Assembly: GCA_964304625.1 (NCBI GenBank)
Contig: OZ199838.1
Location: forward strand, 8,331,594 to 8,395,593
DNA: 64,000 nucleotides
Origin: Kudoa neothunni
Lineage: Eukaryota; Animalia; Cnidaria
Direction: 5' to 3'
The notes under the pieces are model-generated. The model ran no database searches. It saw only the letters and a list, made by a program, of their open reading frames with translations, and had not been told where the DNA came from. Made by a program: the position numbers and the translations under genes. Below, in pieces: positions 1 to 64,000 of the stretch; position 1 is the stretch's first letter; each line of letters opens with the position of its first letter.

Positions 1-204
1 TTTGGTTAATATATATATATATATATATTTAAACTAAAATTATTCATAAATTTCAACAAAAAGAAATTGAGAATAACAAATTTACACTCGTGGTTGGTTC
101 AAACTCTAGGGAATGAAAAATTAGGGATTAATTGTTAGGGTTTCCTTCAACTCAACTATGATGGAACTTCCCCATCAACTGGGACGACGATTGCCTATAG
201 CAGG

Positions 205-351
205 CAGGGATTCTCAACCGGAGTAAATTTTAAATGACAGTGGTAAATAAGGTTACATCAAAATTTGATTAGGGAAATTTTTTCATAAAGGGATGTGTGG
301 CGTACTAAGTGATTTCTAAGGTGTTATATTATTTAGGGCTATTAAACTTAA
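205..351 (+). mobile_element. hAT (Charlie-like) non-autonomous element, left-end fragment, interrupted at TTAA by a piggyBac-derived element
   Basis: Starts CAGGGATTCTCAACC; the following ~140 bp align by eye with 31879-32005 (CAGTGATTCTCAAC...). Confidence 0.6.
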
Positions 352-1337
352 CCTTTCAGGTACTTTTGGGGTCATTATACCCCAAGCCATATAAAATTTT
401 TTTGTTGACTCCTTCCAATTATCTAAATTTTCTAAAACTCGGTCTATTCTTATAAAATTTCTTACACTGTATGCCTACCAAATAAGTTTTGAATTATCAT
501 TTAGGAATAAAAAATGAAATAAAAATTATACATTTAGTATCGATAAAATCGATGTACGCAAAAATAAGATACAAAAAAATATCATAACTTACACTAGATT
601 ATCTTATTTGGGTGACGGTAAAAACTGTGAGTTCTATCAGCGCTAAGTAATTTCGACACTTGGTGCTTTTGGGTCCAATATAATCCGCTATTTTATTTCA
701 TCATTTCATGTATAAAATTATAATAAAATGGAATTGAGAATATTAGCAAAATCTATCAGCGAAATACTGAAAAAAATGAAATATACTAGTCAGCGAGTTT
801 ATTCGATTATACACGAACCGAGATTATTACAGATATTTGTCTTCATAGAGGCCTTTTACGAAATATATTCCGCCGATTATAATTCCTACTTCAGTGAAAT
901 CATCGATTCTTCTGATTTTATTGATTCTATCACTAATGTATCTGAATATGATGACAATAACCTTATCTGGACCGCAGAAGCTATATAAACCTCCAAAATA
1001 TTAAAAGAAAACTTTTTAAGTAAGGCCTCTTGCCTTATGAATGTTGCAGCCCAGAGCATCTTTCATATAACGGATTTGTTGACATATTCTTGGAAGGAAA
1101 TTTTTACAGAAATATTGCATGTAATGCCAATATGTTTGATTTTCATTATTATAATCATTGTTGCAAAGTGCTTTCAGCTATTGAAAATGGTTCTTACCAT
1201 GGTTGGAACACTTAGAGTTAATAAGAGAAATGTTCCTCGTATAATTAACAAAATAAACCGGGAACTCATTTAGCACACTTTTTCTGTTTAATAAAAAGAA
1301 AATACTAGCCTCTTAAGTCCCTAAAATAATAAGGATT
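352..1337 (+). mobile_element. Degenerate piggyBac-family element, 5' part (copy 1)
   Basis: Begins after TTAA (348-351); long near-identical blocks with 23090-23875; acidic ORF remnants 728-1215; truncated where the Merlin element starts. Confidence 0.7.
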
Positions 1338-2506
1338 GGACCTCATTTGATATCCGCCCCAAATAATCTTATAACATTATCGAGATCAACGAATTTGGCT
1401 AATCGTTTGTTTGCCGTCGCTAACACTAATGCCGCATCATGAGGATTATTGGCTCACAAACACAATATATAAGGATTAAGTCGCTATTTACAAACAACCA
1501 CACAACAATGATTGCACCAAGAAAGGCATTCGATAAAATTTCCAATGAAGAGAAAAATTACATCAATTATCTCATTGAACGTGGCATTCTAATTGCAGTA
1601 AATATGGTGGAATTAGATTTTCGATCCACAGAAAAAATTGGCGATGTTGTGCAAAGTCTTGCCGGAAAGAGGTCTCTATTTTTGACTATACGATCTTTAA
1701 AAATATGAAACTCAAAGTTAATGATTTCATGGAGATGGTTTATTTATTGGTTAATGGGTGTAAAAACCCTAAACTTGATCATTATTACTGGCCACTCTTC
1801 TCAAATTATCACTAACTATCCCCACTACCTTAGACAAATGATGGTCGATAGTTTAGGATTCGAGGACATCATAATTGGAGGAGAACACACAGTCGTAGAA
1901 ATTGATGAACCCAAGTTTGGTAAAATAAAGCATAACAAAGGCCATGGTGTTAATGGAACATGTGTTCTTGGGGGTGTCCTTTCGACACCCCAAAGAAAAT
2001 TGTTCCATATTGAAGTTCCCGATAGAACGGCAGAAACATTAATAGAAATAATAAAAACTCACGTAAAGCCATATTCAATTATAATAACCGATTCTTGCAA
2101 GAGTTATTCTACATTGCATAACTTCTATCAGCATTTAACAGTTAATCATTGCATTGAATATGTTGATAGTACTACTGGAGCACATACAAACACAATTTAA
2201 GGTACGTGAGGAGCTATAAAGTACAAAATTTCACCTAGAAATAGAACATCTTCAGTACAAGATGATGGCTCTGTTTCTATGGATGGAATCAACGAACTCC
2301 TAGCAGAATTTCAGTGGAGGCGAAAAAACTGTAATGATCTCTGGGATGGTTTCATCTGTGCACTTCAAACCGTGATGTATGACATCGTATTAGAATAACT
2401 ATAGACCATTACTTACATATCGTTATTATTAAATATAATCTTGTTTATTACAAAATAAATCTTTTTTCGAACGGGGCTTAAAGGGGGCGTATATCAAATT
2501 TCAGCC
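1338..2506 (+). mobile_element. Merlin (IS1595/ISXO2-like) DNA transposon, pseudogenised transposase
   Basis: ORF 1721-2200 has VVEIDE.KFGK.K.NKG, V.DRTAETL, IITD and VNH...VD..TGAHTNTI motifs; imperfect TIRs GGACCTCATTTGATATCCGCCCC / reverse complement GGCTGAAATTTGATATACGCCCCC. No clean TSD seen. Confidence 0.85.
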
Positions 2507-2972
2507 CATATATAGATTTTTATCGCATCTAAAACCATTAGTAAAACCTTTAAAATATACATATCAAGTCATATACGTTAAACTCCACAAATAAGGAATG
2601 TATTTTCACAAAACCCCAAATTTACGTGCCAACATTATATAAAAAATTAGATGGCATCGCTTAATTGAAATTTAATAGAGTATATAAGGGAAAATGTAAA
2701 CTTCAACCGACTTTCAGCAGGTCATAATTAATGTTAATCCTATTGTTGAACTAAAGTAATCCGATAAACAAACTTTGAATCGACAAAATCATCATTTTTT
2801 GAATACTTCTGGGAACATTTGGTATTGTAAAAACGATTTAAAAATATATTTGGAAACTTGCGGTTTCTAAAAAACTTCATAAATGTCTCTCTATAACGAA
2901 AAAATTTTGACGCACATGCGTACTTGATGACACGTGCACACGGACACTTCAACTGTATATATATAGTAGATA

Positions 2973-3783
2973 CTAGCGCAAAAGCCCCGCTTCGCATAGG
3001 CTTCTTTGCCCGGCAATGCAGACTAAAGCCTTGAGTAGGCCAAGGTCATTTTAAGTTAAAAGTCAATTATAATTATTTTATCGTTCTTTTGACAACAATG
3101 TTGATCGAAATAAACAGCATTAACCCGATCATCTTCACTTTCTTCTTTATTGGAATTTATTTTCATTTAGAAATCATATGTTCTACAACTCACGTGGCGT
3201 ATTAATCACTTTAACTAACCCCTCGATGAACTAACTAATCTAAACGTTTACTAACGATGTTTCATTTAATTATAACGTGCTAACATCATTATATGTTTAT
3301 TTTGAAAATATTTAAAATTTTTTATCTTTAATTAAACGTGCAAAGTAAATAATTTATTCTCGTGCATTAATCTCCAGTTTAAACAACAAATCTTCGTTTA
3401 CACCGAGTTCCCGCCTACGCACGAAAAAATGTTGTGGATCGCCTTAAGTACGTCCAAAAGTAGGAAAGAATAAACATTCAAAGTTTCAGTTGTATTTACA
3501 TACAGAATATTAGGGTTATCCACGTATATCATTGAACTCGTTTGGAAATCATGTGCAGTGGTAATCTCGTTATCATCAGCGTTAATCTACCTACAAAAAG
3601 TTCATACTACAAATTTACCAATTTGTAAACAATCAGACAGCTTCATTTTATTTTTGTAGTTGATTTAGTAGTTTTAAAGTATATTAAAAGCCTTATCAAG
3701 CATAAAAAGTCTCTGTATAAGGAGAAGATTTGTGTGTACACAGACAGATACACACACTGAAACTATTACTTTATATATTAGGA
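2973..3783 (-). mobile_element. Non-autonomous Helitron-like element
   Basis: On the minus strand it starts A|TCCTAATATATAAAG and ends with a GC-rich GCGAAGC hairpin then CTAG|T; CAGA-type microsatellite remnants near the 5' end. Confidence 0.6.
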
Positions 3784-5018
3784 TCGATAGATTTTGTGTA
3801 AAAATTATTTTAGTTAACATTGTTAAAATCAAATATAGGTGAAACTTCATTTAAGTTCTTCACGTCTTATGTGTCACCCGCCATTCTTGACTTGGCTCGT
3901 ACATTACGATTTTGAATTCCCTTTATTGCGCACTACCCGTAAGTCATCGTAATTGATAATTAGTTTAGATAATTTAAATTTATAAATGAGATCTTTTAGG
4001 ATTAAAATTCGACATTATTCCATAATGGCCTGATCACATCTAAATTTAAAGATAATCATCTGTAACATGTTTTAACCTTGTGATAATGTGACTCCAAATA
4101 ACATAATATCAATATTGTATAAGAAACTGCTTTTATAGATTTTACATGAAATAACCGATCAAAATGATGGCCATTATCAATCTATCAATGTAAAAATAAT
4201 TGTTAAAGAACAAAAAATCTCCCATAGGGATTAACTATTCTTTGAGATACTAACGTTGGAGCTAGTTTAAGCTATATTATAATTAATTACATCACGTATG
4301 TGATTGAGTGTGAAAAAAATAAAAAGAGAGAATGCATTAAAGAGTGAACGCTGCACAGTACAACTTAATGCATGAAAGCAGAATGTAAATATGCGTGCGC
4401 AAACACGGGTGATTATCTGATGTGTTTCTTGGTCTAAGCTTAACCATTGCTTTTTCGGCTTTATGAAAACATTAAGTATAAATTAATGATAGATTAAAAA
4501 TATTGGTACATTTTGATGTTATTTTATTAATCAATTTCTGAAGTGGAAGTGACGCTTTGAGTTTTGACCACATTATAATAACCTTTGAGGTATTATAATT
4601 TTAATGAACATCGTTACTATTATCATTAAATTTAATGGATTTGCTGAGAAAAAATTTATCATTCCAGTGCAATAGCGTTGATAAAATATACACAGTTGAT
4701 CATAAAAAATATAAATTTATTGAATCCTTACAATCCTGAGGTCACTAATGTGAAGTATATTAAGGTGAGTGTTTGATATCGATGACTCTAAGGGAGGGAA
4801 TATAAAATAAAATTTTTCATTTTTATTTAGCAATATTTAATTTAGATAAATATTATCACTCTGGTTTTTAACAAAACTTTGCGTCTTGCTATTGCGATAG
4901 GTGTGGAAAAGGGAATATGCTTAGATAAGGATAATTCGTTAAATCAGATTATTTTTTTAATAAAAGATTACATTAGTTAATCCAGTATCATTGATAATTA
5001 GGTAATATTTGAAAGTCA

Positions 5019-6121
5019 ATGGCTGACTCCGATGATCACACAAGAAAGCTGTGGATAAAATATAAGAGTGATTACGATTATGTATTTGACAAAGACGATG
5101 AGGAACGTTTTTTTCACATATTCAGTGAAAACTGTCGTTTCATCTCTAATGAGAACAATATACGAGAACACCAATATAAATGTGAAATAAACTCCACTGC
5201 TCACATAGTAATTTTTATTATTAATTAATTGATTAATGGAATATTACAAATATTTCTGTTACATATTCATAAACCAATAAATATACATAATCATAGAATC
5301 ACAATGAATATATGAACCTACTGGTGAAAGAAGCATTTGACCCTACAAAAGTGGCCCAACCAAAACTAATTAAAAACAAAAAGTTAAAAGGAAACGCAAA
5401 GAAAAACTTAGATTGGAGAATATCCAGTGGGGTTACTGAATCCAAAAAAATTGATTATTTTTGGAAGAAAAAACACTTATGGGTTCAAACCATTTTCGAC
5501 TGTGTTGAATCATTGTACAAAATCCAAAAGAAATCTACAATAGTTTTGTCATCTACGCAGTTTGAAAACGAACTTAACGAGATGTCCAATGTCGGAGTAA
5601 CCGGGCTCACTCAGTGGGCTTTATTGCACGCTCAAGGTGTGGGTTTTGTTAGTGAAAAGTCTTATGGTGACGAAGTAATATTTATTGCCCGCTAGAAATT
5701 ATAAGCAGTTTTAGAATCCCCTACAAGCTCTTGAAGATATAAAAACCTATAAAATCGAGGGATACGATCGAATAAAGGCAAAAAATTCCTTTATTGAAAA
5801 GGCTCTCACACATTACGGACCAGCAATTGCCAATATTGATGCTAGTGAAAAATCATTTAGGTTTTACAAAAGTGGTATCTACAATCCAACTGGAATTCCA
5901 TTGAAATCCACGGTGAACCATTGTGTTCTACTTGTTGGATACGACCATACTTCAAAGCGAGGAGCTTGGATCGTCAAAAACTGGTATTTTATACGAAAAA
6001 ACTTTTGGATTTATTTTTTTCTTCTAGTTGGGGCAAGGATTGGGGGAACGATGGATTTATTAACATTGATATGAAAAGTGAAGTTTGTGGAGTCAACTCA
6101 AGCGTTCATGTTATTTATTAA
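5019..6121 (+). CDS. Papain-family (C1A) cathepsin-L-like protein, catalytic Cys absent; 4+ exons, true start possibly further upstream
   Basis: I29-like prodomain (WIKYKSDY...EERFFHIFSEN..FI..EN), mature LDWR, YGPAIANIDAS..SFRFYKSGIY, NHCVLLVGY, WIVKN.WGKDWGNDGF, CGV; GT-AG introns at ~5208-5296, 5675-5714 and ~5984-6027. Confidence 0.85.
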
Positions 6122-6657
6122 TTGGCATGCTTTCATTATTATAACTTGATATCAAGTAAGATAATAACTGTTAGAACCTCATTTTTTCTCGTTTTTTCGA
6201 TTGTTTAAATTTATTGACTTTAAATTTTAACGTAAATATCTTACCAAAATGTTTTCTTTAATTCTAGCCACGTCGCTGAGGTTTATTTTTTTTATTGTTA
6301 TAATTTTATAAAACTAATGGATATACTTTGCTAAAATCCGCCAAACTGCACTCAATATTTTTAAAGTTTACCTAGATTATACAACAAATCAGAGCAGGTG
6401 ACGTTACGTAATTTGTAGATTGTAGCGATCGAATTCACCTAGATATATTTCGTTTTATTTTTAATCATAAAAATAAGATTCTCGTCTATTATCTAGTTAA
6501 TTTCTGTCGTAATATTCTATAACTTACATACTTCAATTTTATACAAAGAAAAAATTACTCCACTTTAACTCTATAACACTTTTAGGTTGTAATACGCTCC
6601 AAAAATTTCCGATTCGTAAAGTAATTGCACTTGGCGCGTGCGCCGTAATATCTATAC

Positions 6658-9600
6658 CTGGCACGTGGTGTCAGGGTAGGCAGTGCCTACCCATTTAATC
6701 AAAATTAATGGTAATGGTATAGTGTGCTGCTCCCAAAATTCGGCCCCTCGCATATCTGTAAATTTACCGACATTAGACCGATTCGAATATTTACAATTTT
6801 AAAATATGGTCTGTATACTAATAAACCACAATAATCATTCAAATATTCGGTTAAAGTTCGGTTCCTCCCCCCTTCGGCGTCCGCCGGTTACCCGCCATCG
6901 GTACTAGTTGGGGTTCCGGCTGTTTACATTTTCTGGAGTACGCTTCCTGCAATCTTCAATTATGAAAATTTAGATGACCTAAATTTTGAAGACTTATGTT
7001 ACTTCAAGGATCATCCTGAAAATTTAATTATTTTTTTCAGCAACTTGACTTGCTACAAACACAATGGTTTGTTCCTGTGGAGGTCCAATGAAACTTTCTC
7101 CGAGGAACAATTAAACATATTTATATTTTGTAGATTTTATTTTATTGTAAAAATCTATATAATTATGTCTTTTTCCGATCGTCAATGATTAAATATCTTT
7201 AGTGAATTACGGCATTGTTAAGTTTATTTTAATTAGTGGTAAGTGTTAACCTATTATTTTTTATAATGATTATATATATATATATATTTATTAAATAATT
7301 AAAGTTTTTGTATAAAATAACAAAATCTTCCGAAAATTAAGTTAAAAGAGATTATTTTACATTAACATAGTCTCATTAGGATACAATTAAAAAAGAACAT
7401 GTTGTAAAATATGAAAAATATATACTATTTATATTTAAAATGTAATCTTATTTTAGATTTTATACCGTTATCTATCATTTGTTTTAAAAAATAACAAATA
7501 AAATCCATAATTAATCAATAATATCTATAATACCATCCAAAATATTCGTTTATATATAATTCTCAAATTTAATGATAAAAACTTATATTAATTTATATCA
7601 TATATTGTTATGCACATAAATTGACACCTTATTTTATAATTTTTTAACATTTAAAATAATACATATTATATTTTTTCAATTGATATATTTTGTTTAATTA
7701 CGTCCAACTAAAGTAAACCAGATTTTATTGGGTCTATTTGTTATGAAACGTGACCCGATTAGTAACGATGACGGGTAACCGGTGGATGCCGGAGGCGGGA
7801 GGAACTGGACTTTAACCCAAATATTCTTATAAAATTACAAAAAATTCGATGTATTAGCGGTAAGATAGGCACAAGTCGTCTCTGCCTTCTAATCGTTATA
7901 TAAAATCCACGTAAAATTTCGTGGCTAGCACGTGCCGCATCACTGCGTTTTAATGGCTGACCGTAGGCAGAATTTATACTGCCTACTGTTGAATCACGTG
8001 ACCTTTCTAAAATATTTCAGTTGTGCGTGCTCTATTTGTTCAGTGTTTTCTTAATTTTAATCAAAGATAATTTTTAAAATACGATAATCTATATGACAAC
8101 TATACTGGGAATATCACTCAAAGTTAATACTAATTATTGCCCTACATGTCATAAGAGCCCGCGCCTCTGTTAGTCTTACTTCATCTCTTCAAATATGGAT
8201 AGCAGATATCTTAAAGAGTTTTCAAAACTTCCTTACAAAAATAAATTACAAATTATAAGAAATGGTAGTCTGACTCCTGGTCTTAAAGAACTTAAACAAC
8301 TGAAAGGGAAGACATTTATCAGGACGTTTAATAATTCGTGATATGAGAAAAAAGAGGGGTTATGTGGGTGTGCTGTAACAATAAGGCTATTTTGTTTCCC
8401 ATGTTTGCTTTTTCCGATGACTAATGAAAGTGTGTGGATCAAAGAAGGATATTTCGACTTAAATAATTTACCGATCGCTTTAAATAAGCATGAGCGATCC
8501 GCAGCGCACTATAAAAATCAAGTTTCATGGAAAACATTTGGATCTATATGAGTAGAATAGTTTCTTGATAAACAGAAGAATATATCAGTTGAAGTTCACA
8601 ACAAGAATGTTACGGAAAACAGAAAGATATTGAAAACTTTGATCCGTGCAGTTTGTTTTTTGATTAAACAAGAACTTACTTTTCGCGGCGATAATGAACA
8701 CAAGCTGTCTTTAAATCGTGGCAAATATTTGGAGTTGTTGAATTATACCGCAAAATTTGACGAAAAATTATCGTATCGTTTACAGAATTCATCTGTTTTT
8801 CTGGTATTTCCAACAGGATTCAAAATGATCTGATTGAGGCTATAAAGGTGGTTTTTGAGAATAATATTAAAAAGGAATTAGCACAGGCTCCATTCGTTGT
8901 GATAGAAGTGGATGAGACGAACGATATCGCATGCACATCTCAATGTTCAACAATGTTAAGATACGTATTGGGACCAAAAATTAAGGATGTTTTCATTGGA
9001 TTTCATACTCCTCGTGGCAGAACAGCGGGTGGTGTAACGGAATGTGTATTTAAAAACATATATCAATACAACATCGAAGAGAAATTAGTCGCACAAACGT
9101 ATGCTGGAACGATAGTTATGGCATTCCACTTAAATGCAATTCAGTCATAAGTTCGACAAAAGATATCGACCTCGCTGTTCACTCACTGTTATGCCCATAA
9201 GTTAAATCTTGTGTTGTCACAATCGGCCAAATTTATTCCTGATTGTACGAGCTTTTTCAAGAATAATGAAGTAATTTCTTATTTTTTCAAAAATTCAGCT
9301 AAACGGGTTCAATTTCTTGATGAGATTATGTTGAGACACATTCCAACAGCAGCGGCAACGAGATGGAATTTAAATTCAAAATTAGCGCAGATGATATTAG
9401 AGTATCACGATGATCTTCGCAAACTTTTCTACAATATAAACAACAATCCCTCATCTTGGGATTCGGACACTTTACTTTGAAGTATTGGACTTTACAATTG
9501 GCTGAAAAACGACTCAACATATTTTTTACTGATGATATATAATGAAATTTTCGTTTTAACTGGTGCGCTCTTCCATATATTGCAGACGAAAATGATAGAC

Positions 9601-10320
9601 ATTGCGTATTGTATCGAAAGAATCAATGTAACAATAACAAAGCTTGAGGATATGCTCATAAAATTTTAGTCATTGTATTATAATTTCGAAAAATATTGTC
9701 AAGAAAATATCTTCATTAGACCTATCCTTCCCCTCAATGTGACACAAAAAATGAAAGAGCGATATTATTGGGTACAATAGTCGGTGATTAATAAAGAGTC
9801 TGAGAACGAGATCTAATGATTTCGAAAATCTCAAGTTTATTTCATTGATTAATAGAAATAATTTTGACAATTCATCGTGCCAAATTGACACGAGTGTCCT
9901 TGAAAGTCTGCAAACGAATTATAAAAAAAGCTTTGACATTTTAATACTGAAAGGCGATATGGCCAGAATTTATAATGCTCACATATTCAATGAATAGTCC
10001 CCTATAAAATTGTTCGATTTTATCTCCCAAAATTAACTGGACCAAATATTTCCCGAAGTTGTCAATTTGTTACAATTAATTTTAACGATTCCTGAAACAA
10101 CCGTTTCTGTGGAAAGATCGTTTTCTGCATTGAAACGAATTAAAAGCTACACCTGGAACAGGATGACAAACCAATGACTTTCTTCCCTTGCATTAATATC
10201 GATTGAAAAGGAAAGACTTAACCAAATGGAACAAGGCCCGACCTTCAATTTCTATAAAAAGGTGATTGATACCTTTGCTACAACAAAAGAAAGAAGAATA
10301 GGTTTCCTTTATAAGTAGAA
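6658..10320 (+). mobile_element. hAT element with ZMYM1-like (DUF4371/hATC) transposase pseudogene
   Basis: Left end CTGGCACGTG...TAGGCAGTGCCTACCC; fragments 8200-10318 give FRGDNE...NRGKYLELL, VDETND, HCYAHKLNL, TRWN and SVERSFSALKRIK with stops and frameshifts. Right end not located. Confidence 0.85.
6849..7817 (+). mobile_element. Merlin-derived non-autonomous element nested in the hAT element
   Basis: ~60 bp imperfect TIRs (GGTTAAAGTTCGGTTCCTCCC / GGGAGGAACTGGACTTTAACC); perfect 9 bp TSD CAAATATTC (6840-6848, 7818-7826); internal CSCGGPMKL zinc-ribbon remnant. Confidence 0.8.
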
Positions 10321-13300
10321 AAATACAAAACACCAACTTTCAAATATTTTTGTAATCCTAACTTACAGAAATGATTTATCCGCTTTATTTTGGCCTATCA
10401 TAGCATTATTGGTTTGTATTATAAAATATTGTAAAAATAATCTCTTTATTATCTAATTTAGATGTTTACATAGCATAGAACAAAGTCGATAATTTAAATT
10501 AAGAATGTTTTATGGCGTTAACTAGATGTTACCTCCATAATAATTGTTAAGAATGGATTAATATTAATTTCATGATATATAAATCATAATAATATAAAAA
10601 TATATCATTCAATTATTATTGTAACCTATCTAGTTTGATAAGGAGACGTTCACATTCCAAATAAATCGTTGGAATATAAATTAATTGCATTCTCACGCAT
10701 AAACGTTAATTTAATTAAGCAAATATTTTAAAATCCTGAAAAGTTCGATTTCGAATTGTAATATCTTATTTTTAGTCTACGAATACAACCTAAGAATTAC
10801 AATTTCCGGTAAGTAATTATTACAAAATCTATTGAGCAATAATTCTTACTCATTAAATCAAAACTAATTTTCTTGAAAGATTATCTGTAGATTCGACATT
10901 TTTTAGTTTCCTATGTGCAAATATAAATAGTTAAAATTTTCTTGTATCAAGGCACCGGCTACCTACCCAGAGCAAATACCCACTGCACGTGCCTGATCTA
11001 TATGGTGTAACCTCGGACTTAGGCCACAATCCATTCTGAGTGTGTTCGAACTCCGAATAATTTTTCCCCGTGAAAAATAATGAAAATAAGTTTAATTCAT
11101 TACTGCTCATCAAATAAATGACTATTTTTATTCCTATTTATTAAAAAACAAGCATTCCCTGTGTTTATAAAATAGAACAAATAAATATTTAATATAATGA
11201 TAAAAATTAAATATAGGATGTAACAAAATGTCCGAACTGATATTTGGGTTAAAGTTTACTTTAGCCGTTATTTGAAACTGCGTTATTAGCATTAAAGGCG
11301 GTGGTGCCATAACGTTCTGCTCCCGATCTCGCATAGGTGATTGATGGATTACAACCTTTATAATCCACATGCTACATAGGTTAAATATTTTTGGGTTGTC
11401 AAACGATACAATATATAAGGGGTTCTCTTTTTATGACGTTCGAAAAATTTGATTGAGCGAATCTTCTAGAATTTCTTTTCTCAACTTTTTATTCCAACTA
11501 GATTTGTTCTGAATAACTTTTCTATAAGTGTTCGAACTCAGAGACGTTCGAAATCCGAGGTTGCACTGTACAGAGATCGCCAAAGTTTTGCATACTCGGC
11601 AGGGGTTGGCAAAAATTAATTGCAATCATTACACTTACAAAAACAAGTTTTATTTAATATTCAAAAATCCTTAATCGTCGTTTCAGTCTTCTTTTTATAT
11701 TGAAAATTTAACTGTTACAACATATTTTTTAAATTTGAACATAATGTTTCATTTTTGACGTATAACAAAAGAATTCTTCAATTAAGCCATTAAGTGACGA
11801 TAAAATTTTAATATATCTATTTATTCAACAACGAGAAAAGATCGAGAATCCGCGTTATAACGTTGTTTTTACATTACCAACCAAAAAAGTTGGAGCGGTT
11901 TTGATCTCCATTGAGCTATATAAAAATTGGAAATTCTTAGGTTTTCTCGCGCCGAAATTGGTTGGAAGCATGTTTAACTTAATTACGTTCGCTTGTACTT
12001 CAAATTTTATTCACTTCATGTATATTCGACATACTATTGCTTATTTATCCACAAATAATATTTTTAAGATCATATTAATGCTAATATTAGAATTAAAACT
12101 TAAAAATTAGTCAGCAGACGTAAGAATTTTACTCTTTAAAATCGTGATCTTTGTACTTTATTGTTCGAAGTCTTTTCACAATTAATTTAATAATAATGAA
12201 ATATTGAGTGTAAAATTTCAGTTTAAAAAATTGATAAATTCCTATTTTCTCGACATCTTGCTCACGCGTAATTTCCTTGTTGTTTACGAAAACCTGAAAA
12301 TTGTCTTATGATTTGCATATTTTTGCACATCACTTCCTTAAAATAATTTTTTCATTAAGAAATTAACAGATTAATTACTAATGTGCTCTGTTAACCGAGT
12401 GTTATATCAAAATGGAGTTTTTAAGTTTTAAAGACAATTACGACTTTTTTTGGTTATTAATGATAACGAATTTTTCTTTGATAGTTTCTTTGAAAAAATT
12501 ATCTCAGAAATTATCCGATTTAACCAAAAAATTTCAAATGTATTATTTCCTATCCTAATAAAGCAAAAAATAAATTTTACTAATGTAGTCTCCCTTATAT
12601 ATTCGTTTAAACAGAGCTTTTATGTTAAAGACAAATTTCGGCAATATAAACTCAAAAACCCCTGGATAAGATTTGTAGCGCTTTGATCAATATATATTGA
12701 GGTTCCGACAAAAAGTTATCTTTTCACAAGTTCAGATACTAATAATTAACATAAATGTTTATTTTAATTCTGGCTTATTTACATTTATTAAAATAATAAG
12801 GTTAAATTTGTTAACATTAAATTATTTTGTTATCAGACCATTAAAAAATTTTTTAGATAAATTTCAATTAATCGAAATTAAAATTAATTGATTGCGAGAC
12901 AAACAATTGATTTTTTTAAATAAAAAGAAAACACTAGGAGAAAAATAACAAAAAATATAATTTCTTACTGACAACATTAGTTTGTACTCACGTATGAAAC
13001 ATGAAATTAACGCATCTCCGATATTTTCCTCACTGGGGGATTCCAATTAAGTTGCCTCGATCATATGCAAAACCTTGAAATATTTATCCTATAGTTGGAT
13101 CCTATAACAATATTTTTATATCTCAAGCTGAAAAATTTTTTTAAACATTTATTGGATTGTAGAACAATCAATTTTAACTAGCTTGTGTGGTAAACCTACA
13201 ACGGTGGAATCAAACGGATTTTGAAATGTACATATTTTTGAAAAATGCACATTTCTATTTTTTATAACTTCCACTTCAATTAATGGTGCATAAATAATTA

Positions 13301-13704
13301 TCTTATCCAAGTAACATAAAGCAAGTATTAAATCATCCCCCCGCAAAAAGCAAATGTTATTAAAATATGATATATCGGACGTTGATTTATTTTGTTTAAC
13401 ACATTCAATTTAAAATAAAAATTTAATCAAATAAATTCATTCATTTATTTATTTGAAAAATTTCTATAAAAATCTGTATCTATGGCAAAATATAAAAACA
13501 GGTTCTCAAAATTATCATAGTTTGTTTTTTAGATTATAGTTCACAGCGTTGATGCAACATGAATAAATTCGATGAGGGTAACAACAAATTTAGATGTAAA
13601 CTGTCAAGATAATGCATAAAACTAAAATAACAAGTATAAATATTAAGTCTACAATAAGTATTCGCATTAAGACTAATTTAAATGGTAGACAGTGATTGGT
13701 GTAA

Positions 13705-16700
13705 TTATTCAATTAGTTTTACAATGTTGGCCAAAGTTGCCTCACAAAAACATTTGGAGGCATTATCAATAACCTAAAAAATAAATTACACATTTTTTTC
13801 CTGAAATCGTCCAATAAATGATGTACTTTAAACGAAAGAAGCAGGTCTTCGACAAAATTATTATCCAACAATTTTTTGCATTCGATTCTCAACTAAACAA
13901 TTTCTAAATAAACTGATATATGTATTATAAGGTTACTTTTCTTATAGTTGTTGTCAATGCTGCATTATTGGTACCTAGAATTAAATTTAAATTTATTTAT
14001 TGATATTGATTGAAATAACATACTTTCATTGGAGTGGAAAGTTGAAAGGAAAAACGTCAGATGAATGTATATTAGGTATAGGGATCGTTCCAAGTTATCT
14101 ATAATGCACAAACAGTTAGGGTAATCAGCACAGAACCATACAGCAGCACAACCAACTAGCGAATTACCTGTCAGCAATGATTTTATTTGGCGATACAACG
14201 AGATAAGGTTAGAGAGATATTTCGAGATCAACTGATCTTTTTGAACTGTAGTAGCTTTTCGAAAATCTTTTAGATTGCCATAAGAACGTAAAATTTTTAT
14301 GACAATGTTTGATGACAAAAGAGGACTTCTTGAATCAAGTTCGGTAGTGAGTTTAGTGATGGTATTTTGAATTGATACGATAGCCGAAGCGAACTGAACA
14401 ACCAAATAGGTGAGCAAACCAACTCCAGCGTTAGCTAAGAATGTAGACGAGAAATAGAAAAAAAGAATTTAGTTGATAGACTATTACTTGAAAATTGGAA
14501 ATTTAAATTATTGACTTCTAGTGATGATTCTACGTTGCCGACTCTACCGATTTCCACAACATCAAACGCACACAAGGAAGGATAAAGGAGAAATATATTG
14601 GCACCGCCGCTGTTAGTAGACATAGTTCGATTAAGAACGATGGATTGGTTATCATTATTTAAAGTGTTATCCAGCGTGAGTAACTGGCAAAAATACATAA
14701 TGACTGAATTTTCCGCACACAGTATGTCCAAAGTTTTCGATGCTAGCCCAATGTCACAGTTATCCCACGAGAGTGTGCTGAGATTGGTACTGACGCCAAA
14801 ATCAACATTGGAAAGAGAACAAATTTTTTGGAACATTTTAGAAGATGAGTAACAGGTTAAAAGATGAAGAAGAATATTCTTAATTTTAATACTAAAGCAG
14901 ATATTACCACCAACCAGCATCGATTGAGTAGGTCCGTTGTCGGTTGGATAGCAGCCACTATTGTTCAAATAGAATTTGGATATGGTAGATAGAATTTCGA
15001 CTAAACATCCAGCTAGTTGTTGTTTTAACCATTCGCCTTGATCAAAGCTGGTAAAATTATCATCAAAAATTCCATCAGACACCGAGTCCACCAAAATATC
15101 CACCACAGATTCTCTATGTCTTTCAAACAAATCCAATACAGATGGTATAACATTTGTGACATTATAGGTATCAGTTGTCACAATATTCCTTATCACTCTG
15201 AAAAATGGAAGCAGTATTTTAATTTCAAGTTTGAGATTATTGAAGAGAGCAGGACTGTTGCTGAAAATAAAACGAGGTTTTTGCTGAAAAATTTTCAAAG
15301 AGGATTTATTATGGTAGTTCAAATGGGGAAAATGCTGAATAAGTTTTATAATGAGGCCACTATCGCAAAGATATTTGATACCAATGGCGGTTGAAGAGAA
15401 ACAATTCAAGAAAAACATTACACTTTGGTAGAGACGACAAAAAACAACACTCTCCTCTGGTAAAGTACACACAGAGGTAGGATTGTATCGAAGGTAATTT
15501 TTGTGGGTTGGCTCACACACAAAATTCACAACATTGTCAACAAACTTAGCCTGTGACATGTTAAACAACCAAATATGTTTGTTTTTGAACAACGAAAATC
15601 CATTAGATAAAAATGTAATAGCCAAAGTTTGGGTGATATCCGCATTGGTACCACTAAAGGCATCATGTATCACAACATCAATACAATTGAAATGAGATAT
15701 TGTATTGAGTGATAACTGGAGACTTTTTTTGTAGACGGCAGCTATTCTCGACTTGGTATTATCGTGCTGTTGATCGGTATTGCTTTCATCATTTTTTAAC
15801 ATGAAACTGATACTGTCTTTATACAAATGATCAACAGAAGAGCACGATGAGACGATCGTCAAGTAGATCTCAATAAGTATCAGCATAGTTGCATAAACGT
15901 AGGAGCTAGCGTGCAAATGTTCATTTTGTGAAGTACTAACAATTGTGGTCTTGGATTTGAGGAAGGATGTACAATAACCGAACAATAATTCCAAATGCTC
16001 ACAGCTATAAAAATTGGGAAAATTTTCAAGAGTGTACATATCGATAAGGCCAAATACAAACTTCACAACTTTGTAAATGCAATAACTAAGGGTAACCACT
16101 ATATCGTTGTTTGAGGCAAATATGCTGTTGCGTGCTTTATCCAAAATAATCGATACTAACTGTTGCAACTTCTTCACAACTAGTAAACAGTTTGATTCAT
16201 CAAAATAATTAGTGGCATTATACAACGAATCCAAAACTTTTACAATACTCTTTAGGCAGATAGAGCGCATAAAATCAAGACGTTGAATTTGGTTGGTATC
16301 AACAATCCATTGAAGAATAATACAAACATCGGAGTGAAGAGTAGTTGATGAAAACTTGGAAAATTTATGCAATGTTATAAATGTGGACAACATTTGGGAA
16401 GCATTATTCTCGTCGAAGTAAACCACATCTGTTTTCGGAATTCGATCACACAAGTAGTATTCGGGGAGAGTGGACGATCTTGATATAGTGGATATTAGCT
16501 TTTCGAGATCGCCATTCGAAAAACATTTGAATGCTTTGGCAAATTGAGGCCTGTCCAACACTTCGATGGGAACCGATTCCAACAAATATGGAAGAATAGC
16601 ATCATTATCCTTTAACGTATAATCAAATATGGAGGCGATTCGTTGTCTATTGTTTTGTTTAATCGATATATCAAAATCAGTACAAGTGAATTCCATCACA

Positions 16701-19700
16701 AGTACCATGTATTCGATGAGAATAAACGATGAGGGGTGGTTTTTCAATGCATCCAGAACGTCAAGGAAATAGTCCATTTTTGGTTTAGGCATGTAGAAAA
16801 AATTATACTGCCGTAGATACTTCATTAGAAGTAAGCCGTAACTAGGATGTCTAATGTTGATGTAGAATATTCGTAATATCATCATTTCCGTCTCGAGTGG
16901 AAGTTTAATGTTTGATTGTTCTCTATAGATGTATATTTTTTCGAGAATGTGTATCAATTTTTTGAGAATGTGAGATCTATCATAAAAACCCTCCGATCCA
17001 ATGATATCCATCGTAGTTGTGTTATTTTTGACGCTATTCATAACGGACATATTGTATATATTTTTAAGATGGAAAAATTCCATTGAGGATTTTATTCCAA
17101 ACAGAAGAACATGTGCGATGGTGAATTTGTTGGAAGTTAAGGTCATTTTGAATAGTAATTCTAAAATAACGCGGGTTGTGGTGGTGTTTTTGGATGAGAA
17201 CAAAACTTTATGTGGCTGTTTTAAATTCAGGTCCAAAGTGTTTGTTTGAGCATTGTTAGATTGCGGCGATTGAGTGTCGTCAACAATAACAGAAATCTCT
17301 TCGCTAATTCGAAAAGAAAATCCAAGAACTAGTTTCGAAACTTGAGACTCATCCGAAGTGTACAGACTGACCAGATGTGTTTGGATTTCGGCTTGATTTT
17401 GAATATTTTCATTGAGAAGAAACATTAACGCCCCACACACAATGTCATCAGGTAGAAGCTTATTACAACAGATATCAACCAACGAACGAAGTACATCAAA
17501 TTGTTTGTCGTCAGCCAAAGAAAACAATAACGCGGAAAACTTTCTCGGTGGCAACGACAAGCGTGATTCCGATATCACTTGCGAGATTATAGATTCACAA
17601 TCAAATATGTAACCAAATATGTGGAAACAATGACGAATAACATCACAGTAATAAGTGAAATATTCGTGTTGACGATTGATATTCTCTAGTATTCCAGTAT
17701 TGTAAACAAAAAGATAACAAAACGACCTAATAACTGAACTATCGCTAAGCAATTTAAACAAAAGCGAATAGAGACATGCATCCGAGTACGGCAGGTCGAT
17801 ATCGCTCACTAATTTACTACTGCACATAGTATTGGCATTGAAGTAGGCCATATTTGATAGAATCGTTTTCAAATATGGCACTTTTAATTGATAATAACTA
17901 AGCACATCACGTATCAATCCAAAACATCCAAAAACATAATGTATCTGCTGGAGTTCACTTTTAAAACTATAGAGCTTACAGTTCGGAAACATCTTCTCCA
18001 AGAATAGTACATATATCTCGTAGAATAGTCTTGACTGGTCAAGAGGAGCACTATCACATTGAGTATTCCAACCTATCCAAAATCGTAAGAACGAAATTAT
18101 TTCTGTTACAAATTTGTAACTGCCACTAAGACTAACAGTTATATTCTGTTTGATTGATTTGTAAAGGCGCAACTGAGTGGATGGTTCATGTAACAACTCA
18201 AACACTATCATGGCACATTTATCGTTTCGTGAAAATAAACGAAACAACACCAATATTTTTGTCTGTATTTTAACAGAGTTGGAATTGAAATACAAAGCTA
18301 TAAGGTCAAGAAGAAATGTGTGTTCCACACTTTCCACAACATCAAAAAATAGCTGACAGTTGTACGAAAATAGGTTGCACAGTAGTTTGAGAAAACTGTT
18401 CACCACAAAATAATCAAAGGTACACAATAATTGTGAGGTGCAATTTTGTGATTTGATGGATTCCCATTGAATCAATGTGGACGAAATAGTAACAGAAACT
18501 TGTTTCCCTTGCAACAACTTATTGATAATATCAATGAAAATGTCAATATTGAAAACATTGCTTATGGTTGCATTTTCGTATACCACCTCATGGTTTTCCA
18601 TTAGTGAACTTAAATGCATAGCGGTGGTTTCGTTATAACAGAGGCGATTGAGCACCTTAGCACACACCCCATAAACTTCTCCAGAATTTACATATTGAGC
18701 AAGATTGACAATAAATTCCGACAAAGGATTCTATATGAGAATTAGTCATTCTTGATAGTGATAAAAAAATTGTTAATCGATTATATGAACGTATTTGTTG
18801 AGTATAAATAAAGATATTTCCCAAATTAATTAATAATACAAATGCCTTCCTCAAAAAAGAAAAATTAAAGAGAATTACAATGAAGTCTTAAATTTAAAAT
18901 CGAAATTTAAAAGAAAAGAATTAAACCGACTAGTTAATATTTTGGTGTTGAGTACGTGTGCGTAGTAAAATAATGAATTTGTAAAACTCAGTTGGATACT
19001 TCGAGTAATTATTATGAAATTAATAAAAATAAAAAATAATTTGATCATATTTGTACATATATATTTGTAAATGTGAATTATTGAGTGAAATAAACGTTAA
19101 TATCAATATGACCAAGAGAGTAAATAAATAACGTGATATAATTTCAACTTATATGACAAAGTATCTGACGCCTTAATTACAGACCGACGTTCGTTTGTAA
19201 AAAATGCATATATTTGGGTTTGTACGCAATTTTGTTTAAAATTTTATTATTTTCGCTTTTGATTCGTGTTTCATATCAGATTTTTGGCTTGAAGAGTATT
19301 CATGTTCACACGAATGCATATTGTTTGTTTTTTTAATAGGCAATTCTTTGATAGAAAATAAAAAATTGGCATTACAATCACAAAACGTCATTGGTCGTAT
19401 TAATATAAAATATGGCACGATTAACATCAAATGGATTAATATAGACAAAAGTTAATGATGAACAAATTAGTATCTCTTCCATGTGCAATGTAAGCAATAA
19501 AAAGGTTGAGTATTCTAATCTGACGGATGAAATAAATTCGAATGTATCTGATAAAATGATTATCCTATGAAATAATTTCTGCACATAAAAAAATAAAAAC
19601 TTAAGTCGTTCTAATTATTATGAGATGGAAAAATACTTTAACACAATTTTATGAGGGTTGGGCAACTCTCATGAGAATTAAAATTTTCGAATACAAATGA

Positions 19701-22700
19701 TTGACTAAATTAGTCATTAAAAAATCTAAAGAATGCAACCTTGGGCTACAAATTCCATACAACAAATTGTTCATTTATTTGACGAAAATTAATAAATAAG
19801 TGGATTTCAGCACATCGCCTGAATCAACGGAGACGAATATTCGAGTATTTTATTAATATCTCTGTGACGATACGATTGAAATGTATGTGGTAAGTTAAAA
19901 TTAAATAAGAATTTTAAATGGCAGTGTCTGTTTTGCCGGACGCAATTTTTCTGCTAGAATCATAATTCAATCATTATCATTTTTTCCAAAAAATATCTGT
20001 TATAAATGCAGAATATAAATTTAGTTTCATTTAAGTTTTAGTTGGCAGTTAGATATCCAAATGCATCGAGGATATTCTTAATTCTCGTTGAGTATCAATA
20101 CGAAATGCTTTAAGTTTTCGATGAATCAGTGTATATTTCTCCAATAACGCTAATTATGTGTAGTATAACGCCATAAACGAGTGAAACAACCTTTAAAATA
20201 AAACTGTAACGTTGATAATACCGAGTTCAATCATTACGGGAGGAGAATCTGGCCAAACGCTACTTATGCAAGATATTATACCAGACCTAGAGGTCGGTGA
20301 TGCATTCCCGAGCTTTGGAAAGGCTAAAGAATCAATGAATACGTACTAAAAGCGGGAGCATTTTGTTACTGAGTCGGATATTTCATAACATTTTCAACAA
20401 TAGAAGTTTTGCAATGGATTTGTTAGTTTATTTATCAAGTATGAGGACTGAGTGGGAGCGAGGGTAAAATAGTTAGAGAGTTAACAACACAAACTGTTGA
20501 AAAATTAAACTCAGACATTACCATAAGACATAACACATCATTAATATTATATGCATACAATATTATGTAAGTTCAAATAGATGATTAAATCGAATCATGT
20601 TCCAACAGTTGCACATGCTGTTTCTACATAAGTATAAAGATACCATGTAGACATATTATCTCTATTAGAAAGAAAATAAATATGGATTTATAATAAGACA
20701 AAAAATATGTAATATGACGTGACACAAGAAATATTACATATCATTTATTCAAATAATCAAAGATATACATATTCAGAATCATTTGTGGTGTGTGTAGACA
20801 GCAACCATCGAAATCTCAAGTTAAGGCTATGCTCCGAATTCTACATCTATGCGATATAGGAAGCTAAAATTCTCTGTAAGAAAATAACATCATTAAGTCC
20901 TAAACAAACAGGACTTAATATGATTTAGTAAACGATATTTTTGATTAATTATTCTTGCTCATTTTCAATAGGAATTCTTTGAATAAGGTATATCAGCTTT
21001 TACACTATTCATATATCAACATAATTTAGTCCAAATTAACGTCTGAATCTATTATCAGCAACAATCAAGAAATTTTGGATCCAAAACGTAATGAGAGTGT
21101 CTAGTATAATTTTTATTTACATTTCATTACTGAGGAATCATGAACGGAGCGGGTGGGCATACAAGAAGCAGTTCGAGATAACGACACATCATAAATAACT
21201 GATATGGAAATCTTAGATATTGTGAATGATTCTACAGTTAAATATCAATCTTTGATGTTTATGTGAATTTCATCCATGTTGCCAAATTCACAAAATTATA
21301 GGAATAACGTTGAGAAGTAGACCAAAAGGTGTGTTACAAACAGTTATAGATTTTGGCAACAATTATTTGTATTATAACGATAATAATATAACAATAAAGT
21401 CGATATATAGGATTCAAACATAAGTTTATATGAAATTACACAGTACGAATTTTTTAAAAATTAAAAAGTAGAAAATTCAATATTTTATTAAATTTTAGTG
21501 ATGTATAAATCATTTCGTGGTAATATTTATCTTGTTGTAAGAATTGTAAAAAGTGAATGGGTCAAATAGTTATGTTAAAATACGTCCTTGAACTAATGAA
21601 ACTAAATTTATATTCTGCACTTATAACAGATATTTTTTAGAAAAAATAATAATTATTGAATTATTATTCTAGGATAAAAATCGCGTCCGGCGAAATAGAC
21701 GCAGCCATTTAAAATTTATTACGTTTCTTTAAATAAATAATTATTTAATTTACAAATGAATACTAATTTACACGGGGAATTATAATTAGCCTAATATGAC
21801 CACTAAATATCTTTGATGTCTAACTAGTTGATCCGGGGATTTTTGAAGTAGCGGGAACGGGGATAATATTCTATTACTTAAAATATATACATTTTAAATT
21901 TTTTTAAGATCAAGTGAAATTCAGTCAAATAACATACTGTCTCATTTTTGTATCCCCCCGTTGGTGTTGTCCAAAATTCGTCAATAAACTTGTATTGACT
22001 ATAATGTAGATTTTTGTAGACAGTTGTTATCTAAAAATAATAATTCTGAAAGAAAACAGTCTTTCTACATACCATTAATAGAAAAGACAAGATAAAAGGT
22101 CGATCATATTCAAAACAAAGCTCAGCATGTGCCTCATTGAAATTTAAAGTCCAAAGTTTTCTCACCTATAAAAATAATACAAATGAAAATAAGTTTTGCA
22201 AATTTTACACGACAAATTCATGATTAGAATAAAAATAGCTGTTCTTATGTAAAATATTTAAATGAATTCAGCTTTGAAGATAATTTTTAACTATTAGTAA
22301 AAAGGATTTCCTTCAATAACTACTCTAGATAAATATGCCGAATTCTAAAATTCGAAGCTCCTTTCTAGTTAGAACAAGTTCTTTTTGTGAAAAAAATCAT
22401 GTCGTGCGCTTTTTTTGTAAATTGGCGCTCAAAAATAGACTTATCCAATAAAGTAGTAATTAAAAACTATAATAAATGGTTAATAAAAACGAATCTAGTT
22501 TTATTATTAGCATACATTAAAAACCGCGTGATTCTAACGGGGAGTATTATAGTAGCCCAACAATCACCCCGTATATAATATACGTATTATATAATTAATC
22601 AAATATTTGCACCGAATAATCAGTAGGGAGGCTAGAGTTTACCGTTAAATGATAGATACTGAATCATACGTACAGCAAACATGACTATTACTTATTATTG

Positions 22701-25700
22701 CGTAGGAAACACATCAAAGACGATTCATTCTTTATTGAAAGAATGATAAAATAAATAACAACTAAACGGCTGGAAAAATGAAACGCGTAGAAAATAAAAA
22801 ATTATTACCGACTTTAAAAGAACGAATACGTTAATATAGAATCATCAAAAATTCAATATTCACCATTTTTACGTCGAAAGAAAACAGAGAAAATTTTGAA
22901 AATTTAAACTTAAGTTACATTCGATAAATAAATTTCTTTCATTAAAAATATATCCAAAAAATATAGAAAAATAAAAATGAATAATTTCCAATTCAAATTT
23001 ATTAATTATTATGTAAATTTTGAAATACACCGGCGCATCTTTTACGGATAATTCATCCACAATCATCTTTGGGAATTACACATTTAATTTTCCGAGTGCT
23101 TTTGGGGGTCTATTAGACCCCAAGCCATATTAAAGATTAGTTTTTGACCCTTTCCAATTATCTAAATTTTCTAAAACTCGGTCTATTCTTATAAAATTTA
23201 TTACACTGTATGCTTGCCAAATAAGTTTTAATTATCATTATTTTATGTATAAAATTATGAAAAAATAGAATTGAGAATATTAGCAAAATCCATAGACAAA
23301 AGAAAGATGAAAATGAAATATACTTGCCAGTGAGTTTATACAATTATACACGAACCGCGCTTATTATGAAAATTTGTCTTCATGGAAGCCTTTAACGAAA
23401 TATATTCCGCCGATTATAATTCCTACTTCAGCGAAATCATTGATTCGTCTGATTTTATTGATTCTGTCACTGATGTATCTGAATATGATGACAATAACCT
23501 TATCTGGACAGCAGAAGCTTGATAAATCTCCAAAATACTAAAAGGAAACTTTTTACGTAAGGCCTCTAGCCTTACGAATGTTGCAGCTCAGAGAATCTTT
23601 CATATAACGGATTTTTGACATATTTTTGGATGGCAATTTTTACAGTAATGTTGCGTGTAACGCCAATATGTTTGACTTTCAATATTATAATCATTGCTGC
23701 AAAGTGCTTCCAGCTATTGAAAATGGTTCTTACCATGGTTGGAACACTTAGAGTTAATAAGAGAAATGTTCCTCGTATAATTAAAAAAATAAAACAAGAG
23801 AGTCATTCAGCACACTTTTTCTGTATAATGAAAAGAAAACTCTAGCCTCTCAAGTCCCTACAATAATAAGGATCTGTTAATTAGCCAATTCAACAGCTTA
23901 TACAAATATATTGAACGTTGAAAAAAAGAAGCCAGGTAGCATCAATTATTATAACAAAATTAAATGAGCTATTGATACGATCGATGGGAATTTGACCTCC
24001 ACAAGCTTAAAAAGATATTCCATACGCTGGTCAGCGTATATTTTTTATAATATAGACATAAATCTCTTAAACGCGTTTTGTTTATACAAAATCATATTCA
24101 ATGATGGAAGAATCAAATAAGACTAATCCTTAGAGAATCTTGCTTGCACGTTCCATTCCTTCAGCAATTCCTTGGCGCTAAATTTGTACCTAAGTTAGGA
24201 GCAGGGAATCCAAATAGCACCAGTATTGTTCCAAAAAATCCCGTAAACAATGTGCTGTAAGCCCAAGAAATAGTGATCGTAACACAATGCGTATGTGTTG
24301 TATGTAAGAAACATTGCTGCGAAGAACATTCCTAATGTGCTTGTTTTAACATTTTATTCGCCACAAATAAATGTCTAGGTTACATTATAATTTTCATATT
24401 TTTGAGCGATGAGATTTCTGCTTTGACATACATAAATTGTTGATTAGAGGCAGAGCATCGATTTTATTGTAGATCTGATATAAATAAAGATACTACCGTT
24501 CCTTTCAACTCACAGACAATAATAGGAAAGGTTACAGAAAGCAAATTTTAACTTTTGCATTAGTATATGCGTTTAAGTTGGACGTTGGAGATCTTGTTAG
24601 TTCATTTTGTTGATAACTATTTTGCTGTACCGTAAAGTTTTAATCTAATTATTGTATATGAGATAATTTATAAAGCATTATTTTAAATATTTTTAAAAGT
24701 TAATATTAAATAATATTTCGTAAGAACTTATTTAACAAGAATATATAGCCCTTAATATTGTTCGATTGGTATTGGAAAACTTTGCCGATCATGTTTTTTT
24801 CAAATCTTGTGCGATTTTATCAATAGAATTTTTTTATTTTTGAATGATGAAGTTCTAAAAATTATTTAGATTCATAATATTAAATAAAAAAGTGGGGTCT
24901 AATAGACTCCAAAAGCACTAAGTGTATACAGTAGTTAACCGATTTTTCGCACATTTTTCCTCCTTTAATCTTATTTTTGCTCCGATGAGCATGCGATAGA
25001 AATAATTTTCCTTTAGTTAGATGGCAAATTTGTATAATGTATGTATATTTTCCGTCTCATTCTCCTTAAACCGTCTTTGATAAATGTACATATTGCTTTA
25101 CGATAATTTAGGTTTCCGCATGGATACAAATCCCGTTTACAAACATCTACTGGCTACTTTACTCTATCGTGCAATTTCGCATATTTACTGAGGGTATTCT
25201 GCGTCAAGAGAAAAACGAGAATTAGAATAATATAATGATTCTAATTTTAATAGACGTAACCATATTAACAATAATTTATGTAAAAGTATTGACGAGAATT
25301 CTTTTTTTCTTAGTGTACATGTCGCACGTCCTATAATTTAGATTGGTTCATAAGGGCCCTTAATTATACTATAAACTGAATGTAATATATTATTTAATAG
25401 TATAGTTTAAATAAAATGAGGGTAGAATAATATCGTTGTATAAATTTGTAGGGACAAACTTAATTTTTCCCTGTGATGCGCGCATAAAAAGTGCGAAAAA
25501 TCAGTCGTGACCCATTTTTCACACATTTTTGGCGGCCCCAAGGAGATTACGAAACATCGGTTACCTAATATAGTCGATTTTGAAGCGCTTGGATAGTTAA
25601 ACCAAACAGGAAACAGCCGAGGCGAATTTTCTCCGGCTGCGCACGCAAAATGGCGTTCAATTATAAATACACGAATATATGGGACAAACTAAAAAAATAT

Positions 25701-28700
25701 TTGTAGACAAACGTTAATTTAATTATAAAATAGAATCCTAGTTCATTTTCTAATTATACATAAAGGAAATAGTTTCCAAATAATACGTTTCGTATTATTT
25801 CTCATAATCAAAAAATGTCTTGAATTTTTTCCATTTTCAGAACATGTTTTTCGGATAAAATAGACTTTGGATTGCACATGCGATATTGAATATCTTGTTC
25901 GGTATTACTCTGAGCTTATTTTAATACCTCCATAAATGTCTGCAAGCCAGCATGGTTCTGATCGAATCGGTTACGAAAATGACAGTTGAATGCTTCTGCT
26001 GAATTTGAGGTATGGTTTATTCCCTCAATAACGCGATCGAAAGCATTCCAATTTTCTGTTGAAAATCTTGAACAATTTGTAAAAATGTTTTTGAAATAAG
26101 TTATAAACGATGCTAAATTGACATCAACGAACTTGTTTCTTATATTTTTCAATTTGGTAAACTAATAGCGGACGAAATCTAATGGAACAAAGGCTAGAGA
26201 CAAGGAACATTTGATTTACATTTTGAAATCAGCGTTTATTTCATATACTTTAGAAAATCCTTCTTATTGCATTCGTCTCCAAATACATTGTCCAAAAGGG
26301 AAACGGCAAAATTTTATGGGTGTTTCTTTTGATGCTTTTTTAAAAGCATCAAATACTTGAAACTCAAACTCTATTATCCAAAATTTGGGAAACTTCACTC
26401 TCTTAATCTTGAGAATGGACAAAACTTTGGTATACATTGCTTCGGTTCTATTTACCATTAATAAATAGATGAGTGGAAAATCCTTGCCAAATGTCCTCCA
26501 TTGAATCATGTATAACTGTGAGAACTCTCTTGGCACCGCTTTGAGCGTTCCATTCGATATCCAGACTTCTGAATTATTCAAGTGTACAAGGTTTTGGGGA
26601 GTAGACAAAATTAGGGCATGTTAAGTATCCTTGGAACCGGAGTTGTATAGCATTAAATCTTCATTTCTGAATGATTTGATATTTAAGTCGTATAAATTGG
26701 ACTCGTAGTTGACCTAGATGGAGCCCCTTATTCTAGAATTTTGAATATTTTTATAGATTGAATTCTTTGAAATAATCGTGAGATCATAAAGATTGATAGA
26801 TTTTGTAGCCATAGAATAAACTTTATTAGGTGGATATTTTGTACTTTCAGCCAAATCCTTTATTTTTTGATTAAGAGTAATTTTTTTAATTTCATTATCG
26901 GATAGAGAGTGATTATGGATTCCTCTTTCTTCAATTCTCAAGGTAATATCCAATGGAGAAGTGCTATGCCTTCCTTTACATGTTCTGTATTGACATCTCC
27001 AATATTGACTGTTACCATTAGAACAATCCTTCACATAATAAAATCTATTGAACACGAGTTTACCTCATTTCTTATGGGTTTAAATAGCAAATAATTTGGT
27101 TTATTAGAATTAGATTTACTAGACATGTTGAGTCTTTGTTAGGGGGCATGCGCCAAACAATACTAACATGTGTAATCGTCGACGCGCGTTGTGCGCACGC
27201 GTGTGGAGAGGTGCCGACGAAAATAAACTTAGGAATACGAATTACATTAGGAACAAAATTTGCGACATCGCCGAAATTTAAACATGAAAATCCAGCCAAA
27301 GTATGTTTGGGGCAGTAAAGGATTTCTTAATTGCAGTCGATTGAAGTAAAAACCTTCATTTTAAATCTTCTAATAGGAAATAAATATAAAAGCTTATCGA
27401 CTAGAAAAAGAAAGGGTAACATAACGAAATTAAGACAAAATGAACGTGTCACTTTAGGAAGAAATTTTTGATAGAAAAACGCGAAAATTAAAGAAACCTT
27501 AATTCTCGAGCATAAGCATTTTATACCTTCGTTTTACAAGCGCATGTAATTTAATAATTCAATAAAAATATCCCTATAGCCTCCAGATGATAATATAAAA
27601 TTGTACAAATCATCAAGATGCAGGCAAAAAATATATTATAAGAAAAAACTTAAAGTACAAAGAAATCTATTATGCTCGTTAAAACGCGCGCACAAGTTAG
27701 CATACTACGAAGTGCATGTGTTTTATCAACGCCACCTTAGCCGCGCAACCAAAAAATATGATTCGCTATTCTACAATATTTTCATTTTTGAATTATAACT
27801 ATTACATAAAAGAAAACTAAAATATTTATAGAAACAGAATTTATTTATACGTTGAGACGAATTACTGCACAATATTTTCCATTTCAAAGCATCGCGTGTC
27901 ATGCGCATGACATTAAATTAATCCAATTAAAATTGAATAGGTGACCTTGGGCTCCACGAGCCCATCTGAGTAGTAAATTGAGCATAATTAATTCAAAAAA
28001 TGTTTTTTTTCATTTCAGTTGTTAAAATATTATTTTACATTTAGTTGTAGATTTTCAATGAATTCGAAATTTTTTATTTAACCGATGTTCACCAAAAAAG
28101 GATTATGACAATAGCAATATGCTTTATTTTATTTAAAAGTTAACCTCACAATTGCGCAATATGTGTATCAGTGTCATGTTTGAATTTCTCAAATCAATTA
28201 TCTACCGACAACATTGTTTAGTGGATTTATTCGTTTCTTAGATTGTAAGCCACCAGAAATGAAGAGCTGAAGACCAACAAAATCGGATGTCAACCTGACA
28301 TCAAGCGTTCTCTTGAAGCAGTTAGGTTTAAATTCAACAAGAATAATTCGTCATTTACGGAAAATAACATAAATGATCGGAAACGATGTAGTTTATGTCC
28401 TGCATGTATCATAAGGCGGGACAAATAAGTATGCCATGTGTGTAACAATAGTATATGTAACGAACATTCAATAAAAAAATTACCTGTTTGAGTGTCCCCC
28501 AAAATAAATTATTTATTGTATATCATACATTTTTTATCACGCAAATAACGTATTAAAGGAAGCAAATACAGCTTAAAATATAATGAATAAAGGATAGAAA
28601 TTAATAAGGGTGGCCTCGTCGAGCCCAAGGTCACCTAAATTGGGAGCGCCAGAAGATCACTTATTAAGGGTTAAACACATCAACCACACGATAAAGCTTA

Positions 28701-30463
28701 ATAATGACCCGACAAATTCCGTAACAATTATTTATTATTTATTTAATAGAGAAAAAAATCAATAGATCAGTATATTGATATGCAACTAAAATTAAAAAAA
28801 TTAATTATTCAGCTGACTTAAACAAACCTTATATTAAAATTGAAAGGGAATTACTGTAGGTTGAAATTTCGATAAGATACACTTCACAACAGTATGCATC
28901 CATTCACCAATGTATTTCTAAGTAGAGAACAATATAAAACGTTGTAATAGAATAACTCAAAAATTGACTATTACATTTGAGTAGTACAATTGGAAGGTGG
29001 TGAGAAAGTGTATGGTGGCGTCAAAAGCCCCAAGGCAAATGGAATTTTCCAAAATTGCAATAAGATGATGTTTATCCATCGCGGCATTGGTTAAACTGGG
29101 TTGGAGAAGTTCGGTGCACGAAATTACCGAAAATAAAGCTAAAGATGCAAGTTCTTTCCGAATTATATTGTAGATATCGCGCTCCAGCACAAACTTTTGT
29201 AAAAATTGGTTCACTTGATATGCCAACTGCATGTCCACAACTTCACCTAGAAAATCCATTTTAGCCATCATAGCTCAAAAAACACATCTATGCCTTTTAT
29301 AAAATTGAATGAAGCTATCGACATCACCAACGATGAATACAATCCAGATGTAAAATGATCCATCGGATTTCTAATGCACATGTAATCATCACTGTGGCAA
29401 CTGTTAGCTGTGGATTTTTTTATTCGTTCTTTCCAAGCTTGATAGAGTTGAAGACCGAATTCGAATGATTCAAACGAAAATTTAGACTAAATCAATAACT
29501 TCAACATGTATAAAACGTAAATATGAATACAATGGGAGCTAGCAGATTCAATATACGAACAAATGATTTTTGTTCATTGTACATAAGCATTAAAACTTTG
29601 GATTTCCATAATTCGAGAGCTTTTGGGCACTGAAAAAAAGGTCCAATATCATTTGATAAAATATCTTGACTAATTTGTTTGGGTTTATTGTCAGCATTCA
29701 TTAGGCCATTAACGTAATGTTGAATGAGTGAAAAAATAGCATGATATTTTGCCTCATAATTGATCATATTTTCAAAAAAGCTTTTTTTCAATCCCTTCTC
29801 CTTGAGTATTTTAATGGGTGCGAAACGAAACAATTCAAAAAATGCTGACACTAATGTCAGTTTGTCGTTCAATCCAGGATCTGTGGACGAATTTTTTTTC
29901 GATGATATCGACCGCTGAAGACTTTCAATCATGTCATTATCAATATCAAAACTTAGAATAAGTTCACACGTCTGATAGTAGACAATAACGAATTCAAGGT
30001 ACGAACAGAGCACTATACTAAGCTGAGGATGGAATGGATATTCTTCTTGGCATTCCGTCGATAGTAACGTCAACTCAATCGCGAATTCTTCGCCCAAATT
30101 TAATAGCTTTGCGAAACTTCTAGCACATTGTTTCATATCGAAACCCAGTTGTTGATTCGATTCAATCAAACCCTCAGATGAAACACCACCTGAGCTAGTG
30201 TTGTAGAAAATTAAATTGTTAAGAAATTCACTAAACGTCGACGAAATAGTCTTGAGATTATATTCCAAATTGATTTTGGATATATATTGAGAAATAGGAG
30301 TGGGATCGCCATCAATAGCATATTGCCTTAGGAAAGAATCGATATCACTTAGAATAACATGTAGTATTCTAATCTGCAAACATTTTCCTTCATTACGAAG
30401 TTAAAAAAATTTAAAAATAATAAAAGTACCCTTAAGAATTTGTCCACTGGATACTTCCGCCAT
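13705..30463 (-). CDS. NUP205: Nup205/Nup192-like nucleoporin, multi-exon
   Basis: ATG at 30463 and a phase-consistent short intron into ORF 30379-29501, whose ARSFAKLLNLGEEFAIELTLLSTECQEEYP...VLCSY resembles the Nup205 N-terminal motif as recalled; ORF 29271-28957; donor at 28854 (phase 0); acceptor before 18730 (phase 0) into the 1429-aa helical ORF; ORF 14417-13965; short exons to a TAA at ~13705. Total roughly 2000+ aa. Confidence 0.7.
19920..21706. mobile_element. TIR DNA transposon relic (MULE-like termini) inside the Nup205 intron
   Basis: TIRs GGCAGTGTCTGTTTTGCCGGACGC / GCGTCCGGCGAAATAGACGCAGCC; 9 bp flanks ATTTTAAAT / ATTTAAAAT (8/9). No long ORF. Confidence 0.7.
23088..24925 (+). 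mobile_element. Degenerate piggyBac-family element (copy 2), internally deleted
   Basis: Inverted ends AGTGCTTTTGGGGGTCTATTAGACCCC / GGGGTCTAATAGACTCCAAAAGCACT; homology to 352-1337; RW...FYN.DI..NAF.LY and Cys-rich C-terminal remnants at 24020-24330. Confidence 0.75.
25740..27075 (-). pseudogene. MULE/Mutator transposase pseudogene with N-terminal FLYWCH-type zinc finger
   Basis: YWRCQYRTCKGR...HNH; W.SNGTLKAVPREFSQLY; PLIYLLM.NRT...Y; C.F.FGQCIWR; WN.FDR...TSNSAEAFN; split into three ORFs. Confidence 0.85.
27921..28670 (+). mobile_element. piggyBac-derived non-autonomous element
   Basis: Inverted TAGGTGACCTTGGGCTC / GAGCCCAAGGTCACCTA; right end GGG|TTAA; Cys-rich C-terminal remnant (RKRCSLCP...CHVCNNSICNEH) at ~28378-28470. 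Confidence 0.7.
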
Positions 30464-30561
30464 TATGATGCGCACGGTTTGTGATAGACGAATACTGTAC
30501 GAGTCACGGCGATTTGAGGTCAAAAACACCGGATCATTTTTTGCCACTAGAGAATATAAAA
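30464..30561. promoter_or_regulatory. Putative bidirectional promoter between Nup205-like and Nse1-like genes
   Basis: Only ~98 bp separate the two inferred divergent start codons. Confidence 0.5.
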
Positions 30562-31587
30562 ATGGAGTCAGATATCAAAGTTAAACTTTTACAATATGTT
30601 TCAATCAACTGCGTTTGTTATGAGGAAATGCTGTTGAGTTATTACCATAGTATAGCCGGAGGTTTATTCAAATATTTTACTGTTATTTTTTACGTCATTT
30701 TGTAGAGGAAAATAAATCAATTAATGCAAAAGAAATTATAAAGGAACTTAACGAAGTTGTTTTGGATTTGAATTTAACGATAAAACGATGCCGATCTGAA
30801 GTCGATGGATCGTGGTATTATGGAATTGTAAGATGATTTTTTTAACCGTGTTTGCTCATTATATGCTATTTTTATGTAGGTTAATGAATATCCAGCCGAG
30901 TCTACTATAACAAATTTACACTTATCACCACAGAGTTTACGAATATTTTTTTGTGTTGTATGTGGTTGTGATTGAATGGTTTGGTTGCGAATAAGTAATA
31001 TTAGTTGAAACTTATGGTTCAATCTGATGGATATCTAAAAAATTCATCTTTAAAGGAACACAACGCTCCAGAAATTAAAGATTGTTCCAATGAAAATTTC
31101 CAGGTATATTACATAGATTATTTATGTCATATGTTTTTGTGTGAACTTAATTTATATTTTAGTATTGTCTGAATGAGCTGGTTTTGTACAGCTATTTAAA
31201 GCCCGTAATTTGTTTATATAACAGGATTTATTTATGCTTTTATTGTTGATGGATAGTATGAAGATGGTTATACGTTGGGCGATAAAGCACTGCTAGATTT
31301 AAAATCCACATTAAATCAAATATTTCCAGAAAATATTTACATGTGTGAATTGTGTAAAGATATTGTCATATTGGTAATCTCCTTTTTTCAATTTATGGTA
31401 ATGCGCTCTTAGAACGTTAAATGTACACAGTGTGATAAGAGAATGCACAAACATTGTTGTGAGCGTATAAACAAAACGTATATAATATGTAAATATTTTC
31501 CGCGTTAACCTTTACTTATTTAGTGGTAATTCCTTTTGTTCCCTTTGTATCGGAAGTGAAATCAAGATTGAAGGCGTGAATAATTAA
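30562..31587 (+). CDS. NSMCE1: Nse1/NSMCE1-like SMC5/6 subunit with C-terminal RING-like domain, ~7 short exons
   Basis: Spliced reading gives MESDIKVKLLQY..., IKELNEVVLDLNLTIKRCRSEVDGSWYYGI, YTLGDKALLDL and CELCKDIVIL-NVKCTQCDKRMHKHC...CSLC, matching the Nse1 winged-helix plus RING layout; 30-60 nt GT-AG introns. Confidence 0.8.
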
Positions 31588-31878
31588 ATTTCTCGTCTAA
31601 ATTAATTCTTTAAAATACTCTCATGTGTAAATATCACAGGATGACTTTTTCTTTTAAGACGATTTAGTGTTTTTTCATTTGTTAAGTGTTTTTTTATGGT
31701 GATACGTTTGAGAACTATTTTAAGGTTAAGAATTGTTAATACTTATTTGAGAAGCTTCTTCGGCAAAAAATAACTTCTAGCGCGACAAATTTTGTAGTGT
31801 AATACTATCTATGAATGAATTGGTTTGATAAATTTTTAAAAAATAGTTCATCTTTTTAGTGAGTACTTTTCTCTAGTA

Positions 31879-33296
31879 CAGTGATTCTCAACTGTGGGAG
31901 ATAAAGTGACATCAGAATTGGATAGGGGGAATTTTTGCATTATATGGTTTGGGACGTACTTAAGGATATCTAAGAAATCATATTATTCAATGCTGTTAAA
32001 CTCAATAAGAATTTGGCAGAAATGGTTCAAATGTTTTTAGTAATATGTATTAAAAATTATTTATGGAGTTACTATATGCCTTTTACGTTTATAGAGCTAT
32101 TATCGGTCTCTTTCTTTGACGCCTCTTTTAGCGATGTAATCTAATAATAATACTTCAAATTGCTATCTGCGTGATAAACAATATTTAAGCGTCATTAGTC
32201 TTGACTATTTTTAATTATTTCTGACCCCTAGGAGGGAAGGAAGGTCAGAAATAATTTAATGTAGAAGAACCTATTAAAATTAAATCTGCAGACAGCTTGT
32301 GGGTAGGGCGTCCAAACCTTGGGTTTTTTGGTTATTTACAAAACTTGTAGATTATTGAATTCTTCGAGATCAATTTATAAATAATAACTTTTAGAATTAG
32401 ATATAATAATTATATTTATTGTTTTATTAATGGTGGGAATTAAAATTATTCGAAATTTTGAAATACCACGATCGTCGGCAACGCGCTGTCTACCGACCCT
32501 TGGATAATTGTTATTTAATCAATTATTCTTATGATTCTATGATTGTATCTTGGTATTTCAACACTGTCATAAAATGTTCTAGTTTTTTTTAATAACATAT
32601 TTTGGAGTTATTAACATACATTATTTTAAAGTATGCGTGAAATTTCAAACGGAGATCAAAAAAAGCGTTGGATAATATTTGCTCCGATCAAGATTCTAAG
32701 TACAGAACTTCCAGCTACCGCGAATATTGAACGAATTTTTGTATTAATGAACACAGTAAAAACTAAATAAACCAACTCATTAAAGGCTGAAACTGTAAAA
32801 TGTAAACTTCTCGCAAAGCAGTTGATCAGAAGAAATAATAATACGTGTTTGGCGCCACATCCAAAGAATAAACTAATACATGATGTGAGCCAACGATACC
32901 CTGAGCGCTTAAAAAATAGATCAAGCTTCTTAACTGAGGGTTGTGAAGATGATTAAGACGATTCAATTGACGACAGTAATTAGAAAACGCGTTTAAAATA
33001 AAAATTCTTGTTATTTTAATAATACTATTATGTTTTCTTTGCGACCTTGGGTTTTTTCTGATAGTCTCATTGGACGCCCTGTTTGTGAGTTAGAGTTGAT
33101 AGGATTAAAAACTGTCATTACACAAGCGTAAGTGCCTTTTTAGGATTAGAATTTATCATGTAAATATTTTCTGCCTTAGCAAAACCAGTATTAAACCTTA
33201 AAGTAGATATGAATTTGGCTTCCAAATTAAAGGGGTAACTTTATATTGTTCACCAGGTTGAGGGGGTAAATTTGACAAAATGGTTAACAACCCCTG
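31879..33296 (+). mobile_element. hAT (Charlie-like) non-autonomous element
   Basis: TIRs CAGTGATTCTCAAC / GTTAACAACCCCTG; 8 bp flanks CTCTAGTA / CTCTAGAT. Confidence 0.7.
32304..33081 (+). mobile_element. Nested hAT deletion derivative
   Basis: TIRs TAGGGCGTCCAA / TTGGACGCCCTG; flanks CTTGTGGG / TTTGTGAG; hATC remnant ANIERIFVLMNTVKTK at ~32718-32770. Confidence 0.75.
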
Positions 33297-34599
33297 CTCT
33301 AGATAATTTAAAAATGTTTGGTTAAAATATATTACTCACTTGTTTGTGGATAGTAGGTAGAATACAATGCATTCTTAACTGTAAGAAATATATTAAGATT
33401 ATGTCTTAATACGTTCTGGTGCCATATGACCCCAAACACTCGAAGAATAAATGAGGAATGATATTTTATTCATTATTAGCAAACATTATGTATAAAATAT
33501 ATATTTATTCAAAATAATATGATTGTTGTGGTTAATAATTTTTTATCACATGATAACTAAATAAAATAATGACCAAATGTCTAAAAAATTGTTGTAGGAT
33601 TTATAATTCATTGAAATGTCAGAATAACGGGATAAGCTCTGATCATTTCATTTCATTAAGAAATGTTTTTTTAATTAAACGACAATTAAATCCTAATATA
33701 TCCATTAGGGAATGTATTAGTCCAGAAATTTCCAAACTATAGTTATTTTAGATACAAATATTTTTTAAATTAGAAAAAAATACAATGTAGCTCTAATTGG
33801 ATAAATTATTCAAAAGATAAATTTATCTGGAAAAATTCTTTATTCGCGTAAATTAAAGAAGCATGATATTAATATAAGTAATTATTTATTGAAATCCACT
33901 TTCAAAAATTTGTGTAAGAGTTTAACTCGCTAAATCAATATATTCAGGCACGAAAATAAACACAATTACTCTATGGTTCCGCAATGGCGCGAGAGATGTT
34001 ATAATCAAAAAATATACATAGGGTCCCAGAGTAGGTAATGATAATACATTATCGCAGTATTAAATTTACCTTTGTGTATGATCGTATTGATTGTTTAGCA
34101 TAAATAGACAATAGATTATGAGTTTATTATAAATGGTAATTGTTGTATCCTCGCAAAAAGCCAAAGAAACACTAATTGAGTTGAAATGAGCACGAGAGAG
34201 ACAATTGGTAAATACTAACAAATATTTAAATAGGGTGAGGGGGTCTAAATTCCGATGTTGTCCAGGTCTTCATTTCGACATTTTGCATCGCCGCTTTTGA
34301 TGTTATAACGGTTTCTAATATTACCAATACTGAGAGGTGTATTGGCCCCAAGTTTTTTTACCAAGTCGTAGGTACAACGCTATTGGTGTTATTCATGGGG
34401 AAACCGAGACTAAATACTATTTGAACAGAGGAGGAAATCGTTTTCAATTCTCACCTCTACGGTCGCCCTGGGGATTCCGTTTTCGCGCCAAGTCGCGGAA
34501 GGTCAGAGACCCAACAGTAATCAATGGAAATCGAAAAGAATACTATGCCAAGAAGAAACGATCCAATAATAAAAATCTATTAAAGCAAAAGATCGCTTA

Positions 34600-34634
34600 G
34601 ATTCTTCCGGGGATCGAACCCAGGGCCGCAAGTG
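34600..34634 (-). pseudogene. Orphan 3' half (nt 38-72) of a tRNA-Val gene
   Basis: Minus strand CACTTGCGGCCCTGGGTTCGATCCCCGGAAGAATC, 30/35 identical to nt 38-72 of the tRNA at 39163-39235; intact B box; followed by a TTTT run. Confidence 0.85.
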
Positions 34635-37600
34635 AAAAAATAATCGATAATAAACTAGTTTTTATATCTAACTAAAGTTATTTTTGATGAATAATACGGA
34701 TGACGCGTCGATTGATTGATGGTGCGGTGTTCATGGATAAACCACTTGCATTGAAGGAGTCATATGCCTTTTCCAGGAAGCATATGATGCCTCCAATGCC
34801 GTGGTTGTGATGGAATATTTCAGTTGCTTCATTGGTTTGATCCCTTTGACGCCCAGTTGTCGGAGGATGGGATCGTTGTCGGGGTGATGCGTTCCTAGGG
34901 AGCCAAAAACCAATGCACAGAGTTCAACCTGGTAACCCAAATTTTCTAAGAGCGATTCCTCTCGCAAATATTTTCTAGCTTTGCAATCTCGTACCCTGTT
35001 CATTGCTCCATGCCCTAACTCAAAGCAGACGGTCGTTTCTACCATGAGCATCTTTCTTTCCGCCTCGTTGATAGCAAGTATGTTGGGACGACGGTTTGAA
35101 GCTATCTGTGGGATTTGATGGTTGTAACGAAACTCCCAATTTTTATTCTTCCGAATCTTTTCAACGACGAGCTTCAGGATTTTGTCATGACGTGAAGTTT
35201 GTAGCAATGGGGAATGATTTCAACCGTTGAGCAGGTGACGCAACTTTTCGATCTCGCAGTTGCAATGACGGCAACATTGGTCAGCGGCACGTTTAGATTT
35301 AAAAAGAATTGCTTTGGTTGGAAGAAAGTTAATGCGGTCAAGAATACCGAAGCTGTATGTGTCTAAATCAATATTTCCGGTTCGTATCCAGGAATTCGCA
35401 TGTTTATCATCCACAAAGCATCGGAGGGAGCAACCTTGATCAAACTTTTGGAACCAAGAGAGTAATCTTGATATTTGAATGTTCCATCTAAGTCGTTGGA
35501 TTCTGATGACACGGTTGCTTTGCATATCGTCGAAAAGGCTGGTGGAGAAAATATCGGTTGGTTCCATCAAGCTTGAGGGGTCCAAATCAATACTTTCCGG
35601 GTCATCTTCATCTTTTTGGAGAAGTTGGATTTTGAGGGCTTTCCCGTTGGTTCTGATAGAGGAGATTAAGCTCTTGATGTCCCTTGTAGGTCCCTGTTCT
35701 TTGTCCAGGTTCAAATAGCTTACCGGGTCGAGTGGTTGGAGTTGTGTTCTCTTGACGGTGACTTGCATAAGGTTTTCTCTTGAAATCTTCTTGATTCTTT
35801 CATCTTTCGGGTGGAGGATATTTAGACCAGATAAAAGTCTTAAAGGGTGGTAATCCTCACGAAGTGATCGAATTCCGAGCTCGCCTTGGGATGCTGACAC
35901 GGAACATTCCTTAGTTGGAGAATCTTGGCATTCGCAACCACGAGCGTATGTGTTTAACACTTGAGCGTCAATCTTCTTCAAATCCTCCATCCGTAAAAAG
36001 TCGGATTTCATGGCGTAATAGAGGGTGGGAAATAGATACATTCTAAGCAGCTCCAATTTCATGAAGCTAAAGAGAGGTGATTGGGAAATGTTGTCGAGAT
36101 TTGAGAGGAAATCGTCGAAGCATTTTGGGAGATTCTTAAAAGACCCCAGGTTGGATGTGATGCTGAGGTATTTGTAAAAATCTTTCAACACAGGGATTTC
36201 GATTTTCGACATTTCGAACTTGGGAATGTATCGATCATTGATAATCTTCGCATTGTTCTTGTAGATGAGGGTTAGGGGCGCACATTTGGAGTGGTTAATG
36301 GAAAGGTGATTTTGTTGGTAAATTCTTCAAATTTTAACATAATATCGTCCATGTGATATTTAGAACTTGACATGAAAACAATATCATCTGCATAAGCAAG
36401 AGCAGAGATACTGGAATTGTTGAAAGAATAGCCAAGGTTGGAGTGATCGAGCTCAACAAGGAAGGGATTGATGACGGAGTTGAAGAGTAACGGCGAGAGC
36501 GGGAAGCCCTGACGTACACCACATCCATTCGAACATAGTGTAGCGGAGTTATCAGCTCGGTCAGTCACATTATTGTAGCTGTTGGCACACAGATTCTTCA
36601 GGAGAATGGGTATATTGGAAGAAACGTTATAGTTAGCGAGTTGTAGGTAGATAAGGTTGTGCGGGACCGAATCAAAAGCTTTTGTGATATCGATCCATAT
36701 CACGTAAAGGGATTTTCTTCGTCGTCTTGTGTCGTCTATTTCTTCCTGAAGGATGAATGATTGCTCCATGCAACCATCACCTTGAGTGAAGCCTTTTTGG
36801 GACAGAGAAAGTTTTATTAAACCTGCCAATTTTCTGCACATTATGGACATAAATATCCTATAGACCGTTTGGGTAACTGATATTGGACGCTACTGTTTTG
36901 GATCTTTGGTGTTTGGATTTTCTGACTTGGAATCATGACGAGTCTTGATTCTAACCATTCAGAAGGGATAGATTCATGTTGCTGAATCGAGTTGAAGAGA
37001 GGGATCAAAATAAATTCTAGATTCGGTACACGTTTCCAGAATGTCATTTGAATCCCATCAGTACCTGGTGAAGTATCTTTGTTGGCTCTATCAAGAGCTA
37101 GTCGGACGTCTTCAGGAGGAAAGTAGAAATCGGAATAGCCATCCGCAGGACGGTACGTGACATCATTAAGTTGGCTTGGTTGAGTAGAGACGGTTTCAAT
37201 TGTGATGGTTGTAGTTGGTTCTTCAATATCAGTTGGAAATTGTTGTGGTTGAGTGGTTATCACTGGAGGCGACGCCGGGGAAGGGAAAGGGCAAGGGCTG
37301 AGACGATTTCATCTGGAGTAGCTTCGCATCATTTCGTAATGTGTTCCGTTACTTAGAAGCATCGTTTCATATTTTTCCTGTATAGGATACGGAGGCGGCG
37401 AGTTTTGTTCTTCTCTTCCTCTTGTGGTAAAGGCGGTAAAGGGCGTGGATTAGGAATTGGTGGTGGAGCAATTTCGGTTTGTTGATTAACTCGGGGCTGA
37501 AACAACATACCGAGGGATTTGGCCTTCTCTTTAACACATTTGACGAGTTCACCATATAGTTGTTGGGTTGGAACATTGTTAAGTCTGACAGTTAATTTGT

Positions 37601-39162
37601 CAATTGAGTTGACGTTGTTTTGTATTTTTCAGCGGTTGCTTTCTTAAGTTGACGCCGTTTTTCAGAATAGGTTGGTTGATTTGTTTGGGTTGGATCGATC
37701 TGGGGATGGAAAATTATATCGTCGTTATCATTATCAATATTAGTATTGGTAGGTTGAAGGACATGCTCAGAAGATGGGTTTGGGGTGGCGATTGAGCAGG
37801 GAGATCGATAGTTTGGATTGTTTGAAGATTTACAGTTGAAGCAGGTTCAATAAACTCTTCTTCTTCTGTCTCGAATTCTTCATTTGAACTTGGATTGATG
37901 GGATTATTGCTTTGTTCATGTCTAACATTAGAAATGAACAAAGTAATGTCTTGGGATCTTGCTAGGCAATCAGTGGAGGTTATTCGGGGAAAGGTAATAT
38001 GAGAATTATCATCAACAGGAGTTATTGTTTGGGTTGGTTGTTGACTTTCGGGACTTGAGGTTAACAGAGGGGATTTGAAAGACTGGGAAGAATCGCCGTC
38101 ATTAGGAATTGATGCAGATGGCCATTTTTGCCGTGGATAGTTGAGGGAGTTGGCTAGAGGAGACGTTTCTTCATGTTCTTCGGATTGAGAGACATGAGAT
38201 TTCAATGAATCGACAAATTCTCCTTCATCATCATCATCATCATCAAGAGAAGAAGAAGAATTATCAGAAGCGTTTGGGTCAAAACTGACTTTCTTACTAG
38301 CCAGGTTGAAGAATGATTTGTTGATTGTGATATTTGTTGACGGTGGTTGTTCAGGAGAGGATAAAATTGTGGACATACATGGAGATACCTGGACAATACC
38401 TGATGTAGGGGTGGGTGTGTTGTTAGATTCATTATCATCAGCTATATTTGGTTGGATTGTTGGAGGGTTTGAAGTAGCTGGATCGTCATGATTTTCGAGA
38501 TTTTGGAGAGTTGATTTTTCATTTATAAAAGCAATCTTCGTAAACTTGATAACGATTGCACCTTCATTGGTTTGGGCCATTTCATAAATCTCTGGGAAAG
38601 ACTCCTGCAGAGTACCGTTGTTATAAGATTCTCTTAACAGAGTTTCTATATCATCAGCTAGACGGCACACCTTTTCTTCGAGACTTAAAACCGTCGTTTT
38701 TCAGTTCCTTGCATTGTGGGTACCAGCTTAAGGAGCTCAGTCAATGGTAGTCTCTTGGCTTGGAGAAATGTTGCGGATTCATCAGCTTTCACATCAGATT
38801 CAATATTCACATTTGTAAATTCTTGAGAAGTATCAACAACGGTTGCATCAACCATTTTAGAAGGGAAATCTTTGAGTACAACACGTTGAACAGTGGCGGC
38901 ATGGAGAGCATTCATTCCCTCAAAATGTAGTAACAGTTCGCCATACGAATTTCGCAAGGTTCGATAAAATAAGGAAATTTTAAGTTCTATCGGAAGCAAC
39001 TTGCGTCTCTTTTCTTTTTTATTGAGATATGAGAAAAAAAGACCACATGTCGCGCACGTAATCTCGTATCTCCGCAAATACTAGTCCATTTTTGCTGATT
39101 CAAACGTCATTTGAATCATCCAAAAAAATTACGTTTTCTTAAAATGCAAAAGAAAATCTGTG
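34635..39162 (-). mobile_element. Non-LTR retrotransposon, RLE type (NeSL/R2-like), near full length, frameshifted
   Basis: N-terminal CxxC; RT with SPGTDG, SQKGF..GDGC.E, WIDITKAFDSVPH, GVRQG.PLSPLLFN, LAYADD and YKYL; CCHC-like CRHC...E...HLLN; RHDKI, RRPN, VETTV.FE, K.RKY and GSLG of the restriction-like endonuclease; broken into at least 7 ORFs. Confidence 0.92.
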
Positions 39163-39235
39163 TGATTCCTCCGGGGTTCGAACCCGGGACCTCAAGTGTG
39201 TGAGACTTGCGTGATAACCACTACACTAAGAAATC
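39163..39235 (-). tRNA. tRNA-Val(CAC)
   Basis: GATTTCT TA GTGTAGTGGTTATCAC G CAAGT CTCACAC ACTTG AGGTC CCGGG TTCGAAC CCCGG AGGAATC A: full cloverleaf, A and B boxes, A73, downstream TTTT. Confidence 0.95.
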
Positions 39236-39384
39236 CACATGTGTCATGTGTTCGTACATTGGGTTTTATTCATTGAGTAACCATAAATAAGATAGCGAAC
39301 TTTGTATTGATACCTTAACATACTTGAGGAAAATTTTTATTGAATCTTGAGTACGGAGATAACGAATTATTTTGAGCTAATTAA

Positions 39385-39879
39385 CCCTCGAGGGATTATG
39401 AGGTGAAATTCACCCCATAAAAGGTTTAATCGTATCATATATTCTTCCATGGTCTTTTAATGTGCATGAAATTATCGCTATACCTATAAATTTATTTTAA
39501 GTGAAAATTATGAGTGTCTGGTTTTTAAAAAAAAATACACGAAATCATTAAAAATTAAAAAACTCCCTCCAAAGATTTTGGGGTGAAATCCACCCCAGCA
39601 TAATTTTTACTTAATTATTCATCCAAAAAATGTGTTTATTGTTAAAAATTAATTATATTAAAATAATAAATTAAGTTAGAATTTAAAATAAAATACATAG
39701 CAGTTACATTTTTTACCTTTGTGCGTTAACGAAGAATTGATGAATTATGACTTATGTCTTTTAAGGTTTTATGAGGATTAGTAAGTTGAGTAATGACACT
39801 TTCTCTCTGTATATAATGTGTCAAACCATATAATGTTTTAGAATGAATTCATTACAATTTTTTGTTTAAATAAATTTAA
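39385..39879 (+). mobile_element. piggyBac-family left-end fragment
   Basis: TTAA|CCCTCGAGGG... with a repeated GGTGAAAT.CACCCC subterminal palindrome (~39400 and ~39580). Confidence 0.55.
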
Positions 39880-41136
39880 CCCTGCCTGTCCGAAGCGGGG
39901 TCACTCAGGGACCCCAAAATAACCATTTTGTTTATAATTTCAAACACGTTTAATTTTCGATTGTAAAATTTCCTGAATTCCTCTATAAAGATATAAGGCT
40001 TTTATTTAAATATTTTTATATATAATTTTGTTTAATTATCATAAATAGTTTTCGCTTTTAAAATGACGTCTTACATGTTTTTTAAGAAATAATGCCAATC
40101 TCATCTCCTATTTTATTTCAAAACTACATTAACTTTTCGTATTAATTGTAAATGTCTTTTTGTATCGATATCATGGGTTGAAATCAAATTTAAAGTTACA
40201 TCGTGATATTTTGGGGGGATTACGAAGGTTAATTCATTTCGGTCGAGTTTTATTCTAACTCTGATAAGGTAATTGGTTATGTTGAAAATTTTATTTTTTT
40301 ATTTAATTTGATAAAGCCCTTATTTTGTAATTATGAGCAACGAAGCTGATAAATATATTGATAATTCCTCTTCCACTGATCGTTATGACACTTCAGAATA
40401 TGAAATTTCTGAGTCAGATGATACATCCACTGAGGATTTTCTTGAGGAAATTAATAGCTATGTTGAAGAAGAAGACTTTTCTGAGGACTTGGATTATTCT
40501 TTTGTAACAGAAAATCACGATTTTTAGTTAGTTTCCCAATCTGCCTTTAAATGGAGTGTAGAACCTCGCACAAAAACAAAGGATCGTTCCCATAACAAGA
40601 TTCTTCCTCCATCTTCTGAATTTTTAAGAGAGTCAGGAAATTTCAACACCATTTTAGAGACATTTGAATTATTCATTACGGGGGATATTCTTGAAGAAAT
40701 CGTCTCATGTACTAATAAATATTTCGAACAATATAAACATATACAAAATGATGAAATAACCACTGACGAGTTAAAAGCCTTTATGGGTGTTTTAATTGCC
40801 TCCGGCCGCTCCAATGGCCAATCTCTTGCTCTTCGAAATATGTGGGATACCAATCCATTATTCAAGCAGTTTTATTTCGCGACAGCGATACCCAGGGACC
40901 GATTTACCCACACATATCAAGTGTTGAGGTTTGATGATAAATCTACTAGAAACTACCGTAAACGAGAATCAAACGACAAATTCGAGGCTTTTCGAAAGAT
41001 CTTTCAGGCGTTTAATGAAAACTGTTTGAAGAGCTTTTGGCCCGGGCCTTATATTACTGTTGACGAGAGGTTGGTGAAAGATCTAATTGCACCATTTTAC
41101 GGTACGTGTCGAGGCGTTACAGTAGATAATTTTTTT
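39880..41136 (+). mobile_element. piggyBac (PGBD4-like) element, internally deleted and truncated
   Basis: TTAA|CCCTG... terminus; acidic N-terminus 40333-40527; PRDRF...LRFDDK, DKFEAFR, ITVDERLV joined directly to VTVDNFF. Confidence 0.85.
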
Positions 41137-41344
41137 GATAGTGTCTATTTGCACTCCCTCGGTGCATGCGCAGAGGATTAAAGCATTATCACTATATGTG
41201 CTTTTACTCCCATATTAGTCATTTCAAATAAATAATAATAGTTGCTAACACAAAATAATATTTTTTAATTGACTTTTAAAGTCATATGTCAATTATTATT
41301 TATCGTAAAAATTACAATCATATTTACTCCATAAAACAATTTTA

Positions 41345-43519
41345 GGTAATGGGGGAGTATCCAGCTCCAAAAATTCAGCATCTTCCCGTGCACGCGCACT
41401 CCCGATTGTTTTATAATTTAATTCACAACGTTTTTAAAATACTGAGTGATCATAAATAATTTATATTTTTAATTTTTGTAATATTATCAAATATGTTCTC
41501 GCGATTAAAGAATCACACAGGATAGGAGATATTTGATTCAGTGGTGTTTTGAATTTTCGATAATTATAGATGTAATAGTAACTGCTATATTTATATCTCA
41601 CGTTAAATTTAAAAATTTATGTTTTTATAATTTAATCCGATTAACAAAAGTTTTTTCGATGGCGGATTTTTCACTTCAGCGTCAATTTTATAAACTTTTG
41701 TTTAATGTGAGTGCTCTATTTACTTGCCTAGCGAATAAGAGTCTATTACAAAAAATGCCTGATCGGTGCAAGAATTGCCACAGGTATAACACTCTACGCC
41801 TCCAAGTTACAACGAGAAAAAGAAACAATACTTCAATCGATCTTTGTGACGATGATATTGAGAAATACTCGTATACATGTTCAAAGTACTTTTATTTTAT
41901 GTTTAGTTTTTAAAATATTAATTTTAGGAGTGATTGTAGAACGCATTTTTCACCCAGGACCTCTACCTTCTTTGGCATCAATAACGCGATGGGGACGAAT
42001 GTTTATTAAGAGGTCGCCGTAAAAACAACCGGGGAAGATTTTTAAGCATGGACAGATGGTTGGCCACCTCTAACTATTTCTTAAGGAGTAGGTTATTCCG
42101 TGGAGCGACTCCTTTGAGACGTCAGCGTAGAAATGAAAGGTATGGTTACAGAATAAACGGCCCTTGGGTTGTTAGCATTTGCGAATGCTCTGTCGATGAA
42201 GATGGCAAACGCAAATTGTTAGAATCAAGATTTTTTATTGTCAAAAAAGGGGATAAACGAACGTTGACCCAACTCGTCTTACAGGAAGTTGAAAACGGGA
42301 CTACAATCTATACTGACGAGTGGTTGGGGTACACCTCTCTCCGAATTTACGGCTATAACCATATAACCGTTAATCACTCTAAAGAGTATGTCACTCCAGA
42401 GGGTTACCATACTAATACGGTCGAGATTGTGTGGCATCATCTCAAAACAAAACTCATTCGGAAAATGAGCGGTGTGCCACGAAATCAGCTGGATTCCTAC
42501 CTACATGAATCATGATCACGTTCCATCCATAGAGGATATTGGAATTTTTTCGAATATATTTTAACAGCGATCGCTCCTATTTACCAATTAAATAATAGCT
42601 AGTGAAACAAAATATTTGTGTTTTGATTCCTCTCATCTTTTATATACTGCTATTTGTCAAAAAACTTAAGAAAACTTTAGATTTTACCATATTAGTATTA
42701 ACTATAAAATTAAAATTATATTTGCAATAAATATATTTGAGATTTCTCGCGTATTTTCGTCTAATGATAATAAATAAAAATATATGTTTATGATTTACCG
42801 TTAAGGCTTTATTAATGAAAGAATAATTTTTCCTTATAAATGAAATTAGATTATGAAATTTAAAAAAAACAAATTTTTAATTTGGGACTCACAATTGTTT
42901 CTCAGTCTTGATAATCAATCTGATTATACAATACATCAACTATGAATTATAGTTATCACGGATCGTTCCTCAAAGTGGTCAATATATTTGTACAAATCAA
43001 CATTAAATACTTTATGGTTGACTTATTTATAATCTAATTATAAGTAGTTAACGAATTATTCATTTTGTTGTTTGTACGGTATACCGTTATATATTTAATA
43101 TTAGTACACCAAAAAAATATATGAACTAAAAAATAAATTTTTAAGCAACAATTAAGAGTCAATAATGTAAAAAATGAAAACTTAAGGTTAAAAAACACAA
43201 TAAATAACTGGCATATATCCTTTCCGTTCAATTTCATTAATAATTCAAAGAACATATTTGATATTACAAAAATTAAAAATATAAATTATTTATGACAAAT
43301 TAGGCTGAAAAAGGTTATGAAAAGGTATGCGCATTACATTGCGCGCTTCCCGATTGTTGCCGAAGTGTAATTTTTTGCAACTCTTTAGAATAAAAATTTT
43401 GGTCTGATTTGTGATCACTCAGTATTTCAAAAATGTTGTGAATTAAATTATAAAACAATCGGGAGTGCGCGTGCACGGGAAGATGCTGAATTTTTGGAGC
43501 TGGATACTCCCCCATTACC
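41345..43519 (+). mobile_element. Merlin (IS1595/ISXO2-like) element, internally deleted transposase
   Basis: Long near-perfect TIRs GGTAATGGGGGAGTATCCAGCTCC...; perfect 8 bp TSD CAATTTTA; ORF 42048-42515 with GPWV, TIYTDEW.GY and H.TVNHS...GYHTNTVE..W. Confidence 0.92.
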
Positions 43520-44853
43520 CAATTTTATGTCAACTTCCACGTATTATAAATTAAAAAATGGTTAGATAATAATTACAAGACAAACTCATGTGAATATATC
43601 TTTGTGCGGTTTATTAGTTTTGAGCGTAATGAGTTCAGAAGGCCGCGATTTATTCAACAAACGATTCTGTTCATTTGATAATTTAAAAAATCCTACAAAA
43701 AATTATTAAAAAATTTGATATATTTTGAAAGTGCCGACTCATTTTACTTCATTTGAACGAATTATATCCAACAAATCCAATGTATTTTCAATATTTGGAA
43801 AAAACTGGATTAATATTCAAAATATTTGGGCTCAAGTTCATCGTCTCAATGCTCTGACATTTGGTTCAAATACGAATAGCAGGATTGAACAACAGCATCA
43901 CAAGATAAAAGATATATGTCAGAATCATCGTTAATTCACTAAGTCAATTCAATACTCAATTACTGTAAGACCATCCATAGTGATAATTTATAAAAAACGG
44001 TCTGATTCTTATGAATAACAACAACATTGATGATGTTGATATTTTGACAATAATAAATCGTTTGTTCAGTTTTGCTGCTGATAAACTCAAATTAGAGACC
44101 CAAAATCTGAAATTATTGTCAATTAGGAATTAAAAAAAACTGTTCTTTGTTTACATTGCATCTATCTTGTTCAGCAATTATTACGTTTCAAGATAATATA
44201 TACAAGTTTGATTGTACATTTTTTCAACAATATTCTCTCTCATGAAAACATTTAATTGCAAAGGTAAAGTCTTTAATTTTGACTTCTGATTCTATGTGCA
44301 TTGGAAGATGGTTTATACAAACAATGATATATTCCTCGATAATAATCATGTGTGCAATATAACAAACGACGATATTTCAACAATTATAAACTTCCCCGAT
44401 ATTGATTCACAAAATATCGGCTTGAATGTTTTACCACCAATATACATTTAAAATCAAAGTTTAGAAGAAACAGAAAATTATGTTTTGAAATATTGGATCA
44501 ATTAAATACACTTGGTGGTAGTCAATACAACGATTTACAAGAGCCTAAAAAACTTAAAAGATCAGTACGAGAATAAAACCACATTTTCCATAAATCAGCC
44601 AAATGAAAAAATTTCCAATTCGTATAATTTCAATTTTCGTTCCATTAAAATAAAAGGAAGACTAAAACAATTAAAAAACTGTGTTTATAACAAAAAAGCA
44701 GAAAAAATATTTTTATTATTTTATTCAATTTTCAAAAAATATTAATTATCGTTTTTGGCTATTAGTGTTTTTCCGCAACAACTAATATAAGAGAAAAAGC
44801 ACATATAGAGATAATGCTTTCATCCTCCGCGCACGCACCGAGGGAGTGCAAAT

Positions 44854-46163
44854 CAGGGTTGCCAGAACTGGTACGTTCGTACCAAATGGTACTTTTTAAC
44901 CTTCAACAATATTCGATGTCCGGTTAGGTATTAGTGATGAATGCAAGGTAGCATTAATGGCTTGACTAAAAATTTTTATTTTTCACGTTTATCTATTGTT
45001 ATTTTAGCATGTAGATATAAGATTATACGATGATATGCAAAATATTTCTTTATGTTGAATTCGGTGTTATTTTAAACATCCAATCTATCCCTTTATTGTT
45101 TTGTCTCATAAAGAAAAAAAGACATACAATTAAATTTCAAATCGTTATCATTTAATACAATTTTATAAACTTAAGCATATTTTTTTCTTCACTTATCTGT
45201 AAAATGAGTTTCTGGCCACGATAATGTTATCTATTTGTTGTTTTAAATGGAACGTTATTTGATTTCATGGTCAAATCATTTCCATGTAATCCCAATGTAA
45301 GTTTAACCATATACGCGGACAATTAGCTCGTTTACTTCACGAAATTAATTTTTCTGCTTACAGGTTTTGTACTTGAGGGTTTTAAATGTATTTTTTAACG
45401 AACAAAAATCTGGCTCGAAAGAGTTATCGAATTTAATTGTAATTACAAAAATTTCTTCAAATGTTATGTTTATACATTTCTAACCAAGGGAATTATTAAT
45501 AAATTATATTTTTTAAAATTAAAGCTATCATTGACACCTGAAAATATTTAAATAATATGAAAAAGAAGTTGAATTGTTTGAGGCCATGGATCCAAGTAAC
45601 GTAAATGAAGGTAAGCCCGAGTCTATCATACCCCTTGCAGCAAGCTTCCCTAATCTTATATCGGATGAAGACTGCACCAATGTGGATATTGAATGGAGAA
45701 AATTAACTTTCGAAGACTCAAATCTCTTTTCGATAAGTGACCTCGAAAAATTTTGGTACGATGTATCAGAAAAAAGAATTGGCGATGTTCCTAAATATCC
45801 ATTAATTTCAAAACTAATGATGAGCTTGCGTTCATTACCTCATTTTTCTGCTTGTGTCAAAAGAATATTTTCCCAATTCAACATAATCAAAATAAAAAAT
45901 AGATCATTATTGAAGACCGAAACATTAAACAGCTTAATTTATCCGAAAAGTTTATTGTATATACAGATTGTACAAAATGGAATCCGCCTGAAGATTTAAT
46001 AACAGCGTTCATAGAGACAAGCGTTTATGAAGATAACTGTAATGAAACAATTTCATTTTAGATAGATTAAAAAACATTTTAAATAACTATGTTTTTCCTC
46101 TTAATCCTTTTTTTGCTCAGATTAAGTGTTGGTACTTTTTTCGCTAATCTTCTGGCAACCCTG
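44854..46163 (+). mobile_element. hAT deletion derivative inserted in the MULE TIR
   Basis: TIRs CAGGGTTGCCAGA / TCTGGCAACCCTG; perfect 8 bp TSD GTGCAAAT; ORF 45574-45999 with hATC motif (FW...YP....LPH.SA.V.RIFSQ.NIIK). Confidence 0.9.
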
Positions 46164-46239
46164 GTGCAAATAGACACCATCACGTAATACAGGGGTGCTA
46201 CGCACCTAAATGTTTTGTCCCAAAAAAGTGCGTAATATC

Positions 46240-47363
46240 CCTGCACTACTGTATTTGGTTATGATAATGTTGTGCAGATCGCGCATGTTTATTCAAAGCG
46301 TTAGGCAAGTTATTCAAATTAGAATATCCTTCTTTCATCCAGATATTTTCAATGGGCGGCGAATATAACAGGCAAGAGAAAAAAAAAAGTTTTTTTGTTG
46401 TAGTACATCCACATAACCATTCTTTCCACTCGTACCGTACACTATGAAAGGTACGAGTTATTTTCTCTCCTTTCTGTTGTTTAAGTTCATAAAGTTTTGG
46501 TGTTGGTATACCATTTGTAATGATTCTCATCTTTTCTTCATAGGGAAGTTTTGAAAACCGTTTGAGATAGTGACTATCCATGATTGAAAATCACGTGATA
46601 AAACCAAAACGCATTTCAACAGATAACCAAAATATAAAATTGGGTAGTATTTCAGAGAAAATGCGAGTTACACATAAATTATTCCTAATCTATAATCTCT
46701 ATTTTGGATACACTGATTAAGATTTAAATATTTAATAATTCAAAAAATAACTAGAATTCCACGTATGAGAGGTTCAAATCGACTCCCATTATTGCATGTT
46801 GTCACATGACTACCCAGGGTATTTAGAATTTAGTTTGTATACCCTGGTTAGTACAAAAAATAGAAATGTGCGGAATCGTACCTCAAGTGCCAGTTTCTCG
46901 CATCTACGCATGTTCTATATAGGAGGCTCGAGGCAGCCGTGACCTCTGCCTACCTTGACCTAAATATTTGAGAAATTTTTATTTATTTACATATTTTTTA
47001 TAATATGTATATTATACACTCATAACTGAAAATTTCTTATTCATCTATATTGGAAGTTGGCAAATCAGGCATCACAGGCCTTAATTTGCCAATGCTTTAC
47101 ACATCTGGACCCATGAAAGTTACTCTATATCAAGTTATTTTGGACTATTATTGATTCTGGTTCATATATTTAAACCAATACTGAGATAAATACAAATAAT
47201 TTTTCTATTTACGTTCATTAATACACACATTATTTATTTTTTAGTTGGTGTTATCCTATTAATTATCAGGTTACAGCCTGTAATGCAGGTACAAAAATTT
47301 CCCCACCCAACATATTCCAGGGTATGCATTGCATACCTTGCATACCCGGACGACACGTGCCTG
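46240..47363 (-). mobile_element. hAT/ZMYM1-like element, 5' fragment
   Basis: Left end on minus strand CAGGCACGTG...GGGTATGCAAGGTATGCAATGCATACCC; ORF 46246-46581 (WLCGC...LFFFSCLL...W.KEGY..LNNL...KH..S..H) is homologous to 8200-8530. Confidence 0.8.
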
Positions 47364-49826
47364 ATGCAAATAGACACTGTTGTCTCGGCTCCCTCATTCA
47401 TTGAGTCTCCCGCTGTATCCTGTTTCGCACTCATCCTGGTTAGCGCCATAGAAACACTTTTGCAAGACACGACACAAAACGATTAATATCGAGCATAAGT
47501 CAAATATAAAAGAATATATATATATATCCAACAGACACTATCAGTAAAAATCGTTCATAAATTAAATACACAATCCTTTATGTAGATAAATTGGAAACGC
47601 GCGCGAATATAACTATTGTTTACGTTCGATTAACCGGAATCTCGCTATCCGGAAAGGAAATCACTGGTCCCCAATTTTCCAGATAATCGAGGTTCGACTG
47701 TATATCTAAAATTTTTAGAATGAATTGCGCGGGCGTAATTGAAAATTAATATACATATCTCGGAGGTTTGTCGGTTGGATTCAACATCCGAGGGTACCGG
47801 GTTCAGTTCCACCCCCTACCAATCAACTGTTTCGGTACGAGTGTATATTTACCTCCTAATGGGAGCTATTGTTAGTGTTAGAGCGCAACATTATGTGTAA
47901 TTTCACTTTCGTTTATATAGTTCGCTCGTTCACAGGCGGGTTTATTAGATGTTTGAATCGTCAGGTCTGCATTAACAATTATGAAATCTACGTAGAACCA
48001 AGGTTCTTATGGGTGAGGTTTGAGGTGATGGTTGCCCCAAAGACTTTGATATTGCATGGGTTAAACTTCCACATTACCGCAAAATGATGAAGGATGGAGT
48101 AGATGTCAACCGTTCTATGGTATCTACAACATTGATGTGGGTGACATAACCCGTAACCAACCACTTTTCTACAACCTAACAAGTTGCGCGAGAAATTTGA
48201 CCTTGTAAACAGAAAAAACGTTAATCACCATTATGTTTAAGCGGAATTTCACTATCTGGAAGAATAATATTGGTTCTCATTTTATCTAAATAATAGTATT
48301 TGAGTTATAGACAAGGTATTAAGTGGTGGAGATCTAGCTTAACGACTCAATTTTACGAAATCTTAGTGCTTAATCATATATAGGGGCATAATTTACCAAG
48401 GAGGTTTATTAGTCTCTTTTTTGACTCATCCGATAATACGGAATGTAAATTCTCTATTAGCATAAATGCTGTGGTGATTTAAGACATATGATGTAAAGAA
48501 TGAATCAATTATTGTTTGAATAACTGAAAGTTTCCTTGACGTTTTTTATATCGGGAATTTTTTTAAGTCAATTAGTTTACATTCTGTCTGATAAGAACTC
48601 ATTTAAACGACATATCGACACTATAAATTTGTATACCTGCAGTAGATTAAATCTACAAATGAGTCAATGAATGGGTCATAATCGTATAAACAATCAATTA
48701 GTAGGTAAGTTTGTATCCGATTACCCATTAAATAGCATCAAAATACTCCAAAAACCCAAGATATTATTTGGTTATTGATTAATGTTCTATGTTGTTTTGT
48801 TGTATTAAGTGGTATCACTGATACAAAACCAATTTTGTAGCAATATTCACTATTATTTACATTTTTATGTAGATAAAAGTTTGTCGTTGTGCCGACAGCG
48901 GAGATATAACTACTGAGAGGGGAAATTAGGAAATTAATGCCGAGCGGAATAAATGGACCCAAATCTGTATGAAAAAAATCCAGCTCTAATTTTTAATGAT
49001 GCAATAACGGACGATGGTTGCGAATCATTTCGTGCGACCAACGAGAATAATGTATCAGAGCTACTGTTACCTGAGAAGGACGATAGGGGAATGCTTCAGT
49101 CAAGTTCGAGTAGGTCCGTTAAATTATTACTAGAGAAAACTAAATGTTAACAAACCTTTATTCTAGATTTTGATACTTATATATTTTTAAAAGAGTGTAA
49201 AATTTAGATCCACCCCCTGCACACTATTTAAACCATAGGTATTGTACCCAGCTTAGCCTAAGCTATCCTTTAACAACATAGAGGTTGTAAAACTAAGATC
49301 TTAAGAGATTATGTATATGTAGTGGATATAACGTAAAAATGAAATTTAATTTAGATTGAATTTGTTGAGGAGAATTTGTTCATAAGAATATCTAAATAAA
49401 TGTTTTTAAAATCAGGATATAAACCTTGTATCTAGCCTCATGTGTATTTCTTATCTAAGTTGTTTGTCTTCAAGGGGGTTTCGCTCAGGCGTCAATAACT
49501 GAAAATATTGACGATGCGGCTCAAAACCTTGATATAAAAACCACGACTCACTGTAAATTTTTTATACGTCATACTTATTTTTATTAAATCGTTATTGTAT
49601 AAAATTTAGTGCAACAAATTGGAATTGAAATGTCTGCAGCGTCGAATTCAGGTATTTGAATTTTTTGTCTATAAGTAACTTTAAAAATGATCATATAATA
49701 ACAACTCGACAATGAATGATAATTCTAAGTTTTATATAATTCATAATACCATGTTAGAATGAATTGGATTATAGTTTTACAAATATTGTCATATTAAATT
49801 TGGTGTTTTAATAAGTTCATATAGTA

Positions 49827-52256
49827 ATGGATCAAGATACAGTTTCTTTCACTCAACTATCTGCCGATCGTCTCAACGAAAAACCAACAAACAGCATATT
49901 TAATGACAATAATAATATTATTGATTTTTTAAACAATCCTTCCTTGGAATTTATGTATGAAGAAAAATGGGATAATGAAGAACAACAAGAAAACCACCAT
50001 CAGCAAGCCTATTTCTCGAAGAGATTTTGCGGTTTTAGTACTTTAAAAGTAAGAAAGATTGAGAAAAAATTCACTGATTGGGCCTACAAACACCCTTGGC
50101 TTATATTGATTTGCTTGTGCTATGTTTCGATGGTGTGTACTATGACTGGAATTGGATTCCTTGGAGTGGTTATTCAAGATATTGAGAAGCAATATGGATT
50201 ATCCAGCACACACACTGGGTTTATTTCGGCTTGCTTAGATGTAGCTTTTTGTTTTGGTGCCATTCTTATTGGATGGAAACTCAAGAAATCCGATTTGGGT
50301 TTTATATCGTTAGGTATGGGAGCTGTAACTTTGGGATGCCTTTTGTTTGCATTACCTTTGGCCGTTATCCGAACCGATATCAATATAATTAGCACAAACA
50401 ATACAGCCATATCCGAAAGTCTATGTTTCACTAAAGAAAACCTTCAGCGCATGAAAGTTTCACTACCGATAGATAATAGATACTCAAAAAACAATAAGCC
50501 CATTATTTCTAAGGACCATGAAAATAGAGGCTTGAGTAATAGCTATCGTGCACTTATTATATTCTACGCGGCATTTGCACTCATTGGAATTGGTTCAGCG
50601 CCCGTTTTCATACTTAGTCCAATAATTTTGAAAAATATGTTATCAGAGAGTCGAAGAAGTACCTACTTATCCATATTCTACTTAAGCTCTTTGTTGGGAC
50701 CATCACTTGCATACTTTTCATCGAATCCAATTTTGAAAATCCCTGTATTTCTTAAACCAATCTCGAACACTGATGAGTTTATCGGGGCTTGGTGGATATG
50801 CTTTGTTTTTGGGGGGATTGCATCCTTCGTCGGTTTCATAATTATTTCAATAATTGCCATTTTATTCAACCCATCAGAACAAGAAAACCCTGTTGGTGTC
50901 CCAAGTGTCAGCTACAATTCAAATTTGGGAAATGTACCCGACAACGTTTCTAGTCGAAGCTCACAAAACAAACATAAAAAGTTGACCCAAGTTTTTGTTC
51001 GCGCTACTAAAAATTCATTTAGACATCCTCTGGGTATTGACCCACCATCGAAATTCGAACCTTTATCCCTGCTAGAACCAAACGATCACAATTTGAAAGG
51101 CTTGAAAACATTTGGAAAACTGAGACTAATTATATCGAACAACTGCTACCTATTGGTCTCATTTTCTTCTACATTGATTCAATTTCTTATTGTTGGTTTT
51201 GCGACATTTTTACCAAAATTTATGGAAAACAATTTTACTATTTTACCTGAAAGAGCAGTGATTATTGTTGGATTTATCATGGTGCCTAGTGCTGCCTTGG
51301 GATCTATCGTTGGGGGATTTCTTATACGCAAATTTAAGCTTAGACTGCCGCAAATATGTTTCTTGTGTTTTGTCTGTTCGCTTGTGACAACTGTTGCGAC
51401 GTTTTGTTTCCTTATTCAGTGCCCACCTGTGACCAACGTGACACCAAGTTACTCTTCCCTCAAATACCCCCACAGGTATTTCTTCATTACATTAATAATT
51501 ACAATCGAAATTTAATAGTTCAATAATAAACATCGAAAAATGCTGGTCCCAGTGTGCTTATCCCTGTGAAGACCTACCGTCACAACCTGTTTGCTATCAA
51601 GACAAAAATATTTTATTTTTAAATCCATGCTACGCTGGATGTAGAAGCAACAAACTCGACAATAACCAAGTAGTGTATTTCTTAACGTCGAAAATAATAT
51701 TTTATCTTTAGACTGTATATTTTGATTGTTCTTGCATTGAAGAAAACAACTCTTTTAGTACCAAAATAATTCTTACGGTAGGGAGTTGTTCATTGTATTG
51801 CAACCAAATTATCTTCTTCTCAGTGGTCATGTTTTTGCTCAATTTCTTTATGTTCACTATGTATGTTCCAATGACGGAAGTAACGATGCGGTAAGAACAA
51901 CTCATTTTACTACTTGTTGGATTAAGCTGAATTTAGTGTTGTCAGAGGAAATCTACTAACAATGGCGCTTGGTTTCCAGCAAGTTCTTCAGCGGTTACTT
52001 GGTCAAGTACCAGGACCGATTATTATCGGTAAACTTATTGATTTGGCATGTGTGTATTGGAAAACCAAAGGCTCGGAATCTCATTGTTTTGTTTACGACA
52101 CTGTCAAATACAGGTTTTGTAAAATTTCATTCTTTTAACTTAATATTTTCTAGAATACACATGACGTCCATTGGAGTGCCTGTCTTTCTTGTAAATACAT
52201 TATGTATGTTTACAGCCTATGTGTTCTCCTCGCGTGAAAATTTAGAAGTTTCCTAA
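49827..52256 (+). CDS. Organic anion transporting polypeptide (OATP/SLCO, MFS) with Kazal-like loop, ~5 exons
   Basis: IEKQYGLSS...G, GAWW, GFATFLPKFME; Kazal-like PVC......F.NPCYAGC; QRLLGQVPGPIIIGKLIDLACVYW...C..YD after splicing of ~40-50 nt introns. Confidence 0.92.
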
Positions 52257-53277
52257 AATCACTGTTCGAAAATATACAACAGTTTAAATTATATTTCAAC
52301 TTTAAACTGTATATCTTGGTTTATGTTTTCAAAATATAATTTTATTGCATTAAATAAGTTAAAAAAATAGTATCCCATTTGAGGAAAAAATATAGATAAC
52401 TTAGAATTATGCATTCGACCATGTAAATCTTCCTCTTTTAACAATCTAAAGATGGTGTTATTTAGTTCTATAAGTCATTGTTCGTGCGTGTCGCTCCTAA
52501 AAATGTCTCTTAAAAGTAGCTATTAAATAATTATTTTATTGTAGCTGTTACGCAACGCAATCGCTTTACAAGTTATGGTCTGAACAAATTTGTACATGAG
52601 CTAGGAATTTACATTTTATTATAATTGTATCTTATGAGATTTAGGTAAATTAAAATGAGATGTGCATGGTCGTTTTTATTAATTTTATACAATTATTGAA
52701 AGGTCTTCTACTTAACTAAATATATTTGTGTGGACATCCATTACTATATTCGGTGACTCACCGATTACTACAATAGGATTTAATTTGGAGAAATTTCAGA
52801 ATTATAGGGTTATCGGAATTATATTAGGTGAATCGTTGAAATAAGATAAAAAAATAACTAAAAATATCTGGTATTATTTCAGTTAAATAGAATGCACATT
52901 TGGATATTTATTAATCCAACAAAATAATGTTTAATTTCTTTTATTAGCTACGATCAAGAAATTCTTTAATAAAACTAATTAAACAAATACTTACGCAATT
53001 TAATAAACCTTTCACCCTACAAAAAATGTGATTCTCAAAAAGAAATTTCATGGGATTTCTTATTTTTATGAATAAATGGGTTAAATTATTTATTTAAATC
53101 GTGTATGCAAATTTTTTGAATATATTTATGATTTTGATTATTAATAAGAAAATGTCATTCGGAAAGTTAATAATGCTATGCTAGCTGAATTATAACCAAC
53201 AAAATACTGGATGTAATTAAGCGTAAATCATATATGAATTGTATATGGAACATATTATTGTAATCTTTTTGTGTATA

Positions 53278-55537
53278 TGTTACCGGCAATGTATGAAATT
53301 CAGGCAATATATAGAATGCCTAGCATTCTTAAGCAAAGTGTATAATACATGCGTTCTTACATACTCTACCTAGGCATTCTATAAAAAATTAATTACCACC
53401 AAAAAGATGTTCGGGTCGTCATTTTCACGTGATAATAGTCCTTGGGATTAGGTGACGCTACGTAAGTTTGTGCTCATTGCTGTGTGTTTGTAAAAATGAA
53501 CGGAGAAGATTCAAATGTAGCATTTGAAAAAGAATCTTGTTTGATTGAAATGAGAGAACTTTTCCTTACAGAGCTATCAAAAATGCGAACTACTGGTGCT
53601 AAAAATTGTGTTTACCTTACCGACGCCAGTTATGAACGACTAGTGAATGATGTGATAAGAGCAAAGTTAACAACAAAGAAAGGACCACGGGATTATTGGC
53701 TTCTGAAACGCTACGATGTGATGACGATAGAGAAAAAAGCAAGTTGTTCTTTCCTGTCAAAGAAGGGGTCCGTTCTATTCAGTTTTACGTCAGTGATTCT
53801 GAATTATTTGATGTTATTCACGACGCTCATTAGCTATTGGACATGGAGGACGAGACAGAATGTTAAAGGAGCTTCGACCAGAATTTAAAATCATTACCCG
53901 TCGTGATATTGAATTGTACATTCAACTTTGCCAGGCATGCCAGAAGAAACAAAAAGGCATGAAGAAAGGCATTGTAGTGAAACCGATGGTATTTTCGGAT
54001 TTCAATTCCCGTTGTCAGGTGGATCTAATTGATTTCCAATCCCATCCTGATAAAGAATACAAATTTATAATGGTATATCAAGATCATCTTACTAAGTTTG
54101 TTGTTTTACGGGCTATTAAATCAAAAACAGCTGAAGAAGTAGCGTTTAATTTAATAGACATATTCACATTACTGGGAGCTCCATCGATATTGCAGTCAGA
54201 TAACGGTCGAGAATTTGCCAATAAGGTAATCACAAACCTGAAGAAATACTGGCCGACATTGAAGATTGTTCATGGAAAGCCGCGACATTCTCAAAGTCAG
54301 GGTAGTGTTGAGCGAGCTAACCAAGATATCGAAAACATGTTGTCTGCTTGGATGCAAGACGAAAAAACCAACAAATGGAGTGAAGGAATACGTTTCGTCC
54401 AACTTATGAAAAATAGAGCTTTCCATTCTGGGATTCAAAGAACACCTTACGAAGCTCTCTTTGGCTGCGAAGTTAAAGTTGGTCTCACTACGTCTTCCAT
54501 ACCTCAAGATGTTTTATTCGGTATACACACTGAAGAAGAATTAGAAATAATAATTGAAAATATGCACACAATAGAGCTAGAAGATGTGAACCATGTGACC
54601 GAAGAAATGAGCGTTACTCCACAGAACCCTGTTGAGATTTCTGAATACGAAATGGAAAAACAATGCTACAATGAAGAGATATGTACTCAAGAATCTGAAA
54701 GTTCTTCCGTGTGCTGTGTATGCTTAAAAGCAAGTACTGGTGCACATACTTGCATTAAGTATGGTCGAAGCGTCCATATAATCTGTGGGGAAACTCTAAA
54801 AGACGACAATGGTGAAACAATTGGAGGTTATGGTGTTGGTATCTGCTGCACTATTTGTTTTAACATTGAAAATGCGGAAAAACATAAGAAGCTGTCTATG
54901 TTGAGCCTAGAGATTCAAGCAAAAAAAATGAAAATGGCTTCGGACAAAAATTTTTCTCCTGCATCTTTGGGCGATACTGTGCGCATTCCTATTCCTGATG
55001 TGGACAAGGGACGTGGTGATCCGCGAAATGTGTTAGCGGTGGTAATGGACCTTACGGATGATGGTTTTTACCGACTTGGAACTAATCAAGGAAGGTTAAA
55101 GCAGCTATACGCAAGATCACAATTTAGCATTTGCCAACAGCGATTTATAAAAATTGTTGATGTCCCTGACCACGAAATACCTCTTCGCTCTGCTGCTACT
55201 TCTCAATCTACAGGAAGTGGTCAAGGATTTTTAAGGTGTATGTGTAAAACTAAGTGCCAAAATAACAAATGCCTTTGCCTCAAGAAGAATTCAAAATGCC
55301 ATTCTAGTCTTCCTTGTTGTAATAAATAATAAGTTATTGTTGTGCTTCGTTGGTGATTTTTCTGAAGGTTAATTTCGATTTCTTTTTGCGCTTCATTTTT
55401 GATTATTAACCATTTTTTGACGAATATCTTTTTAAATTTGCATATTTGCACATTGCCTGAAGTAGAACTAGTCATTGTATAGAATGCCTAGGTAGAGTGT
55501 GTAAGAATGCTAGGCATTATACACATTGCCGGTAACA
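53278..55537 (+). mobile_element. Ginger2/TDD-type DNA transposon with KRBA2/SCAND3-like integrase, full length, near intact
   Basis: TIRs TGTTACCGGCAATGT / ACATTGCCGGTAACA; 4 bp TSD TATA; HHCC zinc region, QVDLID, SDNGREF and GSVERAN DDE core; C-terminal Cys-rich tail; frame disruptions near 53740 and 53830. Confidence 0.92.
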
Positions 55538-55541
55538 TATA

Positions 55542-55689
55542 CAATGAAACCTTGATGATCCAGAAGAATTTCAAAACTTTATTTGTACTTTATTGAAGTT
55601 ACGTGCCGATAAATTTCAAATTATTCTGAATCTCGCTATTTGAAAAAAATCACTGATCCCAAGTGTTCCGGATAATCGAGGTTTCACTC
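55542..55689. mobile_element. ~150 bp Tc1/mariner-type MITE; related partial copy at ~47635-47700
   Basis: TA-flanked imperfect TIRs CAATGAAACCTTGATGATCC / GGATAATCGAGGTTTCACTC. Confidence 0.6.
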
Positions 55690-55838
55690 TATTGAAAATC
55701 GAGTCATTAAATAACCCACATGGTCTTTGGATGCATAAGCGAATAAATAATGGGAATATTTATCTATATTTCGTTGAATATAATTGAATTTGAAATCGAC
55801 GAAGATAAATCGTACAAAAATGGATCGATTACCTTTAA

Positions 55839-56060
55839 CCCTCTAACGGACTTGGGGTCTGTGGGACCCCAGCGCCACATTATATTGCCAATAAATATTT
55901 TTCTAATATACGCTCAAGTTTGTAATCTTAGCTGCTCTTCTATATTTATGAATTTTGTAGTTTATAATCGCTATTACATAACACGAAAATAAAAATCCAT
56001 CCTCCAACGGACTTTGGGATCTGGGAGACTCCAGGTTTTTTGTCTATATCTAATTGAAAA
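55839..56060 (+). mobile_element. piggyBac-family left-end fragment
   Basis: TTAA|CCCTCTAACGGACTTGGGGTCTGTGGGACCCC, with an internal repeat of the same motif at ~56001-56033. Confidence 0.55.
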
Positions 56061-57094
56061 ATTATAAAAATGCGATATTTGAAGTATTCAATAATTCTAC
56101 CCACGCAATATCAAGAAAATCGTTTATCACTGTACGAACTAATCCTTGATAATTCGGTACGGGAAGATTCGTCTGGATCCCCGTAATCTGTCGTTACATC
56201 AGCATTAAAATGCCCTCGTTATTTGCTTGTAATCACAGCTTATAAACTGGAAAACAGAGTTAATTTAATAATGTTCTCTTTATTTTTTATAATAATAAAA
56301 TTTGAAACAGTATAGTTAAATTTTGAAGCATTTAAATGTGTTTCACTTACTACATGCTCCTTTTTTATTAACCCTTCTCGGACCCCATTTCAGGTTATTC
56401 TGAATTTTTCTCTATAAATGAAAGTGTAACGACGTTTAACAATCCAGTAAATCTTTAAGCGTAAAGTTTCTAATTAAAATATAATATTAGTTAAAATTTT
56501 TAATACTCAAAGTTTTTGGAAAATGCGTTTTTAGTAGGTGCAAAACAAACATTGTTTAGAATCCCTCCAACTAAGTCAGTTTTAAAGAATATTTGTGAAT
56601 ATGAATAAATAAATAAATAAATTTAATATTAATATGTTGTATATGAAGTATATTTCCAAATTTGTTGTAGGTTTAAAATTTCTCTGAGTGTTCACGAGAC
56701 CTAAGAATGTCAGTGTTAATATCAAATATTTCTGCTTGGTAGTAACACACGAATTATTTATGTTGTGATAATTTATTATTCAAACTTAAACAATGAGAAC
56801 GACAGCAGTTCACAACGGGCGGGCGCTGAATACATTTTTGGAATTACCGAAATTTTCCGGACATACGGACTCGGAAGGACTAATGCCTAATACTCGTGTA
56901 AACTCATCTATAAATAATTTAAAGATGTTTTTATTTTATTTCCTAACTTAATGCTTAATGTAAACGCGATTTTTCAATTTCTGCCTAGAAGAACATTCGT
57001 TGAATGGTATGTATTAGTACAGTAGGCAATCGATTTTTCGTACTTTTCGGAGCGTGCGCGTTTTAAGAATCATGATGGTCGGGGAGTGATTTAA

Positions 57095-58990
57095 CCCTTC
57101 GCCACACGCGCAAAAAACTTTACGCGGTTACACGCATGGGGTCCGTTGGACCCCATCAAAAAGAAACAGTGATTTAATACTAATAAATAGGGAAATAAAT
57201 TATTTTTTAAACAGTTATTGCAAATGATATTTAAATGCATTTTACAGACAAATTTTGAGCATGTCTGACAACTTGTTCTTGTTTTTTTATCATGTAGACG
57301 GGTGCATAAATGATATCTTCCTCTGTCAACGAGAGAGATTCTTGGTTCCATATTGACAGGTTTTTGGATTTCTACTAAATTTAAGTTAGAAAAAATTATC
57401 AATGTATTAACCTTTTTTATTCAACTGAGGCTCTATTAATTGCATACTCAACGACTTCAAAAACTCCTTCCGACGAATAATTTTATCGGCCTTCATGCAA
57501 TATATAGCACATGCATTTATTGCTACAATATCTAGAAGTGTATTAAATATGACAACAGGCCATCTTCTTGTAATTCGAAAAGTAGAGTAATTCCCGCACA
57601 TTTGATCTATTGTATCAACTCCACCCTTTGTTGAATTGCAAAAAGAGACGATCTCTGGTAGCTTTTTAGGGTGGTTCAAACCAACGGTTGACTTGTGGTG
57701 AAACGAACTCAGCAGTGTAACGGCTTTGTTTCTTTTGGGGACATAAGACACTAAGGTTAAATCTAATGCAAAAGAAGATGAGTATTGTTCACGAGTTTTT
57801 GAAGCCAGGAATTCAGGAGGTATTTTTTTCTTGTTTTTCTAATGGTACCACAAGCAGTTATTCCATTCATTAATAATTCCTGAAACAATGGAACTGATGT
57901 AAACCAGTTGTCAACAGTGATGTTTCTTCCTGAGCCCAGAATTGGTTGAATCAGGCACATAATTAAACTATGGGGTGAGTTGTCAACTTTATATGGGGCA
58001 CTTTTCTGGGCTCCCAGGTAAACTTCAAGATTAAGGGTGTAAAAAGTTTTAGAATCACACAGGTTAAAAATCTTAATCCAATATTTCGCTGGCTTAGAAG
58101 GCATATACTGCTTAAAAATACAGCGACCCTGGAATGATCTAAGCATTTCATCGATCGTCAAATATTCGGTGGGTATATAATATTTGATGAAATTAGAATT
58201 TATTTGATTAAAAATATCTCTGATTTTTGACATTCTATCTTGATTATTTTCATTTGAATTACTTGAACCAGTTGCAAAACGTAGACATCTTTTTAACAAG
58301 GAAAATCTATTCTGGTTGAATATTTTTTTGCAAATTGGAAAACCAAAGTCGTCATCTGCCCATAATTCATTCAAATGAGTAAGATTAGCTTTCTTCACGA
58401 CAAGAAAATAGTGCAAACCAATGTGAGCTTTTAATTCACACATATCAAATGCCATACAATCTCGCGATCGTTTGTAATTTGGTTGGATATTTCGAAGGTA
58501 GTAATTGGTACATTGCAATATTTCAGTTAATATATTCTCAGTGATAAATAAACTCCAAATTTGAGACTCAGATTCCACGTCATCAGAAATTTTTACTCCA
58601 TGTTTATCCGTAATGATGTCGTGTTTTCTCTTTCTTGACAATAATCCCACAGGCTTTGAGTTCCATTCAAAATTTTTGGAGTATAACAAATGTTCGCTAT
58701 CATCTAAACCCTTTATTTAAGAAATATTTATTTATTTATTTATTTATTCTATTCTATTATATTACTTTTTGATGATACATCAGAGCTTGAATCATTGCTT
58801 TTTTCATCATAACAATCATCAAAATCATGTTTTAAAAATTTTCTAAAGTCCATTTCCTATTTTCATTTTGAAGAAAAGGTTAAAAAACATGAATATTTTA
58901 ATTTTAGTGTTACTATAAAAAACACAACGATAGCTATTTGCAGATTGAAATCACGTGGGGTCCATTGGACCCCATGCGTGTGACGGAGGG
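57095..58990 (-). mobile_element. Full-length piggyBac (PGBD4-like) transposon with intron-containing, near-intact transposase
   Basis: TTAA TSD on both sides; CCCT...AGGG termini; DDD motifs IDEM, VDNWFT and GGVD; Cys-rich C-terminus; ATG at 58853; predicted introns 58765-58704 and 57411-57375; one frameshift at ~57835. Confidence 0.93.
58722..58748. repeat. (TTTA)n microsatellite within a predicted transposase intron
   Basis: tatttatttatttatttatttatt read directly. Confidence 0.8.
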
Positions 58991-61164
58991 TTAAATTGTT
59001 GTTCATTAAAATTTACCACATTTTCTGTTTAATTTAATATGGTATAAATAATTAAAAATTAAAAGTAACCCCGTTTAATACCATCACTGATATGAGTAAA
59101 TTTAATTTTTTTATATTTTAATTGACATTTAACATTTATTTCAAAATCTTATTTATTTTAAGTATAAATTTTCTTTATAATTTCATCTTTGTGATTAAAT
59201 AACAATTCATTCTGTTGTAAAGTTTGAGTTTTTGATTTCGAATTAAATTATTGTAGCTACAAGAAACGATAGTAATGGTTTTTATCTTATCTCGTCAATT
59301 TTGATAATCAATAATGAAAAATTGCTAATAGAAACAAACAAAAACTGAGAGAAGACTTTATGAATCGCTTTGTGGAAATAATCAGTTATCTTAGTTTGGT
59401 TAGATTTTTTTGAACAATACGTTTGACAGCGTACTTTCCAGTTTTATGACCAAGTTGTATTCGTCAATAGCATTACACTTTGCGAAAATTTAAAGTTTTT
59501 TAATTGATTCTATAATTTCCTTCGAAGAAATATCATCGATTGGTAAATCTAAGGATATATCGTCATCATAATGGTTCTTTTACCTTTTCTATGTTATGCT
59601 TTAAGTTAATTGAATATTCATGATCCATAGAAAATTATCGTGCTCCTCTAGAATCATCCAGTCAATTTCTGTTAGTTCATGGAATGTAATTTCATTATTT
59701 ATATCTTTATCGTTAGCAGAAGAAAACCTAGCTTTAAAACAATTTAATATGGTTTTATTGCTAACAGACTCTCACGCTTCTTTAGTTAAAAATATAGATT
59801 CCAGATAATCTGGGGAAGTTGAGAGAGAGAGAGTCAGCTTCTGTGAACGCAAAAAACGTTTTATAATGTCTTTTTTATATGTCGTTTTGAACGAATGTAT
59901 AATACCCTGATTTATAGGCCGCAAAACACTTATCGTATTTTGAGGAAGAAAAACCATTTTTATATGGCTTAAATCGTTGTGGAAATTAGAAATTGCATCG
60001 TCGAATATAAAATAATTTTATTGGAATTTATTCAAAAAACTTATTTAAATCAGTTATATATTTTATAAACATATGATCAGTCATTCATGCTTTTTCGCAG
60101 CACTCATACTTTAGTAGAAGCTTGTTATGCTTTTTTTCTCTTTTTTTATTCGGTTATAGACATTCTCCTTAGTTGTGACATAGCTCTTTCCTAAAACTAT
60201 GTAAATATATACGAACAAAAATTTTAGCTCTTGTTGCTGATAGTGTAGCGCAGTTTCTTCGATTTTAAAAACACAATCGAGTGAGCAGCCCTTTATTATA
60301 TCTAAAAACATCGGAATCCATTTTCAATTATTTCGCTGTCAACGATACAAAAATCATCATGATAATTTTGCCCTTTTAGATTGAATACTGATTAAAACCC
60401 CTTAAACTTAAACCGTCGGTTATTGATGAATCCACACACGAATCATTGGAGCACAATCCTCTCATTTTATTAATCATATCAATAGAAGCTAGCTCTTTGT
60501 TGGCATTGTATTTCAATTTTTTTCGATGAAGCTAGCCCACCTTCATGGGATTTTACTATTTCTTTTCTCTTATTAAGAATGCCATCCAACGTTGAAATTG
60601 TAAGAAAGTTTAAAATATCGAACAGTAGCCTCCTCCGCTCCCTTATTAGACAAGTGTTCAAAAAATTCGATTATTTCAAATTCTTCCTTAATCGTTATGC
60701 TTTTTTTATTTTTGTTGTGCCGTCTGAAAACTAAGAAAAACACGCATGTTCCGTCGAAAAATTTAAAAAAAGTACGTAAAATCCGCAACGATGGGTTTTT
60801 CGTATTTTCATCATTTTTTCTTTATTTGTAAACTTTTTTTAATTAAATTTTAATATGATATTCTAATATTGAATCTTTACTTTTACAGAAACTTTCAGAA
60901 TAAATGATAAACAAGAAGTTAAAAAGTACAAAAAATCGATTGCCTACTGTAGTATACTTCCAACGGATTTTTTAGATTTTTTTCGAAAAGTTTACGTTTA
61001 AATCTAATTTTAAATGGTTCAATAAGATATTTATAAGCTTTTATTTGTCATGATTTTCGTTAAATTGTACAATCAATTTATTATAATAGAGAACCTGTGA
61101 GGTCCCGCGGGACCCCACACCGGAACGCGTGTGATTTTTTCGCGCACCGTCCCGGGAGGGTTAG

Positions 61165-63120
61165 CCCATAAGGGGTCCAATGTTTTGATTTTAGTTATAA
61201 TTTATATATACGTATTAATTCATTAATAAACAACACAAATACGATGGATTTTTGAAATATTAAATATTTAATGAATTACAGTTGAGTTCGTAATTGGCCG
61301 AAAAAGCAACGAAAAACTACCGACGTGCGATTTTCTAATGGCAAGTTTGTGTTTGCGGTATACAAAAAACAGCTGATTTAATGTGAAAAATTGGAAATAA
61401 TTATGCTATATGGAATTTTATTGAGCATTTCATATGCGTATAACATTTGCAGTTCGTACATAAATACATTGTAATTTTTTTACCAACTATACATCTACGT
61501 TTCTTTTTTATAGGATGGGTATTATGCAGGGGTTTTTTGCACATTGATGAAACTTGGAGTTTTGATAGGGACGATGTTCAGGTAAGTTTTTCATGGCCAC
61601 TAATGCTGATTAAACATGTTACGATATTTCTAATATGATTTAATAATTTTATTTTTTTATCATTTGTATAGATAACCAATTTATATGAGTTTACCACAGG
61701 CAGGGATAACATATTGGTAAACAGTGGCCAATACAATTTTTTAGATTTCATATTGATTCTGTAACATGAAACTGAAGCATCGACTCCTCCCATTTAATTG
61801 TTGTACATATATCACATGTGAGGTTGAGGAACGTTGTCGTAAATTTTTTTAGATTTAAAATATCGTCGGAATTGTTGGACAGGTTCGGCATTTAGTGCAT
61901 TACTCCTTAGAGCTATAGGTTTTGTGTCATTCCAATATATACAATTAATTCTAAATTCTTTATCCTTAAGTGTTACGTAGAAACCTCCCGTTTTTTCCAT
62001 CATTTTATTTGATGTAAATGGACATTTGGAAGTACGATGGGTTCTCACAGTGCCGCTTTCTTTGAGAGATCTTTTATTCAATTCAATGAACAATTTATAT
62101 GATGTGAAAAAATTGTTCATATAAATATGAACGTCGGGTTTATCCTTAAGAGCATCCGCAAAGTTCAGCACAACACTGCCTCCGAGGCCAAAATATTTAT
62201 CATATTTCGCCGACCTTCCCGTATAAACATCAAAGCTATACACAAAACTATCAGCAGATGCCAACATCCACTGCTTAAAACCAAATCGAATTGGTTTTCC
62301 TCTCATAAACATTTTGCATGAGTGGTGGCCTGTATATGGAATCATCGGTTCATCGACACGAGCGTTATTATGGAAAACATCAAATTTTTTAAAATTTGCA
62401 TTCAGTTTTTTTATTATTTATGTAAGTTTGAAAAGTTTATCTCCAGGATCTGAATTGGCGTTATCATTAAGGTGAATATATGATTTTATAGTCTTGAAGC
62501 GTTTATAGGGCATGCATTTCCTGACTGTATCAACCCCAGAGTCCATTGCAGATTCCCAATACATATGTTGTTGGGGTAATTAATTATATCCAGACAGTAG
62601 CAAAATATCAATGAATGATTTTAGTTCCTTTAACGATAAGTGGAAAGAATGGTCATTCTTTTGGCGAGCGTACACATTACTTTGTTTAACAATGTGCATC
62701 AATAAATTTTCATCAAACAATTCATAAAATGTTCCAAGTGAATCGTATTTTTCGACCGAAATGTTTGTTGGCAACTCATTTTTGTTTCACGGAAAAACAT
62801 TGGTTTCCGCATCGGATGATAAATTTGATGAATGAAGAATTTTTTCCCCACTTGACCATGGAGTTTTCATCAGTCTGGCCATTATCTAATGTTGAAAATA
62901 CCTCAACTTCCCCTCAAACTTCGGGGACATTCCTGATGTCAACATCGTTTGAATCTCAGCTGACAAAACGTTCTTCTTCGTCCGTTAAAATGTCAACCGT
63001 TTCAGGAGGTAATGTCACAATATCGATGCAATTTATTTCATCATCATTATTATCAATTTCATCAACTGCGTCGATCAAATTCCTATACCTCATCTCTCAA
63101 GTAACAAGTGAAGGATTACA
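61165..63120 (-). mobile_element. piggyBac (PGBD2/3-like) transposase pseudogene
   Basis: IVKQSN.YA.QK, VDE.MIPY.G.HSCKMFMRGKPIRFGFK.W, NNFFTS, SGTVR and MGGVD...YRI..KSKK.YWPLF; stops and frameshifts. Confidence 0.88.
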
Positions 63121-63126
63121 ACCGTG

Positions 63127-63824
63127 CCTCGGTGTTGCGTAGTAAGTTGGGACCGCCAACTTACTACGCAATATCCAGTTTCACGCAAGCGCATTATGCA
63201 AAAAAATCGATTAAACCATTTATTGGCTCCTTTTTAAACATAAATTCATTTATGTAATGAAAGTAAGATTTTTATATTTTTCATTTTATATTTAGAGAAA
63301 GTGCCCACCATTTAATCTGCGGTTCCCTTTCTTTAAAATAACTGATTTTCAATCCATAACAGGATGTAAATCACACAGACCTTCCGGATCTTGGCTTGCA
63401 AAGGTTTGTCGATTAATTGTTCCTTCTGACACTTATCATCAGAGATACTGGCGTATGACACGCTATTAAATTAGACCACCAATAAAGTCTCTCCTTCATC
63501 CACGGTTCCGTTTGTTAGAAATGTCGTAGCTGGAAAGTTTTTGTTCCGTCTAAAAGATTCTACCGAGGGTTGAATGTTCTTTATATTTAAAATGTATTTT
63601 TTTACCAAGACAATTATTCTATTACTAAGATCAAATTCCTAAGCTGTTTATGTTTGAACTCCTTATTGACTTAATTGAATTATTACAACTGATAATTTTA
63701 AATTTCTTGTCAACGTCCCTCTGTATCCTTGGCATGGTCAAATTTACTACGCAACGTCGAATCAAAACGGAATTTCTGGACCTTAGAATTGCTACGCAAT
63801 ACTAAATTATTTCGCAATACCGAG
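63127..63824. mobile_element. Unclassified TIR element/MITE with repeated TTGCGTAGTAA motif
   Basis: CTCGGTGTTGCG at left, TTCGCAATACCGAG at right; motif copies at 63135, 63161, 63745 and 63790. Confidence 0.45.
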
Positions 63825-63922
63825 AAATTTCATATTAATTTTTATATTCATAGATATTTTTACACATATCTTACGAGATAATAATGTAATTATTACTTTG
63901 TAGTATCCAAATTTATAAAAAA

Positions 63923-64000
63923 CTAGCGCGAACCGCCCAGCTTTGCTTGGGGAATATTTCACAAATCGAGACATGCAGCAACCGAAAAGCATTTAAGAAA
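63923..64000 (-). mobile_element. 3' end of a Helitron-like element (continues beyond window)
   Basis: A|CTAGCGCG...CCCAGCTTTGCTTGGG hairpin, same layout as the end at 2973. Confidence 0.5.

What the first reader, a model, noticed from the sequence alone, without database searches (positions are those of the whole stretch)
34600..39235. RLE non-LTR retrotransposon inserted in a tRNA-Val gene with an intact tRNA retained at its 5' end
Seen: on the minus strand the order is complete tRNA-Val(CAC) (39235-39163), ~75 bp spacer, RT/CCHC/RLE coding region, ~95 bp 3' UTR, then directly an orphan tRNA-Val 3' half (nt 38-72, 34634-34600) with its own TTTT trailer. Established: RLE-class elements (R2, NeSL, Utopia) are sequence-specific for multicopy RNA genes and usually disrupt the copy they hit. 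Inference: this element targets tRNA-Val, and either carries a replacement 3' half plus terminator at its 5' end or makes a ~35-60 bp duplication, so the host gene stays functional. This is the logic of bacterial tRNA-integrating phages and islands, but in a eukaryotic TPRT element. It could be an undescribed harmless-insertion family and a candidate site-specific integration tool. Evidence is a single decayed copy.
Basis: partly seen in the sequence, partly recalled or inferred. Interest (0 to 1): 0.92.

Follow-up and report, generated by a model that had tools for sequence, protein, structure and literature searches.

The report
Retrotransposon that rebuilds its tRNA-Val target
A dead copy of a site-specific jumping gene lies inside this genome's only tRNA-Val(CAC) gene with a complete tRNA gene in front of it. 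Relatives do the same at about twenty other tRNA genes, which shows how a mobile element can occupy an essential single-copy gene without breaking it.

Summary
On the minus strand the order is: complete tRNA-Val(CAC), a T-rich trailer, a decayed R2-like ORF (RT, CCHC, RLE), a 96-bp 3' UTR, then an orphan copy of tRNA nt 38-72 with its own T-run.

It is not an isolated copy.
- About 20 loci in this genome carry related elements, many with intact 1,600-2,200-aa frames.
- 17 of those loci have a complete tRNA directly upstream on the same strand.
- Every 3' junction I could read abuts a 3' half of a different tRNA at about nt 37/38.
- Each half occurs nowhere else in the genome, so the targets are single-copy genes.
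- Tandem arrays are (element-half)n behind one intact tRNA.
- All tRNA-flanked elements form one RT clade (support 100).
- The nearest outgroup is U2-flanked (Utopia-like) and has the same "whole gene in front, 3' fragment behind" layout.

Not settled: whether the front copy comes from a long target-site duplication or from an RNA-templated leader.

tRNA-specific RLE elements were reported briefly in 2015. I found no description of this rebuilding of single-copy tRNA genes.

The Val copy itself is dead (frameshifts, stops, RLE catalytic residues changed). This scan already noted the same family at other tRNA genes of this genome.

The parts
39163..39235 (-). Complete tRNA-Val(CAC), the 'head' gene. 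Nt 38-73 are the copy in front of the element.
   Evidence: ARAGORN. Rfam 65.1 bits. It is the only gene of this sequence in the genome; the two other Val genes are 90% identical.
39120..39162 (-). Trailer with three T4+ runs (Pol III terminator-like), which also forms the very short 5' leader of the element.
   Evidence: Read directly. Similarity to the orphan's trailer (shared TCTTTTGC..TTTAA) is weak: 59 of 500 shuffles score as high.
38685..39119 (-). Probable start codon (39119-39117) and the N-terminal conserved helical module, broken by a TAG at 39083-39081.
   Evidence: Frame reading. Resemblance by eye to the N-terminal consensus of intact relatives.
37714..38670 (-). Low-complexity Ser/Asp/Pro/Thr-rich N-terminal region in a different frame from the previous piece.
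   Evidence: No Pfam hit.
36272..37140 (-). Reverse transcriptase. It has a frameshift near 36925 and an in-frame TAG at 36892-36890.
   Evidence: RVT_1 E 1.3e-23. tblastn with intact relative P0002 gives HSPs in three frames.
35220..36311 (-). Thumb/linker and CCHC zinc knuckle. There is a frameshift near 36315. The last Cys codon of CCHC is a TGA (35222-35220).
34731..35207 (-). Restriction-like endonuclease domain. PD is changed to PN and the second acidic residue from D to E. The stop codon is at 34733-34731.
   Evidence: Alignment with 11 relatives. 34-39% identical to RLE domains of about 37 other copies.
34635..34730 (-). 3' UTR ending in a T6 run that abuts tRNA nt 38.
   Evidence: Relatives end in a conserved TTGTAT(T/A)ATTA-like motif at the same junction.
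34600..34634 (-). Orphan tRNA-Val 3' half (nt 38-72). It differs from the head at 6 positions, and one of these (G67 to A) breaks an acceptor pair.
34580..34599 (-). Trailer of the orphan with a T4 run, continuing into the native flank. No older element remnant lies downstream.
   Evidence: blastn and tblastx of 28000-34599 against the element find nothing.

Best explanation
This is a dead, solo insertion of a site-specific non-LTR retrotransposon of the R2 superfamily (single ORF: RT, CCHC, PD-(D/E)XK endonuclease). Its lineage targets tRNA-Val genes.

Inferred mechanism:
1. The endonuclease nicks the bottom strand of the tRNA gene between nt 37 and 38.
2. The freed 3' end primes reverse transcription of the element RNA (TPRT). 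The original nt 38-73 and terminator therefore end up behind the element.
3. The 5' junction forms so that a second copy of nt 38-73 plus a T-run terminator follows nt 1-37. This leaves a complete, transcribable tRNA gene in front.
4. The rebuilt gene can be hit again, which explains the head-to-tail arrays at other tRNAs.

Shown: the architecture, its recurrence, the single-copy targets and the phylogeny.

Inferred: the nick position, TPRT, and the source of the front copy. For that source I put about 50% on an RNA-templated leader (the element RNA carries nt 38-73 plus terminator, or a co-transcript joins by homology). I put about 40% on a long staggered target-site duplication of about 55-60 bp.
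For: Protein: an intact relative matches solved R2 proteins at E 2e-76 over RT and CCHC/RLE. The window copy has RVT_1 and aligned CCHC/RLE motifs.

Recurrence:
- A T-arm scan finds a tRNA 3' half, on the same strand, 150-600 bp after the RLE ORF of nearly every relative. The tRNA differs between lineages.
- 17 of 20 element clusters have a complete tRNA less than 8 kb upstream on the same strand.
- Head and orphan are the same tRNA, and that sequence is found nowhere else: Val, Phe-like 35/35 identical, Thr-like, Gln-like head plus 7 orphans.
- No complete tRNA lies inside the arrays.
- The second copy of the Val lineage (79% DNA identity) follows another tRNA-Val gene.
- The same layout occurs in two other samples (L062, L065).
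- All tRNA-flanked rows form one clade, SH-aLRT 100.

For a templated leader:
- Trailer variants track the element that follows them, not the one before.
- U2-flanked relatives repeat about 155-160 bp, and that repeat also ends just past the gene's T-run.
- ATGs lie only 44-173 nt after the tRNA end.
Against: - No RNA data: the RNA runs tried held no reads of this organism.
- A flanking duplication does not show which copy is new. An element-borne 3' tail, or a plain TSD, would give the same picture.
- T-runs directly after the tRNA should stop Pol III, which argues against simple co-transcription.
- Long TSDs have precedent in RLE elements: R9 at 126 bp (cited in PMC13580325), and LIN15_SM at about 40 bp as read from S6 Fig of PMC4640811.
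- The trailer correlations could also arise from unequal crossing-over within arrays.
- I could not fetch the head junctions of other loci.
- The Val copy is too decayed to show its own original ends exactly.
Confidence: 0.85

Rival explanations
1. Deletion in a tandem gene pair. This is the explanation Kojima and Jurka gave for Utopia in Phytophthora. The locus would once have held two tandem tRNA-Val genes, and the element entered the downstream one and deleted its 5' half and the spacer.
For: PMC4640811 reports intact U2 genes rather than nt 1-38 fragments upstream of Utopia copies and explains them by deletion. The layout here is formally the same.
Against: - Each target tRNA sequence occurs only as head plus orphans, so there are no free tandem tRNA arrays.
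- The distance from tRNA end to ORF is short and lineage-constant, and the sequence between them is shared by copies of a lineage. It is therefore element sequence, not spacer.
- Arrays of up to 7 halves would need 8 tandem genes.
Confidence: 0.04
2. Element-borne tRNA-like tail. The 3' half would be part of the element's own 3' end. The element would insert just downstream of an untouched tRNA gene, for example by recognising the Pol III complex as Dictyostelium TRE or yeast Ty3 do.
For: A duplication flanking an insertion is symmetrical, so the sequence alone cannot say which copy is new. tRNA-related LINE/SINE tails exist (from my own knowledge).
Against: - The half always matches the adjacent head tRNA (4 of 4 tested).
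- In arrays, half and trailer variants do not track the preceding element. The same 3' UTR is followed by both variants.
- Related U2-specific and planarian tRNA-specific elements are documented to enter the gene itself (PMC4640811).
- A Pol III-complex reader would not be specific to one tRNA species.
Confidence: 0.08
3. Coincidence or dispersed repeat. The orphan would be a SINE or tRNA pseudogene fragment unrelated to the element.
For: None beyond the possibility in principle.
Against: The orphan is unique in 40 Mb, with 0 control hits. The same arrangement recurs at 17 or more loci.
Confidence: 0.01

Closest known systems
Utopia (U2 snRNA gene-specific RLE non-LTR retrotransposons; Kojima and Jurka 2015, PMC4640811)
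   Same: Single ORF with RT, CCHC and RLE, and a precise 3' junction inside a small RNA gene (U2 nt 38/39). The paper reports intact genes, not 5' fragments, upstream in Phytophthora, and tandem insertions. The nearest outgroup proteins found here (P0004, P0005, 30% identity) are flanked by a complete U2 in front and U2 nt 39-end behind.
   Different: The target here is tRNA. The tRNA-flanked elements form their own clade. Utopia proteins carry N-terminal zinc fingers, and none was detectable here. The paper attributed the intact upstream gene to deletion, not rebuilding.
tRNA-specific NeSL-clade families: NeSL-1_TV (tRNA-Pro), LIN15_SM (tRNA-Arg), LIN25_SM (tRNA-Glu), mentioned in PMC4640811 and its S6 Fig
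   Same: RLE LINEs whose 3' end abuts an internal position of a tRNA gene. The LIN15_SM 3' terminus (..TTGTATAATAATAATA..) resembles the TTGTAT(T/A)ATTA terminus here.
   Different: LIN15_SM joins at about nt 25, and its one 5' junction shown ends at about nt 65. That is a duplication of about 40 bp that does not restore the gene (my reading of machine-read text). Planarian and Trichomonas tRNA genes are multicopy (from my own knowledge; not checked here). I had no LIN/NeSL sequences, so kinship is untested.
R2 (28S rDNA-specific)
   Same: Protein homology at E 2e-76 to solved R2 structures over RT and the C-terminal CCHC/RLE. Insertion is presumably by TPRT.
   Different: R2 interrupts its target and relies on hundreds of rDNA copies. 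It has N-terminal ZnF/Myb domains. The clades are separate.
R9 of bdelloid rotifers (126-bp TSD; Gladyshev and Arkhipova 2009, cited in PMC13580325) and SLACS/CRE of trypanosomatids (49-bp TSD, from my own memory)
   Same: RLE elements that make unusually long target duplications. This is the precedent for the staggered-cut reading.
   Different: Those duplications are not reported to restore a complete gene with its terminator. The targets are rDNA and spliced-leader genes.
Bacterial tRNA-integrating phages and genomic islands
   Same: The logic is the same: integration inside a tRNA gene with the displaced 3' part replaced, so the gene survives.
   Different: They use tyrosine integrases and attP/attB recombination, not TPRT. 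This is an analogy only.
Dada DNA transposons (PMC3706591); Dictyostelium TRE and yeast Ty3
   Same: Mobile elements that use tRNA genes as safe sites.
   Different: Dada disrupts copies of highly multicopy genes and makes 6-7 bp TSDs. TRE and Ty3 land beside tRNA genes, not in them.

Membership tests
R2 superfamily (RLE-bearing non-LTR retrotransposons) | Single ORF with reverse transcriptase followed by a CCHC knuckle and a PD-(D/E)XK endonuclease | tested here: met
   RVT_1 hits. PDB R2 matches over both regions. Motif alignment. In the window copy the motifs are present but mutated.
R2 superfamily (RLE-bearing non-LTR retrotransposons) | N-terminal zinc-finger and/or Myb DNA-binding motifs | tested here: not met
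   In the full-length relative P0002, residues 1-820 gave no Pfam hit, no PDB hit and no C2H2 or CCHC pattern. Pfam also found nothing in the N-terminal 380 aa of one own-genome copy (L043). An AF2 model of residues 1-200 is helical, pLDDT 61, with no Foldseek match.
R2 superfamily (RLE-bearing non-LTR retrotransposons) | Sequence-specific insertion with a precise 3' junction | tested here: met
   All readable 3' junctions abut a tRNA at about nt 37/38.
Utopia / NeSL clade | RT groups with Utopia/NeSL reference elements | tested here: inconclusive
   U2-flanked proteins are the nearest outgroup by score. In the tree the three groups meet at an unresolved node. No Repbase references were available.
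Utopia / NeSL clade | Target is the U2 snRNA gene at nt 38/39 (Utopia) or the spliced-leader gene (NeSL-1) | tested here: not met
   The targets are tRNA genes.
tRNA-specific NeSL-clade families (LIN15_SM, LIN25_SM, NeSL-1_TV) | Sequence kinship with those families | not testable with these tools
   Their sequences were not at hand. The only link is the resemblance of the 3' terminal motif.
tRNA-specific NeSL-clade families (LIN15_SM, LIN25_SM, NeSL-1_TV) | Same insertion position in the tRNA | tested here: not met
   About nt 25 in LIN15_SM against nt 37/38 here.
Functional (autonomous) element | Uninterrupted ORF and intact catalytic residues | tested here: not met
   From RT to the RLE end there are two frameshifts and two in-frame stops. 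Further breaks lie upstream, including the TAG at 39083-39081. RLE PD is changed to PN and D to E, and the last CCHC Cys is a TGA.

The most novel reading that the evidence does not exclude
The front copy of the tRNA 3' half and its terminator would be templated by the element's own RNA, and the flanking tRNA sequence in that RNA would also help choose the target. A single mis-insertion could then re-aim a lineage at a new tRNA. This would explain a radiation onto 11 or more tRNA species at one conserved position by proteins that lack recognisable DNA-binding fingers. It would make this an RNA-assisted retrotransposon that repairs its own target, and the U2-specific Utopia relatives would work the same way.
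Probability: 0.3. Interest if true: 0.9.

Novelty: new variant of a known kind. Interest (0 to 1): 0.74.

Why it matters
Site-specific LINEs are thought to survive by hitting multicopy genes, where a broken copy costs little. In this family the targets are single-copy, presumably essential tRNA genes, and 17 of the 38 tRNA genes listed by the search are occupied.

The family survives because each insertion leaves a whole gene in front. The same feature recreates the target and lets arrays grow.

This extends the "safe haven" idea for mobile elements. It also suggests re-reading the intact-U2-upstream observation for Utopia. Intact members, not this dead copy, offer natural TPRT enzymes aimed at a conserved position of tRNA genes without loss of the target.

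Tried and rejected
Head junctions other than the window's were therefore not read. I used coordinates and pattern hits instead.
- Read laying on an array junction (L043): three RNA runs held no usable reads of this organism, so expression was not tested. One DNA contig of 5,625 nt wraps round the stretch, as a collapsed tandem unit would.
- Rfam at E-value threshold on 20 junction loci found no ribozyme or other RNA family. Glocal tRNA models miss the halves.
- The N-terminal 800 aa gave nothing interpretable with Pfam, PDB sequence search, ESM Atlas, or AF2 plus Foldseek.
- Trailer similarity between head and orphan is not significant: 59 of 500 shuffles score as high.
- No older element remnant lies behind the orphan.
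- The Val element has no significant complementarity to its tRNA.
- Organism check with the window's OATP-family ORF found no homologue at E 1e-20. The OATP Pfam hit points to an animal. The name Kudoa neothunni comes only from earlier scan notes and is unverified here.
- More distant relatives P0008 and P0025 showed no flanking RNA gene. Two others had no DNA available.
- Labels 'TrpA-C' in the tree were provisional. That array's half looks Gln-like. The tRNA names other than Val rest on resemblance to canonical tRNAs recalled from memory.
Full report
OBSERVATION. ARAGORN finds one tRNA in the window, tRNA-Val(CAC) at 39162-39235 on the minus strand. Rfam scores it at 65.1 bits. Reading the minus strand gives this order:
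- the tRNA, ending with discriminator A at 39163;
- a trailer with three T-runs;
- an ATG 44 nt after the tRNA end;
- about 4.4 kb of broken coding sequence;
- a stop at 34733-34731;
- a 96-bp UTR ending in T6;
- directly after that, 35 bases (34634-34600) that equal tRNA nt 38-72 at 29 of 35 positions, followed by a T4 run.

The T-arm/acceptor pattern occurs twice in the window where none is expected, and the 5' half occurs once. In the whole 40-Mb assembly the degenerate 35-mer hits only three Val genes and this orphan, with no hit for the reversed control. The orphan is therefore not a dispersed repeat.

THE ELEMENT. The piece 36272-36850 is a reverse transcriptase (RVT_1, E 1.3e-23). tblastn with a full-length intact relative (P0002) lays RT through the endonuclease on three frames. 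An alignment of the C-terminus with eleven relatives shows the C-x2-C-x7-H-x4-C knuckle and the RLE motifs. In the window copy the last Cys is a TGA, PD has become PN and the next acidic residue is E. There is also an in-frame TAG in the RT, and further frame changes lie upstream. This copy is dead. No remnant of an older element lies behind the orphan, so it is a solo insertion with native flank.

IT IS A FAMILY.
- Searching the window's own genome with the RT and RLE pieces gave about 37 matches each at 27-53% identity. Many lie in open frames of 1,600-2,200 aa, and several are in tandem arrays with a period of about 5.6-6 kb.
- A simple T-arm scan of the fetched loci showed that nearly every copy is followed, on the same strand 150-600 bp after its RLE ORF, by a tRNA 3' half with a T-run.
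- The half is a different tRNA in each lineage: Phe-, Lys-, Gln-, Asn-, Ser-, Thr- and Trp-like, plus others. Names other than Val rest on resemblance recalled from memory.
- The element ends in a conserved TTGTAT(T/A)ATTA-like motif that abuts the tRNA at about nt 37/38, the position where nuclear tRNA introns sit.
- No complete tRNA lies inside the arrays.
- A genome-wide tRNA search listed 38 genes (only the best candidates were scored). Of these, 17 stand directly upstream, on the same strand, of 17 of the 20 element clusters.
- Pattern searches show that head and orphans are the same tRNA and that it occurs nowhere else. The Phe-like half occurs exactly twice and is identical. The Thr-like half occurs twice, and the orphan has a 4-nt duplication. 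The Gln-like half occurs eight times, as one head plus seven orphans in one array.
- The Val family has three genes at three loci. Behind one of the others lies the only other copy of this lineage. It is 79% identical in DNA, collinear from the 5' region into the RT, and then cut off by unrelated sequence.

RELATIVES ELSEWHERE.
- An intact relative matches solved R2 proteins at E 2e-76 over RT and CCHC/RLE.
- The protein database holds three close relatives from two metagenome samples, at 82, 66 and 46% identity. Two of their contigs (L062, L065) show the same half-trailer-ORF-UTR-half layout. The third (L066) has no half at its junction.
- The next best hits drop to 30% identity.
- Two of those hits sit between a complete U2 snRNA gene and a second U2 that starts at nt 39/40. 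The repeat ends just after the U2 T-run, and the sequence that follows the front copy is shared by both loci, so it is element sequence. These are Utopia-like.
- In an RT tree of 42 rows, all 21 tRNA-flanked rows, including the Val piece, form one clade with SH-aLRT 100. They are separate from the U2-flanked/sponge group and from R2 proper.

MECHANISM. Arrays of (element-half)n behind a single intact, single-copy tRNA are what repeated insertion into a gene that is rebuilt each time would give. Two routes give the same picture.

(a) Staggered cuts and a duplication of about 55-60 bp. Precedents are R9 at 126 bp (cited in PMC13580325) and LIN15_SM at about 40 bp (S6 Fig of PMC4640811).

(b) An RNA leader that carries nt 38-73 plus terminator, or a co-transcript that joins by homology, as proposed for R2 5' junctions (my own knowledge).

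Three things lean towards (b):
- In the mixed array on contig 2 near 1.0 Mb, trailer run-length variants go with the lineage that follows in 4 of 4 internal junctions, and not with the one before. In the Gln-like array, two halves share an acceptor G-to-A change and a distinct first 30 nt or so of trailer.
- The U2 relatives repeat about 155-160 bp, yet that repeat also stops just past the gene end.
- Start codons lie only 44-173 nt after the tRNA, which leaves little room for a promoter.

Three things lean against (b):
- Pol III terminators follow the tRNA directly.
- Unequal crossing-over could produce the same correlations.
- The window's two trailers resemble each other only weakly.

No RNA data could be obtained. 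I leave this at roughly 50:40.

TARGET RECOGNITION. The N-terminal 800 residues of the intact relative show no zinc finger, Myb or any known domain. This differs from R2, Utopia and NeSL. How a lineage recognises its tRNA is unknown.

LITERATURE. Kojima and Jurka 2015 (PMC4640811) state that NeSL-1_TV is tRNA-Pro-specific and that the planarian LIN15_SM and LIN25_SM are tRNA-Arg- and tRNA-Glu-specific. They also found intact U2 genes upstream of Phytophthora Utopia copies and explained this by deletion. A 2026 review of R2 diversity does not mention tRNA targets. Searches for myxozoan or tRNA-rebuilding LINEs found nothing. Dada DNA transposons rely on very high tRNA copy numbers.

EARLIER NOTES OF THIS SCAN. 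After I had reached the family reading, the scan's notes showed that other agents had described the same family at Cys, Gln, Lys, Asn and Trp genes of this genome and named the organism Kudoa neothunni. I could not verify the organism. An OATP-family ORF points to an animal, but its homology search was blank.

VERDICT. This copy is a dead member of a tRNA-specific, target-rebuilding clade related to Utopia. I rate it a new variant of a known kind.

Noticed in passing
L063:3474-9096 and L064:1329-6522 (metagenome contigs of sample ERZ25072490): The nearest outgroup elements have a complete U2 snRNA gene in front and U2 nt 39/40-end behind. The repeat stops just after the U2 T-run. This is the same 'rebuilt target' layout as at the tRNAs, and it may call for re-reading the deletion explanation given for Utopia.
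   Followed up: partly
L062:100-160 and 5140-5195; L043 about 2270-2305: Just upstream of the start codon, Gln-like lineage elements carry intron-like signals: AG|GTAAGT, then a CTAA(C/T)-like branch site, then a T-run ending in AG. A motif TCTAACGRT lies about 70 nt after the tRNA end in many lineages. This could be a retained 5' UTR intron or a splice acceptor. It is unexplained.
   Followed up: no
L066:3540-3600: In one contig of another sample, the end of one element's ORF joins almost directly to the acceptor-like T-run/AG and ATG of the next element. The 3' UTR, tRNA half and trailer are all missing. It could be a spliced read-through product or a deletion.
   Followed up: no
L030:1729-3234 (contig 3, about 9.742-9.744 Mb): The second Val-lineage copy is cut off inside the RT by foreign sequence. 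That sequence carries the palindrome GGTGCCATATGGCACCAT twice and a piggyBac-like reading frame at its end.
   Followed up: no
window 57763-58689 (-), 53860-55329 (+): One ORF is a piggyBac-type transposase (DDE_Tnp_1_7, E 8e-56). Another has an integrase core plus a SCAND3-like zinc finger (weak hits). These are other mobile-element genes in the window.
   Followed up: no
window 14435-18724 (-): An uninterrupted 1,429-aa ORF with no Pfam hit at all.
   Followed up: no
window 49827-51515 (+): An intronless 562-aa OATP/SLCO-family transporter ORF (E 5e-57). This family is typical of animals. A homologue search was blank at E 1e-20, so the protein is very divergent.
   Followed up: partly
contig 2, 7.585-7.589 Mb (L041/L045): One unit of the Gln-like array is only 3,661 bp long but keeps its normal 5' leader. 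This is an internal deletion, not the 5' truncation usual for LINEs. I saw no 5'-truncated unit in the arrays I examined, which may reflect selection for insertions that restore the tRNA.
   Followed up: partly
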